NCBI RefSeq assembly: GCF_902713615.1
Contig: NC_052161.1
Span: 86,716,236-86,780,235 of the forward strand
Source of the DNA: Scyliorhinus canicula
Taxonomy: Eukaryota
Length of the DNA stretch: 64,000 nucleotides
Reading direction: 5' to 3'
The notes below the pieces were generated by a model that was given only the letters and a program-made list of their open reading frames with translations, was not told the DNA's origin and ran no database searches. Below, one piece after another: positions 1-64,000 of this stretch. The position numbers and the translations under genes are program-made. How positions within the stretch are numbered: position 1 is the stretch's first letter; each line of letters starts with the position of its first letter.

Positions 1-348
1 GATCATTAATAAATCCTGTCTCATTACACAGGACCAGATCTAGGACCGCTTGTTCCCTCGTAGGTTCCATTACACACTGTTCTAGGAAACTATCGCGGAT
101 ACATTCTATAAACTCCTCCTCAAAGTTGCCTTGACCAACCTGGTTAAACAAATTGACATGTAGATTAAAATCCCCCATGATAACTGCTGTACCATTTCTA
201 CATGCATCAGTTATTTCTTTGTTTATTGCCTGCCCCACCATAACGTTACTATTTGGTGGTCTATAGACTACTCCTATCAGTGACTTTTTCGCCTTACTAT
301 TCCTGATTTCCACCCAAATGGATTCAACCTTATCCTCCATGGCACCGA
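1..348 (-). mobile_element. CR1-type LINE ORF2 endonuclease fragment
   Basis: Minus-strand translation gives VESIWVEIRN..LIGVVYRPP..IMGDFN..FLEQCVMEPTREQAVLDLVLCN, the same motifs as the CR1 at 2718-5788. Confidence 0.9.
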
Positions 349-640
349 TGTCATGGACGTTTTATTGAACTATTAGCACAGTTCTCAATGAGTTTGACTC
401 TCTGCTAATCTAAATGTAGTAACTCAGTCTAACTGAACCAGCCTTGCTCTAAGCCACGTGCTGGGGTGTGATGCTGAGGATACACCCTGTCTCACTCTGT
501 AGATGTTGGTCTGTGGAAAGAGGTGGGGCGTGAGTGCCTCATCCCTTTTATAGTGAGATACCACCCCTGAGTGTCCTGACTGCTCATTGGTCATGTCCTA
601 TTCTATGTGTTAATTAGCTGCCTGTTTGCATATCATGACA
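349..640 (-). mobile_element. Isolated LTR-like element (~290 bp)
   Basis: Inverted termini TGTCATG...CATGACA. AATAAA and a TATA-like TATAAAA on the minus strand. No TSD visible. Confidence 0.6.
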
Positions 641-644
641 ACTC

Positions 645-2180
645 AAGAAGATATCTGTACACAGACTGGTGTCTCTCAGTTTCCTCTCTCTCTCAGGGAG
701 ATTTCTGTACACTGACTGGTGTCTCTCAGTTTCCTCTCTCTCTCAGGGAGTTATCTCTACACTGACTGGTGTCTCTCAGTCCCCTCTCTCTCTCAGGGAG
801 ATATCTGTACATTGACTAGTGTCTCTCAGTCCCCTCTCTCTCAGGCAGATATCTGTACACTGACTGGTGTCTCTCAGTCCCCTCTCTCTCTCAGGGAGAT
901 ATCTGTACACTGACTGGTGTCTCTCAGTCCCCTCTCTCTCTCAGGGAGATATCTGTACACTGACTGGTGTCTCTCAGTCCCCTCTCTCTCTCAGGGAGAT
1001 ATCTGTACACGGACTGGTGTCTCTCAGTCCCCTCTCTCTCTCAGGGAGATATCTGTACACTGACTGGTGTCTCTCAGTTCCCCCTCTCTCTCAGGGAGAT
1101 ATCTGTACACTGACTGGTATCTCTCAGTCCCCTCTCTCTCTCAGGGAGATATCTGTACACTGACTGGTGTCTCTTAGTCCCCTGTTTCTCTCTCTCTCAG
1201 GGAGATATCTGTACACTGACTGGTGTCTCTCAGTTTCCTCTCTCTCTCAGGGAGTTATCTCTACACTGACTGGTGTCTCTCAGTCCCCTCTCTCTCTCAG
1301 GGAGATATCTGTACACTGACTAGTGTATCTCAGTCCCCTCTCTCTCTCAGGGAGATATCTGTACACTGATTGGTGTCTCTCAGTCCCCTCTCTCTCTCAG
1401 GGAGATATCTGTACACTGACTGGTGTCTCTCAGTCCCCTGTTTCTCTCTCTCTCAGGGAGATATCTGTACACTGACTGGTGTCTCTCAGTTTCCTCTCTC
1501 TCTCAGGGAGTTATCTCTACACTGACTGGTGTCTCTCAGTCCCCTCTCTCTCTCAGGGAGATATCTGTACATTGACTAGTGTCTCTCAGTCCCCTCTCTC
1601 TCAGGCAGATATCTGTACACTGACTGGTGTCTCTCAGTCCCCTCTCTCTCTCAGGGAGATATCTGTACACTGACTGGTGTCTCTCAGTCCCCTCTCTCTC
1701 TCAGGGAGATATCTGTACACTGACTGGTGTCTCTCAGTCCCCTGTTTCTCTCTCTCTCAGGGAGATATCTGTACACTGACTGGTGTCTCTCAGTTTCCTC
1801 TCTCTCTCAGGGAGTTATCTGTACACTGACTGGTATCTCTCAGTTTCCTCTCTCTCTCAGGGAGTTATCTCTACACTGACTGGTGTCTCTCAGTCCCCTC
1901 TCTCTCTCAGGGAGATATCTGTACACTGACTGGTGTCTCTCAGTCCCCTCTCTCTCTCAGGGAGATATCTGTACACTGACTGGTGTCTCTCAGTCCCCTC
2001 TCTCTCTCAGGGAGATATCTGTACACTGACTGGTGTCTCTCAGGCCCTCTCTCTCTCAGGGAGATATCTGTACACTGACTGGTGTCTCTCAGGCCCCTCT
2101 TTCTCTGGCTGATATCTGTGCACTGACTGGCGTCTCTGCGTCCCCTCTCTCTCAGGGAGATAGGTGTACACTGACTGGTT
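645..2180. repeat. 50-bp minisatellite array with a 760-bp higher-order duplication
   Basis: Unit cagggagatatctgtacactgactggtgtctctcagtcccctctctctct recurs at 851/901/951. ORFs 719-913 and 1479-1673 are identical. Confidence 0.95.
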
Positions 2181-2240
2181 ACAATACAGTTCAACGTTGG
2201 CATTTCAGTCATCATCTCCACAAAAACCAGTTTCAGCAGC

Positions 2241-2308
2241 TTTCACTTCCTGCACCAAGTTTGCAAACAATGGCAGTTACCTTCGGTAAATCGTGAAAGG
2301 AATTCCCC
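2241..2308 (-). promoter_or_regulatory. Candidate immune enhancer island: Ets-IRF composite (GGAAGTGAAA) plus NF-kB site (GGGGAATTCC)
   Basis: Exact consensus matches at 2241-2250 and 2299-2308 in ~150 bp of unique sequence between two satellites. Motif-level evidence only. Confidence 0.3.
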
Positions 2309-2334
2309 CACAGTTTACACACAGCTCAAAACCC

Positions 2335-2673
2335 CCTAGATTCCAGTTTGTAACTCACTCCTGGGTATCTGTTATTCTATATATAAACCACCCCAAACCC
2401 CTCGATTAGATTCCAGTCTGTAACTCACTCCTGGGTATCTGTTATTCTATATATAAACCACCCCAAACCCCTCGATTAGATTCCAGTCTGTAACTCACTC
2501 CCGGGTATCTGTTATTCTATATATAAACCACCCCAAACCCCTCGATTAGATTCCAGTCTGTAACTCACTCCCGGGTATCTGTTATTCTATATATAAACCA
2601 CCCCAAACCCCTCGATTAGATTCCAGTCTGTAACTCACTCCCGGATGTCTGTTATTCTATATATAAACCACCC
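2335..2673. repeat. 70-bp satellite, block 1
   Basis: Unit taactcactcccgggtatctgttattctatatataaaccaccccaaacccctcgattagattccagtctg, period 70 (2351, 2421). Confidence 0.95.
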
Positions 2674-5600
2674 TGTTGTGATAACCACTGTAGATATGCA
2701 TACTTGCAATAGGGGGAAAGTCAGGGAACCAAGAGGTGAAGGAATCAGTGGGAAGCGTAGCTGCTTAGGATTACAAAAAATCACGAAAAGACAGAGCTCA
2801 GGAGAGGTTACGATAGTCCCCATCTCACAAAATATGACACAGTGTATGGAAAGGCTCAGTAAACCAAGGTCCACCACACTAAGAAAACAAAAAGGGACAG
2901 TCAATAGGGAATTAAAGGTGCTATATTTAAATGCCCGCAGTGTACGGAACAAGGTAGATGAACTTGTGGCCCAGATTGTGACTGGCAGGTATGATGTGGT
3001 AGGCATCACAGAGACGTGGTTGCAGGGGGTTCAGGACTGGCAGTTAAACATCCAGGTATTTACAACCTATCGAAAAGACAGAGAGGTGGGTAGAGGGGGC
3101 GGGGTTGCCTTGTTAATTTGAAATTAAATTAAATCAATAGCACTAAACGACATAGGGTCAGACGATGTGGAGTCTGTGTGGGTAGAGTTGAGGAACCACA
3201 AAGGCAAAAAACCATAATGGGAGTTATGTACAGGCCTCCTGACAGTGGTCAGGACCAGGGGCACAAAATGCACCACAAAATAGAAAGGGCATGTCAGAAA
3301 GGCAAGGTCACAGTGATCATGGGGGACTTCAATATGCAGGTGGACTGGGTAAATAATGTTGCCAGTGGACCCAAAGAAAGGGAATTCATTGAATGTTTAC
3401 AGGATGGCTTTTTGGAACAGCTTGTGATGGAGCCCACGAGGGAACAGGCTATTCTGGACTTAGTGTTATGTAATGAGCCAGAATTGATAAAAGATCTTAA
3501 AGTAAGGGAACACTTAGGAAGCAGTGATCATAATATGGTAGAATTCAGTCTGCAATTTGAAAGAAGGAAGGTAGAATCAGATGTAAAGGTTTTACAGTTA
3601 AATAAAGGTAATTACAGGCGCATGAGGGAGGAACTGACGAAAATCGACTGGAAGCAGAGCCTAGTGGGAAAGACAGTAGAACAGCAATGGCAGGAGTTTC
3701 TGGGAGTAATTGAGGACACAGTGCAGAGGTTCATCACAAAGAAAAGAAAGGTTATCAGAGGGAGGATTAGGCAGCCATGGCTGACAAAGGAAGTCAGGAA
3801 ATGCATCAAGGCAAAAGAGAGAGCCTATAATGTGGCAAAGAGTAGTGGGAAGTCAGAAGATTGGGAAGGCTACAAAAACAAACAGAGGATAACAAAGAGA
3901 GAAATAAGGAAGGAGAGGATCAAATATGAAGGTAGGCTAGCCAGTAACATTAGGAATGATAGTAAAAGTTTCTTTAAATACATTAAAAACAAACGGGAGG
4001 CAAAAGTAGACATTGGGCCGCTCCAAAATAACGCTGGTAATCTAGTGATGGGAGACAAGGAAATAGCTGAGGAACTTAATAAGTACTTTGCGTCAGTCTT
4101 CACAGTAGAAGACATGAGTAATATCCCAACAATTCAGGAAAGTCAGGGGGCAGAGTTGAATATGGTTGCCATCACAAAGGAGAAAGTGCTAGAGAAACTA
4201 AAAGGTCTGAAAATTGATAAATCTCCGGGCCCAGATGGGCTACATCCTAGAGTTCTAAAGGAGATAACTGAAGAAGTAGTGGAGGCGTTAGTTACGATCT
4301 TTCAAAAGTCACTGGAATCAGGGAAAGTCCCAGAGGATTGGAAAATTGCTGTTGTAACCCCCCTGTTCAAGAAGGGAACAAGAAAAAAGATGGAAAATTA
4401 TAGGCCAATTAGCCTAACCTCGGTTGTTGGCAAAATTCTAGAATCCATCGTTAAGGATGAGATTTCTAAATTCTTGGAAGTGCAGGGTCGGATTAGGACA
4501 AGTCAGCATGGATCTAGTAAGGGGAGGTCGTGCCTGACAAACCTGTTAGAGTTCTTTGAAGAGATAACAAATAGGTTAGACCAAGGAGAGCCAATGGATG
4601 TTATCTATCTTGACTTCCAAAAGGCCTTTGACAAGGTGCCTCACGGGAGACTGCTGAGTAAAATAAGGGCCCATGGTATTCGAGGCAAGGTACTAACATG
4701 GATTGACGATTGGCTGTCAGACAGAAGGCAGAGAGTTGGGATAAAAGGTTCTTTTTTGGAATGGCAACCGGTGACAAGTGGTGTCCCGCAGGGTTCAGTG
4801 TTGGGGCCACAGCTGTTCTCTTTATATATTAACGATCTAGATGACGGGACTGGGGGCATTCTGGCCAAGTTTGCCGATGATACAAAGATAGGTGGAGGGG
4901 CAGGTAGTATTGAGGAGGTGGGGAGACTGCAGAAAGATTTAGGCAGTTTAGGAGAATGGTCCAAGAAGTGGCTGATGAAATTCAACGTGGGCAAGTGCGA
5001 GGTCTTGCACTTTGGAAAAAAGAATAGAGGCATGGACTATTTTCTAAACTGTGACAAAATTCATAATGCTAAAGTGCAAAGGGACTTGGGAGTCCTAGTC
5101 CAGGATTCTCTAAAGGTAAACTTGCAGGTTGAGTCCGTAATTAAGAAAGCAAATGTAATGTTGTCATTTATCTCAAGAGGCTTGGAATATAAAAGCAGGG
5201 ATGTACTTCTGAGGCTTTATAAAGCACTAGTTAGGCCCCATTTAGAATACTGTGAGCAATTTTGGGCCCCACACCTCAGGAAGGACATACTGGCACTGGA
5301 GCGGGTCCAGCGGAGATTCACACGGATGATCCCAGGAATGGTAGGCCTAACATACGATGAACGTCTGAGGATTGTGGGATTATATTCATTGGAGTTTAGG
5401 AGGTTGAGGGGAGATCTAATAGAAACTTACAAGGTAATGAATGGCTTTGATAGGATGGACGTAAGGAAGTTGTTTCCATTAGCAGGGGAGACTAGGACGC
5501 GGGGGCACAGCCTTAGAATAAAAGGGAGTCACTTTAGAACAGAGATGAGGAGAAATTTCTTCAGCCAGAGAGTGGTAGGTCTGTGGAATTCATTGCCACA

Positions 5601-6024
5601 GAGGGCGGTGGAGGCTGGGACGTTGAGTGTCTTTTAGACAGAAATTGATAAATTCTTGATTTCTCGAGGAATTAAGGGCTGTGGTGAGAGAGCGGGTAAA
5701 TGGAGTTGAAATCAACCATGATTGAATGGTGGAGTGGGCTCGATGGGCCGAATGGCCTTACTTCCGCTCCTATGTCTTATGGTCTTATGGGATGTATGGC
5801 TGTACCTGTAATACAGGTTCCTCCGGTAAGCCCCTGCCGGCTAGCTCCGCCAACAGGGAGCTTGCGTATAAATGTACGAGTGAGTCACTCAGACTCTAGT
5901 CTTCAGTTGCAGCCGGAGGAATAGCATCACACAGCAATAAAGCCCCTATTGTACTTGTCTCTCGTCTTTGAGTATAATTGTTAGCGCCACAATTTATTGT
6001 TGTGTGATGCTATTCCTCCGGCTG
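2674..6024 (+). mobile_element. Gypsy LTR (A' subfamily) split by a CR1 insertion: 2674-2717 and 5789-5991, followed by a 32-nt inverted copy (5993-6024)
   Basis: Both pieces align to the LTR at 9306-9550 (TGT.GTGA.ATAACCACTGTAG...GGGGGA|GGGATGTATG...AATAAA...GCGCCACA). GGGA is duplicated at the CR1 junctions. Confidence 0.85.
2718..5788 (+). mobile_element. CR1 LINE with near-complete ORF2 (EN+RT), inactivated
   Basis: YLNARS..GITETW endonuclease, 819-aa ORF 3178-5637 with QGSVLGP and KFADDTK RT motifs, TCTTATGG-type tail. Two in-frame stops at ~3119-3127 and a frameshift at ~3210. Confidence 0.95.
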
Positions 6025-9000
6025 AATCCTCGATTAGATTCCAGTCTGTAACTCACTCCCGGGTATCTGTTATTCTATACATAAACCACCCAAAACCCCT
6101 CGATTAGATTCCAGTCTGTAACTCACTCCCGGGTATCTGTTATTCTATACATAAACCACCCAAAACCCCTCGATTAGATTCCAGACTGTAACTCACTCTC
6201 GGGTATCTGTTATCCTGTATATTAATCATCCCGAACACCTCGATTAGATTCCAGATCAGTGTTCTTCAATGTCGAGGTGGGTGTCGAGAGGGTCGTGGAG
6301 CCGTTGTCCGCGGCACTCCCGATAGCACAAATCCCGCACAGCAACCGGCTTTTCATAACGCATGCATGATGATTGGCGCACATGCGCATTCCGCGAACAT
6401 GTCAAAAAGAAATTTGCCCGCATTGCGCATGCGTGCACGATGATCGCCGCGCATACGCAAATGTGGCCGCTATTTTTTTAGTCGGTTGCAGCTTTTGTTT
6501 TACAAGAGCTGCAGTGGTTTTTATTCATTTATTTTATTCACTTAATTTTTATTTTTTTCATTTATATTATTCATTTTATTTTTTTTACAAGTTCTGGGGA
6601 ATTTATTCGTTTTTATCATTTATTTTATTCAATTTTTTAACAAGTTCGGGGGGGTTTTATTCGCTTTTTTCATTTATTTAACTCATTTTATTTTTAATTT
6701 TATCTTTACAAGTTCGGGGGGGGGGGGGGGGGGGGGTTATTTGATAAACTTTTACAGGATCAAAATGCAGAACTTTGGACAGATGGAGACTCCATAATCT
6801 CCGACACCGAAAGCTTCACCTTCATCCAACAGGTTCCATTGGAGGAGCGTGTACGAGGGCCAAAGGGACCCAAAACTATTTCCTCCATTTTTGTCAGCAG
6901 CAAACAAGGTAAGAGAAAATGGTGGGTCGCGCAGGTCGGCAGGCGTGGGTCGCGCAGGTCGGCCGGCGTGGGTCGCGCAGGTCAGCAGGCGTGGATTGCG
7001 CAGGTCGGCAGGCGTGGGTCGCGCAGGTCGGCAGGCGTGGGTCGCGCAGGTCGGCCGGCGTGGGTCGCGAAGGACGACCGGGTTGGGTCCCGAAGGTTGG
7101 CCGGTTGGTAAACATGGGTCCCAGGAAAAAAAGTTTGAAGAACACTGTTGCAGATTGCAATTCACTCCCGGGTGTCGATAATTCTTTAAATAAACAACCC
7201 CGAACAGCACGATTAGATTCCAGTCTGTAACTTACTCCCGGGTACCTGTTATTCTGTATATAAACCACCCTGAACCCCTCGATTAGATTCCAGTCTGTAA
7301 CTCACTCCCGGGTATCTGTTATTCTGTATATAAACCACCCTGAACCCCTCGATTAGATTCCATCTGTAACTCACTCCCGGGTACCTTTTATTCTGTATAT
7401 AAACCACCCTGAACCCCTCGATTAGATTCCATCTGTAACTCACTCCCGGGTATCTGTTATTCTACATATAAACCACCCCAACCCCTCGATTAGATTCCAG
7501 TCTGTAACTCACTCCCGGGTATCTGTTATTCTTTATATAAACCACCCTGAACCCCTCGATTAGATTCCAGTCTGTAACTCACACCCCGGTATCTGTTATT
7601 CTATATATAAACCACCCCGAATCCCTCGATTAGTTTCCATCTGGAACTCACTACCGGGAAACCACCTCAAACCCCTCACTAAGATTCCATCTGTAGCTCA
7701 CTCCCGGTATCTGATATTCTATATATAACCCACCCTGAACCCCTTGATTAGATTCCAGACTGTAACTCACTCCCGGGTATCTGTTATTCTATATATAAAC
7801 CACCCCAACCTCCTCGATTAGATTCCAGTCTGTAACTCACTCCCGGGTATCTGTTATTCTATATATAAACCACCCTGAACCCCTCGATTAGATTCCAGTC
7901 TGTAACTCACTCCCGGGTATCTGTTATTCTTTATATAAACCATCCGAACCCCTCGATTGGATTCCAGTCTGTAATTCACACCCCGGTATCTGTTATTCTA
8001 TATATAAACCACCCCGAATCCCTCGATTAGATTCCATCTGGAACTCACTACCGGGAAACCACCTCAAACCCCTCACTAAGATTCCATCTGTAGCTCACTC
8101 CCGGTATCTGATATTCTATATATAACCCACCCTGAACCCCTTGATTAGATTCCAGACTGTAACTCACTCCCGGGTATCTGTTATTCTATATATAAACCAC
8201 CCCAACCCCCTCGATTAGATTCCAGTCTGTAACTCACTCCCGGGTATCTGTTATTCTATATATAAACCACCCTGAACCCCTCGATTAGATTCCAGTCTGT
8301 AACTCACTCCCGGGTATCTGTTATTCTATATATAAACCATCCCGAACACCTCGATTAGATTCCAGTCTGTAACTCACTCCCGGGTATCTGTTATTCTTTA
8401 TATAAACCATCCGAACCCCTCGATTGGATTCCAGTCTGTAACTCACTCCCGGGTATCTGTTATTCTATATATAAACCACCCTGAACCCCTCGATTAGATT
8501 CCAGTCTGTAACTCACTCACGGGTAGCTGTTATTCTATATATAAACCACCCTGAACCCCTCGATTAGTTTCCAATGTGTAACTCATTACCGGGTATCTGT
8601 TATTCTATATATAAACCACCCTGAACCCAGCGATTAGATTCCAGTCTGAACTCACTCCCGGGTATCTGTTATTCTATATATAAACCACCCTGAACCCCTC
8701 GATTAGATTCCAGTCTGTAACTCACTCCCGGGTATCTGTTATTCTATATATAAACTACCCCGAACCCCTCGATTTGATTCCAGTCTGTAACTCACTCCCG
8801 GGTATGTTATTCTTTTTATAAACCACCCCTTACCCCTCAATTACATTCTAGTCTGTAACTCACTCCGGGTATCTGTTATTCTATATATAACCCACCCTGA
8901 ACCCCTCCATTAGATTCCAGTCTGTAACTCACTCCCATGTATCTGTTATTCTATATATAAACCCCCCCCTAATCACTCGATTTGATTCCAGTCTGTAACT

Positions 9001-9305
9001 CACTCCCGGGCATGTTATTCTTTTTATAAACCACCCCTTACCCCTCAATTACATTCTAGTCTGTAACTCACTCCGGGTATCTGTTATTCTATATATAACC
9101 CACCCTGAACCCCTCCATTAGATTCCAGTCTGTAACTCACTCCCGGGTATCTGTTATTCTATATATAACCCACCCTGAACCCCTCCATTAGATTCCAGTC
9201 TGTAACTCACTCCCATGTATCTGTTATTCTCTATATAAACCCCCCCCGAATCACTCGATTAGATTCCAGTCTGAACTCACTCCCGGGTATCTGTTATTCC
9301 ATATA
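6025..9305. repeat. 70-bp satellite, blocks 2-3 (6025-6256 and 7148-9305), interrupted by the hAT MITE
   Basis: Same 70-bp unit, with phase continuous across the insertions. Confidence 0.95.
6257..7147. mobile_element. Non-autonomous hAT (Charlie-like) DNA transposon
   Basis: 13-bp TIRs CAGTGTTCTTCAA / TTGAAGAACACTG, 8-bp TSD ttccagat/ttgcagat, GC-rich subterminal GGGTCGCG repeats (6920-7075), no transposase. Confidence 0.85.
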
Positions 9306-12300
9306 TGTGGTGAGATAACCACTGTAGTTATGTGTACTGCAGTAGGGGGATGTATGCCTGTACCTGTAATACAGGTTCCTCCGGTCAGCCCCTGCCGGCT
9401 AGCTCCGCCCACAGGGAGCTTGTGTATAAATATGTATGAGAGCTGCTCAGACCCTCAGTCTATAGTTGCGGATGGAGGGACAACAGCGTACAGCAATAAA
9501 GCCTCTATTGTACTAGTCTCTCGGCTTTGAGTATAATTGTTAGCGCCACAATTTATTGCTGTACGATTTCCCAGTCACCATGGACATCAGAGTCAAGCCT
9601 GACCGTCTGCAGCTGGATCCACATTCGCCTCACGCCAGAAAAGACTTTGATCACTGGCTCGCAGTCTTAGAGGCCTACATCTCTTCAGCACACCCTCCCC
9701 CGACGGAGGCTCAGAAAAAGCAACTCCTGTACTCCAGACTTAGCTCCAGCGTCTTTCCGCTCATTCGAGATGCGACCGACTACACCGCAGCTATGGAACT
9801 GCTCAAGGAGAACTATGCACCATCGACGAACACCCTGTTTGCGAGGCATCAACTTTCTACTCGCGTCCAGCAGCCGGGTGAGTCGATTGAGGACTTCTGG
9901 AGGGCCCTTATACCTCTGGTACGAGACTGTGACTGCCGGGCCCTCACAGCCACGGAACATTCTGACTTACTCATGCACGATGCCTTCGTTACAGGCATTG
10001 CTTCGGACCCCATCCGGCAACGACTGCTGGAAGGGGTCGCCCCCGACCTCGCGGCCGCAAAGGCCCTGGCGCTCTCCATGACAGCCGCCTCCCGTAGTGC
10101 GCACACTTACTCCGCTAGCCACTCGGCCCACCCGTCCTACCCCTCGTGGACCCCGCAAACGGCTCCCCAGGCCCATCCGTCCCAACCCTCGTGGACCCCG
10201 CAAACGGCCCCCCCAGCAGCCGCCCCCGCGCACTATGCCTGCGCTTCCCGCCGCACCGCACCCCCTGGGGGGTCCCCACTGTTACTTCTGTGGCCAACAG
10301 AAGCACCCTCGCCAACGCTGCCCGGCCCGCACAGCGACCTGCAAAGCTTGTGGAAAGAAAGGCCACTTTGCAGCGGTGTGTCAGTCCCGGACGGTCGCCG
10401 CTATCGCGCCGCCGGTCCCCACGCCTCAGCCGCTCCCTCAATGGGCCCCGCCGTCCGCTTCCCCCGACCCCACGTGCAATCAGTGGGCGCCGCCATCTTT
10501 TGCCGCCCCCGCCACGTGCGCCCCATGGGCGCCGCCATCTTCATCCACCACAGCCATGTGCGTTCCATGGGCGCCGCCATTTTGTTCCGACCCCATAACG
10601 TGCGCTCCATGGACGCCGCCATTTTACCCACAGGTACTGCGGATGCCGCCATCTCGTCTCCAGGGGCCGCCATCACGGGACACGGGTCGCTACCGCTCCT
10701 CGTCGGACTCATCTGACTCAACCGCCGATCAAACACTGCTCGCCTCCGTTACGCTCGACCAGTCCCGTCCTCGCAACCTGGCACCCTCTTCCACATCGGT
10801 GCTGGTCAACGGCCATGTGACCTCCTGCCTCATCGACTCCGGGAGCACCGAGAGCTTCGTCCACCCGGACACGGTAAGGCGCTATTCCCTTGCGGTACAT
10901 CCCGCCGACCGGCAGATCTCCCTTGCCTCCGGTTCCCACTCTGTCCCGATCCGGGGTTTCTGCCTGGTTAAACTCACTGCACAGGGTGTGGAATTCGACC
11001 GTTTCCGTCTGTACATTCTCCCCGACCTCTGCACTTCACTCCTACTAGGCCTGGATTTCCAGTGCAATCTCCAGAGCCTCACCCTCAAATTCGGTGGACC
11101 CCTACCTCCCCTCACCGTTTGCGGCCTCGCGACCCTCAAGGTCGAGCCCCCCTCCCTCTTTGCCAATCTGACTGTGGATTGCAAGCCCGTCGCCACCAGG
11201 AGCAGACGGTACAGCACCCAGGACAAGGCCTTCATCAGGTCCGAAGTCCAGCGGCTGCTTCGGGAGGGTATCATCGAGGCCAGCAACAGCCCTTGGAGAG
11301 CCCAGGTGGTAGTGGTTAAGACCGGGGAGAAGCACAGGATGGTCGTGGACTACAGCCAGACCATCAACCGGTACACGCAGCTCGACGCGTACCCCCTCCC
11401 CCGCATTTCTGATATGGTCAATCAGATTGCACAGTACCGGGTCTTCTCTACTATTGACCTGAAATCCGCCTACCACCAGCTCCCCATCCGTAAATCGGAC
11501 CGTCCCTACACTGCCTTTGAGGCGGACGGTCGTCTGTACCAATTTCTGAGGGTTCCCTTCGGCGTCACGAATGGGGTCTCGGTCTTTCAGCGAGAAATGG
11601 ACCGAATGGTTGACCGGTACGGATTGCAGGCCACCTTCCCGTACCTCGACAATGTCACCATCTGCGGCCATGACCAGCAGGACCATGATGCCAACCTTTA
11701 TAAATTCCTCCACACCGCATCTCTCCTTAATCTCACGTACAACAAGGAGAAATGCATGTTCCGCACAGACCGCTTAGCCATCCTTGGCTACGTAGTCCAA
11801 AACGGACTACTGGGGCCCGATCCCGACCGCATGCGCCCCCTCATGGAGCTCCCAATTACCCACTGCCCCAAGGCCCTCAAACGCTGCCTTGGGTTTTTCT
11901 CTTATTACGCCCAGTGGGTCCCGCAATACGCAGACAAGGCCCGGCCATTTATCCAGTCCACACATTTTCCCCTCTCGGCCGAGGCACAACAGGCCTTCGC
12001 CTGCATTCGATCTGACATAGCCAGGGCGGGGATGCACGCCGTAGATGAGACTCTGCCTTTCCAAGTAGAGAGCGACGCTTCAGATGTCGCCCTTGCCGCC
12101 ACGCTGAATCAGGCCGGCAGACCCGTGGCATTCTTTTCACGCACCCTCCACGCCTCCGAAATTCGGCATTCCTCTGTCGAAAAGGAAGCCCAGGCAATCG
12201 TTGAAGCGGTGCGGCACTGGAGGCATTACCTGGCCGGCAGGAGATTCACTCTCCTCACTGACCAACGGTCGGTAGCCTTCATGTTCAACAACACGCAGCG

Positions 12301-13926
12301 GGACAAGATCAAGAATGACAAAATCTTGTGGTGGAGAATCGAGCTCTCCACCTTTAACTACGAGACCTTGTATCGCCCCGGCAAGCTCAACGAGCCCCCA
12401 GACGCCCTCTCCCGAGGTACATGTGCCAGTGCACAAGTGAACCAGCTCCGTGCCTTGCACGACAGCCTTTGCCATCCGGGGGTCACTCGCTTGTACCATC
12501 TGATCAAAGCCCGCAATCTGCCCTACTCCGTCGAGGAAGTACGGACAGTCACCAGAGACTGCCAGATCTGTGCGGAGTGCAAGCCGCACTTCTACCGGCC
12601 AGATCGCGCGCGCCTGGTGAAAGCATCCCGCCCCTTTGAACGCCTCAGCGTGGACTTCAAAGGGCCCCTTCCCTCTACCGACCGCAACACCTACATCCTT
12701 AGTGTGGTCGATGAATTTTCTAGGTTCCCCTTTGCCATCCCATGCCCAGATATGACGTCTGCCACCGTCATCAAGGTCCTGGATTCCATTTTCGCCCTGT
12801 TCGGTTTCCCCGACTATATCCACAGTGACAGGGGATCCTCATTCATGAGCGATCAGCTGCGTCAATTCCTGCTCAGCAGGGACATCGCCTCCAGCAGGAC
12901 GACCAGCTACAACCCCCGGGGAAACGGGCAGGTAGAGAGGGAGAACGGGACGGTATGGAGGGCCGTCCAGCTGGCCCTACGGTCCAGGAACCTCCCAGCC
13001 GCTCGCTGGCAGCAGGTCCTCCCTGACGCGCTCCATTCCATTCGGTCGCTACTGTGCACCGCAACTAACAGTACACCCCATGAACGTGTTTTTGCCTTCC
13101 CTGGGAAGTCCACATCCGGAGTGTCGCTCCCGACTTGGCTCACGACTCCGGGCCCAGTCCTTCTCCGTAGGCATGTACGGCACCACAAGGCGGAACCCCT
13201 GGTGGACAAAGTACGCCTTCTCCACGCCAACCCTCAGTATGCCTACGTGGAGTTCCCCGACGGCCGCCAGGACACAGTCTCGCTCCGGGACCTGGCTCCC
13301 TCAGGTGCCGATCCCATGCCCACACCCCTTCCTGCACCAACCCCAGCGCCCCCCCTATTCGTCCCCATCAGGTCCATCCCTCATCCCCCTGCCCACCCTG
13401 GAGAACATGGAAGATTTCGGCTTGCTCTCGGAGTCATCCCGCCAGCAGCCAGCACCAACACCGCCAGCACCTGCACCATCGGGGCCATCACCGCCTGTGC
13501 CGACGTCACCACCACAGCTACGCCGATCACAGCGGAACGTCCGACCACCGATTCGGCTCAACCTGTAACCTGCTAACCGGATGGACTCTTGATTTTCCTT
13601 GTTGGACCCTCTTGTAAATCGCATCCTTTGTATTAGAGTTACATGTCACCCCCGCCGGACTCATTTTTTACAGGGGGTGAATGTGGTGAGATAACCACTG
13701 TAGTTATGTGTACTGCAGTAGGGGGATGTATGCCTGTACCTGTAATACAGGTTCCTCCGGTCAGCCCCTGCCGGCTAGCTCCGCCCACAGGGAGCTTGTG
13801 TATAAATATGTATGAGAGCTGCTCAGACCCTCAGTCTACAGTTGCGGATGGAGGGACAACATCGTACAGCAATAAAGCCTCTATTGTACTAGTCTCTCGG
13901 CTTAGAGTATAATTGTTAGCGCCACA
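9306..13926 (+). mobile_element. Full-length Ty3/Gypsy LTR retrotransposon (element A), young
   Basis: 245-bp LTRs at 9306-9550 and 13682-13926 differing at ~3 sites, 5-bp TSD ATATA, PPT ACAGGGGGTGAA, order gag-PR-RT-RH-IN. Confidence 0.97.
9580..13576 (+). pseudogene. gag-pol polyprotein of element A, with two apparent frameshifts
   Basis: ATG at 9580. Double zinc knuckle CYFCGQQKHPRQRCP/CKACGKKGHFAAVC, protease LIDSGS, RT YLDN, RNase H DASD, IN HPG..C..C and DFKGP/DRG/GQVER. Frameshifts near 10270 (G run) and in the C-terminal linker at ~13380; the terminal LRRSQR..RPP.RLNL motif is in the shifted frame. Confidence 0.9.
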
Positions 13927-14130
13927 ATATATAAACCACCCCGAACCCCTCGATTAGATTCCTGTCTGTAACTCACTCCCGGGTATCTGTTATTATATAT
14001 ATAAACCACCCCAACCCCCTCGATTAGATTCCAGTCTGTAACTCACTCCCGGGTATCTGTTAGTCTATATATAAACCCCCCCCCCCCGAATCACTCGATT
14101 AGATTCCATCTGTATCTCACTCCCGGGTAT
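13927..14130. repeat. 70-bp satellite, block 4
   Basis: The unit resumes after the ATATA TSD. Confidence 0.95.
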
Positions 14131-16258
14131 TCAAAATTCCCAGAGGGCTGAGGAACTAGGACCTACCGAGGTGTGAAATGCTCCCCAATTTGTGGCTGGG
14201 GCGACTGCACCCCACTCCTCAGCGGTGGTTGCTAAGGGTATGAGGCCTAAACCAGGCTTCGAAGCCGGCCTTTGGTCACGGATGTTACCACAATTCAATT
14301 GCCGGCGGTTGTCTCATTTTTCGAACTTCTCAAACGCAGTAAATCATTTCTTGAACAATAAAGATGGTTTCTTGCTTTTAATTACTTCTGGTCCCTTTTT
14401 CGTCTGCATTTGTTTCAGTTCTCTGGCCAGCCTGTTGCTAATGAGCAGTGTTCAAAGAGTTGGAATGTGGCCTCCTCCTGTTCCTTGTGTGATGGGTTAG
14501 GGTCCCAACTTCTGGGTTAAGAGATTGGGAAATGGCAGAGTGGGCCACGGGGTTGAAGGGTCAGGCGTTAGCACTAAGGGTTCTAGGTTTGGGCTGGTAG
14601 CTGCAGGACTCAGGTTAAATTGGTTTCCTCCAGCCCCCTACACCCTTCCTGAGATACCCTCAATTATGACACAGGAGAGAAGATCGGTAATTCAAAGGCT
14701 TTAATCATCAGAGAACTGAACAGCAGCCGAGAAGTGTGCTCACCACATGCTGCCGAGTGAGCTGCATCTTATATACTGTTTCCTGGGGGAGGAGCCAGAG
14801 GCGGAGTCCCCCAGGGTTCCAAGTCCGGTCTTAAAGGGCCAATGTATTAAAGGTAAGGTACAGTTACAGCAGCTACTGATACCATTCAACACATTCATCC
14901 CCTGTTTAAAAAAAACACATAGTCCGTCATGGATGAAGTGGAGTTATAAGTTCAGTCTTGTGGGTGGTTTGACCGTTTGTGCTGACTTTCTCCGCTCCGG
15001 TGGTGGTGCCGTGGATACGGTCGGTTTCGATGGTGGGAAATCCGGGAGCACGGTTGACTGAGCCTTTGCCCGCCTTAGAGCGGGGGGGTGGTATCTGGGG
15101 TGACTAGGGTGATTGGTGCCAGCGCCGGCTGGGGGGCAGGGGGAGCTATGGGGGGGGGCGCTCTTGGGGGCGACAGTCGGTGCGGGGAAGGGAGCGTCAG
15201 TAGGAGGGGGGGGGTCGGTGGGGAAGCCGGCGGGATCGGTGGGAGAGCCAGCGGGTGCCAGATCTCACAGGGAGACGGTATCCTGCCTGCCATCAGGGTG
15301 CTCGACGTAGGCGTATTGAAGGTTCGCGTGTAGTTGGACCCCCTCGACTATGGGATCCGTTTTATGGCTCCTCACGTGTCTCCGGAGTAGGACTGGTCCC
15401 GGAGTCGTCAGCCAACGTGGAAGCTAAACCCCAGAGGTGGACTTCCTGGGGAAGACAAACAAACGATTGTGAGGGGTCTCGTTCGTGGCCGTACAGAGGA
15501 GCGACCTAATGGAATGTAGGGCATCGGGTAGGACCTCCTGCCAGGGGGCGATTGGGAGACTCCTTGACCGTAGGGCTAGAAGAACAACCTTCCAAACTTT
15601 CGCGTTCTCTCTCTCCACCTGCCCGTTTCCCCGTGGGTTATAGCTCGTCGTTCTGCTCGAGGCGATGCCCTTGCTGAGCAGGTACCGACGCAGCTCATCG
15701 CTCATGAACGATGTACCCCGGTCGCTGTGGATATAAGCGGGGAAACCAAACAGTGTGAAGATGCTGTGCAGTGCCTTGATTACGGAGGCCGAGGTCATAT
15801 CAGGGCAGGGTCCCTTTGAAGTCCACACTTAGTCGCTCAAAGGGCCCAGAGGCCTTTATCAGGCGGGCCCTGTCTGGTCGAAAGAATTGCGGTTTGCATT
15901 CCGCACAGATCTGGCATGCCTTAGTCATGGCCTTGACCTCCTCTGTGGAGTAGGGTAGGTTGCGGGACTTGATGAAGTGGGCAAGCCGGGTGACCCCTGG
16001 GTGGCAGAGGGCATCGTGGATGGCTCTCAGCCGGACCTTTTGCGCGTTGGCGCACGTGCCGCGGGACAGGGCATCCAGGGGCTCGTTGAGTTCCCCGGGC
16101 GATATTTAATATCGTACATATAGGTGGAGAGCTCTATCCTCCACCTCAGAATTTTGTCATTCTTTATTTTGCCCCGTTGTGCGTTATCGAACATAAAGGC
16201 GACTGACCGTTGGTCGGTGACGAGGGTGAACCTCCTACCGGCTAGGTAATGCCTCCAG

Positions 16259-17919
16259 AAGAACATAAGAACATAAGAACTAGGAGCAGGAGTAGGCCAT
16301 CTGGCCCCTCGAGCCTGCTCCGCCATTCAATTAGATCATGGCTGATCTTTTGTGGACTCAACTCCACTTTCCGGCCCGAACACCATAACCCTTAATCCCT
16401 TTATTCTTCAAAAAACTATCTATCTTTACCTTAAAAACATGTAATGAAGGAGCCTCAACTGCTTCACTGGGCAAGGAATTCCATAGATTCACAACCCTTT
16501 GGGTGAAGAAGTTCCTCCTAAACTCAGTCCTAAATCTACTTCCCCTTATTTTGAGGCTATGTCCCCTAGTTCTGCTGTCACCCGTCAGTGGAAACAACCT
16601 GCCCGCATCTATCCTATCTATTCCCTTCATAATTTTAAATGTTTCTATAAGTCCCCCCTCATCCTTCTAAATTCCAACGAGTACAGTCCCAGTCTACTCA
16701 ACCTCTCCTCATAATCCAACCCCTTCAACTCTGGGATTAACCTAGTGAATCTCCTCTTCACACCCTCCAGTGCCAGTACGTCCTTTCTCAAGTAAGGAGA
16801 CCAAAACTGAACACAATACTCCAGGTGTGGCCGCACTAACACCTTATACAATTGCAACATAACCTCCCTAGTCTTAAACTCCATCCCTCTAGCAATGAAG
16901 GACAAAATTCCATTTGCCTTCTTAATTACCTGTTGCACCTGTAAACCAACTTTCTGTGACTCATGCACTAGCACACCCAGGTCTCTCTGCACAGCAGCAT
17001 GCTTTAATATTTTATCGTTTAAATAATAATCCTGTTTGCTGTTGTTCCTACCAAAATGGATAACCTCACATTTCTCAACATTGTATTGCATCTGCCAGAC
17101 CCTAGCCCATTCACTTAACCTATCCAAATCCCTCTTCCAGTATCCTCTGCACTTTTCGCTTTACCACTCATCTTAGTGTCATCTGCAAACTTGGACACAT
17201 TGCCCTTGGTCCCCAACTCCAAATCATCTATGTAAATTGTGAACAATTGTGGGCCCAACACGGATCCCTGAGGGACACCACTAGCTACTGATTGCCAACC
17301 AGAGAAACACCCATTTATCCCAACTCTTTGCTTTCTATTAATTAACCAATCCTCTATCCATGCTACTACTTTACCCTTAATGCCATGCATCTTTATCTTA
17401 TGCAGCAACCTTTTGTGTGGCACCTTGTCAAAGGCTTTCTGGAAATCCAGATATACCACATCCATCGGCTCCCCGTTATCTACTGCACTGGTAATGTCCT
17501 CAAAAAATTCCACTAAATTAGTTAGGCATGACCTGCCTTTAACGAACCCATGCTGCGTCTGCCCAATGGGACAATTTCTATCCAGATGCCTCGCAATTTC
17601 TTCCTTGATGATAGATTCCAGCATCTTCCCTATTACCGGAGTTAAACTCACTGGCCTATAATTTCCTGCTTTCTGCCTACCTCCTTTTTTAAACAGTGGC
17701 GTCACGTTTGCTAATTTCCAATCCACCGGGACCACCCCAGAGTCTAGTGAATTTCGGTAAATTATCACTAGTGCATCTGCAATTTCCCTAGCCATCTCTT
17801 TTAGCACTCTGGGATGCATTCCATCAGGGCCAGGAGACCTGTCTACCTTTAGCCCCATTAGCTTGCCCATCACTACCTCCTGAGTGATAACAATCCTCTC
17901 ATGGTCCTCACCTGTCAAA
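16259..17919 (-). mobile_element. 5'-truncated CR1 LINE inserted in Gypsy D RNase H
   Basis: RT motifs [14 protein letters not shown], (TTCTTATG)n tail, 8-bp TSD GCCTCCAG at 16251-16258 and 17920-17927. Confidence 0.95.
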
Positions 17920-18744
17920 GCCTCCAGTGCCGCACAGCCTCCACTATGGCTTGTGCCTCCTTCTTGACTGCAGAGTGCCGAATTTCCGAGGCGGTGAGGG
18001 TTCGGGAGAAGAACGCTACCAGTCTGCCCGCCTGGTTGAGGGTGGCAGCCAGGGCGACGTCTGATACGTCGCTTTCTACCTGGAAGGGAATGGCTTAGTC
18101 CACCGCGTGCATGGCGGCCTTGATGATGCCGGCCTTGATACGGCTGAAAGCCGACTGGGCCTCAGCCGTCAGGGGAAAAGCCGTGGTCTGAATGAGTGGT
18201 TGGGCTTTGTCCGCATATCTGGGGACCCACTGGGCGTAATAGGAGAAAAGCCCCAAGCACCGTTTGAGTGCCTTGAGGCTACGGGGGAGGGGGAGTTCCT
18301 TAAGTGGACGCCTGCGGTCGGGGTCTGGGCCTAGGACCCCGTTCTCCACGACGTAGCCGAGGATGGCTTGCCGGGCTGTGTGGAACACGCATTTCTGTTT
18401 GTTGTACGTCAGGTTGAGGGCCCGGGCAGTCTGGAGAAACTTCCTCAGGTTTGCGTCATGGTCCTGCTGGCCATGGCCACAGATGGTGACGTTGTCCAAG
18501 TACGGGAAGGTAGCCCGTAAGCCGTACTGGTCCACCATTTGATCCATCGCCCTCTGGAAAATGGAGACTCCATTTGTGACACCAAAAGGGACCCTGAGGA
18601 AGTGAAACAGCCGACGGGCTGCTTCGAAAGCCGTGTAGGGGCAGTCCTCTGGGCGGATAGGGAGTTGATGATAGGCCGATTTAAGGTCGACCGTGGAGAT
18701 TACCCGATACTGGGTGATTTGAGTCACCATTTCTGCTATGCGGG

Positions 18745-21700
18745 TGTGGTGAATGTAACTTGGTAATTCACTCTGTATTTACCAATACTATTGTAAGCGC
18801 AGTATCGTTATCCGATCACTAGGGGGAGTAGCTCTGAGAATGCTCAGGAGTTTGTACAGGGCTCCACCCTTGGCTCCGCCCACGACTCCTCCCCCTAGAC
18901 TTCTGTATAAATAACCGTTTCCAGAGCCAGCCTGAGTTCATCGTGAGTTCAACGGGTAACAGGCTGGCTCTGAAGTAAGTAGATTAATACCACTGTTCAT
19001 ATCTGAAAGCATGTGTCTCGTGAATTGATGGTTCCATCAATTTAATCTACTTAAGAACAGTCAGGATCGATCATGGAATCAGCCCTCAAGCCTGGACGCC
19101 TGGAACCCACAGGATGCAGAGGCAAAATAAATCTTCTCCCACTGGCTGCGGTGTTTTAAGGCCTACCTGGCAGAAGCGAGCACAGCCGAAACAACTGAGG
19201 AACAGAAGTTAAGTCTACTGCACGCGAGGGTGAGCCACAGAATCTCTACGCAAATAAACTCTGCCGGTTCATATACTGCAGCGCTAGCGATACTCGATAA
19301 GATGTATGTAAGGCCCAGTAATGAAGTTTACGCACGCCAGGTGTTCACGACTCGCCGCCAGCGGCCTACAGAATCACTCGTCGAATTTCTAAGAGAGCTC
19401 AATAATTTATCAAATGACTGCAACTATCAAGCGGTTACATAGGGAACTTGCTGTACGCGACGTTATTGTAGTGGGCCTCAGGTCTAACTATGTGCGCCAA
19501 AGACTGCTGGAAAAGGGGGCCCAAGACTTAGAAACAACTGCGGAAATTGCTACCACGATGGAGGTCTCTTTCCGCAGCCTCACCTCGTTCCCCGCGGACC
19601 CCACGACCCAATCATGGGCCCCCGACCAGCAACTCCCCCAGGCCTGTGCCACGCGGCCTCCCAGCCACCATGCTGCCCCAGCCAGCCACTATGCTGCCAC
19701 AGCCTGCCATTTCTGCGGCCAGAATCAGCACCCGTGGCAGCACTGCCCGGCCCGCAATGCGACCTGCAGCAGCTGCGGGCGGAAAGGCCATTACGCAAGA
19801 GTGTGCCTCGCAAATAGGGCCCCAGCTTCCAACTCCCCAGCGGCACGAAGTAATCGCTCCCCACACTGGCAGGCCGCGGGGCCCGAAACGCTGCGGCCTA
19901 TGCCCCGACCCCGCCCCCTCCTGCCACGTGCGATCCATGGGGGCCGCCATCTTGGAAAACCTCCACCATGCGGCTGGCCACGTGTGACTCATGGGGGCCG
20001 CCATCTTGGACGCCATCTTCCTCGCCGCCCGCCACGTGCGATCCACGGGTCTGACCTGCATCTCCATGCTCGGACAACTCATCGGAAGAGTACGAATACG
20101 AACTGAGAGGTCAGTCATCACGGGGCCACTCCAGCACAGCTGATCGAGCCGCCGACTACCCGCAACTCAGCGCAGTCACCCTGGACCAATCGCGCCTGAA
20201 GCATCTGCGAAACTCGATGGCGATGGTCCAAATCAACGGGTACAGCACGCCATGCCTTTTCGACTCCGGGGGTACTGAGAGCTTCATACACCCAGATCTG
20301 GTAAGACGCTGTTCGCTCCCCGTTTTCCCCGTGCGGCAAACTATCTCTCTCGCTTCAGGCTCCCACTCTGTCCAGATCCAGGGGTGCACCGCCGCGACAC
20401 TCACAATCCGAGGCGCTAGCTATGCAAAATGTCAACTCTACGTTTTGCCCGAACTCTGCGCCCCACTCTTATTTGGCCTAGATTTTCAATGTAACCTTAA
20501 GAGCCTCACCCTCAGCTTCGGCGGGCCCCTGCCCCCACTCACTATCTGCAGCCTCGCTACGCTGCGAATCTCCCCCCCCCCTCCACTCTTCGCCAATCTC
20601 ACAAAGGACTGCAAACCCGTAGCCACTCGTAGCAGGCGATACAGCCTGCAGGATAGGGTATTTATCAGATCGGAGGTCCGAAGGCTTCTCAGTGAGGGGA
20701 TTATAGAGGCCAGCAATAGTCCCTGGAGAGCTCAGGTTGTGGTCGTTAAGACGGGGGAAAAATTCCGCATGGTTGTCGACTATAGTCAAACCATAAATAG
20801 ATTTACGCTCCTCGACGCGTATCCCCTCCCCAGGATTGCAGATGTGGTAAATCAGATCACCCAGTACCGGCTCTTCTCCACGGTGGATCTGAAGTCTGCA
20901 TACCACCAGCTCCCAATCCGCCCGGAGGACCGCCACTATACGGCATTCGAGGCCGATGGCCGCCTCTTCCATTTCCTCCGGGTCCCCTTCGGCGTCACTA
21001 ATGGGGTCTCGGTGTTCTAACGAGCAATGGACCGAATGGTGGACCAGTACGGGCTGCGGGCCACGTTTCCGTACTTGGACAATGTCACCATCTGCAGCTA
21101 TGACCAGCAGGACCACGACGCCAACCTCCACCGTTTTCTCCAGACGGCACAGAAACTGAATCTCACGTACAACAAGGAGAAATGCGTTTTCCGCACAACC
21201 AGATTAGCCATCCTCGGCTATGTCGTGGAAAACGGAGTCCTGGGCCCCGACCCGGACCGTATGCGCCCCCTCTTAGAACTCCCTCTCCCTCATTGCCCCA
21301 AGGCCCTCAAACGGTGCTTGGGCTTCTTCTCCTACTACGCCCAGTGGGTCCCTCAATATGCGGACAAAGCCCGTCCACTCTTTAAGGCCACACGATTTCC
21401 CCTGTCAGCTGAGGCACGACAGGCCTTCAACTACATCAAGGAGGACATCGCCAAAGCGGCCACGCGGGCGGTGGATGAATCCACTCCATTCCAGATTGAG
21501 AGCGACGCCTCAGAGGTAGCTCTAGCAGCCACACTAAATCAGGCAGGGAGACCAGTCGCATTTTTCTCCCAAACCCTCTCCGCTTCAGAACTCCGACACT
21601 CCTCAGTCGAGAAAGAAGCACAAGCCATTGTGGAGGCTGTTCGTCACTGGAGGCACTACCTCGCAGGTAGGAGGTTCACCCTCATCACCGACCAAAGATC

Positions 21701-23373
21701 GGTTGCCTTTATGTTTGATAACTCGTAAAGGGGCAAAATAAAAATGATAAGATTCTTCGGTGGAGGATCGAACTCTCCACCTATAATGACGATATTAAGT
21801 ATCGACCCGGGAAGCTCAACGAGCCTCCGGATGCTCTATCCCGTGGGACATGCGCCAGCGCGCAGATTGACCGATTGAAAGTCATCCACAACGGCCTCTG
21901 CCACCCGGGGGTCACCCGGCTCGCCCACTACATCAGGGCCCGAAACCTGCCTTTCTCCAAAGAGGAGGTAAAAGCGGTCATCAGGGACTGCCCGATCTGT
22001 GCGGAGTGCAAAACGCACTTCTATAGACCAGACAGGGCCCAACTGGTCAAGGCTTCTAGGCCCTTTGAACGTCTCGTGATTGATTTCAAAGGGCCACTCC
22101 CCTCAACTAACAAGAACGTTTACTTTCTAAACGTCGTAGATGAGTACTCCCGTTTCCCATTTGCTATCCCGCGCCCCGACATGACCTCCCACACAGTCAT
22201 TAGGGCCCTGCATAGTTTCTTCACCCTGTTTGGTTTCCCCAGCTACGTACACAGCGACCGAGGTTCGTCCTTCATGAGCGACGAGCTGCGTCAGTACCTG
22301 CTCGACAAGGGCATTGCCTCGAGCAGGACTACCAGCTACAACCCCAGGGGGAACGGGCAGGTGGAGAGGGAGAACGCGATGGTCTGGAAGACCGTCCTAC
22401 TGACTCTCCGGTCTAGAAAGCTCCAAGTCTCCCAGTGGCAGGAAGTCCTCCCAGACACGCTCCACGCTATTAGGTCCCTTTTGTGCACAGCGACCAATCA
22501 GACCCCTCACGAGAGGCTCTTCATTTTTTCCAGGGGCACTACCACGGGTGTCTCACTTCCGGCGTGGCTGAGGACACCGGGCCGGGTACTCCTGAGGAAA
22601 CACGTCAGGGCGCACAAAACCGACCCCCTTGTAGAGAAGGTGCGCCTGCTCCACTCCAACCCCCAGTACGCCTTCGTCGAGTTCCCTGACGGCCGTCAGG
22701 ACACGGTATCCCTCCGGGATCTGGCACCCGCCGGATCCAGCGCCCCCTCTACCCCCACAGAAGGTCCCCTCACCCTACACCCCATGCTGCCGTCCCCTCA
22801 CGCTCCTGAGCCCACGAGCTCGCTCCACCAGTTCCGTGCACCCGCGCCGGCCAGCCCCCAGCGCTCCCCAGTCCCCGGTCGAACCAGAAGAGTATGAAGC
22901 TCGGACACAACCCTCCCTGGAGTCCGCCATTGCACCCCAGCACACAACACACATCCAGCCACCGCAAGAGGCTACAACCCCGGTGCTCCGCAGATCACAG
23001 CGGACAGTTCAACCACCGGACAGACTTACTTTGCAGACAACCACCTCCGCCGGACTTGATTTTTTTGCAGGAGGTGAATGTGGTGAATGTAACTTGGTAA
23101 TTCACCCTGTATTTACCAATACTATTGTAAGCGCAGTAGTGTTATCCGACCACCAGGGGGAGTAGCTCTGGGAATGCTCAGGAGTTTGTACAGGGCTCCA
23201 CCCTTGGCTCAGCCCACGACTCCTCCCCCTAGACTGCTGTATAAATAACCGTGTCCAGAGCCAGCCTGAGTTCATCGTGAGTTCAACGGGTAACAGGCTG
23301 GCTCTGAAGTAAGTAGATTAAAACCACTGTTCATATCTGAAAGCACGTGTCTCATGAATTGATGGTTCCATAA
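18745..23373 (+). mobile_element. Full-length degenerate Gypsy element B1 inserted in Gypsy D RT
   Basis: 295-bp LTRs at 18745-19039 and 23079-23373, 5-bp TSD GCGGG, gag ATG at 19073, pol broken by stops (e.g. 21018, 21726) and frameshifts. Confidence 0.95.
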
Positions 23374-24709
23374 GCGGGGAAGTGGGTACGCATCGAGTTG
23401 CGTAAAGCGGTTTATGGTCTGGCTATAATCCACTACCATTCGTTGCTTTTCCCCGGAGTGGACTACCAATACTTGAGCCCTCCAAGGCTGTTGCTGGCCT
23501 CAATGACCCCCTCTTTTAGTAGCCGCTGAACCTCTGACTTGATAAAAGTCATGTCTTGGGTACTGTACCGGCGACTCCTGGTGGCGACGGGCTTACAGTC
23601 GGGAGTGAGGGTCGCGAAGAGGGGGGGTGGCGCAACTTTGAGTGACGCCAGGCTGCATACTGTGAGTGGGGGCAGGGGTCCACCGAACTTCAGTGTCAGG
23701 CTCCGGTGGCTGCACTGAAAGTCCAGACCGAGCAGCAGGGGGGGGTGCAGAGGTGAGGGAGGATGTAGAGTTTAAAACGGGTGTATTCAGCGCCTTGAAT
23801 TGCGAGGTCAGCGACACAATACCCCGTGATTTGAACCGAATGGGACCCCGAAGCGAGGGCGATAGTTTGGGCGGCGGGGAGGATGTGCAGGGAGCAGCGC
23901 CTTACTGTGTCTGGATGGATAAAGCTCTCCGTGCTCCCGGAGTTGAATAGGCAGGAAGTGTCGTGGCCGTTGATTCGCACCCGCATCATTGAGTTCCACA
24001 GGTGCTTTGGCCGCGATTGATCGACCATGATCGCTCCTAGTTGCGGGTAGTCAGAGTCCTTGGTTAAGTCGGACTCACAAAATGGCCACCTGGAGTCACA
24101 AAATGGCCGCCACCGTCGGTCGCACGTGTTGGGGTTCGAAGATGGCCGCCGTCAAGATGGCCGCTCCCATGACTCGCACGAGGTTGATGACGTGTCGGAA
24201 GTGGGCGTGTCCGGCCACCGCGCGGCCGCGTTGTGATGCCTGTGAGGCCGGGAGCTTGATTTCTGGGCCCGGTGAGGATTTTGTTTGCGGCCTTTGGGCC
24301 CAGCCAGGCAGACTTTAGCGATGTGCCCTTTCTTCCCACAGAGCTGGCCGTGCAACGTTGACGTGGGTGCTGGCCTTGCCTACAGAAACAGCATGGGGAA
24401 CCCCCGGAGTGAGCGGATCGGCGTGCGGCGCAGGCCTGTAGCGTGGCCGAGTCTAGAGGGGATCGAGAGGGGTTTGCAAGGTCCGCGGAGTATGTACGGA
24501 GGTTACGGTGGGCCGTTTCTAGGGAAGAGGCGAGCGTTACCGTGCATTCGAGAACCTTTGCCCCGTCTTCTAGGAGCTGCTGCCGGATGTACGAGGACCT
24601 GATACCGGACACAAAGGCATCGCGAATAGGCAAGTTCATGTGGGTTTCTGCCGTCACTGCTTTATGATTGTAGTTCCTGTTTTAATACAAAAGATTGTAG
24701 TTCCCAAAT

Positions 24710-27700
24710 TCTGTAACCTCCTCCAGCCCCTACACCCCTCCCTATCTCTGTAACCTCCTCCAGCCCCTACACCCCTCCCTATCTCTGTAACCTCCTCCAG
24801 CCCTTCACTCCTCCCTATCTCTGTAACCACCTCCAGCCCTACACCCCTCCCTATCTCTGTAACCTCCTCCAGCCCCAACACCCCTCCTTATCTCTGTAAC
24901 CTCCTCCAGCCCCTGCATCCCTCCCTATCTCTGTAACCTCCTCCAGCTCCAAGACCCTCCCTATCTCTGTAACCTCCTCCAGCCCCTACACCCCTCCCTA
25001 TCTCTGTAACCTCCTCCAGCCCCTACACCCCTCCCTATCTCTGTAACCTCCTCCAGCCCTACACCCCTCCCTATCTCTGTAACCACCTCAAGCCCCAACA
25101 CCACTCCCTATCTCTGTAACCTCCTCCACAACCAACACCCCTCCCTATCTCTGTAACCTCCTCCAGCCCTTCACTCCTCCCTATCTCTGTAACCACCTCC
25201 AGCCCTACACCCCTCCCTATCTCTGTAACCTCCTCCAGCCCCAACACCCCTCCCTATCTCTGTAACCTCCTCCAGCCCCTGCATCCCTCCCTATCTCTGT
25301 AACCTCCTCCAGCTCCAAGACCCTCCCTATCTCTGTAACCTCCTCCAACCCCTGCAACCCTCCCTATCTCTGTAACCTCCTCCAGCCCCTACACCCCTCC
25401 CAATCTCTGTAACCTCCTCCAGCCCCTTCACCCCTCCCTATCTCTGTAACCTCCTCCAGCCTCATGACGCTCCCTATCTCTGTAACCTCCCACAGCCCCA
25501 ACGCCCCTCCCTATCTCTGTATCCTCCTCCAGCCCCTATGACCCTCTCTATCTCTGTAACCTCCTCCAGCCCCTATTACCCTCCCTATCTCTGTAACATC
25601 CTCCAGCCCCAACACCCCTCCCTATCACTGTAACCTCCTCCAGCCCCAACACCCCTCCCTATCTCTGTAACCTCCTCCAGCCCCTACACCCCTCCCTATC
25701 TCTGTAACCTCCTCCAGCCCCTACACCCCTCCCTATCACTGTAATGTCCTCCAGTCCCTACACCCCTCCCTATCTCTGTAACCTCCTCCAGCCACATGAC
25801 GCTCCCTATCTCTGTAACCTCCTACAGCCCCAACGCCCTTCCCTATTTCTGTATCCTCCTCCAGACCCTATGACCCTTCCTATCTCTGTAACCTCCTCCA
25901 GCCCCTATTACCCTCCCTATCTCTGTAACATCCTCCAGCCCCAACACCCCTCCCTATCACTGTAACCTCCTCCAGACCCTACACCCCTTACCTATCTCTG
26001 TAACCTCCTAAAGAACCAACACCCCTCCCTATCTCTGTAACCACCTCCAGCCCCTACACCCCTCCCTATACTGTAACCTCCTCCAGCCCCATGACCCTCC
26101 CTATCTCTGTAACCTCCACCAGCCCCTACAGCCCTCGCTATCACTGTAACCTCCTCCAGCCCCGACACCCCTCCCTATCTCTGTAACCTCCTTCAGCCCT
26201 ACACCCCTCCCTATCTCTGTAACCTCCTCCAGCCCCTACACCCCTCCCTATCTCTGTAACCTCCTCCAGCCCTACACCCCTCCCTATCTCTGTAACCTCC
26301 TCCAGCCCTACACCCCTCCCTATCCCTGTAACCTCCTCCAGCCCTACACCCCTCCCTATCTCTGTAACCTCCTCCAGCCCCATGACCCTCCCTATCTCTG
26401 TAACATCCACCAGCCCCTACACCCCTCCCTATCTCTGTATCCTCCTCCAGCCCCTATGACCCTCTCTATCTCTGTAACCTCCTCCAGCCCCTATTACCCT
26501 CCCTATCTCTGTAACATCCTCCAGCCCCAACACCCCTCCCTATCACTGTAACCTCCTCCAGCCCCTATGACCCTTCCTATCTCTGTAAACTCCTCCAGCC
26601 CCTATTACCCTCCCTATCTCTGTAACATCCTCCAGCCCCAACACCCCTCCCTATCACTGTAACCTCCTCCAGACCCTACACCCCTTACCTATCTCTGTAA
26701 CCTCCTAAAGAACCAACACCCCTCCCTATCTCTGTAACCACCTCCAGCCCCTACACCCCTCCCTATACTGTAACCTCCTCCAGCCCCATGACCCTCCCTA
26801 TCTCTGTAACCTCCACCAGCCCCTACAGCCCTCGCTATCACTGTAACCTCCTCCAGCCCCGACACCCCTCCCTATCTCTGTAACCTCCTTCAGCCCTACA
26901 CCCCTCCCTATCTCTGTAACCTCCTCCAGCCCCTACACCCCTCCCTATCTCTGTAACCTCCTCCAGCCCTACACCCCTCCCTATCTCTGTAACCTCCTCC
27001 AGCCCTACACCCCTCCCTATCACTGTAACCTCCTCCAGCCCTACACCCCTCCCTATCTCTGTAACCTCCTCCAGCCCCATGACCCTCCCTATCTCTGTAA
27101 CATCCACCAGCCCCTACACCTCTCCCGATCTCTGTAACCTCCTCCAGCCCCTACACCCCTCCCTATCTCTGTAACCTCCTCCAGCCCTACACCCCTCCCT
27201 ATCTCTGTAACCTCCTCCAGCCCTACACCCCTCCCTATCACTGTAACCTCCTCCAGCCCTACACCCCTCCCTATCTCTGTAACCTCCTCCAGCCCCATGA
27301 CCCTCCCTATCTCTGTAACATCCTCCAGCCCCAACACCCCTCCCTATCACTGTAACCTCCTCCAGACCCTACACCCCTTACCTATCTCTGTAACCTCCTA
27401 AAGAACCAACACCCCTCCCTATCTCTGTAACCATCTCCAGCCCCTACACCCCTCCCTATACTGTAACCTCCTCCAGCCCCATGACCCTCCCTATCTCTGT
27501 AACCTCCACCAGCCCCTACAGCCCTCGCTATCACTGTAACCTCCTCCAGCCCCGACACCCCTCCCTATCTCTGTAACCTCCTTCAGCCCTACACCCCTCC
27601 CTATCTCTGTAACCTCCTCCAGCCCCTACACCCCTCCCTATCTCTGTAACCTCCTCCAGCCCTACACCCCTCCCTATCTCTGTAACCTCCTCCAGCCCTA

Positions 27701-29480
27701 CACCCCTCCCTATCACTGTAACCTCCTCCAGCCCTACACCCCTCCCTATCTCTGTAACCTCCTCCAGCCCCATGACCCTCCCTATCTCTGTAACATCCAC
27801 CAGCCCCTACACCCCTCCCTATCTCTGTAACCTCCTTCAGCCCCTACACCACTCCCTATCTCTGTAACCTCCTCCAGCCCCTACATCCCTCCCTCTCTCT
27901 GTAACCTCCTCCAGCCCTACACCCCTCCCTATCTCTGTAACCTCCTCCAGCCCTACACCCCTCCCTATCTCTGTAACCTCCTCCAGCCCCGACACCCCTC
28001 CCTACTTCTGTAACCTCTTCCAGCCCCATGACCCTCCCTATCACTGTAACCTCCTCCAGCCCCTACAACCCTCCCTATCTCTGTAACCTCCTCCAGCCCC
28101 ATGACCTTCCCTATCTCTGTAACATCCTCCAGCCCCTACACCCCTCCCTATCTCTGTAAACTCCTCCAGCCCCTACACCCTCCCTATCACTGTGACCTCC
28201 TCCAGCCCCATGACCCTCCCTAACTCTGTAACCTCCTCCAGTCCCTACACCACTCCCTATCTCTGTAACCTCCTCCAGCACCTACACCCCTCCCTCTCTC
28301 TGTAACATCCTCCAGCCCAGACACCCCTCCCTATCTCTGTAACCTCCTCCAGCCCCATGACCCTCCCTATCTCTGTAACCTCCTCCAGCCCCATGACCCT
28401 TCCTGTCTCTGTAACCTCCTCCAGCTCCATCACCCTCCCTATCTCTGTAACCTCCAGCTCCATCACCCTCCCTGCCTCTGTAAACTCCTCCTGCCCCATG
28501 ACCCTCCCTATCTCTGTAACGTGCTCCAGCCCCTACACCCCTCGCTATCTCTGTAATCTCCTCCAGCCCTGACACCCCTCCCTATCTCTGTAACCTCCTC
28601 CAGCTCCATGACCCCCCCTATCTCTGTAACCTCCGCCAGCCCCATGACCCTCCCTATCTCTGTAACCTCCTCCAGCCTCTACACCCTCCCTATCTCTGTA
28701 ACCTCCTCCAGCCCTACACCCCTCCCTATCTCTGTAACCTCCTCCAGCCCCTACACCCCTCCCTATCTCTGTAACCTCCTCCAGCCCCTACACCCTCGCT
28801 ATCACTGTAACCTCCTCCAGCCCCTACACCCCTCCCTATCTCTGTAACCTCCTCCAGCCCCTACACCCTCCCTATCACTGTAACCTCCTCCTGCCCCATG
28901 ACCCTCCCTATCTCTGTAACCTCCTCCAGCCCCATGACCCTCCCTATCTCTGTAACCTCCTCCAGTCCCATGACCCTCCCTATCTCTGTAACCTCCTCCA
29001 GCCCCATGACCCTCCCTATCTCTGTAACCTCCTCCAGCCCCATGACCCTCCCTATCTCTGTAACCTCCTCCAGCCCCATGACCCTCCTTATCACTGTAAC
29101 CTCCTCCAACCCCATGACCCTGCCTTATCTCTGTAACCTCCTCCAGCCCCCCACAAATCCATCCCTATCTCTGTAGCGTACTCCAGCTCCCATAGTGCTT
29201 CACAGCACTGCAACCTCCTCCAGGCCTGAAAACCCTGCCTATCTTTGTAACTCCCTACAGCCCCTTACATCCCTCCCTATCACTATAACGTCCCCCAGCC
29301 CTACACACCTTCCTATCTTTGTTATCTTCTCCATCCCTGCCAACCCTCCCTATCTCTACAGCCTCCTCCATACCCGACAATCCTCCTGATCCTTGTAACA
29401 TTCTTCAGCCCCTACACCCCTTCCTATCCCTGCAACCTCCCCCAGCCCTTTCCTATCTCTGCAACCTCCACCAGCCCCTT
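24710..29480. repeat. 37-bp C-rich satellite with ~695-bp higher-order repeats
   Basis: Unit ctctgtaacctcctccagcccctacacccctccctat. Near-identical ORF blocks at 26141, 26838 and 27531. The array decays toward 29480. Confidence 0.95.
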
Positions 29481-29577
29481 CATCCCTCCCCTGTCTCTGT
29501 ACCCTCTTCCAGCCCTACAACCTTCCCTATTGCTGTCAGTTCCACCACCGACGCACAGTGGCAGTCGTGTGTACCGT

Positions 29578-32500
29578 TGATGCACAATCAATGGACACGA
29601 AACGTAGATAAAGCCCGAACGATAGGCTTTAATACAAAAGAAGTGGACCTGGCAGCAGACGTACAGAAGAATGGCAGACTGCCGGGGAACACGGGTTCTT
29701 ATACCCCGCCTCATAGGCGGAGCTACCTACCTCTCAGCCAATCGGCTGAGAGGCACATGACATACCTGGGTTAATGGGCAGCGAGTCCTCTGCACCAATG
29801 GCAGCTCAAACTTCCAGGTACCTTAATACCTCCAGTCATACTACCACATTCACCCCCTGTTGAAAAAGGAACCGGGGTGGGGGAGGGGTACGGGGAACGC
29901 GGACATGGCAGGGGGGGGGGGTGCGTGTCCCGTGAGTACGTGAGAGACCGGTGGCTGCCAGAGCTACATCAGATGCGTCGCTCCCGACTTGGAATGGGAG
30001 GGACTCGTCGATAGCTCGCATCGTGGCCATTGCGATATCCGCTTTGATGCGGCTAAAGGTCTGGCGGGCCTCCATCGACAGGGGAAATGTGGCTGATTGG
30101 ATGAGGGGACGGGCTTTGTCGGCGTAATTGGGGACCCACTGGGCGTAATATGAAAAGAAGCCCAAACAGCGCTTGAGGGCTTTGAGGGGAGTGGGGGAGG
30201 GGAAGCTCCACCAGGGGGCGCATGCGTTCCGGGTCGGGGCCTATCACTCCGTTACGCACTACGTAGCCGAGGATGGCTAAACGGTCGGTGCTAAACACGC
30301 ATTTTTCCTTGTTGTAGGTCAGGTTCAGGAGCTTTGCGGTTGGGAGGAATTTTCGGAGGCTGGTGTCGTGGTCCTACTGGTCGTGGTCACAGATGGTGAC
30401 ATTATCAAGATACGGGAAGGTTGCCCGTAAACCGTATTGGTCGACCATTCGGTCCATCACCCGTTGGAAGACCGAGACCCCGTTTGTGACACCGAAGGGA
30501 ACCCTTAAAAAGTGGTAGAGTCGCCCACCTGCTTCGAACGCAGTGTACTTTCGGTCACTCGTGCAGATGGGGAGCTGATGGTAGGCAGACTTGAGGTCCA
30601 CCGTGGAGAAGACCTTGTACTGCGCGATCCTATTGACCAGGTCGGAGATATGCGGGAGAGGGTACGTGTCCAGCTGCGTAAACCTGTTGATGATCTGACT
30701 GTAGTCTATGACCATCCTATTTTCTCCCCAGTCTTTACCACCAGCACTTGTGCTCGCCAGGGACTGTTTCTAGCCTCGATGACCCCTTCCTTCAGAAGCC
30801 GTTGGACTTCAGACCTGATGAAGGTCCGGTCCTGGGCACTGTACCGTCTGCTCCTGGTGGTGACGGGTTTGCAATCTGGGGTGAGGTTTGCAAACAAGGA
30901 TGGTGGGTTCGACCTTGAGGGTCGCGAGGCTGCAGACAGAACGGGGGGGGGGGGGGGGGGGCATAGGGCCGCCGAATTTGAATGTTAAGCTCTGGAGGTT
31001 GCACTGGAAATCTAACCCCAGGAGTGCTGCCGCACAGAGTTGGGGAAGGACGAAGAGCTTGTAATTTTTAAACTCCCTCCCCTGGACTGTGAGGTCCGCT
31101 ATGCAGCACCCCGTGATCTGTACCGAGTGAGAACCGGAGGCCAGAGTGATTTTTTGTTTGACTGGGTAAACAGGAAGAGCGCAGGATCTTACCGTGGCGG
31201 GGCGGACAAAACTCTCTGTGCTCCCGGAGTCCAGCAGGCAGCTTGTCTCGTGGCCGTTGAGGAGGATCTTCGTGGTTGCCGTGGATAGGGTGCGAGGCCG
31301 CGACTGGTCCAATGTGACTGAGGCGAGTCGTGGCAGAAACTCAGAGTCATCATCCGGCAGAGAGTAGTCACCTGCGGGGCCCTCGGTCCAAGATGGTGCC
31401 GCCCGTCGGCTTAACATGGTGGGGGGTGGACAAAATAGCGGCGCCCGGGGATCGCACGTGGAGTCGGGGGCCAAAATGGCGGTGCCGCCGGGGATCGCAC
31501 GTGGCGGTGGGGGGTGGGGGCAGCGAGGTCCGTGGGCCACACGGGACCCCTGAGGAGTGCCGGGGAGAGGACCTGCGACCGCTTTTGATTGACAGACGGC
31601 CGCAAAGTGGCCCTTCTTGCCGCAGCCTTTACAGATTGCGGAGCGGGCCGGGCAGCGCTGGCGGGGGTGCTTTGCCTGGCCAGAAAAAGAGCAGCGGGGA
31701 CCCGTAGGTTTTTCGGGGCGCCCTGCGGCGCAGACCTGGGAGGGGTCCGCGTCCGTAGGGGTGAGGGAGGTTGTGTTCATCGCTGCCCAGGGGGCCGCCG
31801 CGCGGTCGGGGGCGAACGCGCGGGCTTTACGATTAGCGACGTCGAGGGAGGAGGCGAGGGCCCGTCCGTAAGGCTTAAAGTCTCTCTCTCCAACAGTCTT
31901 TGGGTGATCTGCGAGGACTGCATACCTGCAACGAAAGCGTCTCTGATTCGGTATGCTCGGCAGCAGAAACCTCGGGGCAGCCGCAGTTCCTCCCCAGGAC
32001 GAGGAGGGTCCGGTAAAATTCGTCCAGAGACTCACCAGGAAGTTGCTGCCTCATGGCCAGTAAGTGCCGAGCGTAGACTTGGTTCACCGGCCATATGAAA
32101 TGTCCTTTGAGCAAGTCCATGGCCGCGTCGTAGTCTGTCGTGTCCTCTATGAGTGTGTACACGGCGGTGCCGACGCATGAGTGGAGGATATGCAATTTCT
32201 GCTCCCTCGTCGGGACATTTTCGGCTGTACTCGGGTAACTATTGAAGCAAGCCAGCCAGTGCTTAAATGCTGCTGCTGCATTTGCTGCGTGGGGGCTGAG
32301 TCGAAGACACTCCGGCTCGATGCGAAGCTCCATCCTTTAAAATCTTGTGTATTAAATTGATGCACAATCAATGGACACGAAACGTAGATAAAGTCCAAAC
32401 GATAGGCTTTAATACACAAGAAGTAGACCCTGCAGCAGACGTAAAGAAGAATGGCAGACTGCTGGGGACCACGGGTTCTTATACTCAGCTTCGTAGGTGG

Positions 32501-32628
32501 AGCTACCTACCTCTCAGCCAATCGGCTGAGAGGCACATGACATACCTGGGCCAATGGGCAGCGAGTCCTCTGCATCAATGGCAGCTCACACTTCCAAGTA
32601 CCATAATACCCCTAGTCATACTACCACA
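29578..32628 (-). mobile_element. Internally deleted Gypsy element C (lacks most of RH and all of IN)
   Basis: 271-bp LTRs at 29578-29848 and 32358-32628, TSD accgt/accat, gag ATG at 32333, protease LLDSGS, RT YLDN. The sequence jumps from ASDVALAAT to the PPT region. Inserted in an old LINE tail (29540-29577 and 32629-32950). Confidence 0.9.
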
Positions 32629-33061
32629 ACCATCTACAAGACACATGGCAGCCACTCACCAAGGCTCCCTTGCTAGCACCTTCCCAACCCACCACATCTA
32701 TCGTCTAGAAGGACAAGGGTTGCGGGTTGGGGGGCAACAGACACATGGGGAATGCCCACCGCCTGCAAGTTCCCCTCCGAGCCCCACACACACCATCCTG
32801 ACTGGGAAACATATCGGCCATTCCTTCACTGTCGCCAGACTGAATTCCTGGATTTCACACCACACCACACGGGGACTGCAGTGGGTTCAAGATGAGATGG
32901 AGGCCTACCCACCACTTTCACAAGGAGCAATTAGGGATGGACAATAAACCCCACAAATCCTGTGGAAGAATTCTCGAGAGATGTGGACCATCGTGACAAG
33001 CAAGCCACTGTGCAACAGGTAAAAAAAACTTTATAAACAACGCTGCCACAATGTTCAATAC

Positions 33062-33067
33062 TTTATT
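33062..33067 (-). terminator. Candidate CD4 poly(A) signal AATAAA
   Basis: TTTATT on the + strand in unique sequence downstream of the terminal exon. A second candidate lies at 34020-34025 inside a CR1 tail. Confidence 0.4.
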
Positions 33068-33489
33068 AAACATTCAAAAGCATTAATTCTTGAGGCCCAC
33101 ACTCGCACATTAAGCTACATTTGATTCCCCTCCAGGTCGGGGATCCATGCTGATCGAAGCGGGTTATCTGTTGCATCATTCCCGTTGTGCACGGGAACTA
33201 AAGAGAGAGCGGGAGCCTTAGAGCACAAAGCGCAAGGCGAGGGCGGAATCCACAAAGGCCACTTTGCATGGCTTGAAAGAAACTCGGAAACCTGAGCCAG
33301 ACGCTGCGGAGACTCATCAGGGGCGACAAACCTCACGAGGAAATGAGTTAAACATCCCAGGAAGATGTCAAACGCACTGTGGGGAAATGGGACGGCGTGA
33401 TGAGGAGGGTGGGGGTGGGGGGGGGGGGGGGGGTGGCGTCGGTCTAGATCGGAGCTCGGGCACAAAACGTGGAGTGGGGATGCCCGGGG

Positions 33490-35000
33490 CTGCCTGCTCG
33501 TGTAGCGCGGATGGGCAGGGTAAGGGGGGGATGTGCCACATAGTGGGGATGGGCAGGGTAAGGGGGGATGTGCCATGTAGTGGGGATGGGCCGGGTAAGG
33601 GGGGATGTACCACATAGTGGGGATGGGCAGGGTAAGGGGTGGGTGCCACATAGTGGGGATGGGCCGGGTAACGGGGGGCGTGCCACATAGTGGGGATGGG
33701 CCGGGTAAGGGGGGATGTGTCATATAGTGGGGATGGGCAGGGTAAGGGGGGAATGTGCCACATAGTGGGGATGGGCAGGGTGAGGGGGGGATGCCTCTAT
33801 AGAGGCATACAAAATGATCAGAGGGTTAGATAGGGTGGACAGCGAGAGCCTTCTCCCGCGGATGGAGGTGGCTAGCACGAGGGGACATAGACTTAAATTG
33901 AGGGGTAATAGATAAAGGACAGAGGTCAGAGGTGGGTTTTTTACGCAAAGAGTGGTGAGGCCGTGGAATGCCCTACCTGCAACAGTAGTGAACTCGCCAA
34001 CATTGAGGGCATTTAAAAATTTATTGGATAAGCATATGGATGATAAGGGCATAGTGTAGGTTAGATGGCCTTTAGTATTTTTCCATGTCGGTGCAACATC
34101 GAGGGCCGAAGGGCCTGTACTGCGCTGTATCGTTCTATGTTCTATGTTCTATAGTGGGGATGGGCAGGGTAAGGGGGGATGTGCCACATAGTGGGGATGG
34201 GCCGGGTAAGGGGGGATGTGCCACATAGTGGGGATGGGCCGGGTAAGGGGGGATGTGCCACATAGTGGGGATGGGCCGGGTAAGGGGGGACGTGCCACAT
34301 AGTGGGGATGGGCAGGGTAAGGGGGGGATGTGTCATATAGTGCGGATGGGCAGGGTAAGGGGGGATGTGCCACATAGTGGGGATGGGCCGGGTAAGGGGG
34401 GGCGTGCCACATAGTGGGGATGGGCAGGGTAAGGGGGGACGTGCCACATAGTGGGGATGGGCAGGGTAAGGGGGGGGATGTGCCATGTAGTGGGGATGGG
34501 CCGGGTAAGGGGGGGATGTGTCACATAGTGCGGATGGGCAGGGTAAGGGGGGATGTGCCACATAGTGGGGATGGGCAGGGTAAGGGGGAATGTGCCACAT
34601 AGTGGGGATGGGCCGGGTAAGGGAGGATGTGTCACATAGTGGGGATGGGCCGGGTAAGAGGGCGATGTGCCACATAGTGGGGATGAGCCGGGTAAGGGGG
34701 GGATGTGCCATGTAGTGGGGATGGGCCGGGTAAGGGGGGATGTGCCACATAGTGGGGATGGGCAGGGTAAGGGAAAATGTGCCACATAGTGGGGATGGTC
34801 AGGGTAAGGGAGGACGTGCCACATAGTGGGGATGGGCAGGGTAAGGGGGGATGTGCCATGTAGTGGGGATGGGCAGGGTAAGGGGGGGATGTGCCACATA
34901 GTGGGGATGGGCCGGGTAAGGGGGGGTGTGCCATGTAGTGGGGATGGGCCGGGTAAGGGGGGATGTGCCACATAGTGCGGATGGACAGGGTAAGGGTGTA
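33490..35000. repeat. 37-bp G-rich minisatellite containing a CR1 3' fragment (~33795-34150, +)
   Basis: Unit gggatgggccgggtaaggggggatgtgccacatagtg. The CR1 tail ends in (TTCTATG)n. Confidence 0.9.
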
Positions 35001-35087
35001 TCCCATGGCGCATCACATGGCGCATCACGTGGTCCGCATGACTAACGTTCGCTTCTGTGGAAGGCGCTTGAGGACGGCCGCACTCCT

Positions 35088-35316
35088 TTTTTTTCATAAA
35101 TTTAGAGTACCCAATTAAGTTTGAGCAATTAAGGGGCAATTTAGCGTGGCCAATCCACCTGCCCTGCACATCTTTTGGGTTGTGGGGGTGAAACCCACGC
35201 AAACACGGGGAGAATGTGCAAACTCCACATGGACAGTGACCCAGAGCCGGGATTCGAACCTGGGACCTCGGCGCCGTGAGGCTACAGGGCGAACCCACTG
35301 AGCCACCGTGCTGCCC
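35088..35316 (-). mobile_element. tRNA-derived SINE (V-SINE/HE1-like)
   Basis: GGGCAGCACGGTGG head, B box GGTTCGAATCC, A-rich tail, 13-bp TSD CGGCCGCACTCCT at 35075-35087 and 35321-35333. Confidence 0.9.
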
Positions 35317-35441
35317 TGGCCGGCCGCACTCCTGATTGGACGGTTGGCATGTGAGCGGTGGGGATGTGGCCAATCATGGAGGAGGGACTGGAGGAGGAAG
35401 ATTCAAAACATTCTAGTTGGCTACAAAGGATGATCCCAGGT

Positions 35442-35472
35442 TCAAGCGGTGTACTGTCCTCTGGGGCCCAGC
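35442..35472 (-). CDS. CD4: CD4 terminal coding exon (R)LGPRGQYTA*
   Basis: Acceptor attcttatcttttcag|G. Phase 2 matches the previous exon. TGA at 35442-35444. Confidence 0.65.
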
Positions 35473-35509
35473 CTGAAAAGATAAGAATAGAGGGTTACTT
35501 TCTCAAAGA

Positions 35510-36490
35510 ATAAAGCTCATGTTGCACAGAACGAGGCCCTTCGGCCCATCGTGTCTGTGCTGGCCATCAAGCAGCTATCCCAATCCCATTTTCCAGCATT
35601 TGGTCTATTATCTTGCACACTGTGGCGTTTCAAATGCTCATTTAAATGGTCTTTAAATGTTGTGAGGGTTTCCGCCTCTCTAACCCTCTCAGGCAGCGAG
35701 TTCCAGATTCCCACCAACCTCTGGGTGAAAAGGTTTCTCCTCAAATCCCCTCTGATCTCCCAGCCTAACCCGGATAAAAGCAAATTCCTGCGGATGCTGG
35801 AATCTGAAACCAAAGAGAAAATGCTGGAAAACCTCAGCAGGTCTGGCAGCATCTGTACGGAGAGAAAAGAGCTAACGTTTCGAGTCCAGGTGACCCTTTG
35901 TCAAAGCTTTGCCAGACTTGCTGGGATTTTCCAGCATTTTCTCTCCAGCCTAACCATCCCTCTTCATAGCTGAAACGCTCCAACCCAGGCAACACCCTGG
36001 CGAATCACCTCTGCTCTCTCTCCAGTGTCATCACATCCTTCCTATAGTGTGGTGACCAGAATTTCACACAGTACTGTAGCTATGGCCCAACCAATGTTTT
36101 ATCCAGCTCCCATCATCATCTCCCATTTCCAGCTAATAAAGGCACGTATTCCATCTGCCTTGTTAACCACCTTTTCTACCTGTCCTGCTGCCTTCAGGGA
36201 TCTGTGGACATGCACCCCAAGGCCCCTCTGGTCCTCTATCCTAACATCCTACTGTTCATTGTGGATTCCCTGGCCTTTAGACATAGACATAGAACATACA
36301 GCTCACAAGGAGGCCATTCAGCCCATCGAGTCTGCACGGATCCACTTAAGCCCTCACTTCCACCCTATCCCCGTAACCCAATAACCCCTCCTTTTTAAAA
36401 AATAAATTTACAGTACCCAATTACTTTTTCCAATTAAGGGGCAATTTAGCGCGGCCAATCCACCTGCCCTGCACATCTTTGGGTTGTGGG
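35510..36490. mobile_element. Mosaic of CR1 3' fragments, a Penelope-like short repeat (~35770-35945) and SINE tails
   Basis: CR1 3' translation (DLRRNLFTQRLVGIWNSLP) on the minus strand. The SINE tail matches 35088-35200. Confidence 0.65.
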
Positions 36491-39400
36491 GGCTTTTATG
36501 ACCGCTTTCGAACTGGAATTGAGCAGTTTAATCACCTCGGGGTAGTTTGAGAAGTAATCTATGGTTCGAAAATAATCATTTCCATGGAAGTAAAACAGGT
36601 CAATGTCAACCTTTGACCATGGAGTCTTTGCAAGGTCATGCATCGTAAGTGCCTCCTTTTGCTGCTGTGAGTGGTAACGTTGGCAGTTTTCGCATGATTG
36701 GCAGGTATCCTCATGATACCTGGCCAATATACTGATTGACGAGCTCTTCGTTTGAACTTTTCCATCCCCAGATGGCCTTCATGCACCTTGCTGAGGATCA
36801 TGTTCCTTATCGAAGCCGGAATTACAATCTGGCCTTGTCTAAGCAGGAATCCGTTCATGCTGCTCAGATCCGCTCGTATGTTCCTGTAGCTGGAACAAGT
36901 TCCTTTGAGCCACCATCTCGCATGTACTTCAGCCCACGCTGAATTGTGTCATCCTTGGCTGTTTCCTCTTTAATTAGTTTCATTTTCTCATCAGAGAGAG
37001 GTAGACATTCTGCTATCAGGGTTGCTTGAGCTTCGATGGCCTGGACAACGTCGGTCGATCCTGTATATTCCTCAGTTGCACGCGACAGTGCATCGGCTAC
37101 AACAAAGTATTTACCCGGTGTGTAGACTAGCTCAAAGTCATACCTTTGAAGTTTTATTATCATACGTTGGAGCCTCGGAGACATATCATTAAAAGTTTTC
37201 TTGATGATGGATACGAGAGAACGATGATCCGTCTCCACGGTAAAGGTGAGTAACCCGGACACATCGTTGTGGAACTCGTCCATTCCAGTGAGGAAACCCA
37301 AACATTATGTTTTGATTTGCGCATAGCGCTGCTCGGTCGGTGTCATTGCTTTTGACGCATAAACCATCGTTTGCCATTACCCATCAGATGTTTGCTGAAC
37401 TAACACAGCTCCTATGCCGTCCTGGCTAGCATCTGTGGATACCTTTGTTTCATTCTTAGGATTGATGAAAGACAGAACTGGTGCTGTGGTGAGTGCTGTC
37501 ATTAAGTCAGACCACTCCTTCGCGTGTTCTTCAGCCATGTGAATACAACATTTTTCTGTACTCGCCGTCTCAGAGCCGTTGTACATGATGATAAATTTGG
37601 AATGAGCTTTCCCAGAAAGTTTACCACGCCTAGCAGTCTAAGAACCGCTTTCTTGTCTTTGGGGGAAGACACCTTGTTGACGGCTGCAACCTTCTCGGTG
37701 TCTGGCTGCACACCTTGAGCTGAAATCTGGTCACCTAAAAAGGTGAGTTTGTGGATACCAAATTGACATTTGGTCTATTGAGTTTTAAACCAAACCTCTC
37801 TACTTGTTGCATTAGAACAAGAAAAAAGAACAATACAGCACAGGAACAGGCCCTTCGGCCCTCCAAACCTGTACCGGTCAAAATACCACAACCCTCAGCA
37901 CTTCCTTGTGCTCTATCCCTCTATACCCATCCTATCCATGTGCTTGCCAAGATGCCTTTTGAACGCCGTTAATGTATCTGTTTCCACAACCTTCCCTGGC
38001 AACGTGTTCCAGGAACTCACCACCCTCTGCGTAAAAGAACTGCCTCGCACATCTCCTCTAAACTTTGTCCCACGGAACTTAAACCTATGCCCCTGTTCAC
38101 TGACCCCTCCACCCTGGGAAAGAGTTCCTGCCCATCCACTCTATCCATGCCCCTCATAATCTTGCAGACATCTATCAGGTCACCCCTCAACCTCTGTCTT
38201 TCTAATGAAAACAGTCCGAGTCTGTTCAGCCTCTCCACATAGCAAACACCCCTCCAGACCAGGAAACATCCTAGTAAACCTCCTCTGCACCCTCTCCAAA
38301 GCCTCCACATCCTTCTGGCAGTGTGGCGACCAGAATTGTGCGCAATATTCCAAGTGCGGCCTTACCAAGGTTCTATGCAACTGTATCATGACAGTTTGTA
38401 ATACTCAATGTCCTGTCCAATGAAGGCAAGCATTCCGTATGCTTTCTTGACTACCTTGTCCACTTGTGTTGCCACTTTCAAAGATCTGTGGACATGCACG
38501 CACAGATCTCTCTAACTTTCTACATTCCTAAGAGTTTTGCCATTTACGATATATTTTCCCTCTATGTTAGACCTACCAAAATGCATTACTTGAAGTCTTG
38601 AGTTGTGTTCTTCTTGAGTCGCTGACCATATGATGATATCGTAAACATATACTCTGACATCTTCAAGACCTTCTATTATTTGTTCCATCGCTCAATTAAG
38701 TATTTCTGATGCCGATATGATACCAAAAGGCATTCGATTAAAACAGTACCCTCCATCTGGAGTGTTGATGTTTTCTGCTGGTTTCATCTAACTGCAGTTG
38801 CCTAAACCGTCTGGAGGCATCTAGTTTATGAAAATTCTGGCACATTTCACTCGTGATCTCTTCACATTTGGGAATTGGGGAATATTCCCTCTTTATATTT
38901 TCGTTGAGATCATTCGGATCAATGCAGATTCTGAGAATTCCATTTGTATTTTTGACCCACACCATTGAACAAACCCAGTCAGTGGGTTCTATCACTTTAG
39001 TGATGGTCCCTAGTTGCTGCATGTGGTTAGGTTCCAGTTTCAGGAACCTCGAGGGAGCTGGTACCCTCCTTGGTGCATCAATAACTGCTTGGAATTCTCT
39101 CTAATCTGTATTTTGTATGTGATTGGTAACGTACCCATTCCATGAAAAATATTGGGAAACTTGTTAATAATGGCATCTATTTGGTCTTTGCCAGTGGCGG
39201 AGATCTTGTCTGAGCTGTGAATTCACTTCACAGGAGCTCGCAAGCCAACAATGAAGAACATCTTGGTCCTCCAATCTATAATTTGAGAGGCATCTTCATG
39301 TCTTTGACCTGATGACATTGCCACTGCAGTCCCTTAACCGACATTGTCAGCAATTTGAGGTTTTGTTTTCAGTTTGGCTAAGTCTAATTGATTTATTAGA

Positions 39401-40937
39401 TTAGCTCGTGCACCGGTATCCAGTTTAATTTGAGCATTGCTTCCGTTAACCTTTAATGAAAGGTTGAACCCTGACTGAGATCGGGTTTAAATTTGCCGCA
39501 TTGGAAATTGCCTGTGGAGTTTTATTTACACTTTCAACAATATCACTTTCAACAATATCAACAAAGAAAGTGTCTTCTAAATCATATTTATCTTGCACAG
39601 TGTCAGGTTTACTGGCTTTATTTTCATATTTGTTTAAACTTATTTCCTGGACAACTCTTCCTTTAGTGACTGCACTCATCTTTTTAAATTGTTCCGATGT
39701 AGTTCCCGTTCGACACTGAGAAATGAAGAGATTAAGTCTGTGACACTTTGCACAGGTTTTACCGAAGGCTGGCCATTTTTTTTTTTGCTTGGTGGACGTG
39801 GCCACCACGTTTGCACGCCATGATGCTCGTGATGTCATGTGCAAAATGGCCGCCGTCTGATGCGCGCTGATTTTTCAAATGCGGCACTGCATCAACGGCG
39901 TTGGCCGCGTTGTTTGTTTTCACGCCACTTTCATGGACCAACATTTCGGAATATTGATTTTTATCAAGTTTGTTTGCACGACATATACTAATGGTGTCTT
40001 CTAACGTTAACTTTGATTGTCTCAGTAATCTCTCACGCTGCTTTTCATTTTTAATCAATATACAATCTGATCGCACAGAATGGAGTCTAATAATATGGAA
40101 AAGTACAGGTCTGCGTTTGAGCCTGAGATCTGTAATAAAGCAGTCAAGTGTTTCACCTGCTTTCTGGACTCTTTTCTGGAATATATATCTTTCAAAGTTT
40201 CATTTATCTAAAGCTCACAATGCCTGTCGAACATTTCGGTTGCTTTACTCTATTTTTTTTCTTTCATCTTCATTCTCAAAACGGAACGTGTTGAAAGTCT
40301 CTCGGGCTGGGGATCCAGCCATTAAGACCATAAGACCATAAGACATAGGAGCGGAAGTAAGGCCATTCGGCCCATCGAGTCCACTCCACCATTCAATCAT
40401 GGTTGATTTCAACTCCATTTACCCGCTCTCTCCCCGTTGTTAAAAACAACACAATTTTCCGCTGATCACTGACTGCTTCAAGGTCCAAGGCTGAGATATA
40501 TAATTCAAACTGCTGTTTGAAACTTTTCCAGTTAACATCAACTGTACCCGATGTCCGGAATTGCTTTGGAGTCGGCAAACCCTGCATGAAGCTTCTACTG
40601 CCCAGTTTTTTCCAACGTTACTGACTGCCACGAGGTGGTTGAGATCGGAGCCCGGTAGAGATTTCTTTCTTCTCTCTTTGCACGGAGATTTTTCCCTCGC
40701 TGAACATTTCAATGCTCTGAAAACACCCCTGGTACCATGTGACGTTTTCTTTATAAGGATGGCTTGGATGTGTAGTGTTCAACAAAAACATCAAGCTATG
40801 TTAATTAACAAAGCTGATTTATTAACACTACTTTTAACCAGATTTGAAAGTAGTCCGAAGTACAATGGTTGCTAAATAAACTACGCTATAACTCTTGACT
40901 GCTCTTGAGAACCATCTGGTGGTTAGATGTATTTACA
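36490..40937 (-). mobile_element. Degenerate Mag-like Gypsy element in the last CD4 intron, 5' LTR ~40738-40937
   Basis: PBS TGGTACCAGG directly after the LTR end ACA. gag (NWKSFKQQFELY), RT, RH (DASQDGIGAVL) and IN (WSKVDIDLF, IDYFSNYPEV) fragments with many stops. 3' end truncated. Confidence 0.85.
37814..38590 (-). mobile_element. CR1 3' fragment inserted in the Mag-like RT
   Basis: LVRPHLEYCAQFWSPH..LERVQRRFTRM motif and CR1 tail. Confidence 0.9.
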
Positions 40938-41234
40938 TGAAATTGTTAAACCTTCACCTCCCACACACTATCCATATTGTTCCAGCAACTGGACCCTGTG
41001 AGTAATCGGTTTGCTCCTGAAGGCGTCCCCCAATCCCCCCTCCCATACAACACTCCTTAAAACCAAAACCATTGAATGATTTGTTAGTTGTCCCTCCTGA
41101 GAGAGGCCTGAGACAGCTGAGAGTCAAATTGGCTTTCCCGTTAGCACTCCGATTGGGCACTGCGCTGACTCAAAGATTGGCAAAAACCTGAAATATCTGA
41201 TAGCGCCGGCTCTCTGTCACCAGCTCCAACTCAC

Positions 41235-41360
41235 CGGTTCCCTTTCCCCTGTGAGGACCGGCCTCTCCGTGGCTGATGGGGGCAGTAACGAGGCAACGGC
41301 GGTAGCGGGCGTTCCGTGCTCGTGTAATCATTGCTGTTGCAAAGTGGCTGGTTCGAGAGT
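41235..41360 (-). CDS. CD4: CD4 cytoplasmic exon 2: LSNQPLCNSNDYTSTERPLPPLPRYCPHQPRRGRSSQGKGN
   Basis: Acceptor cccctctcag|, donor CG|gtgagt, phase 2/2. Contains the CxH motif. Confidence 0.85.
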
Positions 41361-41411
41361 CTGAGAGGGGAACATGAAACAAGTTAATAATTTGTTAAGT
41401 AACAACCCTCA

Positions 41412-42830
41412 ACACTGTCCCCATCAAACACTCCCAGGACAGGTACAGCACGGGGTTAGATACAGAGTAAAGCTCCCTCTACACTGTCCCCATCAAACAC
41501 TCCCAGGACAGGTACAGCACCGGGTTAGATACAGAGTAAAGCACCCTCTACACTGTCCCCATCAAACACTCCCAGAACAGGTAGAGCACTTGGTTAGATA
41601 CAGGGTAAAGCTCCCTCTACACTGACCCCATCAAACATTCCCAGGACAGGTAGAGCATGGGGTTAGATACAGAGTAAATCTCCCTCTACACAGTCCCCAT
41701 CAAACACTCCCAGGACAGGTACAGCACGGGGTTAGATACAGAGTAAATCTCCCTCTACACTGTCCCCATCAAACACTCCCAAGACAGGTACAGCACGGGG
41801 TTAGATACAGAGTAAAGCTCCCTCTACACTGTCCCCATCAAACACTCCCAGGACAGGTACAGCACGGGGTTAGATACAAAGTAAAGCTTCCTCTGCACTG
41901 TCCTCATCAAACACATCCCAGGACAGGAACAGCACAGGGTTAGATACAGAGTAAAGCTCCCTCTACACTGTCCCATCAGACACTCCCAGGACAGGTACAG
42001 CACGGGGTTAGATACAGAGTAAAGCTCCCTCTACACTGTCCCCATCAAACACTCCCAGGACAGGTACAACATGGGGTTAGATACAGAGTAAAGCTCCCTC
42101 TACACTGCCCCCATCAAACATTCCCAGGACAGGTACAGCACAGGGTTAGATACAGAGTAAATCTCCCTCTACACTGTCCCCATCAAACACTCCCAGAACA
42201 GGTACAGCACGGGGTTAGATACAGAGTAAAGCTCCCTCTACACTGTCCCCATCAAACACTCCCAGGACAGGTACTGCACGGGGTTAGATACAGAGTAAAG
42301 CTCCCTCTACTCTGTCCCCGTCAAACACTCCCAGGACAGGTACAGCACGGGGTTAGATACAGAGTAAAGCTCCCTCGACACTGTTCCATCAAACACCCCC
42401 AGGACAGCTACAGCACGGGGTTAGATACAGAGTACAGCTCCCTCTACACTGTCCCCATCAAACACTCCCAGGACAGGTACAGCACGGGGTTAGATACAGA
42501 GTAAAGCTCCCCCTACACTGTCCCCATCAAACACTCCCAGGACAGGTACAGCACGGGGTTAGATACAGAGAAAAGCTCCCCCTACACTGTCCCCATCAAA
42601 CACTCCCTGGACAGGTACAGCACGGGGTTAGATACAGAGTAAAGCTCCCTCTACACTGTCCCCATCAAACACTCCCAAGACAGGTACAGCACGGGGTTAG
42701 ATACAGAGTAAAGCTTCCTCTACACTGTCCCCATCAAACACTCCCAGGACAGGTACAGCACGGGGTTAGATACAGAGTAAAGCTCCCTCTATATTGTCCC
42801 CATCAAACACCCCCAGGACAGGTACAGCAT
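41412..42830 (+). repeat. 69-bp satellite block, forward orientation
   Basis: Unit cactgtccccatcaaacactcccaggacaggtacagcacggggttagatacagagtaaagctccctcta. Confidence 0.95.
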
Positions 42831-42907
42831 TTGGAATCAAGTTAAGTGTCTGGTTGGCAGGTTCTGGGTATGGAGGGGTATTTGAGAGATGTTTCAAGGT
42901 AACTCAC

Positions 42908-42960
42908 TGGTGACTGTGCTCCCGGCACAGAGGGTGTCTCAATCTCCTCAATGCTCGTCT
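42908..42960 (-). CDS. CD4: CD4 cytoplasmic exon 1: RRALRRLRHPLCREHSH(Q)
   Basis: Acceptor ttctttcctcacag|, donor CA|gtgagt, phase 0/2. Confidence 0.85.
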
Positions 42961-43335
42961 CTGTGAGGAAAGAACAGACATTCCGAGTTAGCAATGGAGT
43001 AAACATTTTGCAATGATGAGAGATTTAGGATGGAAGAGAGAGAGAGAGACGGAGACCGAGGGGCAGTGAGGCAGAAAAACAGAGAGAGAGAGAGGGGGAG
43101 AGAGAAAGAGAGAAGGGGAGAGAGTGAGAAAGACAGTGGGCGAGAGAGAGGGACAGGGCGAGAGAGAGGGACACAGCGAGAAAGAGAGAGCAAGATAGTG
43201 TGAGAGAAACAGGGAGAGAGAGAGAGAGAGACAGCCATAGAGAAACAGTCAGACAGGCAGCCAGGGAGAGTGAGAGACAATACCAAAGAGACAGAGGGAG
43301 TCACACAGCATGACGGGCAGAGGGAGAACGAGAGC

Positions 43336-43621
43336 TGTGATGATATGCAAAAAGCAAGTTTGTACATAATGTTAAGCATGACCTCCGACCACTAGGTGGC
43401 AGTGTAAACCCACCACATAACCCTGTAGCTGGGGAGTTGGATGTAAGTCGTGTTGGTGGATAGACATATTTTTCAGTAGTTCTACAATAGTTAATTAGTG
43501 TTCGTAGTTTATTATTTTCTTTATCCTAGTTATCTTATCACGCATGTGTTTCATAATAAATTATTTACACTGTATGTTCTGTAGTTCATCATTCACTTTG
43601 GCCTGTCCACAGAACATGACA
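43336..43621 (+). mobile_element. Solo LTR with a consensus CTCF motif
   Basis: TGTGATG...CATGACA termini, TSD agagc/agaac. The start resembles the LTR at 61617. CCACTAGGTGGCAG at 43389-43402. Confidence 0.7.
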
Positions 43622-44184
43622 AGAACGAGAGCCAAAGAGAGAGAGAAAGAAACAGGGGAAAGTGACAGAGAGAGAAAGGGACAGAGAGAAAGAGAGAGAG
43701 AGCGAGAGAGTGCGTCAGCAAGCAACAGAGAACATGACAGAGCGAAAGGGATGAGAGTGAGGGAGAGACAGAGAGAAACTCAGTGAGACAGAGCGACAGA
43801 CAGCAAGAGAGAGAGGAGAGAGAGAGACAGGAGTGGAGAGATTGAGAGTGATATGGAGATGTAGATGGAGAGACAGAGAGGGAGAGACAGAAAGGGGGAG
43901 ACAGAGAGAAAGACTGAGAGAGTGAGAGACAGGGATTTTGAGAGAGGTAGACAGAAACAGTGAGTGTGAGACAGATAGAGAGAGGGAGTGAGAGACAGAG
44001 AGTGAGAGGGAGTGACGGAGAGATGAGAGTGAGGAAGGAGAGATGAGAGAGTGAGACAGCTAGATACAGAGAAAGAGGTTTTGGGAGGCAGTAATAGCTC
44101 TCGCTTGAGGGATGTTAGAATGGATCAGTGAATCAAAGAATGGGCATGGGAGCAATGGCCCAATCCTTGCCCTGGTACCCTTAC

Positions 44185-44312
44185 CCGCCTCCTGGCTCTC
44201 TTTGCCAGGCAGATGCCAATCAGCGTGAAGATGACAATCAGGAGGAGTAAAGAGGCTGATGTCCCGATCATCAGGATTAAATTGTCCTTCCCGAAGATAC
44301 TGACAACCGGCT
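44185..44312 (-). CDS. CD4: CD4 transmembrane exon: (E)PVVSIFGKDNLILMIGTSASLLLLIVIFTLIGICLAKRARRR
   Basis: Acceptor ttcctgttctgtgtag|, donor CGG|gtaagg, phase 1/0. Hydrophobic span, juxtamembrane Cys and basic stop-transfer cluster. Confidence 0.92.
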
Positions 44313-44369
44313 CTACACAGAACAGGAAAACGTCAAATAATTCCCAAAATCAGAGACACACTCGCATCT

Positions 44370-46005
44370 TACACCGTGCTATACCTGTCCTGGGAGTGTT
44401 TGATGGGGACAGTGTAGAGGGAGCTTTACTCTGTATCTAACCCCGTGCTGCACCTGTCCTGGGAGTGTTTGATGGGGACAGTGTAGAGGGAGCTTTACTC
44501 TGTATCTAACCCCGTGCTGTACCTGTCCTGGGAATGTTTGATGGGGACAGTGTAGAGGGACCTTTACTCTGTATCTAACCCTGTGCTGTACCTGTCCTGG
44601 GAGTGTTTGATGGGGATAGTGTAGAGGGAGCTTTACTCTGTATCTAACCCCGTGCTGTACCTGTCCTGGGAGTGTTTCATGGAGACAGTGTAGAGGGAGC
44701 TTTACTCTGTATCTAACCCCGTGCTGCACCTGTCCTGGGAGTGTTTGATGGGGACAGTGTAGAGGTAGCTTTAGTCTGTATCTAACCCCGTGCTGTACCT
44801 GTCCTGGGAGTGTTTGATGGGGAGAGTGTGGAGGGAGCTTTACTCTGTATCCAACCCCGTGCTGTACCTGTCCTGGGAGTGTTTGATGGGGACAGTGAAG
44901 AGGGAGCTTTTCTCTGTATCTAATCCTGTGCTGTACCTGTCCTGGGAGTGTTTGATGGGGACAGTGTAGAGGGAGCTTTACTCTGTATCTAACCCTGTGC
45001 TTTACCTGTCCTGGGAGTGTTTGATGGCGACAGTGTAGTGGGAGCTTTACTCTATATCTAACCCCGTGCTGTGCCTGTCCTGGGAGTGTTTGATGGGGAC
45101 AATGCAGAAGGAGCTTTACCCTGTATCTAACCCATACTGTACCTGTCCTGGGAGTGTTTGATGGGGACAGTGTAGAGGGAGCTTTACTCTGTATCTAACC
45201 CCGTGCTGTACCTGTCCTGTGAGTGTTTGATGGGGACAATGTAGAGGGAGCTTTCCTCTGTATCTAACCCCGTGCTGTACCTGTCCTGGAAGTGTTTGAT
45301 GGGGACAGTGCAGAGGGAGCTTTACTCTGTATCTAACCCCATGCTGTACCTGTCCTGGGAGTGTGTGATGGTGATAGTGTGGAGGCAGCTTTACTCTGTA
45401 TCTAACCCCGTGCTGTACCTGTCCTGGGAATCTTTGATGGGGACAGTGCAGAGGGTTCTTTACTCTGTATCTAATCCCGTGCTGTTCCTGTCCTGGGAGT
45501 GTTTGATGGGGACAGTGTAGAGGGAGCTTTACTCTGTATCTAACCCCGTGCTGTACTTGTCCTGTGAGTGTTTGATGGGGACAGTGTAGAGGGAGCTTTA
45601 CTCTGTATCTAACCCCGTGCTGTACCTGTCCTGGGAGTGTTTGATGGGGACAGTGCGGAGGGAGCTTTACTCTGTATCTAACCCCGTGCTGTACCTGTCC
45701 TGGGAGTGTTTGATGGGGGACAGTGTAGAGGGAGCTTTACTCTGTATCTAACCCCGTGCTGTACCTGTCCTGGGAGTGTTTGATGGGGACAGTGCAGAGG
45801 GAGCTTTACTCTGTATCTAATCCCGTGCTGTACCTGTCCTGGGAGTGTTTCATGGGGACAGTGTAGAGGGAGCTTTACTCTGTATCTAACCCCGTGCTGT
45901 ACATGTCCTGGGAGTGTTTGATGGGGAAAGTGTAGAGGGAGCTTTACTCTGTATCTAACCCCGTGCTGTACCTGTCCTGGGAGTGTTTCATGGGGACAGT
46001 GCAGA
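44370..46005 (-). repeat. 69-bp satellite block, inverted relative to 41412-42830
   Basis: Reverse complement of the same unit. Confidence 0.95.
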
Positions 46006-46028
46006 TGTAGTTTTGTTCTGTATCTTAC

Positions 46029-46286
46029 CTGTGACATTGAGGGTCAATGTTGCTGCTCCCAATCTGGCGTTGTTTTGAATGATTTCACAGGTCCATACTC
46101 CAGCTTCGTGCTTGGTGACCTTGATGAGGTTGATGGTGAGAGAATCCTTTCCTTGTGCAATCCCCCCTTTACTGGACATGTTGCTGTGTCTCCACTGAAT
46201 CTGGGTGGATGGGGAATGATGGGAGATCAGGCAACTGAGAGAGATGTTCGAACCAATGATGATCATTCCGGGCTCGCTGACACTCA
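46029..46286 (-). CDS. CD4: CD4 Ig domain D4 (C2-type): VSVSEPG..LSC..IQW..AGVWTCEI..LNVT
   Basis: Phase 1/1, ag/gt boundaries, WxC in place of YxC as typical of CD4/LAG-3 D2 and D4. Confidence 0.93.
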
Positions 46287-46731
46287 CTGAGGGAGAGATC
46301 AAGACCAGGGTCAAAAATATAGAAACAGATCTTCACCAAAGTTCCGATACACTATCTGTCTCTCTCTGTATGTCTCCATCTCTGTCTGTCTCACTCTCTC
46401 TCTCTGTCTCACTCTCTCTCTCTCTGTCTCTTTCTATCTCTCTCTCTCTATTTATCTTTCACTTTGTCTCTCTCTCTCTGTCTGTCTCGCTCGGCCTCTC
46501 ATTCTCTTTGCTCTGTTTCTTTCCATCTCTGTCTCTTTCTTTCTTGATCTGTCTATCTCTCTCTCTGTTTCTGTGTGTCTGTGTGTGTGTATGTGTGTCT
46601 CTCTCTCTCCCTTTCTCTCACAATATCTCTCTGTCACTCTCTCTATCACTCTCTCTCTCTATCTTTTTCTGCCTGTGCCTTCTCAAGACCTCCAGACTTC
46701 CCAGATTGTTTCAGTGACGGGTCATCGGTCA

Positions 46732-47550
46732 TCACTTTGTCACTCCTGCCAAACCATCTGAACAGGGATTCGCGGCTTTTTCATCGAGCTCGCCATTTTC
46801 TCTGCAAAATAACTTGCCGAACATTTGATAGCCGTACTCATCTGGTTTACCCTCTGCTCTCGTGAATTCCTCATCATACTCATGGCCTCCGTGGACCTCA
46901 GCTTGGTACTCATCATTCGAGTTGCTATCAACTGCACAGACTTCTTCTGTGAAGTACGACTTTGCATATGGAATTACATAGTCACGCTGGAGGCCGCCCA
47001 GTCCAAAGTCAGCTGCCAATTTTGTTGCAAACTTCTCTTTAACAGTCCATGCTGTGAAATTTTAGGAGGACTGAAGAAATTGAAGAACAAATCATTTGGT
47101 ATTGTTCCCGCAACCGTTTTGCGAGTACTCCTGCCCTGATGTTTTGTCTTTGTCTTAATAGATCGCAGAGTGACATTTCTTCCTTTCTTCCAGTCAATCT
47201 GGCATCCCGTGCAACCCGTGATTTCTGGTTCGTCAAAGAATTGAAGCTAATCAGGCCGCGATTCCATCTGGTATTCTTTCGGAATAACGTTATTGGTGAA
47301 ATACTCCTTTGGCTCAAAGTTAAACTCCGGAGTGAAGCTTCTTGGCTGTTCAAACTCTGAACATTTAATGTTTACATCTCGCAGATGCTTTAATGTGGGC
47401 ACATTGTGCTCCTGTATCATGCCACGGAGTATGTCCACATTCCTGAAGACTGGACCAAAAGTCTGGAATTTCATTTGGCTGCTGCATTTCTTCCTTCACT
47501 TTGTCATTGCATGTGTGGAGATTTACTTGTTTTCGATCAATGCAGTCCAT
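46732..47550 (-). pseudogene. Intronless NAP1 (nucleosome assembly protein)-like ORF, disrupted
   Basis: IPDFW, VFRNVD..MIQEH..LKHL, FNFEPKEYFTN, PEITGCTGCQIDWKKGRNVT, FFNFFSPP, LAADF..VIP..YFTEE. One stop (47247) and two frameshifts. ATG in good context at 47550. Confidence 0.9.
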
Positions 47551-48092
47551 CTTGTTGAGAGTTGCAGAATTCGCTGGACAATTCGCTGTCTGTAACGAAA
47601 GACCACTCAACCAGGTTCAGGGCCTCACATGCGTCCGCTCCTAATATGGACTCTCTCTTTGTGTCCACACTGGCGAATTGCACGATGTGACTCCGATTGT
47701 GCACCAATGCTTCGAGCTCACATATCCCCAGCGTTTCAATCGCATTCTGTGCATACTCAATCAGCCATTTTGGTCGATCAAAAACTATTGGTTGAAATCT
47801 AAGGCGGTTCAAATCGGACATGCGTTGCAATGATTAAGTCAGTGCACCAAAGAATGTCTAGTTTGTGACTATTTAAGATTTATTTTATTATTGTAACATG
47901 GGTAGAAAACAATACTAATACTAACGAACTGTAAACTGTTAACAACTAGAATATGAGAAAACACGACTATCCACCAGGACTTCTCACTCAGACTCCCTGA
48001 GGCTACAGTGTCACCTGGTGTAGTTCTACTGCCACCTGCTGGTTGGAGGCCGAACATATTAGCATACAGAATTGCTTATCCATAATATTACA
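47537..48092 (-). mobile_element. LTR (~47855-48092) joined directly to a Mag-like protease fragment, upstream of the NAP1-like ORF
   Basis: TGTAATA start, AATAAA, CTCF-type CCAGCAGGTGGCAG. ETLGICEL..SILGADACEALNLV resembles the protease region at 63050-63250. Confidence 0.65.
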
Positions 48093-48219
48093 TCTCTCTC
48101 TCCCTCCCTCTCTGTCACGCTCTCTTTGTCTCTGTCACACTCTCTCTGTCTCTCTTTCACACTCTCTCTGTCTCTCTCTCTCTCTCACACACTCTCTCTG
48201 TCTTTCTCTCTCTCACACT

Positions 48220-51200
48220 TGGGGTGAATGTAACTCCATAATTCACACTGTATTGTATATACATGAGACCATGCATTTGTTAGCGCCGTTGCGTTGCCCG
48301 ACCACTAGGGGGAGTAGCGCTGGGAATGCTTAGGAGTTTGTACAGGGCTCCACTCTTGGCTCCGCCCACGACTCCTCCCCCTGGACTGCTGTATAAATAC
48401 CAATGCTCAGAGCCAGTCGTTCAGTTCATCGAGAGTTCAACGCGGAACAGGCTGGCTCTGTTGTAAGTAGATTAAAACCACTGTTTATATCTTAAAGCAC
48501 GTGTCTAGTGAATTGATGGTTCCATCAATTTAATCTACTTAAGGAACAGTCAGGATCAATCATGGAATCAGCCCTCAAGCCTGAGCGACTGGAACTCGAC
48601 CCGCAGGATGCAGAGGCAAAATAAATTTTTTCTGATTGGCTGCGGTGTTTTAAAGCCTACCTGGCGGAAGCAAGCACAGCCGAAACAACAGAGGAGCAGA
48701 AACTGAGCCTACTGCACGCGAGGGTGAGCCACAGAATCTCTACTCAACTAAACTGCGCCGGTTCGAATACTGAAGCCCTAGCGCTACTCGACAAAATGTA
48801 TGTAAGGCCTGTAAATGAGGTCTACACGCGACACGTGTTTACTACTCGCCTCCAGCGGCCTACGGAATCGCTCGCAGAATTCCTGAGCGAGCTTAAAACT
48901 TTATCGAGTGACTGTAATTACCAGGCGGTTACCGCAGCAGAACATAGAGAACTTGCTGTATGCGATGCCTTTGTTGCGGGCCTTAGGTCAAATTACGTGC
49001 GGCAACGACTGCTGGAAAAGGGGGCCCTAAATCTTGAAGCGACTGTTGAACTTGCTACGACTATGGAGGTCTCATTTCGCAGCCTCACCTCGTTCCCCGC
49101 GGACCTCACCATGGACCCCCGACCAGCGATTCCACCTGGCCTGCGCCGCGCGGCCGCCCAGCCACAATGCTGCCCCAGCCTGCCAATTTTGCAGCCAGAA
49201 TCAGCACTCGCAGCAGCACTGCCCGGCCCGCAATGCGACCTGCAGCAGCTGCGGGCAAAAAGGACACTATGCCAGAGTGTGTCTGGCGAAGAATGCCCTA
49301 GCCTCTAACCCCTCCCATGGCTCAAAGCACTCGTTCCCTGAATTCACAGGCCGGCAGGCCCCAAAATGCTGCAGCGTGTATGCCGACTCCGCCCCCACCC
49401 GACATGTGCGACTCATGGGCGCGGCCATCTTGGCAATCCTCCTCCATGCAGCCGGCCATGTGCAGCTCATGGGGGCGGCCATCTTGGCAATCCTCCTCCA
49501 TGCAGCCGGCCATGTGCGACTCATGGGGGCGGCCATCTTGGCAATCCTCCTCCATGCGGCCGGCCGTGTGCGACTCATGGGGGCGGCCATCTTGAGATCC
49601 ATCCCCTCCAAACTCTGAAACTCACCTCGACGACTACGAACTCAGAGGGCAGTCATCACGGGGCCACTCCAGCACAGCTGATCGAGCCGCCGACGACCCG
49701 CAACTCAGCGCAGTCACTCTGGACGAATCGCGCCCGAAGCATCTGCGAAACTCGATGGCGACGGTACAAATCAACAGGTACAGCACGCCGTGCCTTTTCG
49801 ACTCCGGGAGCACTGAGAGCTTCATACACCCAGATCTGATTAGACGTTGTTCGCTCCCCGTTCCCCGTTTTCCCCGCGCGGCAAACTATCTGCCTCGCTT
49901 CGGGCTCCCACTCTGTCCAGGTCCAAGGGCGCACTGCCGCGACGCTCACAATCCAAGGCGCTAGCTATGCCAAATTCCAGCTCTATGTCCTGCCCGAACT
50001 CTGCGCCCCACTCTTATTAGGCCTTGATTTCCAGTGTAATCTCAAGAGTCTCACCCTCAGTTTCGGCGGACCCCTACCCCCACTCACTATCTGCAGCCTA
50101 GCCACGTTGCGAATCTCCCCCCCTCCTCTCTGTGCCAACCTCACCCCGGACTGTAAACCCGTAGCCACTTGCAGCAGGCGGTACAGCCTGCAGGATAGGG
50201 TGTTCATCCGATTGGAGGTCCAAAGGCTCCTCAGTGAGGGGATCATAGAGGCCAGCAACAGCCCCTGGAGAGCTCAGGTGCTGGTCGTCAAGACCGGGGG
50301 GAAATTCCGCATTGTTGTCGACTATAGTCAGACCATAAATAGATTTATGCTCCTCAACGCGTATCCCCTCCCCAGGATTGCAGACATGGTAAATCAGATC
50401 GCCCAGCATCGGCTATTTTCCACGGTGGATCTGAAGTCTGCATACCACCAGCTCCCAATCCGTCCAGAGGACCGCCACTACACGGCATTCGAGGCCGATG
50501 GCCGCCTCTTCCATTTCCTCCGGGTTCCCTTCGGCGTCACTAACGGGGTTTCGGTGTTCCAACAAGCAATGGACCGAATGGTGGACCAACACGGGCTGCG
50601 GGTCACGTTCCCGTACTTGGATAACGTTACCATCTGCGGCTATGATCAGCAGGACCACAACGCCAACCTCCACCGTTTTCTCCAGACGGCTTAGAAACTA
50701 AACCTCACCTACAACAAGGAGAAATGCGTTTTCCGCACGACCAGACTAGCCATCCTCGGCTGTGTCGTGGAAAACGGAGTCCTGGGCCCCGACCCGGACC
50801 GTATGCGCCTCCTCTTAGAACTCCCCCTCCCCCATTGCCCCAAGGCCCTCAAACGGTGCTTGGGATTCTTTTCGTATTACGCCCAGTGGGTCCCTCAATA
50901 TGCGGACAAAGCCCGCCCACTATTTAAGGCCACACGATTTCACCTGTCAGCTGAGGCGCGACAGGCCTTCAATTGCATCAAGGAGGACATCGCCAAAGCG
51001 GCCATGCGGGCGGTGGACGAATCCACTCCATTTCAGGTTAAGAGCGACGCCTCAGAGGTAGCTCTAGCAGCCACTTTAAATCAGGCAGGGAGACCAGTCG
51101 CATTCTTCTCCCGTACCCTATCCGCTTCGGAACTCCGACACTCCTCAGTCGAAAAAGAAGCACAAGCCATTGTGGAGGCTATACGTTACTGGAGGCACTA

Positions 51201-52845
51201 CCTCGCAGGGAGGAGGTTCACCCTCATCACCGACCAAAGATCAGTTGCCTTCATGTTTGACAACTCGCAAAGGGGCAAGATTAAAAACGATAAAATCCTG
51301 CGGTGGAGGATCGAACACCCCACCGATCGCTATGATATTAAGTATCGACCGGGGAAGCTCAACGAGCCCCCAGATGCCCCCAGATGCCCTATCCTGCGGG
51401 ACATGCGCCAGCGCGCAGATCGACCACCTGAAAATCATCCACAAGGCCCACCTGGTCAAGGCTTCTAGGCCCTTTGAACGCCTCGCGATCGATTTCAAAG
51501 GGCCACTCCCCTCAACTAACAGGAACGTCATAGATGAGTTCTCCCGCTTCCTATTTGCTATTCCGTGCCCCGACATGACCTCCCACACAGTCATTAGGGC
51601 CCTGCATAGTATCTTCACCCTGTTTGGTTTCCCCAGCTACGTGCACAACGACAGGGGTGCGTCCTTCATGAGTGACGAGCTGCGTCAGTACCTGCTCGAC
51701 AAGGGCATTGCCTCGAGCAGGACTACCAGCTACAACCCCAGAGGGAACGGGCAGGTGGAGAGGGAGAATGCGACGGTCTGGAAGACCATCCTACTGACCC
51801 TCCGGTCCAGGAATCTCCAAGTCTGCCATTGGCAGGAAGTCCTCCCAGACGCGCTCCACGCTATTAGGTCCCTCTTATGCACAGCGACCAATCAGACCCC
51901 TCATGAGAGGCTCTTCATTTTTTCCAGGGGCACTACCACGGGGGTCTCTCTCCCGGCATGGCTGAAGACACCGGGCCCTGTACTCCTCAGGAAGCACGTC
52001 AGGGCGCACAAAACTGACCCCCTTGTAGAGAAGGTGCGCCTGCTTCACTCCAACCACCAGTACGCCTTCATCGAGTTCCCCGACGGCCGTCAGGACACCG
52101 TATCCCTCCGGGACCTTGCACCCGCCGGGTCCAGCATCCCCTCTATCACTACAGATGCACCCCTCACCCTACACCCGATCCTGCCGCCCCCTCGGGCTCC
52201 CGAGCCCACTAGCTCACTGCATTGGTTCCGCGCAACCCAGCTGCCCCCACACGCTCCCGAGCCCACTGAGCCCACTAGCTTGCTCCATCTGTTCCGCGTG
52301 CCCGCACCGGCTAACCCCCAGCGCCCTCAGTCCCCAGTCGAACCAGACGGGTCTGAAACTCGGACGAGATCTTCCCTGGAGTCGGCCATCGTACCCCAAC
52401 CCACAACACCCGTCCAGCCACCGCAAGTAGCTGCAACCCTGGTGCTCCGCAGATCACAGCGGACAGTCCGACCATCGGACAGACTCAATTTATGAACCAC
52501 CACCCCCGCTGGACTTGATTTTTTTGTAGGGGGTGAATGTGGTGAATGTAACTCCGTAATTCACACTGTATTGTATATACATGAGACCATGCATTTGTAA
52601 GCTCAGTTGCGTTGCCCGACCACTAGGGGGAGTAGCGCTGGGAATGCTTAGGAGTTTGAACAGGGCTCCACCCTTGGCTCCGCCCATGACTCCTCCCCCT
52701 GGACTGCTGTATAAATACCAATGCTCAGAGCCAGTTGTTCAATTCATCGAGAGTTCAACGCGGAACAGGCTGGCTCTGTTGTAAGTAGATTAAAACCACT
52801 GTTCATATCTTAAAGCACGTGTCTAGTGAATTGATAGTTCCATTA
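48220..52845 (+). mobile_element. Full-length degenerate Gypsy element B2 in the CD4 D3-D4 intron (antisense to CD4)
   Basis: 308-bp LTRs at 48220-48527 and 52538-52845, TSD ACACT, stops in gag and RT, deletion of the IN HHCC region near 51430. Confidence 0.95.
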
Positions 52846-53466
52846 ACACTCTCTGTCTCTCTCTCACACTCTCCGTCTTTCACACTCTCTCTCTCACTCT
52901 CTCCGTCTCTGTCACACTTTCNNNNNNNNNNNNNNNNNNNNNNNNNNNNNNNNNNNNNNNNNNNNNNNNNNNNNNNNNNNNNNNNNNNNNNNNNNNNNNN
53001 NNNNNNNNNNNNNNNNNNNNNNNNNNNNNNNNNNNNNNNNNNNNNNNNNNNNNNNNNNNNNCGTTTCTCTCACACTCTCTCTGTCTCTCTCTCTTCTCTC
53101 TCTCACACTCTCTCCGTCTCTCTCACACTCTCTCTGTCTCTCTCTCTGTCTCTCTCTCTCTCTCACACTCTCTCTCTCTGTCTCTCTCTCTGTCTCTCTC
53201 TCTCTCTTCTCTCTCTCACACTCTCTCCNNNNNNNNNNNNNNNNNNNNNNNNNNNNNNNNNNNNNNNNNNNNNNNNNNNNNNNNNNNNNNNNNNNNNNNN
53301 NNNNNNNNNNNNNNNNNNNNNNNNNNNNNNNNNNNNNNNNNNNNNNNNNNNNNNNNNNNNNNNNNNNNNNNNNNNNNNNNNNNNNNNNNNNNNNNNNNNN
53401 NNNNNNNNNNNNNNTCTCTCGCACTCTCTGTCCCTCTCTTTCCCAGTCCACCCTCCGCAGCCTCAC

Positions 53467-53799
53467 CTTGGATCACGGTGACACTCAGCTTGCGTGAGAT
53501 GTTCCTGTTTCGGAGGCCCAGTTGGCAGATGTAATCTCCCCCGTCTCCCAGCGTGTTGACTGTGAGGACCACAGACATGTTTATCTTATTCAGGAACCTT
53601 GGCGTTCGGACGCGGCTCTCCCAGGAGCTCCGCCACATCCAGCCGTTGGTGCTGACATTCATTGATACCAGCTCCCTGTCTCCTCGCAGCCAGGCCCCTC
53701 GCACGGGCCTGGTGCTGGGGAACTGGTTCAGGGTGCAGGGCAGTTGGGTACTGGAACCCTCCGGGACGCCGATCACACGCTCGACAGGATTGGTGAAGC
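53467..53799 (-). CDS. CD4: CD4 Ig domain D3 (V-type): GFTNPVERVIGVPEGSSTQLPC..GAW..DGGDYICQL..VTVIQ
   Basis: Acceptor tctctccgcag|, donor G|gtgagg, phase 1/1, canonical C-W-DxGxYxC. Confidence 0.93.
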
Positions 53800-54967
53800 C
53801 TGCGGAGAGACGGAGAGAGGGTTAGGGAGAAGATTTCAGTGCTGGTGTCTGTCAGAGAGAAAGAGAGAGTGTGAGGCAGAATCTTGGAGAATGTGTGTGT
53901 GTGTGTGTGTGAGAGTGTGTGTGTGTGTGTGGGTGAGTGTGTGTGTGTGAGAGAGTGTGCACGAGAGACTGTGTGAGAGAGAGAGAGTACACGTGAGAGA
54001 GAGTTTGTTTGAGTGTGTGTCAGAATGTGTATGAGAGAGTGTGTGTGAGCGAGAGCGTTTGTGGGTAAGAGAGTGTGTGAGAAAGATTGTGTGCGTGAGT
54101 GTGTGTGTGTGCGAGAGAGAGTGTGAGAAAGAGTGTGTGAGAATGTGCGAGAGGGCGTATGTGTGTGAGTGTATGAGAGAGAGTGTGCATGANNNNNNNN
54201 NNNNNNNNNNNNNNNNNNNNNNNNNNNNNNNNNNNNNNNNNNNNNNNNNNNNNNNNNNNNNNNNNNNNNNNNNNNNNNNNNNNNNNNNNNNNNNNNNNNN
54301 NNNNNNNNNNNNNNNNNNNNNNNNNNNNNNNNGAGAGTGTGTGCGCGGGTGAGAGTGTGTGCGCGGGTGAGAGTGTGTGTGCAGGTGAGAGAGTGTGTGC
54401 GCGGGTGAGAGTGTGTGCGCGGGTGAGAGTGTGTGCGCGGGTGAGAGTGTGTGTGCGGGTGAGAGAGTGTGCGCGGGTGAGAGTGTGTGCGCAGGTGAGA
54501 GAGTGTGTGCGCGGGTGAGAGTGTGTGCGCGGGTGAGAGAGTGTGTGCGCGGGTGAGAGTGTGTGTGCGGGTGAGAGTGTGTGCGCGGGTGAGAGTGTGT
54601 GCGCGGGTGAGAGTGTGTGCGCGGGTGAGAGTGTGTGTGCGGGTGAGAGAGTGTGTGCGGGTGAGAGAGTGTGTGTGCGGGTGAGAGAGTGTGTGCGCGG
54701 GTGAGAGTGTGTGTGCGGGTGAGAGAGTGTGCGCGGGTGAGAGTGTGTGCGCGGGTGAGAGTGTGTGCGCGGGTGAGAGAGTGTGTGCGCGGGTGAGAGA
54801 GTGTGCGCGGGTGAGAGTGTGTGCGCGGGTGAGAGTGTGTGCGCGGGTGAGAGTGTGTGCGCGAGTGAGAGTGTGTGCGCGGGTGAGAGTATGAGTGTGT
54901 GTGTGTGTGAGTGAGTCTGTGAGTGTGTGAGTGAGTGTGTGAGTGAGTCTGTGTGTGTGAGTGAGTC

Positions 54968-55153
54968 TGAAATGAAAAATTGAAAATCGCTTATTGTCAC
55001 GAGTAGGCTTCAATGAAGTTACTGTGAAAAGCCCCTAGTCGCCACATTCCGGCGTGTGTCCGGGGAGGCTGGTACGGGAATTGAACCGTGCTGCTGGCCT
55101 GCTTGGTCTGCATTAAAAGCCAGCGATTTAGCCTGGTGAGCTAAACCAGCCCC
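54968..55153 (-). mobile_element. tRNA-derived SINE, with a second copy at 56030-56213
   Basis: GGGGCTGGTTTAGC head, GGTTCAATTCC B box, shared 3' tail. Both copies are in the same orientation. Confidence 0.8.
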
Positions 55154-56411
55154 TGTGTGTGTGCTAGTGAGTCTGTGTGCGAGTGAGTCTGTGTGCGAGT
55201 GAGTCTGTGTGCGAGTGAGTCTGTGTGCGAGTGAGTCTGTGTGCGAGTGAGTCTGTGTGCGAGTGAGTCTGTGTGCGAGTGAGTCTGTGTGCGAGTGAGT
55301 CTGTGTGCGAGTGAGTCTGTGTGCGAGTGAGTCTGTGTGCGAGTGAGTCTGTGTGCGAGTGAGTCTGTGTGCGAGTGAGTCTGTGTGCGAGTCTGTGTGT
55401 GTGTGAGAGTCTGTGTGTGTGTGAGAGTCTGTGTGTGTGTGAGAGTCTGTGTGTGTGTGAGAGTCTCTGTGTGTGTGAGAGTCTCTGTGTGTGTGAGAGT
55501 CTCTGTGTGTGTGAGAGTCTGTGTGTGTGTGAGAGTCTGTGTGTGTGAGAGTCTGTGTGTGTGAGAGTCTGTGTGTGTGTGAGAGTCTGTGTGTGTGTGA
55601 GAGTCTCTGTGTGTGTGAGAGTCTCTGTGTNNNNNNNNNNNNNNNNNNNNNNNNNNNNNNNNNNNNNNNNNNNNNNNNNNNNNNNNNNNNNNNNNNNNNN
55701 NNNNNNNNNNNNNNNNNNNNNNNNNNNNNNNNNNNNNNNNNNNNNNNNNNNNNNNNNNNNNNNNNNNNNNNNNNNNNNNNNNNNNNNNNNNNNNNNNNNN
55801 NNNNNNNNNNNNNNNNNNNNNNNNNNNNNNNNNNNNNNNNNNNNNNNNNNNNNNNNNNNNNNNNNNNNNNNNNNNNNNNNNNNNNNGTGAGTCTGTGTGT
55901 GTGTGAGTCTGTGAGTGTGTGTGAGTCTGTGAGTGTCTGTGTGTGAGTCTGTGAGTGTCTGTGTGTGAGTCTGTGAGTGTCTGTGTGTGAGTCTGTGAGT
56001 GTGTATGTGACTGAGTGTGTGCGCGAGTGTAATAATAATAACAATAATAATCGCTTATTGTCACAAGTAGGCTTCAATGAATTTGCTGTGAAAACCCCTA
56101 GTCACCACATTCCAGTGCCTGTTTGGGGAGCCCAGTACGGGAATTGAACCTGCGCTGCTGGTATTGTTCTGCATTGCAAGCCAGATATTTAGCCCATGTG
56201 CTAAACCAGCCCCTGCCAACCAGTGTGTGAGTGAGCATGAGTGATTGTGTGTGTTTGAACGTGTTTAGTGTGTGAGTGAGTGAGAGTGTGTGAGAATGTG
56301 TGTGAGTGTGTATGTGACTGAGTGTGTGTGAGAATGAGTGTGTAAGTGTGAGTGTGAGTCTTTCTCACTGTTTCACATCGTCCAACCCAGACACTGTTCT
56401 GCTGAACCTAC

Positions 56412-56633
56412 CGATCACATCCAGGACGTAGCTGGTGTGTAGCGTCTCCTTGGCGAACTCCACATTACAGGTCCACTTTCCCGCATGGGACAGACTTATT
56501 GCATTGAGCATCACTGTGTTCTTGTCCCTCTGGGTATCTCCAGGACCGTTCCAGCTCACCTTTCCTGCTGGAGCATGGCAGGTCAGCTCTACATTGTCAC
56601 CCTCGAGCGATGGTTTCGAGGAGCTGGAAGTCA
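56412..56633 (-). CDS. CD4: CD4 Ig domain D2 (short C2-type): TSSSSKPSLEGDNVELTC..VSW..AGKWTCNV..VLDVI
   Basis: Acceptor cctcgtacag|, donor G|gtaggt, phase 1/1, WxC motif. Confidence 0.92.
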
Positions 56634-57119
56634 CTGTACGAGGGGAGGGGGTGTGAGGGAGGATGTGGAGACATATGAAAGTCAGGTTAAAGATATGAAT
56701 GGCATCACCCAGCCCCAAACAGCAAGCCCTTTAGCCCCTCTCACCTGTGCTAGCCTCTGTTCAAACCAGAGAAGGAAAAGGGGCAGCACACATATAGGGA
56801 ACACCCACCGCCTGCAAGTTCCCACCTTTGAGTCCCATACACACCATCCCAACTATGAAATATATCTGTACTAAACTGGATCATGGGAATCAGGGGGAAA
56901 CTCTCCGCTGGTTGGAGTCATACCTGGCACAAAAAAAGAAGGTTGGGGTGTTTGGAGCTCCAGGACATCACTGCAGGAATTCCTCAGGGTTGTGTCCGAA
57001 GGCCAAACCATCTTCAGCTGCTCCATCAATGACCTCCCTTCCATTATAAGTTCAGAAGTGGGGATGTTTGTGGATGACTGCAGAATGTTCAGCACCATTT
57101 GCAACTCCTCAGATAATGA

Positions 57120-57257
57120 TGATGTGGAGATGCCGGCGTTGGACTGGGGTGAGCCTAATAAGAAGTCTTACAACACCAGGTTAAAGTCCAACAGGTTTGT
57201 TTCAAACACTAGCTAAACCTGTTGGACTTTAATCTGGTGTTGTAAGACTTCTTACTG
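57120..57257. mobile_element. 138-bp Penelope-like hairpin insertion inside an old CR1 fragment (~56870-57480)
   Basis: 40-bp inverted arms, 14-bp TSD TCCTCAGATAATGA at 57106-57119 and 57258-57271. The family assignment is an inference. Confidence 0.6.
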
Positions 57258-57479
57258 TCCTCAGATAATGAAGCAGTCCATGTCCAAATGTAGTAAGATC
57301 TGGACAATATCCAGGCTTGGGCAGATATGTGGCAAGTTATATTCGCACCGCACATGTGTCAGGCAATGATCATCTCCTACAAGAGAGGTTCTAACCATCT
57401 CCCCCATGACATTCAATGGCATTACCATCACTGAATCCCACCCCACTATCAACATTCTGAGGGTTACCATTAACCAGAA

Positions 57480-58470
57480 ACTAGTGGTGTACCGCAAGGA
57501 TCTGTTTTGGGGCCACTGCTGTTTGTCATTTTTATAAATGACCTGGAAGAGGGTGTAGAAGGATGGGTTAGTAAATTTGCAGATGACACGAAGGTCGGTG
57601 GAGTTGTGGATAGTGCTGAAGGATGTTATAGGATACAGAGGGACATAGATAAGCTGCAGAGCTGGGCTGAGAGGTGGTAGATGGAGTTTAATGTGGAAAA
57701 GTGTGAGGTGGTTCACTTTGGAAGGAGTAACAGGAATGCAGAGTACTGGGCTAATGGCAAGATTCTTGGTAGTGTAGATGAACAGAGAGATCTCGGCATC
57801 CTGGTACATAAATCCCTGAAAGTTGCCACCCAGGTTAATAGGGCTGTTAAGAAGGCATATGGTGTGCTAGCCTTTATCAGTAGGGGGATTGAGTTTCGGA
57901 GCCACGAGGTCATGCTGCAGCTGTACATAACTCTGGTGCAGCCGCACCTGGAGTACCGCGTGCAGTTCTGGTCACCACATTTCGGAAGGATGTGGAAGCT
58001 TTGGAAAGGGTTCAGAGGAGATTTACTAGGATGTTGCCTGGTATGGAGGGAAGGTCTTACGTGGAAAGGCTCAGGGACTTGAGGTTGTTTTCGTTAGAGA
58101 GGCGAAGGCTGAGAGGTGATTTAATAGAGACATATAAGCTAGTCAGAGGGTTAGATAGGGTGGACAGTGAGAGTCTTTTTCCTCGGATGGTGATGACCAA
58201 CACGAGGGGACATAGCTTTAAATTGAGGGGTGATAGATATAGGACAGATGTCAGAGGCAGTTTCTTTACTCAGAGAGTAGTAGGGGTGTGGAACGCCCTG
58301 CCTGCAACAGTAGTAGACTCGCCAACTTTAAGGGCATTTAAGTGGTCACTGGATAGACATATGGATGAAAATGGAATAGTGTAGGTCAGATAGGCTTCAG
58401 ATGGTTTCACAGGTCGGCGCAACATCGAGGGCCGAAGGGCCCGTACTGCGCTGTAGTGTTCTATGTTCTA
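57480..58470 (+). mobile_element. 5'-truncated CR1 LINE
   Basis: GSVLGP, FADDTK, LVQPHLEY, tail TTCTATGTTCTATG. Confidence 0.92.
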
Positions 58471-58479
58471 TGAACTGGG

Positions 58480-61250
58480 ACCAGCCATACAAATACAGTG
58501 ATGAAGAATTAAGCTTCATTGATTTCCCAGTGATGGGGCTGAGCCGAAAGGACGGCAGAATTGGCAAAAGCTGGAGAGGAAGAATGAAGCAATGACAAAG
58601 ACGTGAGGCGACGAGGATTTAGCCACACCCAAATGGGCTGCCGGGACAAATGCCAGGCTACCCTCTGATAAATGAATGGAGGGACCTCCTAACACAGGAG
58701 CTCCAAGTGCTCAGAGATGTCTCAGAGCGGCACGTGGTGCAGCGGTTAGCACTGCTGCCTCACGGTGCCGAGGACCCGGGTTCCATTCCGGCCCCGGATC
58801 ACTGTCCGTGTGGAGTTTGCACATTCCCCCCATGTCTGTGTGGGTCTCACACCTACAATCCATGGTAGGTGGATGGGCCACGCTAATTGCCCCTTAATTG
58901 GAAAAAAAAATTGGGTACTCTAAATTAAAAAAAAGAGCTGTGTTGAAATTAGAAAAGATGGCGAGGGTGAAGGTGGCCGTAGCAGAGGTGCTGGTCCCCT
59001 TCCATGCGGTGCTGGAAAAGGTGGAGCAGCGACTGGAGACACAGGAGTCGACGATCAGGGAGCTGGAGAAGGCTGCGGCTGACCAGAGTAACCAGATCGC
59101 CTCACTGGAGACAGAGATAGCAAGGTTGGTGGTGACAGAAAGGACGCTGAGGGGGAAGGGGCCTACCAGTGGGTACCAAGAGCAGGAACCCTATGGATTA
59201 CATGGCCCAGATGCTGAGCAAGCTTGTTGGTAAGGGAAAGCTTCACCAAGCCCCCAGAAGTGTCAGAGCCCACAGGTCACTCCGACCAAAGCCGGGGAAC
59301 AGCTACGTCCATCATTGCCAAACTGTACCGGTACCAAGACCGGAAAAGGATCCTAAACTTGGCAAGACACCCGTGGTCCTGGGAGGGACATTCTATCCGT
59401 GTGGACCAGGACATTAGGGCAAACCTGGCCAAGCGGCTGGCAAAATTCAACACAGCCAAGGCGGCCCTATACAAAAGCCAAGTGAGGTTTGGGATGCTGG
59501 GATGCTGGACTCCGCCAAACTCTGGGTGACTTTCCAGGGCAGGGACCACCACCACCACACCGGCAGCAGGGAATACCACTTCACCACACCGGCAGCAGGG
59601 AATACCACCACCACACCGGCAAAAGGGAATACCACTTCACCACACCGGCAGCAGGGAATACCACTTCACCACACCGGCAGCAGGGAATACCACCACCACA
59701 CCGGCAGCAGGGACCACCACCACCACACCGGCAGCAGGGAATACCACTTCACCATACCGGCAGCAGGGAATACCACTTCACCACACCGGCAGCAGGGAAT
59801 ACCACTTCACCACACCGGCAGCAGGGAATACCACTTCACCACACCGGCAGCAGGGAATACCACTTCACCACACCGGCAGCAGGGAATACCACTTCACCAC
59901 ACTGGCAGCAGGGAATACCACCACCACACCGGCAGCAGGGAATACCACCACCACACCGGCAGCAGGGAATACCACTTCACCACACCGGCAGCAGGGAATA
60001 CCACCACCACACCGGCAGCAGGGAATACCACCACCACACCGGCAGCAGGGAATACCACTTCACCACACCGGCAGCAGGGAATACCACTTCACCACACCGG
60101 CAGCAGGGAATACCACCACCACACCGGCAGCAGGGAATACCACTCCACACACCGGCAGCAGGGAATACCACTTCACCACACCGGCAGCAGGGAATACCAC
60201 TTCACCACACCGGCAGCAGGGAATACCACTTCACCACACCGGCAGCAGGGAATACCACCACCATACCGGCAGCAGGGAATACCACTTCACCATACCAGCA
60301 GTAGGGAATACCACTTCACCACACCAGCAGCAGGGAATACCACTTCACCACACCGGCAGCAGGGAATACCACTTCACCACACCGGCAGCAGGGAATACCA
60401 CTTCACCACACCGGGAGAATGGAATACCACTTCACCACACCGGCAGCAGGGAATACCACTTCACCACACCGGCAGCAGGGAATACCACTTCACCACACCG
60501 GCAGCGGGGAATACCACTTCACCGCACCGGCAGCAGGGAATACCACTTCACCGCACCGGCAGCAGGGAATACCACCACCACACCGGCAGCAGGGAATACC
60601 ACTCCACACACCGGCAGCAGGGAATACCACTTCACCACACCGGCAGCAGGGAATACCACCACCATACCGGCAGCAGGGAATACCACTTCACCACACAGGC
60701 AGCAGGGAATACCACTTCACCACACCGGCAGCAGGGAATACCACTTCACCACACCGGCAGCAGGGAATACCACTTCACCACACCAGCAGCAGGGAATACC
60801 ACTTCACCACACCGGCAGCAGGGAATACCACTTCACCACACCGGCAGCAGGGAATACCACTTCACCACACTGGCAGCAGGGAATACCACTTCACCACACT
60901 GGCAGCAGGGAATACCACTTCACCACACCGGCAGAAGCAGACATATTTATGCACAAGCACGAGCTGGGACGACAATGACAGAGGCAACAGCTAACCAACT
61001 CCATACTAGAGGTGGACTGGCAATATTCCTCGGCCCCAACCGTAGAGCTACTGGCGGAGAGGAAAAATTGCTACAAATGGACTTTGACCTGCTCTCCATG
61101 AGGAAAACAGTGAACCAACTCTGCCAGATGTAGGGGACCTTCTACGAACATGGAGACAAAGCCAGCCACCTTCTGGCCCACCAGCTGAGAAAGCAGCCAG
61201 CCACAAGGGAAAGATCTCAGGTTAAATACAGAAGCAGCAGGCAAAGATCA
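58480..61250 (+). mobile_element. Degenerate L1-type LINE (ORF1 coiled-coil and C-terminus, ORF2 remnant), with a SINE at 58727-58934
   Basis: Coiled-coil LEKVEQRLETQESTIRELE, IIAKL.RYQDR..IL, IRVDQD..LAKR..FN, ORF2 YEHGDKASHLLAHQLRKQ at ~61144. Confidence 0.75.
59546..60930. repeat. 29-bp minisatellite (26-bp variants) expanded inside L1 ORF1
   Basis: Unit caccacaccggcagcagggaataccactt. Confidence 0.95.
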
Positions 61251-61255
61251 ACGGG

Positions 61256-61595
61256 CCAACACGGTAGCATGGTGGTTAGCACAATTGCTTCACAGCTCCA
61301 GGGTCCCAGGTTCGATTCCCGGCTTGGGTCACTGTCTGTGTGGAGTCTGCACGTTCTCCCTGTGTCTGCGTGGGTTTCCTCCGGGTGTTCCGGTTTCCTC
61401 CTACTGTCCAAAGATGTGCAGGTTAGGTGGATTGTCCATGATAAATTGCCCTTAGTGTCCAAAATTGCCCTTAGTGTCGGGTGGGGTTACTGGATTATGG
61501 GGATAGGGTGGAGGTGTGGGTTTGGGTGAGAGCCGGTGCAGACTCGATGGGCCGAATGGCCTCCTTCTGCACTGTAAATTCTATGATTTCTATGA
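61256..61595 (+). mobile_element. HE1/V-SINE-like element with CR1-derived tail
   Basis: A and B boxes, V-domain core, GATGGGCCGAATGGCCTCCT tail. Confidence 0.85.
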
Positions 61596-61616
61596 TAAAC
61601 CGTTGCAACCTACAGT

Positions 61617-64000
61617 GATATGCAGAAGCAAGTGTAAGTGTAAATATGTTTAGCCTCCAAGCAGTAGGTGTTAGGTAAGTATAGCACGTGACACGTGGGA
61701 GTCTGGAGGAGAGATCATCGTGGTTGGTCATGTTTGTATTAGTTCCAGTTTGATAGCATTAGTTTCCTACCTAGTTTACTATGCTATGATAAAACTGACT
61801 CGTCTTGAACTAGATGTTCTTAGTACACCGACTCAGTAATTGTTTCTGTACAAGAACATAACATGGTGCCAGGAGTAGTGATCAAAGATCAGAAATATGA
61901 ACATTTGAAGGACATAGTCTTTAAATTTGGTGAAACAGTGCGACAAGGAAAACCTGGAACATCAAAGGAAATCTCTGAAAACGCAAAACCTGTGCAAGAA
62001 GAAGGTGGATATTTTAAAAACTCCGAAACAACTTTGTGTAACCGGCAATGTTGATGCCGATTGGTGCACATTTAAACAACAGTTTACACTGTATGTAGCA
62101 GCTCTAGGATTGCAGGTGCAGCCAGATGAAAGAAAGATAGCGTTGTTGCTAACGGTAGCCGGCCCACAGGTGATTGAGATTTATAACACCTTCGTATATG
62201 AACAAGAGGACAATAGTAAAAGCTTCGATGCCCTCATCTAAAAATTTGACGAGCATTGCACATTGAAAAAGAATAAAACTTTTTGAGCGATACATATTTT
62301 GAACACGCATGCAGAAGATGAGCGAGTCCTTTGATAGATTTCTTACTGACCTCAAGTTGAAAGCACAACGTGTAATTTCGCGGCTTTAAAATCTTCAATG
62401 ATTCGGGATCAAATTGTCTTTGGAGTAAATGATGATAAGGTGCGTGAACTTCTCTTACAGGAGAATGAGCTTCAGTTAGAGGACACAATTAAGATTTGCC
62501 CCGCTCGTAAACGAGCTGGGCAACATATCAGCACATTGAAGAACAAAGTTTTGGCGCGAAAATTGGGAGCAATGCTGGCGCCATAGTTGTTGTGATGTAC
62601 TCAGAAATTAAACATGGACTCCGCAGCGACGGCCATTTTAAATGCTCGGTAGAAGCAGCCATTACATGGAAAAGATGTGGAAACTGGCACCTACCGAGAC
62701 AATGTCCAACTTATGGCAAAATGTGCACAAAGTGCAAAGGGAAAAAACATTTTCCAAAACAATGTTTCACAAGCAAGAAAGTTAATGTAGGGAAGTCAAT
62801 CAATGCAATTTAAGAAATTAACTTGGAAGGCACATTTTTATTGATGTAGACACAGATGAAGACAGGGCAAACATAGCCAAAAGGAATAAAATCTCACCTC
62901 CAAGAACAAAAATGATAATGGAATAGTGACAAATGACAAATGGACAGTTTCTTTGTTGATAAATCGATCGCTTATCACTGTGAAGTTAGATTCAGGAGCA
63001 AGAGCAAACCTCATAAGCGTCAGTGATATCAAGGCTGTGCAATTAAAACCGAGAATATTGAACAAACCAGTCTTCTCGAAGGACTATAATGGTCAGAGAA
63101 TGGACACATTGGGAATGTGTGAATTGGACGCACAAGTAAAAGATAAAGTGCACAAAATTAAAATTCTCGATACTAGCTGCAGATTGTGAGTCATTATTAG
63201 ATGGTGAAGTGTGTGAACCACTGGAACTGGTGAGAAGAGTGTATAACACTGACTGTGTACTGAGCACACAGAGTGGATCAGTGGGGTCCATTGTGCTGGC
63301 TTTTCCAGAAATATTCCAGGGTTTTGGTGTTTTACCTTTCACTGACAGGATTCAATTAAACAATGATGCTCAATCAGTGATATATGTTCCAAGAAGAGTT
63401 CCAGCACCATTACGTGACCGTCTGAAAGCTGAATTAGACAGGATGACACATTTTGACGTTATAAAAAAGATTGAAGAGCCGACAGATTGGGTCAATTCGA
63501 TGGTATGTGTAAAAAAAAGATACAATGATCTTCGAATATGTATGGATCCCAAAAAATTTAAATGCAAATATAAAATGGAATCACTATTCGATACCTAAAA
63601 GAGAGGAGATCACAAGTGAGGTATCTGGTGCAAAATATTTCAGCAAATCTGATGCTTCGCAAGGATTCTGGCAGCTCAAGCTAGATGAAGAAAGTACCAA
63701 GTATTGTATGTTCAATACTCCGTTTGGTAGATATTGCTTTCTTCATATTCCCTTTGGCATAATCTCAGCATCAGGAATATTCCACAGAGCGATGGAACAT
63801 ATTACTGAAGGCATTCAGGATGTTCGAGTATACGTCGATGACATCATCATTTGGGGTTCCACCCAAGAGGAACACAATGACAGGCTAATTAGGGTATTAC
63901 AAAATTCAACAAAGCCAAATGTCAGTTTGGTGTAAATAAATAGCGTTCCTCGGAGAACGATTACCGGCTCAAGGAATAGAACCTGATGACATTAATAATA
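61617..64000 (+). mobile_element. Degenerate Mag-like Gypsy element (5' LTR to 61863, gag, PR, RT), running off the window
   Basis: PBS TGGTGCCAGGAGT at 61864, gag DWCTFKQQF..IRDQIVFG, PR KLDSGA, RT YVDD at ~63830. Confidence 0.88.

What the first reader, a model, noticed from the sequence alone, without database searches (positions are those of the whole stretch)
9485..9567. Gypsy group with no tRNA PBS: the PBS position is antisense to the element's own poly(A) signal, co-varying across subfamilies
Seen in five 5' LTRs. One base (A) after the terminal CA comes the reverse complement of the LTR segment ending in the poly(A) hexamer. A: 9552-9567 TTTATTGCTGTACGAT versus CGTACAGCAATAAA at 9487-9500 (16/16 against the 3' LTR, 13861-13876). 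A': 5993+ versus 5910-5941. B1: 19041-19053 TTTAATCTACTTA versus TAAGTAGATTAA(A/T) at 18976-18988 and 23310-23322. B2: 48529-48541 versus 48464-48476. C (minus): 32343-32356 versus 32408-32421, TCTTGTGTATTAAA. The four segment sequences differ (AATAAA or ATTAAA, different flanks), yet pairing is kept and the hexamer always ends 50-51 nt before the LTR end. There is no TGG PBS, and where gag is present its ATG follows within 25-34 nt. The Mag-like elements in the same window have ordinary TGGT PBSs (40737, 61864). Established: Tf1 self-primes with the first 11 nt of its RNA, sushi-type chromoviruses are proposed to do the same, and HIV-1 hides its 5' AAUAAA in a hairpin. Inference: the arm lies outside the LTR, so the stem can form only at the 5' end. 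It could block premature polyadenylation and, if cut after the hexamer, leave a 3'-OH correctly placed to copy U5. These elements show no chromodomain, and the TATA boxes (9425, 18906) predict a start ~30 nt upstream of the paired segment, so this is not the classic Tf1 geometry. I do not know of a description of it but cannot search.
Basis: partly seen in the sequence, partly recalled or inferred. Interest (0 to 1): 0.9.

Follow-up and report, generated by a model that had tools for sequence, protein, structure and literature searches.

The report
Retrotransposons self-primed at their poly(A) signal
A widespread animal lineage of gypsy-type retrotransposons has no tRNA primer site; the site after the left repeat is instead the exact reverse complement of the element's own poly(A)-signal segment, which points to Tf1-like self-priming of reverse transcription in a new arrangement.

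Summary
In all five 5' LTRs, one base after the terminal CA, 12-32 nt are the reverse complement of the LTR segment that ends in AATAAA/ATTAAA.

I found the same layout in 11 further elements. They come from two catsharks, two rays, a sea anemone, a Trichuris assembly and three unassigned eukaryotic contigs, with pol identity down to 44%. Across 12 families, the seven positions next to the hexamer form 80 of 84 Watson-Crick pairs, with 3-4 pair types per column. Shuffled partners give 34.5 +/- 5.5.

No tRNA, Rfam family or chromodomain fits. The elements encode a single gag-pol ORF (PR-RT-RH-IN, two CCHC knuckles) and make 5-bp target duplications.

The best reading is Tf1-type self-priming, by the criterion already used in annotation. 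Two features are unreported in the literature I could search:
- The primer's 3' end always coincides with the poly(A) hexamer.
- In sharks and rays, conserved TATA and initiator motifs place the RNA start 28-44 nt upstream, so the primer would be internal.

RNA reads were too sparse to map the start or the poly(A) site. Poly(A) masking remains conjecture. Verdict: a new variant of a known kind.

The parts
9306..9550 (+). Element A, 5' LTR (TG..CA), flanked by the 5-bp target duplication ATATA (9301-9305 and 13927-13931)
9425..9461 (+). TATAAATA (9425) and the initiator-like motif CCTCAGTCT, with its A at 9457 (TATA+32): the predicted RNA start, 28 nt upstream of the paired segment
   Evidence: inference from motif spacing only
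9485..9500 (+). Proposed self-primer segment ending in AATAAA. It is 14/14 paired in this 5' LTR and 16/16 in the family consensus and the 3' LTR copy
9551..9551 (+). One-base spacer (A) between the LTR end and the arm
9552..9567 (+). Arm at the PBS position, the reverse complement of the hexamer segment
   Evidence: the duplex is in the MFE and centroid fold (z -2.96)
9580..13576 (+). gag-pol coding region of A, split into two overlapping frames in this copy. It contains two CCHC knuckles, PR, RT, RNase H and IN, and no chromodomain
13670..13681 (+). Polypurine tract ACAGGGGGTGAA, directly before the 3' LTR
13682..13926 (+). Element A, 3' LTR (98.8% identical to the 5' LTR). Its segment copy is at 13861-13876
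2674..2717 (+). A': the first 44 nt of an LTR that is split by a ~3-kb insertion
5789..6024 (+). A': the rest of the LTR (to 5991), a spacer A, then a 32-nt complement (5993-6024) of its own 5910-5941, followed directly by satellite with no target duplication
18745..19053 (+). B1: 5' LTR (to 19039), spacer at 19040, arm at 19041-19053, segment at 18976-18988. The 3' LTR is at 23079-23372 with its segment at 23310-23322
48221..48541 (+). B2: 5' LTR (to 48527), spacer at 48528, arm at 48529-48541, segment at 48464-48476. The 3' LTR starts at 52538
32343..32628 (-). C: 5' LTR 32628-32358 (read on the minus strand), spacer at 32357, arm at 32356-32343, segment at 32421-32408. The 3' LTR is at 29848-29578

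Best explanation
The arm is the primer-binding site of a self-priming Ty3/gypsy lineage.

Proposed mechanism: in the genomic RNA, 13-16 nt of R ending in A(A/U)UAAA fold back onto the arm, which starts one base after U5. A cut directly after the hexamer, by analogy with the Tf1 RNase H cut at the end of its primer-PBS duplex, leaves a 3'-OH placed to copy the spacer and U5. The stretch from the hexamer to the poly(A) site then serves as the homology for the first strand transfer. Plus-strand synthesis copies the primer back into DNA, which regenerates the arm in every cycle.

What is shown: the complementarity, its exact position, its co-variation and the absence of any other primer site.

What is inferred: the cut, the enzyme, and that in sharks and rays the primer is internal, with the RNA start 28-44 nt upstream. 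Because the arm lies outside the LTR, the duplex can form only at the 5' end, so it may also mask the 5' copy of the poly(A) signal. That second role is conjecture.

My odds: self-priming of some geometry about 0.7; the internal-primer geometry in the shark families about 0.55; poly(A) masking about 0.35.
For: 1. Position. In 13 elements the complement starts one base after the LTR's CA and runs 11-16 bp. In L009 and L012 it is 12 bp after one spacer base. Priming needs this position; simple masking of the hexamer does not.
2. Co-variation. At positions 7-13 there are 80 of 84 Watson-Crick pairs and 3-4 pair types per column. Shuffled arms give 34.5 +/- 5.5, with a maximum of 59 in 20,000 shuffles. 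Only one G:U occurs, which fits templated copying of the primer better than stepwise compensatory change.
3. No alternative primer site. The LTR-to-ATG leader is only 18-34 nt and varies between families apart from the arm. There is no TGG. The window's one predicted tRNA gene is unrelated. The only Rfam match is far below threshold, 25 bits against a gathering score of 48.
4. Young copies keep it. The LTRs of L004 and L005 are 100% identical and those of L008 are 99.6% identical. L004 and L008 each encode an uninterrupted gag-pol ORF. Their duplexes are 15-16 bp.
5. Folding. The duplex is in the minimum-energy fold of 11 of 13 leaders. For A the z-score is -2.96.
6. A' looks like a by-product of reverse transcription whose 3' end was templated on its own R.
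7. Precedent. In Tf1 the first 11 nt pair with the PBS and RNase H cuts between nt 11 and 12 (PMC7175516). Similar cases are Tj1 (PMC4600332) and the plant Tcn1 and TAR lineages, with their annotation criterion (PMC6317226).
8. A relative, L010 (40% pol identity), has a 12-nt self-complement that begins at an initiator-like TCAGTT 26 nt after a TATAAT, which is the classic Tf1 layout.
Against: - There is no direct RNA or cDNA evidence. Two read-laying runs gave no transcript starts, no poly(A) ends and mixed-strand LTR coverage.
- The RNA start is inferred from TATA/initiator spacing only. A hairpin whose 5' arm starts 11-18 nt after the TATA fits that start awkwardly.
- A primer of about 45 nt with an unpaired 5' part would leave a mismatched tail on plus-strand strong-stop DNA, unless it is trimmed or cut a second time. 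No such step is known.
- In L007 and L002 the minimum-energy fold keeps only part of the duplex.
- J Mol Evol, Repbase, Dfam and GyDB texts could not be searched, so a prior description may exist.
Confidence: 0.7

Rival explanations
1. Self-priming in the classic Tf1 geometry: transcription starts at the first base of the duplex, so the primer is simply the first 12-16 nt of the RNA, which happen to include the poly(A) hexamer. This is a sub-variant of the best explanation, not an alternative to self-priming.
For: In L009 (LTR about 107 nt) an AT-rich box lies about 30 nt before the duplex start. In L007 an initiator-like TCAGTC lies only 7 nt before it. The relative L010 has exactly this layout, without a hexamer. 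This geometry also avoids the long-primer problem in the plus-strand transfer.
Against: In the shark and ray families TATAA is 73-94 nt before the hexamer end, so about 60-78 nt before the duplex start. Initiator-like motifs such as TCAGTC, TCAGTT and CCATTC lie 29-34 nt after that TATA. A' carries 32 nt of complement, twice the duplex length.
Confidence: 0.2
2. A structural element only. The 5'-specific stem masks the promoter-proximal poly(A) signal, or serves packaging, dimerisation or 5'-3' cyclisation with the 3' R copy. Reverse transcription would then be primed by something not yet recognised.
For: The arm lies outside the LTR, so the stem can form in cis only at the 5' end. Only the two canonical hexamers occur, six families each, and the arm follows them as TTTATT or TTTAAT. 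HIV-1 is known to hold its AAUAAA in a hairpin (established knowledge).
Against: Masking does not need the arm to start exactly one base after U5 in every lineage. No other conserved candidate primer site exists in the 18-34 nt leader. G:U pairs are almost absent (1 of 84), which is unusual for a stem kept by selection alone. The A' extension was templated from R.
Confidence: 0.12
3. An ordinary PBS for a tRNA, a tRNA fragment or another cellular small RNA.
For: None was found. The constant part TTTA(A/T)T could in principle pair with an A/U-rich RNA end.
Against: There is no TGG. The 7-10 nt next to the hexamer differ in every family and always match that family's own LTR. No tRNA or Rfam match was found.
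Confidence: 0.02
4. A chance inverted repeat, or an artefact of LTR delimitation.
For: None.
Against: About 4e-6 per element by chance. The layout recurs at the same position in 16 elements from at least six host genomes.
Confidence: 0

Closest known systems
Tf1/Tf2 (S. pombe) and Tj1 self-primed reverse transcription
   Same: There is no tRNA PBS. A segment of the element's own 5' LTR transcript is complementary to the site just after U5. The family encodes a single gag-pol ORF. In the shark and ray families a short stem-loop sits at the U5 end next to the duplex, like the U5-IR stem that Tf1 requires (titles cited in PMC4600332 and PMC7175516).
   Different: In Tf1 the primer is the first 11 nt of the mRNA. 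Here the paired segment ends in the poly(A) hexamer and, in sharks and rays, is predicted to lie 28-44 nt inside the RNA. The duplex is 11-16 bp. There is no chromodomain. RT-RH identity to Tf2 is only 26-27%.
Predicted self-primers of sushi-type vertebrate chromoviruses, and of the plant Tcn1 and TAR lineages
   Same: The same operational signature applies: at least 10 bp of LTR complement starting 0-5 bp after the 5' LTR (PMC6317226).
   Different: Those are chromoviruses or Ty1/copia elements. I found no statement that their primer overlaps the poly(A) signal. The present clade is a non-chromoviral animal lineage.
HIV-1 poly(A) hairpin
   Same: AAUAAA is held in a stem near the 5' end of the genomic RNA.
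   Different: The HIV hairpin lies wholly within R and so forms at both ends; 5' suppression there relies on other cues. Here one arm is outside the LTR, so the stem is 5'-specific, and it coincides with the priming site.
CsRn1 clade of Ty3/gypsy
   Same: The LTR 5' end TGTGGTG matches the CsRN1 integrase motif TGTGGYG listed in PMC3601003. Both are metazoan and lack a chromodomain.
   Different: CsRn1-type elements have a tRNA-Trp PBS, a CHCC Gag motif and 4-bp target duplications (PMC2582038). Here there is no tRNA PBS, Gag has two CCHC knuckles, and the duplications are 5 bp.

Membership tests
Self-priming LTR retrotransposons (mechanistic class defined by Tf1) | No PBS complementary to a tRNA 3' end | tested here: met
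   No TGG and no conserved tRNA complement. The arms differ between families.
Self-priming LTR retrotransposons (mechanistic class defined by Tf1) | At least 10 bp of 5' LTR complementary to the sequence starting 0-5 bp downstream of the 5' LTR (criterion of PMC6317226) | tested here: met
   11-16 bp starting one base after the LTR in 13 elements; 12 bp in L009 and L012.
Self-priming LTR retrotransposons (mechanistic class defined by Tf1) | The complementary segment is the very 5' end of the mRNA | tested here: inconclusive
   TATA/initiator spacing predicts a start 28-44 nt upstream in sharks and rays. RNA reads gave no ends.
Self-priming LTR retrotransposons (mechanistic class defined by Tf1) | RNase H-dependent cleavage at the end of the RNA duplex creates the primer | not testable with these tools
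   Needs biochemistry or mapping of cDNA intermediates.
Self-priming LTR retrotransposons (mechanistic class defined by Tf1) | U5-IR-like stem-loop next to the PBS | tested here: inconclusive
   A hairpin AATTGAT-N5-ATCAATT (AATTGT/ACAATT in A) spans the LTR end in most of the shark and ray families. It is absent in L004, L006, L007 and L008.
Tf1/sushi group (chromoviruses) | Chromodomain at the integrase C-terminus | tested here: not met
   No PF00385 hit at E up to 1 in four members. The C-terminus instead ends in a conserved RPPDRL-type tail.
Tf1/sushi group (chromoviruses) | RT/RNase H closest to Tf1/Tf2/sushi | tested here: not met
   A crude test only. Structure-guided identity is 30-31% to 17.6 and opus, and 26-27% to Tf2 and Ty3. 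No reference tree could be built.
CsRn1 clade | tRNA-Trp PBS, CHCC Gag motif, 4-bp target duplication (PMC2582038) | tested here: not met
   Self-complementary arm, two CX2CX4HX4C knuckles, 5-bp duplications.
Mag clade (Mag/SURL/Jule) | Placement in an RT/IN tree with Mag, SURL and Jule references | not tested
   No reference sequences could be obtained with the tools. Size, short LTRs, the single ORF and the metazoan spread are compatible, but that rests on recollection, not a test.
HIV-1-type poly(A) hairpin occlusion | Hexamer sequestered in a stem that lowers use of the 5' poly(A) site | not testable with these tools
   The stem is predicted. Its effect on polyadenylation is untested.

The most novel reading that the evidence does not exclude
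An ancient, metazoan-wide, non-chromoviral Ty3/gypsy clade couples two steps in one RNA duplex. The stem between the leader and the A(A/U)UAAA segment silences the promoter-proximal poly(A) signal. After an internal cut exactly behind the hexamer, the same stem supplies a capped RNA primer of about 30-50 nt for minus-strand synthesis. That would be a priming geometry distinct from Tf1 and would need an as yet unknown way to limit how much of the primer is copied.
Probability: 0.35. Interest if true: 0.75.

Novelty: new variant of a known kind. Interest (0 to 1): 0.6.

Why it matters
Self-priming has been tied mainly to the Tf1/sushi chromoviruses and a few plant lineages. Here the signature marks a large animal lineage found in sharks, rays, a sea anemone and a nematode assembly, with pol 44-60% identical across phyla. 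LTR annotation pipelines that look for tRNA primer sites would report these elements as having none.

The invariable overlap of the primer's 3' end with the poly(A) hexamer suggests a link between how a retroelement avoids cutting its own RNA at the 5' repeat and how it starts reverse transcription. That idea can be tested directly with RACE/CAGE and reporter constructs.

It also gives a simple sequence rule for recognising and delimiting these elements: CA, one base, then TTT(T)A(A/T)T followed by 6-10 nt complementary to the bases directly upstream of the LTR's hexamer.

Tried and rejected
- RNA reads. The whole of element A was laid with two raw RNA runs and two contig runs. The 5' LTR and leader alone were then laid with four raw RNA runs. 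Depth on the element was 1-20x. LTR reads lay on both strands and came from many related families. No pile-ups of starts and no poly(A) loose ends were listed. Neither the RNA start nor the poly(A) site could be read, and I draw nothing from the depth ramps.
- Sequencing runs. The second run search, filtered for described transcriptomic libraries, listed no long-read or cap-selected run.
- Rfam gave only a sub-threshold hairpin-like hit. ARAGORN found one unrelated tRNA gene.
- Gag alone found only four homologues, all in catsharks. Pol was needed to reach other hosts.
- L011 (44% identity) could not be scored, because its contig ends inside the LTR.
- Naming the clade failed: no named reference sequences (Mag, SURL, Jule, sushi) could be obtained, so there is no reference tree. 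Identities to Swiss-Prot models are only a rough guide.
- CsRn1 membership was considered because of the TGTGGYG LTR start, and rejected on three defining features.
- Several key papers are not held (Levin 1995 and 1996; Lin and Levin 1997 and 1998). Butler et al. 2001 is from a subscription journal and was not available to check.
- Eight literature searches found no description of a self-primer that overlaps the poly(A) signal. That covers the open-access library only.
Full report
OBSERVATION

Every coordinate in the finding checks out. One base after the LTR's terminal CA comes the reverse complement of an LTR segment that ends in the poly(A) hexamer.
- A: 9487-9500 pairs with 9552-9565, 14/14. 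It is 16/16 against the 3' LTR copy at 13861-13876. RNA reads show that the G at 9486 is private to this copy: 59 of 61 reads in X23 have T.
- A': 5910-5941 pairs with 5993-6024, 32 nt with one mismatch.
- B1: 12 nt against its own 5' LTR, whose hexamer has mutated to ATTAAT, and 13/13 against its 3' LTR.
- B2: 13/13.
- C (minus strand): 14/14.

The hexamer ends 50-51 nt before the LTR end, and the gag ATG follows the LTR by 24-34 nt. In four of the five regions this is the only inverted repeat of 12 nt or more that the repeat finder reports.

THE ELEMENTS

A has 245-nt LTRs (9306-9550 and 13682-13926, 98.8% identical). It also has a 5-bp target duplication, a polypurine tract and a PR-RT-RNase H-IN pol.

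Relatives show that the family encodes one continuous gag-pol ORF, 1457 aa in Narcine. Shared features are a conserved Gag N-terminus (M-D/E-x-x-L-K/R-P-x-x-L), two CCHC knuckles and a conserved C-terminal RPPDRL-type tail. A's coding region, split into two overlapping ORFs, is therefore a damaged copy.

No chromodomain is detected, even at E up to 1, in four members.

Gag homologues occur only in Scyliorhinus canicula and S. torazame, so the window is from a catshark or a close relative. It is rich in satellite DNA.

BEYOND THE WINDOW

I fetched the DNA around gag and pol homologues and read the LTR-leader junction of each. The same layout is present in all of the following:
- Three further S. 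canicula and S. torazame families, plus a second element in L001.
- The rays Narcine (L004) and Hypanus (L005), both with 100% identical LTRs; L004 encodes an uninterrupted 1457-aa ORF.
- The sea anemone Actinostola (L006).
- A contig of the Trichuris suis assembly (L007) and an unassigned eukaryotic contig (L008).
- Two more distant contigs with 44-45% pol identity (L009 and L012).

In each one the LTR ends in CA, one spacer base follows (A; G in L012), and then comes TTT(T)A(A/T)T plus 6-10 further bases. That stretch is the complement of the LTR segment ending in AATAAA, ATTAAA or AATAAAA (AATAA in L009), which is usually followed by GCC.

The distance from the hexamer to the LTR end is 40-51 nt, and 23 nt in Trichuris.

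CO-VARIATION

Twelve families were compared, with B counted once.
- Positions 1-6 (the hexamer) show two states, AATAAA and ATTAAA, in six families each. The arm follows as TTTATT or TTTAAT.
- Positions 7-13 carry 3-4 different Watson-Crick pair types per column and form 80 of 84 Watson-Crick pairs.
- Dealing the arms out at random gives 34.5 +/- 5.5 pairs, with a maximum of 59 in 20,000 trials.
- Pairing decays after position 13-16.
- Only one G:U pair occurs in positions 7-13.

The duplex is part of the minimum-energy fold in 11 of 13 leaders. For A the z-score against dinucleotide shuffles is -2.96.

WHAT IT IS NOT

- Not a tRNA site. There is no TGG, and the variable part differs in every family while always matching that family's own LTR. 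The window's single predicted tRNA gene is unrelated.
- Not a known RNA family.
- Not chance: about 4e-6 per element.

MECHANISM

The layout meets the criterion by which self-primers are annotated in plants: at least 10 bp of LTR complement starting 0-5 bp after the 5' LTR (PMC6317226).

In Tf1 the first 11 nt of the RNA pair with the PBS and RNase H cuts between nt 11 and 12 to make the primer (PMC7175516). Tj1 is read the same way (PMC4600332).

Four points favour priming over a purely structural stem:
1. The arm's fixed position one base after U5.
2. The lack of any other candidate site in an 18-34 nt leader.
3. Near-perfect Watson-Crick pairing, as expected if the arm is recopied from the primer at each cycle.
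4. Retention of the duplex in copies with identical LTRs.

If the cut falls right after the hexamer, minus-strand strong-stop DNA would copy the spacer and the sequence back to the base after the hexamer. The stretch from the hexamer to the poly(A) site would then be the homology for the first transfer.

GEOMETRY

In the shark and ray families a TATAA box lies 73-94 nt before the hexamer end. An initiator-like motif lies 29-34 nt after it:
- CCTCAGTCT in A and in Hypanus.
- GTTCAGTTCA in B2.
- CCATTC in C and L001a.
- TCATTCC in Narcine.

This puts the predicted RNA start 28 nt (A), 41 nt (B2), 31 nt (C) and 44 nt (Hypanus) upstream of the duplex. The primer would then be an internal piece whose 3' end is made by cleavage, not the first bases of the RNA. 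This rests on motif spacing alone.

Two attempts to read the ends from public RNA runs failed for lack of depth and because LTR reads were of mixed strand and family.

In some invertebrate members (L009, L007) the start could lie at or near the duplex. L010, a relative at 40% pol identity, shows the classic layout without a hexamer: a 12-nt self-complement begins at a TCAGTT 26 nt after a TATAAT.

A long primer raises one problem. Plus-strand strong-stop DNA would copy beyond the part that matches the leader, so some trimming or a second cut would be needed.

A'

This copy is a complete LTR (2674-2717 plus 5789-5991, split by a later ~3-kb insertion). It is followed by the spacer and 32 nt of perfect-but-one complement to its own R, and then directly by the 70-bp satellite. 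The satellite resumes in phase, and there is no target duplication.

The first 16 nt resemble A's arm (13/16). The next 15 have no similarity to A's leader (1/15) and instead match A' R.

Both ends of A' coincide with the ends expected of plus-strand strong-stop DNA. I read it as a captured reverse-transcription intermediate. Integrase-independent insertion of cDNA that keeps a copied PBS is documented for Tf1 (PMC11042837).

The extension either copies an RNA primer at least 30 nt long, or arose when the DNA's own 3' end folded back on R and was extended. It is a single case.

POLY(A) MASKING

Only the two canonical hexamers occur, so the motif is very likely a real poly(A) signal lying in R. 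The arm is outside the LTR, so in cis the stem forms only at the 5' end. Masking of the promoter-proximal signal is therefore plausible, but nothing here tests it.

COMPARISON AND NOVELTY

By mechanism the nearest system is Tf1/Tf2/Tj1. By descent the clade is not a Tf1/sushi chromovirus:
- There is no chromodomain.
- RT-RH identity is 26-27% to Tf2 and Ty3, against 30-31% to 17.6 and opus.

It shares the LTR start TGTGGYG with the CsRn1 clade (PMC3601003), but fails that clade's tRNA-Trp PBS, CHCC Gag motif and 4-bp duplication (PMC2582038). I could not test whether it belongs to Mag in the wide sense.

Eight full-text searches found self-priming described for Tf1/sushi, Tcn1, TAR/Houba and Tj1. 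They found no self-primer that ends in the poly(A) hexamer and none in a non-chromoviral animal lineage. Subscription papers and the Repbase, Dfam and GyDB notes were out of reach.

VERDICT

Self-priming is the best explanation (about 0.7). The internal-primer geometry is likely in sharks and rays (about 0.55), and poly(A) masking is possible (about 0.35). This is a new variant of a known kind, of real interest to people who study retroelement replication and annotation.

Noticed in passing
window 2674-2717 + 5789-6024: A' is a whole LTR (split by a ~3-kb insertion), then a spacer and a 32-nt complement of its own R. It has no target duplication and the 70-bp satellite continues in phase. It is a candidate captured plus-strand strong-stop DNA, or a snap-back product of one.
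   Followed up: partly
window 18922-18934 / 18960-18972 (B1); equivalents in B2, C, L001a, L001b, L002, L005: A stable hairpin lies between the TATA box and the self-primer segment (B1 -30 kcal/mol, z -4.7). Its 5' arm begins 11-18 nt after the TATA. If transcription starts at the initiator, the hairpin exists only in the 3' (U3-R) copy of the RNA, just upstream of the poly(A) signal. Alternatively, the true start lies further upstream.
   Followed up: partly
window 9530-9553, 19020-19042, 48508-48530; L001a, L002, L005: A short hairpin spans the LTR end (AATTGAT-N5-ATCAATT; AATTGT/ACAATT in A), directly next to the duplex. It is present in most of the shark and ray families and absent in Narcine (L004) and in the invertebrate members. 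It recalls the U5-IR stem of Tf1 and RSV.
   Followed up: partly
L010:53-210: A relative with 40% pol identity and an unrelated Gag N-terminus. A 12-nt LTR segment begins at an initiator-like TCAGTT, 26 nt after a TATAAT, and is complementary to the site 2 nt after the LTR. This is the classic Tf1-type layout without a hexamer, and it has a 355-nt repetitive leader.
   Followed up: no
L012:1-75 and 3904-3978: The contig has an exact 75-nt terminal redundancy. It runs from 16 nt after a TATAAT to 22 nt past AATAAAA, which looks like R. It could be a transcript-derived contig or merely an assembler overlap; the sample type is unknown.
   Followed up: no
window 9580-10716 and 10097-13576: Element A's gag and pol lie in two overlapping frames, although intact relatives have one ORF. 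RNA contigs lack one base at 10267 relative to this copy, so A probably carries a frameshift despite its 98.8% identical LTRs.
   Followed up: partly
one search hit list; L006, L007, L008: The RT-RH-IN region is about 60% identical between a catshark, a sea anemone and many unassigned contigs, and 57% identical to a Trichuris suis contig. This is unusually high across phyla. It could reflect strong constraint, horizontal transfer or assembly contamination.
   Followed up: no
L006:4893-4912, L008:4896-4912: The cnidarian-type LTRs share GGCCGCCATGTTTTGT 18-30 nt before the paired segment. From memory this resembles a YY1-type initiator site. It is a possible start-site determinant where no TATA box is present.
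   Followed up: no
window 592-2106, 2291-9372, 24617-28500, 33355-35070, 41283-46122, 53829-56100, 59581-61022: The window is largely tandem satellites with periods of 50, 70, 37, 69, 18 and 29 bp, with the LTR elements inserted into them. Satellite transcripts dominate RNA reads at the flanks of element A.
   Followed up: no
However, there is no intact pol ORF nearby to classify those elements.
   Followed up: partly

Follow-up and report, generated by a model that had tools for sequence, protein, structure and literature searches.

The cytoplasmic tail of CD4 in the shark Scyliorhinus canicula contains an exact class I SH3 ligand, RPLPPLP, followed after only two residues by a CPH motif of the Cx(C/H) type. 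It is plausible, judging from these motifs, that the kinase LCK docks on this tail at two points, with a zinc clasp at CPH and with its SH3 domain on RPLPPLP; the fuller proposal, in which this double contact also favours the open form of LCK, is offered tentatively, as we give it somewhat less than an even chance. The same gene has been described from the same species assembly by Takizawa et al. 2023 (Front Immunol 14:1267743, PMC10768021), who already reported both the CxH motif and the additional exon, along with a conserved "proline-rich stretch" to which they assign no function, and who expect further interactions with LCK or other molecules, so that the novelty is limited to the SH3 reading. 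An earlier, sequence-only reading of this DNA had guessed correctly that shark CD4 and an additional conserved tail motif were on record. The main text of PMC10768021 makes no mention of SH3 or PxxP, and what is new here is the exact class I SH3 ligand reading, RNA support from S. canicula, two added species (Mustelus asterias and Heterodontus francisci) and a comparison of identity between tail and ectodomain.

The window, i.e. the whole stretch of 64,000 nucleotides that was analysed, carries on its minus strand a part of CD4 from S. canicula; once spliced, the encoded product is identical to XP_038629127 in 235 of 235 residues. The assignment of the segment 41235-42960 to a shark CD4 tail by the sequence-only reading is confirmed by its identity with the S. 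canicula CD4 of Takizawa et al. 2023 (PMC10768021), whose supplement 3 shows the same tail down to HSHQ. The minus-strand frame translations show the peptides ...LSNQPLCNSNDYTSTERPLPPLPRYCPHQPRRGRSSQGKGNR and ...RRALRRLRHPLCREHSHQ, and the borders of that segment coincide exactly with the outer ends of the two exons, C1 beginning at 42960 and C2 finishing at 41235; the last coding exon, C3, lies outside it and is required for the full tail of 75 aa. The features are as follows:

56412..56633, minus strand: Ig-like D2 exon, C2-type; D1 and leader are past the end of the window
53467..53799, minus strand: Ig-like D3 exon, V-type; query for the search of representative proteins
46029..46286, minus strand: Ig-like D4 exon, C2-type; Pfam Ig matches on the corresponding part of P0055 and P0054
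44185..44312, minus strand: transmembrane exon; ends with KRARRR, phase 0
42908..42960, minus strand: cytoplasmic exon C1, encoding RRALRRLRHPLCREHSH(Q); phase 0 start, phase 2 end; acceptor cag, donor GTGAGT
42916..42927, minus strand: CREH, second Cys/His dyad (CxxH), within the invariant RLRHPLCREHS
41406..42829, no strand assigned: 69-bp satellite array of 20.7 copies; occupies most of the C1-C2 intron, non-coding, skipped by the RNA contigs
41235..41360, minus strand: cytoplasmic exon C2, encoding (Q)LSNQPLCNSNDYTSTERPLPPLPRYCPHQPRRGRSSQGKGN(R); phase 2 in and out; acceptor cag, donor GTGAGT; defined by splice sites, RNA contigs of four runs and identity to XP_038629127; shark-specific extra exon region
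41291..41311, minus strand: RPLPPLP, exact class I SH3 heptamer; tail residues 41-47, 40 residues past the membrane anchor
41276..41284, minus strand: CPH, Cx(C/H) motif, separated from RPLPPLP by the two-residue spacer RY; basic flanks; presumed zinc clasp according to PMC10768021
35442..35472, minus strand: last coding exon C3, encoding (R)LGPRGQYTA; coding 35472..35445, TGA stop 35444..35442

The D2, D3, D4 and transmembrane exons share one open spliced frame in the window, with D1 outside it, in line with the type I architecture of CD4, in which Ig-like domains in the order V-C2-V-C2 precede a single transmembrane segment, and the end of the transmembrane exon is followed by C1, C2 and C3 in phases 0, 2 and 2. 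The tail is thus encoded by multiple exons, including one extra shark tail exon, as is characteristic of CD4, whereas the tail of LAG-3 is a single exon (PMC10768021). In S. canicula, CD4 lies directly downstream of LAG-3, head to tail, on chromosome 16, and the published CD4 gene spans 48.3 kb (PMC10768021). In four runs, catalogued under four studies, transcript contigs cover positions 41234-41360 without a difference; their ends behind 41360 read into C1 and those before 41234 correspond to the reverse complement of C3, in which the runs differ by one synonymous change (ACC/ACT). Since the contigs join C1, C2 and C3, the RNA evidence confirms both frame and splicing. The TGA that follows GKGNR was rejected as a stop codon, as it belongs to the splice donor CG|GTGAGT. 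Another reading frame in cDNA had been named as an outcome fatal to the sequence-only reading; both the RNA contigs and the cDNA of the sister species S. torazame agree with the frame given here. The same tail is carried by S. torazame CD4 (cDNA LC770928, machine-read from PMC10768021) and by the full-length S. torazame orthologue P0054, which is identical in 333 of 380 aligned residues and shows V-set, C2-set and Ig matches along its length. CD4 expression is high in the thymus of S. torazame and of nurse shark (PMC10768021).

Derivation of C2 from the intronic 69-bp satellite was also considered, in view of a 19/25 match around CCCCATCA. The local alignment score of C2 against the satellite is 13, as compared to 8.1 +/- 1.3 for shuffles, 0.6% of which reach 13; this match was treated as a chance one, because the comparison was made post hoc and because the age of the exon far exceeds what is likely for a species-level satellite.

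A search with the D3 exon against 1.84 billion representative proteins returned four shark CD4-like proteins and nothing else, and word-index protein searches added one further shark CD4-like protein; neither kind of search reached a CD4 from batoids, squalomorphs or chimaeras. The representative of a 90% cluster may be a tailless model, as in the case of P0001, which hides P0055 and P0056. S. canicula itself has near-identical copies, XP_038677195 (337/342) and XP_038629566, in which splicing links the transmembrane exon out of frame with the final exon. Several shark proteins of the CD4 family are misnamed in the databases, e.g. as LAG-3-like.

Counted with the KRARRR of the transmembrane exon, the 75-aa tail has three Tyr, nine Pro, three Cys and four His, and its sole Cx[CH] motif lies in RYCPHQPRRGR, where it has basic residues on both sides. 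No (F/Y)xxL(D/E) motif of the LAG-3 type turned up when this tail and those of four orthologues were scanned with a regular expression. In these points the sequence-only reading had the inventory right, from the length and the three Tyr to CREH, the RPLPPLP-RY-CPH series and the missing LAG-3 signature, and its description of RPLPPLP as the optimal class I SH3 ligand agrees with two papers that name it the canonical or consensus class I motif. In shuffles of the tail, the loose core [RK]xxPxxP occurs in 22% of cases and the exact RPLPPLP in 3.5e-5; the loose core being so common, the weight of the argument rests on the exact match and its conservation.

Several other candidate signals were dropped. 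Nedd4-type WW-domain sites (PPxY/LPxY) were discarded because LPRY is confined to catsharks and Mustelus, and a second class I match (RYCPHQP) as well as the class II matches PHQPRR, PPPPVR and PYCPHR because they are not conserved; the motif scan of the tail found neither YxxPhi nor acidic dileucine sorting signals. Pfam hmmscan of P0054, P0055 and P0002 at E<=1 gave Ig-type families and weak unrelated membrane or tail matches, and no tail family, while a PDB sequence search with the tail found no relative, only a chance match with an E-value of 0.22. AlphaFold2, run with the shark alignment described below (A1), predicted no secondary structure after segment residue 37, with pLDDT of about 45-56 for residues 38-86. 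By topology RPLPPLP is cytoplasmic, and this low-confidence model lends weak support to its placement in an exposed, unstructured segment.

Alignment A1 comprises both copies from S. canicula and the sequences from S. torazame, Mustelus asterias, Heterodontus francisci and Ginglymostoma cirratum. These five shark species belong to three orders, and all of them keep RPLPP(L/P)P, with six of the seven positions of the heptamer fixed; it starts at tail residue 41, at a fixed distance from the membrane, and is followed two to three residues on by CPH, which is invariant in all five species, as is CREH. The invariant columns are R-P-L-P-P-x-P, Y-C-P-H and 46 others. Identity in the tail core amounts to 76-84%, as against 33-41% in the ectodomain; since the whole core of 50 aa (e.g. 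RLRHPLCREHS) is equally conserved, this conservation does not single out the heptamer. The reliable sequences are all from galeomorph sharks, i.e. from one superorder. Outside them, we used the supplements of PMC10768021, machine-read with loss of letters, only where a database sequence was absent; for nurse shark they give PPPIPY or PPPIIPY, in contrast to PPPPIPY in P0053. In the machine-read alignment of the same paper, the text of which is unreliable, electric ray has RPLRPPP and rabbitfish RPLETPP, both without RxxPxxP, whereas elephant shark has RPLPTPP, with RxxPxxP. Conservation of the motif, on which the sequence-only reading had made its case depend, is thus upheld for the five sharks, but ray and rabbitfish seem to break RxxPxxP, as far as the machine-read alignment can be trusted.

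Related motifs are found in teleost CD4-2. In otophysan CD4-2-like tails, (E/D)RPLPP(V/I)P(R/K)HQY is present in Metynnis (P0044) and in the first unit of Salminus (P0014), while RPPPLPR(Y/H)QY follows NYC(Q/K)C in the second unit of Salminus and in channel catfish CD4-2 (PMC10768021 supplement); trout and fugu CD4-2 have merely loose Pro/Arg-rich ends. The otophysan proline motif stands after CxC or occurs without it, close to the C-terminus, whereas the shark motif precedes CPH, and the MAFFT alignment of the shark and teleost tails is too short and gappy for a call of homology. It is only as an improbable, more speculative extension that we mention an SH3 ligand beside the LCK zinc dyad as an old trait of the fish CD4 family, shared by sharks and otophysan CD4-2-type proteins and lost in tetrapods. 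On this view, the joint grip of shark CD4 on the SH3 and unique domains would hold LCK open, and the invariant CREH dyad of C1 might be a second zinc site.

According to the two-point proposal, CPH and the CxxC of the LCK unique domain would be joined in a zinc clasp, an idea put forward by Takizawa et al. (PMC10768021), who cite zinc-dependent LCK binding of the CxH of trout CD8alpha. RPLPPLP would provide a polyproline-II docking site for a Src-family SH3 domain, most likely that of the same LCK molecule, and the flexible stretch of the LCK unique domain that links CxxC to SH3 would loop back. The resulting high local concentration could turn a weak SH3 contact into a near-constant one, and CD4 would be more fully occupied by LCK than CD8. 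The closed form of LCK is aided by binding of SH3 to the linker (PMC8005572), and competition with this contact would bias the coreceptor-bound LCK towards the open form. The LCK SH3 domain binds proline motifs of PI3K p85, and LCK binds the RK motif of CD3epsilon (PMC8005572). The tails of shark CD8alpha and CD8beta have CxH with basic flanks and no PxxP, hence the clasp probably suffices for LCK binding and, to judge by CD8alpha, LCK docking seems not to need the SH3 ligand. In the literature searched we found no LCK-binding measurement for any shark CD4.

In mammals, the clasp is made between CxC of CD4 and CxxC of LCK (Kim et al. 2003, as cited in PMC10768021 and PMC8005572). Mammalian and shark CD4 are alike in having, close to the end of the tail, a dyad that includes Cys and is expected to share one zinc with LCK, and a basic, helix-prone juxtamembrane segment before it. 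They differ in the dyad itself (CPH in shark, CQC in mammals) and in the segment that precedes it, which is polyproline in shark and an LCK-packing amphipathic helix in human CD4; the shark helix is much further from the dyad, and a class I SH3 motif is absent from mammalian CD4. The Tip protein of Herpesvirus saimiri makes two contacts with LCK, through SH3B and CSKH, each of which binds alone, only more weakly (PMC4619936). Tip resembles the proposed state of shark CD4 as a membrane-anchored tail with two short LCK motifs, of which one is an SH3 ligand. Tip is, however, a viral protein of unrelated sequence, and its second contact is the kinase domain of LCK and not the unique domain reached through zinc. 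The SH3 ligand of Tip is presumably of class II. Docking of the LCK SH3 domain on short motifs of receptor tails and signalling proteins is also represented by CD28, whose PYAP motif contacts it, by the CD3epsilon RK motif and by p85, but these motifs are non-canonical or weaker and none of them lies beside a zinc clasp on an MHC coreceptor.

The heptamer might instead be a proline-recognition site for a protein other than LCK, with CD4 recruiting a second partner beside the clasp-bound LCK; the candidates include a Src- or Tec-family kinase, an SH3 adaptor (Grb2/GADS, Nck, PI3K p85, CD2AP/CIN85-like) and a class II WW domain recognizing PPLP. We regard this as unlikely, but deserving serious attention: RPLPPLP is the generic Src-type class I consensus and is not specific for LCK, shark CD8alpha presumably docks LCK without such a motif, which suggests an extra partner specific for CD4, and PMC10768021 allows for 'other cytosolic signaling molecules'. 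Besides, as the characiform CD4-2-like tails have RPLPP(V/I)P and no CxC, the motif there cannot depend on an adjacent clasp. On the other hand, the presumed LCK clasp is only two to three residues away, so a bulky partner would have to share the space with LCK, which is already the one SH3 protein expected at this site, and the PPLP needed by a WW domain is not kept in Heterodontus and nurse shark (PPPP). It is rather unlikely, in our judgement, that the proline stretch is no SH3 ligand at all but a stiff spacer, or a fold or extended surface for the LCK unique domain, in which the Cys and His residues of HPLCREH (C1) and CPH (C2) may bind zinc inside the tail or hold two partners. Such a role would fit the conservation of more than 50 aa as one block, including H26, C29, H32, C61 and H63 (A1 numbering), the suggestion in PMC10768021 that conserved residues may 'help bind LCK', given that CxH is possibly weaker than CxC, and the apparent retention of RPL..PP, but not of RxxPxxP, in ray and rabbitfish; MAFFT also sets the teleost CD4-2 'NYCQC' against the shark 'CREHSHQ' rather than CPH, in an unreliable alignment. 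Yet AlphaFold2, which models no zinc, predicts no fold for segment residues 38-86, an exact R-P-L-P-P-x-P with its invariant Arg would be superfluous in a spacer, and the CxH of shark CD8alpha has no such support.

That the match is a functionless by-product of an Arg/Pro-rich composition appears very improbable. The frequency of the loose class I core among shuffles and the second, non-conserved match RYCPHQP in the same tail speak for it, but they are outweighed by the rarity of the exact heptamer and by its six positions kept through three shark orders, over which the ectodomain has diverged down to 33-41% identity. It is hardly credible that the copy in the window represents LAG-3, or a CD4 pseudogene fragment of the kind reported around the intact gene, despite the near-identical copies XP_038677195 and mis-spliced XP_038629566 and despite the LAG-3-like labels given to several such proteins. 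From D2 through to the terminal TGA the frame is uninterrupted and its splice sites are canonical, the copy is transcribed, the tail equals that of the published intact CD4 and, unlike in LAG-3, is multi-exon and free of (F/Y)xxL(D/E); moreover, the 5' end would lie about 18-20 kb past the window, consistent with the published gene span.

Among the known forms of the MHC class II coreceptor, that of sharks is the oldest; the unusual tail of shark CD4 was a reason for which Venkatesh et al. 2014, as quoted in PMC10768021, argued against calling the nurse shark sequence a bona fide CD4. The description of 2023 raised the question of the role of the strongly conserved stretch before CxH, and the SH3 reading makes this question testable at the bench. 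If two-point docking is true, early jawed vertebrates tied LCK to CD4 by a different route than mammals do, with two points of attachment, and shark CD4 would be a natural coreceptor able to recruit and also to open its own kinase, which may be of interest to designers of synthetic receptors. Were the SH3 ligand in addition an old trait of fish CD4, it would represent an alternative to the mammalian helix-plus-CxC clasp for providing CD4 with more, and more active, LCK than CD8.

The coding strand of the window is the minus strand, on which translation of 41380..41168 yields LSNQPLCNSNDYTSTERPLPPLPRYCPHQPRRGRSSQGKGNR and that of 42999..42880 yields RRALRRLRHPLCREHSHQ. The start and end positions of the sequence-only reading (42960 and 41235) are the exact outer borders of two adjacent cytoplasmic-tail exons, C1 and C2, and the seeming stop after GKGNR is the start of a splice donor (CG/GTGAGT). 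The last tail exon, C3, was found by a six-frame search, and the features of the locus are as follows.

42960..42908, minus strand: exon C1, preceded by ...cacag and followed by GTGAGT (canonical splice signals)
41360..41235, minus strand: exon C2, preceded by ...ctcag and followed by GTGAGT (canonical splice signals)
35472..35442, minus strand: exon C3, LGPRGQYTA plus TGA, behind a ...ttttcag acceptor
44312..44185, minus strand: transmembrane (TM) exon, upstream of C1, ending in KRARRR
46286..46029, 53799..53467 and 56633..56412, minus strand: three Ig-domain exons, upstream of the TM exon
2-361, 15427-15828, 17118-18161 and 18098-18778, minus strand: retroelement remains (Pfam), downstream of the CD4 stop

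Splicing at the exon borders gives a single open frame of 382 codons with one stop, at its end.

The 1.5-kb C1-C2 intron is nearly all 69-bp satellite (41406-42829, 20.7 copies), and a second array (44366-46029, 24.1 copies) occupies the D4-TM intron in the opposite orientation, so that the two, with 92-93% matches, flank the TM and C1 exons. The second array has no stop over 271 codons when read on the strand of the gene, and repeats ...LHCPHQTLPGQ.... A part of exon C2 coding for PRYCPHQP (41269-41293) shares 19 of 25 bases with the satellite unit (CCTC...ACTG.CCCCATCA..CAC); the local score of this post hoc comparison is 13, against 8.1 +/- 1.3 for dinucleotide shuffles, 0.6% of which reach it, and the match is probably due to chance. 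The TM-C1 intron contains long impure AG/GA microsatellites (43035-43231 and 43636-44077), and the D3-D4 intron a minus-strand ORF piece (47250-47495) assigned by Pfam to the nucleosome assembly protein family NAP (E 2e-16). Four N runs in the D2-D3 and D3-D4 introns (52922-53061, 53229-53414, 54193-54332, 55631-55886) stand among TH/SH-type simple repeats, one of them stopping ~50 bases from the D3 exon. Pfam identifies the retroelement pieces as endonuclease-reverse transcriptase (one), integrase core (one) and reverse transcriptase (two).

The object is the known, already published tail of catshark CD4. Takizawa et al. 2023 derived the S. canicula gene by hand from chromosome 16 (NC_052161, 86751677-86800007, reverse strand), a span of 48.3 kb, which places its 5' end ~19.8 kb past the window edge (PMC10768021), and the window product agrees with their protein, including the HSHQ residues and the terminal LGPRGQYTA (PMC10768021 supplement 3). 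The spliced product is also identical at 235 of 235 residues to S. canicula XP_038629127, whose database name, 'endothelial cell-selective adhesion molecule-like', is a misnomer; a name-based database search would miss the CD4 proteins P0055, P0001, P0054, P0053 and P0004. Of the features that separate CD4 from LAG-3, the Cx(C/H) between basic residues and the division of the tail among several exons are both present, and the window tail contains no LAG-3 motif (F/Y)xxL(D/E); the position beside LAG-3 and the thymus expression are taken from PMC10768021. That the window copy is LAG-3 or a pseudogene is thus extremely improbable. Outside the window, the S. canicula copy P0056 (XP_038677195) is identical to the window product at 337 of 342 residues and has an intact tail. 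In P0001 (XP_038629566) the last exon follows directly on the TM exon in a shifted frame, and the protein ends in AGPQRTVHCLNLGSSFVAN, which leaves it without CREH, RPLPPLP and CPH; the additional S. canicula copies are described as pseudogene fragments (PMC10768021).

The tail comprises 75 residues, including 19 Arg/Lys, 9 Pro, 3 Cys, 4 His and 3 Tyr. A basic juxtamembrane run is followed by HPLCREH, QPLCNSNDY and TSTE, then by the heptamer RPLPPLP (residues 41-47), RY, CPH (50-52), a basic Ser-containing stretch and the end GPRGQYTA. The anatomy given by the sequence-only reading was accurate, and its observation of an exact class I SH3-ligand motif just before a CxH motif is fully confirmed; RPLPPLP is the canonical or consensus class I motif in published work. 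The frame, which a cDNA in another frame would have overturned, is borne out by transcripts. Contigs from four runs (four studies, two organism labels) cover 41234-41360 with zero differences and depart from the genome exactly at the C2 borders. On one side they read into exon C1 (plus-strand sequence TGGTGACTGTGCTCCC...), and on the other into exon C3 including its stop, as CTGGGCCCCAGAGGACAGTACAC(C/T)GCTTGA in reverse complement. The run records give no RNA/DNA label, but since the contigs skip both introns their source can only be spliced RNA. Within exon C3 (35445-35472) the Thr codon of GQYTA occurs in two synonymous forms, ACC and ACT, each in two of the four runs. The same tail is found in S. 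torazame, both in cDNA LC770928 (PMC10768021, machine-read) and in the database protein P0054.

Three shark orders are represented among the reliable tails, which come from S. canicula (two copies), S. torazame, Mustelus asterias, Heterodontus francisci and Ginglymostoma cirratum, five species in all. Across these sharks R-P-L-P-P-x-P (x = L or P), Y-C-P-H and 46 other columns are invariant, with the heptamer starting at tail residue 41 in all and separated from the Cys by 2 or 3 residues. Between orders the tail core retains 76-84% identity, compared to 33-41% for the ectodomain, which makes the tail much more constrained than the MHC-binding part; judging from the alignment, this constraint spans the entire tail core, beyond the heptamer alone. 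In the machine-read alignment of PMC10768021, to be taken as leads and not as data, one chimaera, the elephant shark (RPLPTPP), keeps RxxPxxP, and the electric ray (RPLRPPP) and the other chimaera, the rabbitfish (RPLETPP), lack it; that text loses letters, giving nurse shark PPPIPY/PPPIIPY where the database protein has PPPPIPY. The M. asterias isoform X1 (P0057) has two additional residues, VK, at the TM/C1 junction (KRARRRVKRRALRR), probably from an alternative splice junction shifted by a few bases.

CD4 and CD8alpha bind LCK through one zinc ion, held jointly by the coreceptor CxC and by a CxxC in the LCK unique domain. The LCK SH3 domain helps the closed form by contacting the SH2-kinase linker, and it also binds the CD3epsilon RK motif and proline motifs in PI3K p85 (PMC8005572). 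LCK is also held by a pair of short motifs in the viral protein Tip, of which one is an SH3 ligand (PMC4619936). From this background we infer every step beyond the presence, expression and conservation of the motif: CPH would form a zinc clasp with LCK, and the heptamer, 2-3 residues upstream, would be bound as a polyproline-II helix by an SH3 domain. The closest such domain would be that of the clasped LCK itself, tethered by the flexible remainder of the unique domain (~40 residues in mammalian LCK; the shark length may differ), and such a tether would turn even a weak contact near-permanent, in competition with the autoinhibitory linker contact. The tail beyond PLCREHSHQLS, over which AlphaFold2 (shark alignment) predicts a weak second helix after the one across the membrane and the basic part, has no regular structure in this poor model (pLDDT ~45-56), which fits an exposed linear motif. 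Simultaneous engagement of one LCK by clasp and heptamer is quite possible, if short of an even chance.

The loose pattern [RK]xxPxxP arises in 22% of shuffles of the tail residues and has a second, non-conserved match in the same tail (RYCPHQP); the exact RPLPPLP arises in only 3.5e-5 of them, and we regard a motif of pure chance as very unlikely. A less likely but serious alternative to LCK is that the heptamer binds another SH3 or WW protein, which draws some support from characiform CD4-2-like tails that have RPLPP(V/I)P without any CxC. It is unlikely, if still conceivable, that the role is structural, as a stiff linker or as part of a larger zinc-dependent arrangement including the invariant HPLCREH, which would fit a tail conserved as one block, and one from which RxxPxxP has apparently been lost in ray and rabbitfish. 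Two Cys/His dyads, CREH (CxxH; 42916-42927, exon C1) and CPH (CxH; 41276-41284, exon C2), are invariant, as is His26; together they could contribute four zinc ligands from a single tail, or else engage two partners. MAFFT, in an unreliable alignment, sets teleost CD4-2 CQC against the C1 dyad and not against CPH.

A search with the D3 exon also returned teleost proteins with tails similar to the shark motif. Metynnis hypsauchen P0044 ends in ...KERPLPPVPRHQY...; in the fused model P0014 of Salminus brasiliensis the first unit reads ...DRPLPPIPKHQY... and the second NYCQCNRS...ERPPPLPRYQY, close to NYCKCDRP...GRPPPLPRHQY of channel catfish CD4-2 (PMC10768021 supplement 3). P0014 and P0008 (Brachyhypopomus gauderio) look like two tandem genes merged in one model. 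Otophysan CD4-2/CD4-2-like tails (P0044, P0014, P0008 and channel catfish) follow either (E/D)RPLPP(V/I)P(R/K)HQY with no CxC, or NYC(Q/K)C with RPPPLPR(Y/H)QY ~17-20 residues on. By sequence, both versions place a class I type SH3 motif in a different branch of the CD4 family; no description of it was found in the literature searched. Trout CD4-2 PLKSNDYCQC resembles shark QPLCNSNDY, which suggests that, in sharks, SNDY and the Cys dyad are separated by TSTERPLPPLPRY as an insert. On four or five short tails in a gappy alignment, the shark/teleost likeness may reflect shared ancestry or convergence.

As the sequence-only reading had anticipated, novelty is confined to the mechanism: for shark CD4, the gene, the CxH motif, a longer tail with an extra exon and a conserved proline-rich stretch are already reported (PMC10768021). 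Neither SH3 nor PxxP occurs in the main text of that paper, a literature search combining shark CD4 with LCK, SH3 or proline-rich yielded none that makes this connection, and a single-cell study of 2024 still regards function as open. The SH3 interpretation itself thus appears to be new; having come through the tests of reading frame and within-shark conservation, it is a reasonable hypothesis. Against it, the tails of shark CD8alpha and CD8beta carry CxH between basic residues without PxxP, so the clasp is probably enough by itself, with the proline motif a CD4-specific addition; this would fit either a gain of LCK on CD4 over CD8, or another partner.

What the first reader, a model, noticed from the sequence alone, without database searches (positions are those of the whole stretch)
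41412..46005. Inverted 69-bp satellite blocks fill the two introns flanking the TM and first cytoplasmic exons
Seen: blocks of ~1.4 kb (41412-42830) and ~1.6 kb (44370-46005) are reverse complements, each ending 24-80 nt from a splice site. Established: inverted intronic repeats promote exon skipping, back-splicing and ADAR editing. Seen: joining D4 directly to exon 41235-41360 shifts frame, but that frame (DSRTSHFATA...GKGT-GWAPEDST...) stays open to a TAG at ~35282 in the last exon, so it should escape NMD. Inference: a route to a secreted four-domain CD4 and/or a 181-nt TM circRNA. The pair is also a substrate for genomic inversion.
Basis: partly seen in the sequence, partly recalled or inferred. 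Interest (0 to 1): 0.75.

Follow-up and report, generated by a model that had tools for sequence, protein, structure and literature searches.

The report
Inverted satellite arrays flank catshark CD4 membrane exon
Two introns of the small-spotted catshark CD4 gene are almost wholly filled by opposite-facing arrays of a common 69-bp satellite that could clamp the membrane-anchor exons into an RNA loop, but every transcript model available shows normal splicing and no soluble or circular form could be tested.

Summary
Tandem arrays of one 69-bp unit lie at 41406-42829 (20.7 units) and 44366-46029 (24.1 units). They are 92-95% complementary. They fill 92% and 97% of the two introns that flank the TM exon (128 nt) and first cytoplasmic exon (53 nt) of the intact Scyliorhinus canicula CD4 gene, on the minus strand.

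New here:
- The unit is a genome-wide satellite, with 23,549 exact 46-nt cores.
- A third, younger array sits in the leader-D1 intron and is also complementary to the D4-TM array.
- The D4 donor GT lies inside the first, degenerate unit of its array.
- The same inverted layout exists in a paralogous CD4 copy, with different unit numbers.
- The two arrays are not mirror copies of each other.

RefSeq models for both copies, and the cloned S. torazame cDNA, use the canonical exon chain. No reads could be laid, so skipping, back-splicing and editing remain untested.

Most likely these are tolerated satellite insertions, with at most minor splicing by-products. The scan had noted this stretch before only for the CD4 tail motif, not for the arrays.

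The parts
44366..46029 (.). Upstream 69-bp satellite array, 24.1 units. It fills 97% of the 1716-nt D4-TM intron. In the pre-mRNA it reads in the consensus orientation (CCCTCTACACTG...). Its first, degenerate unit includes the D4 donor GT.
   Evidence: Units lie 5.4% from the family consensus.
41406..42829 (.). Downstream 69-bp satellite array, 20.7 units. It fills 92% of the 1547-nt cyt1-cyt2 intron and is the reverse complement of the upstream array.
   Evidence: Units lie 6.1% from the consensus.
46029..46287 (-). CD4 D4 (C2-type Ig) exon, 259 nt. It ends in phase 1 with donor CAG|GTAAGAT.
   Evidence: Pfam Ig_3/ig. tblastn to S. torazame CD4. Borders.
44185..44312 (-). Transmembrane exon, 128 nt (EPVVSIFGKDNLILMIGTSASLLLLIVIFTLIGICLAKRARRR). 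It ends in phase 0.
   Evidence: Identical to RefSeq model P0152.
42908..42960 (-). First cytoplasmic exon, 53 nt (RRALRRLRHPLCREHSH).
42961..44184 (-). TM-cyt1 intron, 1224 nt. It is unique sequence plus CT/GA-rich low-complexity runs, with no 69-bp units.
41235..41360 (-). Second cytoplasmic exon, 126 nt, carrying RPLPPLPRYCPH (the CxH LCK-clasp motif of shark CD4).
   Evidence: Motif as described in PMC10768021.
35442..35472 (-). Coding part of the last exon (RLGPRGQYTA, stop TGA 35444-35442).
35282..35284 (-). TAG that would end the frame-shifted reading if TM and cyt1 were skipped. It lies in the 3'UTR part of the last exon.
53465..53800 (-). CD4 D3 (V-type Ig) exon, given as context. It lies next to masked N runs, which were left untouched.
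56410..56640 (-). CD4 D2 exon, given as context.

Best explanation
A dispersed 69-bp satellite of the catshark genome has colonised short introns of the intact CD4 gene at least twice. One older episode gave the two arrays that flank the TM and cyt1 exons. A younger one gave a 0.7-kb array in the leader-D1 intron.

The arrays were tolerated because they left the core splice signals in place. In one case the array end itself supplies the donor GT. They predate the local duplication that produced CD4 copies B and C, and they still change in unit number.

In the pre-mRNA, the D4-TM array can zip with the cyt1-cyt2 array 1.5 kb downstream into an imperfect duplex of up to about 1.4 kb. That would loop out the 181 nt of TM plus cyt1.

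I infer that the upstream intron is usually spliced out before or despite this pairing, so full-length membrane CD4 is the main product. Exon skipping, a TM-cyt1 circle and A-to-I editing would then be minor by-products at most, not a selected switch.

Shown: anatomy, family membership, complementarity, frames, canonical gene models. Inferred: duplex formation in vivo and its small effect on splicing.
For: **Genome-wide satellite.**
- There are 23,549 exact 46-nt cores against 0 for the control pattern.
- Arrays occur on many chromosomes at 97% identity.
- All 18 arrays examined share one identical consensus.
- Flanks are unique and the ends fall in variable register.
- Arrays commonly cluster: 5 of 12 sampled loci have two or more within 10 kb.

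**Origin of the CD4 arrays.**
- The two TM-flanking arrays are 5.4% and 6.1% from the consensus.
- Adjacent units are no more alike than distant ones.
- Units of one array are no closer to the other array than to unrelated loci, so they are not mirror copies.
- The third array in intron 1 is 1.8% from the consensus and starts 7 nt after the donor GT.

**Paralogous copies.**
- Copy B has the same inverted layout with 25.8 and 32.7 units, and copy C has 12.1 units.
- A and B flanks differ by 1-2%, and orthologous units by 0-1 nt.

**Splice signals.** They are intact, with GT..AG borders and branch-point and pyrimidine tracts in the 45-53-nt unique flanks.

**Canonical splicing.**
- Shown by RefSeq models for copies A and B and by the S. 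torazame cDNA.
- D4 and TM exon words are held by the same runs, which are probably RNA.

**Duplex prediction.** -824 kcal/mol with 396 of 420 nt paired. A single array has no unusual self-structure (z = 0.67).
Against: - No reads or contigs were laid, so minor or tissue-specific isoforms cannot be excluded. Contig sets and gene models report the dominant form only.
- Three arrays of one satellite inside one gene, two of them starting within 0-7 nt of a donor GT, is more than a uniform scatter would give.
- The shifted frame staying open for 105 codons has roughly a 1-2% chance, by my own estimate from base composition.
- Long flanking complements are strong promoters of back-splicing and skipping in other animals (PMC8330042).
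- The RNA nature of the runs is a guess made by the tool.
Confidence: 0.62

Rival explanations
1. The inverted arrays are a working splicing device. Their duplex makes T cells produce a meaningful amount of TM-less secreted CD4 with a 105-residue new tail, and/or a 181-nt TM-cyt1 circular RNA, possibly tuned by ADAR editing.
For: - Complementarity and predicted duplex.
- Correct exon arithmetic, and a stop in the last exon.
- The arrays have coexisted with an intact gene long enough to diverge 5-6% from their consensus.
- Complementary flanking introns promote both skipping and back-splicing in tested systems (PMC8330042).
Against: - No junction evidence of any kind.
- The gene models for both copies are canonical.
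- No TM-less protein of 289-919 aa is in the collection.
- The new tail runs through 3'UTR sequence and has no known relative.
- Unit number is free to vary between copies (24 or 26 or 12 upstream; 21 or 33 downstream), as expected for neutral DNA.
- The same satellite sits at thousands of other loci.
Confidence: 0.12
2. The pair arose as one event: a foldback-type element, or a local inverted duplication of a single array, rather than separate satellite seedings.
For: - The two arrays have the same degree of decay (5.4% and 6.1%) and lie only 1.5 kb apart.
- Another locus (L013) also shows an inverted pair.
Against: - The segment between the arrays holds two ancestral CD4 exons in correct order and orientation.
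- Units of one array are no closer to the other array than to unrelated arrays, and show no mirrored order.
- The array ends fall in different registers: 1 and 45 against 49 and 63.
Confidence: 0.08
3. The inverted arrangement is an assembly error in which one block is mis-oriented or misplaced.
For: Tandem arrays and recent duplicates are typical places for assembly mistakes. The locus carries N runs elsewhere.
Against: - There are no N inside 41000-46500.
- Each array is bounded on both sides by unique sequence that includes correctly oriented exons.
- Copy B, 300 kb away and 1-2% diverged, has the same architecture with different unit counts. Copy C shares the upstream junctions.
Confidence: 0.03

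Closest known systems
Inverted Alu pairs and other reverse-complementary matches in introns flanking circularised or skipped exons. Mammalian IRAlu-driven circRNAs are cited from general knowledge; C. elegans zip-2 from PMC8330042.
   Same: - Reverse-complementary sequence lies in the two introns that bound a small set of exons.
- The predicted duplex brings the back-splice sites and the skipping sites together.
- A competing third complementary copy exists in another intron.
   Different: - The arms are 1.4-1.7-kb tandem satellite arrays that fill the introns almost entirely, not single SINEs or 13-40-nt matches.
- No circular or skipped RNA has been observed here.
Dispersed euchromatic satellite or minisatellite families found as many short arrays. 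Examples are the Tribolium and oyster satDNA-like repeats (PMC4675708, PMC7492417), seen as titles and abstracts only.
   Same: - One consensus shared by arrays on many chromosomes.
- Arrays of 0.7-4.7 kb with unique flanks.
- Local clustering and variable unit number.
   Different: - No carrier transposon was found in the flanks.
- Array ends show only a loose preference for registers 47-49 and 57-66.
- No published description of this 69-bp catshark unit was found.
Shark CD4 as defined by Takizawa et al. 2023 (PMC10768021).
   Same: - Same exon chain, including the extra cytoplasmic exon and the CxH motif.
- An intact gene, with two CD4 pseudogene fragments lying downstream in reverse orientation.
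   Different: - The paper does not describe intron content.
- It reports no splice variants: 'splice', 'soluble' and 'variant' have 0 occurrences in the text.

Membership tests
Flanking-intron complementary pair that drives back-splicing or exon skipping | Reverse-complementary sequences in the introns on both sides of the exon(s) | tested here: met
   Arms up to 509 nt at 92-95% complementarity, in the D4-TM and cyt1-cyt2 introns.
Flanking-intron complementary pair that drives back-splicing or exon skipping | Cross-intron pairing more stable than pairing within each intron | tested here: met
   Cofold of 420-nt arms gives -824 kcal/mol with 396 intermolecular bp, against -99 and -156 for the arms alone. 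A single array folds no better than shuffles. Caveat: a third complementary array in intron 1 could compete.
Flanking-intron complementary pair that drives back-splicing or exon skipping | Back-splice junction (cyt1 donor to TM acceptor) or skipped junction (D4 to cyt2) present in RNA | not testable with these tools
Indirectly, only canonical models and no TM-less protein were found.
ADAR-edited long intronic dsRNA | Clustered A-to-G mismatches between RNA reads and genome in the paired arms | not testable with these tools
   No reads were laid, and contigs cannot show this. Only the long-dsRNA precondition is predicted.
Dispersed satellite / minisatellite family | Head-to-tail units of constant length sharing one consensus at many unlinked loci | tested here: met
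   69-nt spacing and an identical consensus in 18 arrays. 23,549 exact cores genome-wide. Hits on many contigs.
Dispersed satellite / minisatellite family | Arrays not embedded in a common larger mobile element | tested here: met
   400-nt flanks of 20 array ends share nothing beyond local duplicates and unrelated common repeats. The sample is small and biased towards young arrays.
Foldback-type transposon | One mobile unit whose two long inverted termini are built of the same tandem repeats, with an element-specific middle | tested here: not met
   The middle carries host CD4 exons TM and cyt1 in the proper order. The arms are not mirror copies.
CD4 (as opposed to LAG-3) | Cytoplasmic tail encoded by several exons and carrying Cx(C/H) | tested here: met
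   Exons cyt1, cyt2 and last, with the CPH motif in cyt2. Criterion from PMC10768021.
CD4 (as opposed to LAG-3) | Orthology to an experimentally cloned shark CD4 | tested here: met
   tblastn of S. torazame CD4 (P0151 = BEJ26263.1) hits D2, D3, D4, TM, cyt1, cyt2 and the last exon in the window, and leader plus D1 18-20 kb upstream.
CD4 (as opposed to LAG-3) | [quoted passage not shown] | not tested
The layout of copies A, B and C fits the paper's description of the intact gene and its pseudogene fragments.

The most novel reading that the evidence does not exclude
A genome-wide satellite has repeatedly settled at the 5' splice sites of short CD4 introns in catsharks. One array now supplies the donor GT of the D4 exon. 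The resulting dsRNA clamp of about 1.4 kb around the membrane-anchor exons makes T cells release a TM-less CD4 and/or a TM-exon circular RNA. That would be a lineage-specific, satellite-built switch for a soluble co-receptor in the oldest vertebrates that have CD4.
Probability: 0.1. Interest if true: 0.65.

Novelty: new member of a known kind. Interest (0 to 1): 0.35.

Why it matters
Shark CD4 was recognised only recently, and nothing is known about its isoforms.

If the clamp acts, it would be a natural case of satellite DNA, rather than SINEs, rewiring the splicing of a key immune receptor. It would also offer a ready minigene model, because three paralogous copies carry 12 to 33 units.

If it does not act, the locus shows how far vertebrate introns tolerate near-complete replacement by mutually complementary satellite. 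It also shows why such genes fragment in short-read assemblies and get misnamed in annotation.

Tried and rejected
**1. Reads.** Nothing was laid.
- One search used copy C (L002:2100-7999), which has only 12 units and brings D4, TM and the last exon within 6 kb.
- met the cap.
Scripts cut them out. Script 58 read L002 whole, but only as a local tblastn subject.

**2. Orthologous introns.** These gave no DNA.
- Heterodontus francisci CD4 (P0022) spans only 7.5 kb, but the file was too large to serve.
- S. torazame CD4 has a gene range of 174 kb, which was too long.
- P0012 and P0082 are not on record.

**4. Skipped isoform in protein collections.** None was found among proteins of 289-919 aa or in the 90% cluster. 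Shorter fragments were not searched.

**5. Known RNA families.** None in 41000-46500.

**6. Origins rejected.** The downstream array as a mirror copy of the upstream one, and a carrier transposon in the flanks.

**7. Literature.** No description of this 69-bp catshark unit was found.

**8. Strand bias.** The two older arrays show a sense-strand A>G excess (26 against 11). It was not seen in the few changes of the intron-1 array. I treat it as unexplained small-number noise.
Full report
**What is there**

Tandem Repeats Finder reports two arrays of a 69-bp unit. One lies at 41406-42829 (20.7 copies, 93% matches). The other lies at 44366-46029 (24.1 copies, 92%). Neither has indels, and their consensus units are reverse complements. 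The repeat finder lists 157 inverted pairs between them, with arms up to 509 nt at 92-95% complementarity. The block contains no N.

**The gene**

The minus strand carries CD4 of the small-spotted catshark. Three RefSeq proteins of Scyliorhinus canicula map to a contig of 144,966,053 bp, which is the length of this window's contig C16.

The cloned S. torazame CD4 (P0151 = BEJ26263.1) aligns to the following exons in the window:

| Exon | Window position |
|---|---|
| D2 | 56410-56640 |
| D3 | 53465-53800 |
| D4 | 46029-46287 |
| TM | 44185-44312 |
| cyt1 | 42908-42960 |
| cyt2 | 41235-41360 |
| last | from 35472 |

Leader and D1 lie 18-20 kb beyond the window end. The multi-exon tail with RPLPPLPRYCPH fits the published definition of shark CD4 (PMC10768021).

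**Exon borders and frames**

All four introns in this part are GT..AG.

- The D4-TM intron is 1716 nt, of which 1664 nt (97%) is array.
- The cyt1-cyt2 intron is 1547 nt, of which 1424 nt (92%) is array.
- Unique flanks of 53 nt and 45 nt keep the branch-point and pyrimidine tracts of the TM and cyt2 acceptors. A 78-nt flank follows the cyt1 donor.

At the D4 donor there is no spacer. The intron starts GTAAGATACAGAACAAAACT. That matches the satellite GTTAGATACAGAGTAAAGCT at 16 of 20 positions and continues in register into the array. The donor GT therefore lies inside the first, degenerate unit.

Skipping TM plus cyt1 removes 181 nt. It gives a 105-residue new tail that ends at TAG 35284-35282 in the last exon. 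Skipping TM alone, or cyt1 alone, hits an early stop in cyt2.

**What the repeat is**

The unit is a genome-wide satellite.

- An exact 46-nt core occurs 23,549 times in the 4.22-Gb assembly. The control pattern occurs 0 times.
- Five-unit queries hit many chromosomes at 97% identity.
- Eighteen arrays from 13 loci and CD4 copies share exactly the same consensus.
- Their flanks are unrelated, and their ends fall in variable registers with loose preferences.
- Arrays cluster. Five of 12 other loci have two or more within 10 kb, and one of those pairs is inverted.
- On contig 1 the listed hits are confined to a few regions.
- Rfam finds nothing in the block, and no paper on this unit was found.

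**History**

Units of the two TM-flanking arrays lie 5.4% and 6.1% from the consensus. Most of the other sampled arrays lie at 1-2%, although that sample favours young arrays. Neighbouring units are no more alike than distant ones. Units of one CD4 array are no closer to the other than to unrelated loci. The two arrays are therefore old, of similar age, and not mirror copies of each other.

A third array of 9-10 units, 1.8% from the consensus, sits in the leader-D1 intron (C16:86799220-86799942). It starts 7 nt after the donor GT and has the same orientation as the downstream array. In about 140 kb of locus sequence read, no 69-bp array lies outside these CD4 introns and their paralogous copies.

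**Paralogous copies**

The D4-to-cyt2 segment exists twice more on C16.

- **Copy B** lies 300 kb away on the other strand. It is collinear and has the same inverted layout, with 25.8 and 32.7 units.
- **Copy C** keeps D4, a 12.1-unit array and TM. It then lacks window 43340-38729, so cyt1, the downstream array and cyt2 are missing.

A and B differ by 1-2% in unique sequence. Orthologous units differ by 0-1 nt. Whole blocks of units have been gained or lost. The arrays therefore predate the duplication and remain length-unstable.

The inter-array segment has not inverted in either copy. The shared architecture argues against a mis-oriented assembly. This layout fits the published picture of one intact gene with pseudogene fragments downstream in reverse orientation.

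**RNA-level evidence**

No reads could be laid. The indirect evidence is as follows.

- RefSeq XP_038629127.1 matches this window's exons exactly. XP_038677195.1 matches copy B, including its TM variant. Both use D4-TM-cyt1-cyt2-last.
- Copy C's model joins TM to the last exon.
- No TM-less relative of 289-919 aa was found.
- Nine runs hold most sampled words of both the D4 and the TM exon: X1, X2, X4, X7, X11, X12, X13, X14 and X16.
- Sibling runs of the same studies hold none. That pattern suggests tissue-specific RNA, but the run type is the tool's guess.

**Mechanism**

For 420-nt arms, the predicted intermolecular duplex has 396 bp and -824 kcal/mol. The arms alone fold at -99 and -156 kcal/mol. 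One array by itself folds no better than shuffles.

Such flanking complements promote both back-splicing and skipping in tested systems (PMC8330042). The intron-1 array offers an alternative partner that would loop out D1-D4.

By direct reading, the units offer only weak cryptic splice sites: CAG|GTACAG and GGG|GTTAGA on one strand, and CTAAC...GAG| on the other.

**Verdict**

I judge it most likely (0.62) that these are tolerated satellite insertions with at most minor splicing by-products. A working soluble-CD4 or circRNA device remains possible (about 0.1) and is directly testable.

Noticed in passing
L019:8985-9707 (C16:86799220-86799942, about 19 kb beyond the window end): A third array of the same 69-bp satellite (9-10 units, 1.8% from consensus) lies in the leader-D1 intron of the same CD4 gene. 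It starts 7 nt after the donor GT. It has the same orientation as the cyt1-cyt2 array, so it is also complementary to the D4-TM array.
   Followed up: partly
window 46005-46029: The D4 donor (G|GTAAGAT) lies inside the first, degenerate satellite unit (satellite GGTTAGAT). Either the array end supplied the splice site, or it integrated by microhomology at the old one.
   Followed up: partly
L002 (C16:86541500-86549500): CD4 copy C lacks cyt1, the downstream array and cyt2 (a deletion of window 43340-38729). RefSeq models it as a 292-aa protein with TM spliced to the last exon, giving a tail-less CD4-like product. The model is named 'MAM domain-containing GPI anchor protein 1-like'.
   Followed up: partly
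RefSeq proteins P0152, P0153, P0151: The CD4 models are misnamed. The window copy is called 'endothelial cell-selective adhesion molecule-like' and is N-terminally truncated. Copy B is called 'uncharacterized LOC119979271'. S. torazame CD4 is called 'lymphocyte activation gene 3 protein-like'.
   Followed up: partly
20 arrays at 12 other loci (L003-L014) and the CD4 copies: Array ends are not random in register. Several arrays start at consensus positions 47-49, and 10 of the 20 end at 57-66. This hints at a defined element end or a preferred integration homology. No common flank was found.
   Followed up: partly
window 41406-42829 and 44366-46029: Relative to the consensus, both older arrays show more A>G than T>C changes on the transcribed sense strand (13 against 7, and 13 against 4). 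The counts are small, and the intron-1 array does not repeat the pattern.
   Followed up: partly
G000 contig C1 (listing): Exact satellite cores listed on contig 1 fall only near 1.07 Mb, 158-165 Mb and 303-305 Mb. This suggests strong regional clustering of the satellite.
   Followed up: no
window 642-2179, 7162-9306, 24710-29530, 34151-34996, 59539-60934: Other long minisatellite arrays crowd the locus: units of 50, 70, 37, 37 and 29 bp, the largest with 132 copies. CT/GA-rich low complexity fills much of the TM-cyt1 intron (43035-44077).
   Followed up: no
They were left alone afterwards.
   Followed up: no
L015-L016 against window 53800-56410: The D2-D3 intron is 13.7 kb in copy B but only 2.6 kb in the window copy, which carries N runs there. 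Either copy B gained insertions, or the window copy is incomplete at the masked places.
   Followed up: no

Follow-up and report, generated by a model that had tools for sequence, protein, structure and literature searches.

An intronless reading frame with a NAP histone-chaperone domain lies on the minus strand of the window (the whole 64,000-nt stretch of Scyliorhinus canicula DNA analysed here), behind an LTR and a fragment of a Gypsy protease, and it raises the question of how a nucleosome chaperone came to stand there. A preliminary description, made from the letters alone, favoured an LTR retrotransposon lineage that had captured the chaperone over a chance retrocopy in a dead element. 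Our genome-wide comparisons bear this out: the same protease/NAP junction recurs, with paired LTRs, a primer-binding site (PBS), target-site duplications (TSDs), one capture point and purifying selection. The features of the locus are as follows.

47821..48092, minus strand: LTR of a sister Gypsy family (gag-PR-RT-RNase H; NAP not seen there), with 13 nt missing from the 3' end
47567..47823, minus strand: aspartic protease, C-terminal two thirds; the catalytic motif lay in the deleted part
46867..47566, minus strand: captured NAP1L1 segment in spliced form, from within exon 5 to within exon 13, with earmuff, NLS hairpin and acidic tail
46660..46790, minus strand: start of the captured ATF7IP segment, ~25-40 codons, ended by a GA microsatellite
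46029..46288, minus strand: CD4-like Ig exon downstream of the relic-bearing intron (Pfam Ig_3, E 2.8e-9)
44185..44312, minus strand: CD4-like transmembrane exon

The relic and its host gene

The NAP domain of the window is split between two frames (Pfam PF00956; 47250-47495, E 2e-16, and 46977-47246, E 6e-18) and, over 47566-46867, can be aligned along its full length to host NAP1L1 exons 5-13, without introns, as the preliminary description had read it; the protease fragment that it had recognised ahead of NAP is the C-terminal part of the enzyme (47823-47567). The copy had been called dead on account of one stop and two frameshifts, and we find that stop (47247-47249) and two frame changes, one near 47453 and one near 47029, together with another near 47542. 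It has neither a TSD nor a 3' LTR, as was already noted, and the conserved ATF7IP motifs are missing as well. By its sequence, the window copy is a deleted, broken relic.

Both ends of the reading frame have to be revised. The frame had been given a start of its own, at an ATG at 47550. In the closest relatives of the window copy, L023 and L024, the protease runs into NAP in one frame, and relative to L022-L024 the window has an 8-nt gap near 47542. Judged by this alignment, the ATG is not the element's start and arises from a small deletion, and NAP, rather than being a separate ORF, is part of a Gag-PR-NAP-ATF7IP polyprotein. The stop at 46732 is not the original end either, since it comes after a further frame change near 46775 (relative to L022 and L024). 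The acidic tail had been described as different; it runs on into a second captured gene, ATF7IP, which the preliminary description had missed. A direct comparison of the window with host ATF7IP gives a weak match; the window aligns continuously with L022-L024, which carry the ATF7IP motif, down to about 46642-46607.

The LTR is genuine and is not the element's own. It begins with TG, and solo relatives (L093, L097, L098 and L103) are flanked by exact 5-bp TSDs. A search with this LTR returned at least 40 matches (40 scored of 966 candidates), with 82-86% identity outside three local paralogs, and led to a sister gag-PR-RT-RNase H family that has its own TSDs, PBS and polypurine tract, with primer and purine signals similar to those of the NAP-carrying family; RT and RNase H are found in L105, L108 and L116, and RT in L110. 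In the 98% identical paralog L021 the sister-family LTR lies 3.5 kb further upstream, with gag in between, so that it was a local deletion that joined the LTR to the protease in the window. The 3.5-kb deletion is common to two of the three copies of the CD4 region and absent from the third, and could serve to order the duplications.

The preliminary description placed the relic in sense orientation within a CD4 intron, and the two exons listed above (46029-46288 and 44185-44312) are indeed spliced together in one RNA contig; a CxH exon lies near 41326. We call the gene CD4-like, because its name rests on a published account of the locus (PMC10768021) and not on a protein match: a direct match to CD4 was not found in a comparison with PDB entries, which gave generic Ig hits only. 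According to that account, S. canicula has a single intact CD4 besides two pseudogene fragments (PMC10768021), which fits the three local paralogs of the relic. The CD4-like region occurs three times on contig C16, at 86.45 (L002/L111), 86.54 (L021) and 86.76 Mb (the window), with 98-99% identity. The same intron also holds a separate plus-strand Gypsy element at ~48240-51470 (gag 48625-49308, RT and RNase H 49840-51468), which stands head to head with the relic and whose family is also nested in the NAP-family copies L035 and L037. Elsewhere in the window, ARAGORN called a tRNA-Ile(AAT) on the minus strand at 55063-55152, in a repeat-rich stretch; this call is probably spurious.

A non-autonomous Gypsy family with two host segments

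The preliminary description had suggested a genome-wide search for the protease/NAP junction, with a single-copy junction speaking for a chance insertion. The junction was found again on many contigs. A DNA search with the window relic gave at least 46 matches (40 scored of 2011 candidates), which outside the local paralogs start at the protease or further in and never at the LTR, and a NAP profile search gave at least 145 (144 scored of 2050 candidates). Among 40 loci picked by the distal tail alone, 30 have NAP, 33 the ATF7IP piece, 25 gag and 23 the protease. The copies form a ladder of subfamilies, and the family is shared with a second species, Scyliorhinus torazame. The window relic belongs to an old, high-copy, non-autonomous Gypsy LTR family.

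The element reads, in order, LTR, tRNA-Leu primer site, gag with a CCHC knuckle, protease, NAP, tail, polypurine tract and LTR, with a median length of 3.94 kb. Its LTRs (TG..CA) are about 260-350 bp long. Copies with paired LTRs, another suggested check, are present: we found 30 candidate pairs, 20 of them with a well-defined 3' end, and 12 of these 20 have a 5-bp TSD with at most one mismatch (chance expectation 1.6%). The two LTRs of a pair are 0.83-0.91 identical, which indicates that all copies are old. The PBS is complementary to tRNA-Leu(TAA), and ARAGORN called three of the five pattern hits. The CCHC knuckle is intact in 31 of 62 scorable copies. The protease DTG survives in 12 of 53: 7/18 early and 5/16 middle copies, and 0/7 window-clade and 0/12 late ones.

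Neither gag nor protease was matched by Pfam on the family ORFs tried. Both are homologous to their counterparts in RT-bearing Gypsy loci, the protease with 29-44% protein identity to that of 19 of 30 such loci. With the RT of the sister family as query, 6 of 81 stretches matched, in every case outside the element or in a nested one, so the element itself lacks RT, and none of the 30 RT loci qualified as a helper with more than about 70% DNA identity over long gag alignments. From its gag N-terminus the family may be of the Mag clade, a label that the preliminary description had also used; the sister-family RT is closest to that of Ty3 in a comparison among PDB entries that held no Mag reference. 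The NAP element of L078 is closely preceded by an RT on the opposite strand (~3448-3963, oriented), which has 42% identity to the RT of the sister family. Searches of protein databases for gag-NAP fusions turned up only the S. torazame model P0007; since annotation of such elements is rare, this result is weak for other sharks. One ORF of the family is identical to a database protein of S. canicula.

The donor of the NAP segment is NAP1L1. Early copies are 79-90% identical to NAP1L1 exons 5-12, without introns, and 67-80% identical to NAP1L4. The earmuff domain (PF00956) is present in family copies, and family NAP matches human NAP1L1 chains with E 1e-91. In a protein tree, as the preliminary description had proposed to examine, all 24 element rows, including three from S. 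torazame, cluster together (100/100) within the NAP1L1 sequences of chondrichthyans, with poor resolution among the hosts.

The extent of the segment is shared across the family. The preliminary description had found the NAP1 N-terminus missing, and all 107 matches to full-length shark NAP1L1 begin at residue 128 or later; a query with the N-terminal NAP helix found only four exons of two host genes, NAP1L1 and NAP1L4. The family protein is without residues about 1-127, including the N-terminal helix by which NAP1 proteins dimerise (PMC9128123, PMC13255070). In 55 of 81 stretches NAP starts at nt 27-40 of host exon 5, and in the tail-chosen sample 16 of 21 start at nt 28-37. The joint lies a few codons past the end of the protease, where RT-bearing relatives go on into pol, and 35 of 73 scorable copies, including L023 and L024, hold protease and NAP in frame (p=0.007). 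On these alignments, we conclude that NAP was taken once, from a spliced mRNA, directly after the protease.

Two other routes of capture were considered and rejected. None of the 121 stretches contains pieces of NAP1L1 exons 1-4, exon 14, the start of the 3' UTR or a 5' part of ATF7IP. Capture in the style of a circular RNA fails on the missing 5' ATF7IP part, exons 1-4 and exon 14, and an L1-type processed pseudogene on the common 5' breakpoint, the missing exon 14 and 3' UTR start, and the flanking LTRs.

Past NAP, the frame continues into a sequence that resembles ATF7IP, with E 1.9e-13 to the Heterodontus protein and further matches to those of Rhinoraja and Callorhinchus. Host ATF7IP is a single locus; its codons about 214-372 match four early copies at 72-76% of nucleotides, and blastn to the host gene finds matches in 34 of 81 stretches. 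The piece stops at an exon end, at codon 372, and the SETDB1-binding domain of ATF7IP (PMC12167477) begins at residue 408 in the Heterodontus protein; the Pfam model of this coiled coil, ATF7IP_BD, had no match on the tail. The ATF7IP piece lies within one exon, so that it may, but need not, come from mRNA. In L079 a purine-rich stretch at the joint between NAP1L1 and ATF7IP can be aligned to both donors. Natural single frames lead from NAP into the ATF7IP piece in L029 and P0001-P0003, although across the family only 24 of 56 copies still have NAP and the ATF7IP motif in one frame (p=0.09).

Behind the ATF7IP piece, a distal tail of ~160 codons with a basic end is found family-wide (L075 1831-2310, minus strand) and may be a third capture. 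A search of the genome for its donor gave at least 162 matches (150 scored of 1211 candidates), which look like element copies, and found no host donor among them. The shark and skate ATF7IP isoforms P0155 and P0159 end in a DUF3504 or recombinase-like domain (Pfam), in line with a Crypton insertion that has reportedly occurred in ATF7IP.

Constraint on the captured segments

We measured selection on a fixed tree, dividing branch lengths at 0-fold sites by those at 4-fold sites, a check that the preliminary description had also named in the form of dN/dS. Across 74 copies the NAP ratio is 0.27 (0.20-0.36) on internal branches and 0.55 on terminal ones. Two further samples, whose choice was independent of NAP protein score, agree: 0.27 versus 0.52 in 16 DNA-chosen copies, and 0.29 versus 0.65 in 21 tail-chosen copies. 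A shifted-frame control gave internal ratios of 1.3-1.65. Gag blocks have ratios of 0.27-0.43 and the protease 0.52. NAP is under purifying selection on the internal branches of the element, with a constraint equal to that of Gag. Terminal ratios below 1 probably reflect, among other things, unsampled lineage steps and the score-based choice of copies. Taken over its full length, the tail shows weak constraint (0.60 internal versus 0.82 terminal; 8% of bootstraps overlap). The 74-copy set leaves out seven of the 81 stretches, four near-identical (L037, L021, L161 and L072) and three partial (L025, L026 and L031). Measured from the host gene, with 5 of the 81 left out, the elements have 0.2-1.4 synonymous and 0.09-0.27 replacement changes per site.

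Within the ATF7IP piece, one motif stands out. In 76 copies (again 5 of 81 stretches are left out), the segment with EIIPILEKLAP is kept in 54, including 18 of 25 late copies, whereas ATF7IP segments not overlapping it are kept in at most 29, including 3 of 25 late copies; the reverse-strand control gave 0. A putative SIM-like motif, defined by a pattern that we built from what we take to be the features of SIMs, is found in 35 of the 76, with 0 in the control, and, like the first motif, it persists in the most diverged copies. Both IIPILEKLAP and the SIM-like motif are conserved in the ATF7IP proteins of three other cartilaginous fishes. In L029, L033-L040, L163 and L177 the SIM-like motif seems to lie at two distances downstream of NAP, ~415 and ~470 nt, as if it had been duplicated in the middle subfamilies.

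The surfaces of the NAP domain have fared differently. The alpha-8 patch has 8 acidic residues in the host, 4.6 in early copies and 1.6-2.7 in later groups. The QEHDE patch (alpha4-5) and the acidic tail are largely kept, and the NLS hairpin retains 4.3-5 basic residues in all groups.

Possible roles of the cargo and related systems

ATF7IP is central to retroelement silencing by SETDB1 (PMC7354471). We think it somewhat probable that the NAP and ATF7IP cargo works in the nucleus as a decoy or chaperone and so weakens the silencing of element copies by ATF7IP, SETDB1 and SUMO, and we prefer this reading because both cargoes are chromatin factors, the SETDB1 anchor is left out and linear motifs are singled out. 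Two template switches inside particles would have produced the Gag-PR-NAP-ATF7IP chimera, which would then have spread non-autonomously, after the model of PMC5131818, with related RT-bearing Gypsy families giving RT and integrase in trans. As a monomer, the NAP earmuff, together with the NLS, the acidic tail and one acidic patch, would bind histones or basic parts of Gag or the RNP, and the IIPILEKLAP helix and SIM-like motif would occupy ATF7IP partners or SUMOylated silencing proteins without recruiting SETDB1. Histone binding itself may be lost, given the erosion of alpha-8 and the missing dimer helix; a single NAP monomer is reported to be enough in a C. elegans complex (PMC9128123). Of the two functions that the preliminary description had floated, cDNA chromatinisation and silencing evasion, evasion gains from the ATF7IP capture. 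Nucleosome assembly of the ordinary kind becomes less likely, since the domain has no dimer helix and has lost much of the acidic patch on alpha-8. An AlphaFold model of the natural NAP-ATF7IP frame reached a mean pLDDT of 37.8 with a 9-row alignment and was not used. A search for an intronless SUMO gave as its best hits tandem repeats of 76 residues, probably of polyubiquitin type. More tentatively, we suggest that an anti-silencing protein made by the element, consisting of the monomeric NAP1L1 domain and linear ATF7IP motifs minus the SETDB1 anchor, was kept through many subfamilies, and that selection marks IIPILEKLAP as a functional motif in the disordered region of ATF7IP.

Alternatively, NAP could serve the basic Gag/nucleocapsid RNP of the element, or the integration complex of a helper, as a built-in acidic chaperone or import adaptor. 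ATF7IP would then be a linker whose motifs aid localisation, for instance to SUMO-rich bodies, and would not counter silencing. HIV Rev, a basic RNA-binding protein, is chaperoned by human Nap1 via alpha5, alpha7 and alpha8 and the NLS domain (PMC13255070), purified LINE-1 ORF2p complexes contain NAP1L1 and NAP1L4 together with IPO7 (PMC5821459), the basic residues of the NLS hairpin are kept in all groups, and decay of the protease would keep NAP tethered to Gag. This reading nevertheless seems unlikely to us, since it gives no account of why the second capture was a silencing cofactor or why one motif was singled out, and the acidic surface has been eroded rather than strengthened.

The cargo could also be a passenger in the Gag frame, with selection acting against stops and misfolding of the polyprotein and not for any function of the cargo, in a lineage whose gag-protease elements would often take up host RNA. 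Template-switch capture of partial or multiple mRNAs is common and needs no benefit (PMC5131818), and functional surfaces have drifted. NAP, however, is as constrained as Gag and more so than the protease of the element itself (0.27 vs 0.52), and foldability alone would not lead one to expect motif-specific retention in a disordered segment; we regard this reading as improbable. Very improbable is an action at the RNA level, a knock-down of the host genes NAP1L1 and ATF7IP by small RNAs of the element. Each of the two donors is a chromatin or silencing factor, the identity of early copies to host NAP1L1 reaches 84%, and Drosophila telomeric elements with nxf2, piwi and aub set a precedent (PMC13534243). 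Synonymous change in excess of replacement change is nonetheless the reverse of what RNA mimicry should leave, the cargo is sense and in frame, and in the same fly study almost no host-targeting piRNAs are reported at about 79-82% identity (PMC13534243). Lastly, a chance NAP1L1 processed pseudogene in a dead element, or many independent retrocopies, might be suspected from the window copy alone, which has no TSD, no 3' LTR and an LTR from another family, and is refuted by the recurrence of the same junctions, by LTR pairs and TSDs, and by the monophyly of the NAP segments and the selection on them.

Capture of host mRNA by LTR elements is already known. LTR-mediated retrocopies (Tan et al. 2016, PMC5131818) likewise replace internal ORFs between LTRs with partial spliced mRNAs, and include multi-gene chimeras with microsimilarity at the joints and non-autonomous re-mobilisation; they are described as young and low-copy, whereas the shark family has at least 145 copies, a ladder of subfamilies and long purifying selection on its cargo. 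Maize Bs1 is similarly an LTR element with several host-gene segments in a chimeric frame (PMC13317346, PMC5131818), but is a plant element with metabolic and membrane cargo rather than chromatin factors. In the vertebrate LTR elements CrocERV29 and CrocERV31, captured mRNAs (KIT-ligand, nectin3) are also under purifying selection (PMC4299795). These are retroviral elements with few copies, in which whole ORFs for surface or signalling proteins were added or replaced env (PMC4299795); in the shark family, by contrast, pol was replaced in frame after the protease.

Cargo related to silencing is known as well. Fungal TET/JBP transposons carry a chromatin module (PMC12730594), and VANDAL elements the silencing-related VANC and KIU, that are thought to aid escape from silencing, and Drosophila telomeric elements have captured piRNA genes (PMC13534243). 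These are DNA transposons or LINEs of fungi, plants and flies, the fly ones acting as RNA; the shark family is instead a vertebrate LTR element with constraint at the protein level and a predicted function. Compared with host NAP1L1, with which it shares the earmuff, NLS hairpin, alpha4-5 QEHDE patch and acidic tail, family NAP lacks the dimer helix, has an eroded alpha-8 and is fused to Gag-PR and ATF7IP parts. We found no report of NAP1L1 or ATF7IP cargo in the literature, and the main text of the catshark genome paper contains neither 'nucleosome' nor 'NAP1' (PMC11979771); Repbase, Dfam or supplements may list the family under a plain name. As far as this literature shows, the chromatin-factor cargo appears to be new. 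Most of the known transposon-encoded modules against silencing come from plants, fungi and flies, and a vertebrate LTR family of this kind, if our reading is true, would be a rare fossil record of a silencing arms race. It would also offer leads on the specific ATF7IP motif singled out by the element, and on what a NAP domain can do without its dimer helix.

Family RNA is present at a low level, with peaks that are due to host mRNAs. Over 46755-47405 of the window there were no reads in three raw-read runs, in which the host CD4-like gene is itself hardly expressed, and one 157-nt contig of depth 2.75 in a fourth. Element copies have also entered the gene annotation of both Scyliorhinus species (models P0001-P0003, P0007, P0154, P0157, P0158, P0160 and P0161), where they are named NAP1L1 or form chimeras with cryptochrome-1-like and mL48; copies of the element are thus being annotated as NAP1L1 genes or spliced into other Scyliorhinus gene models.
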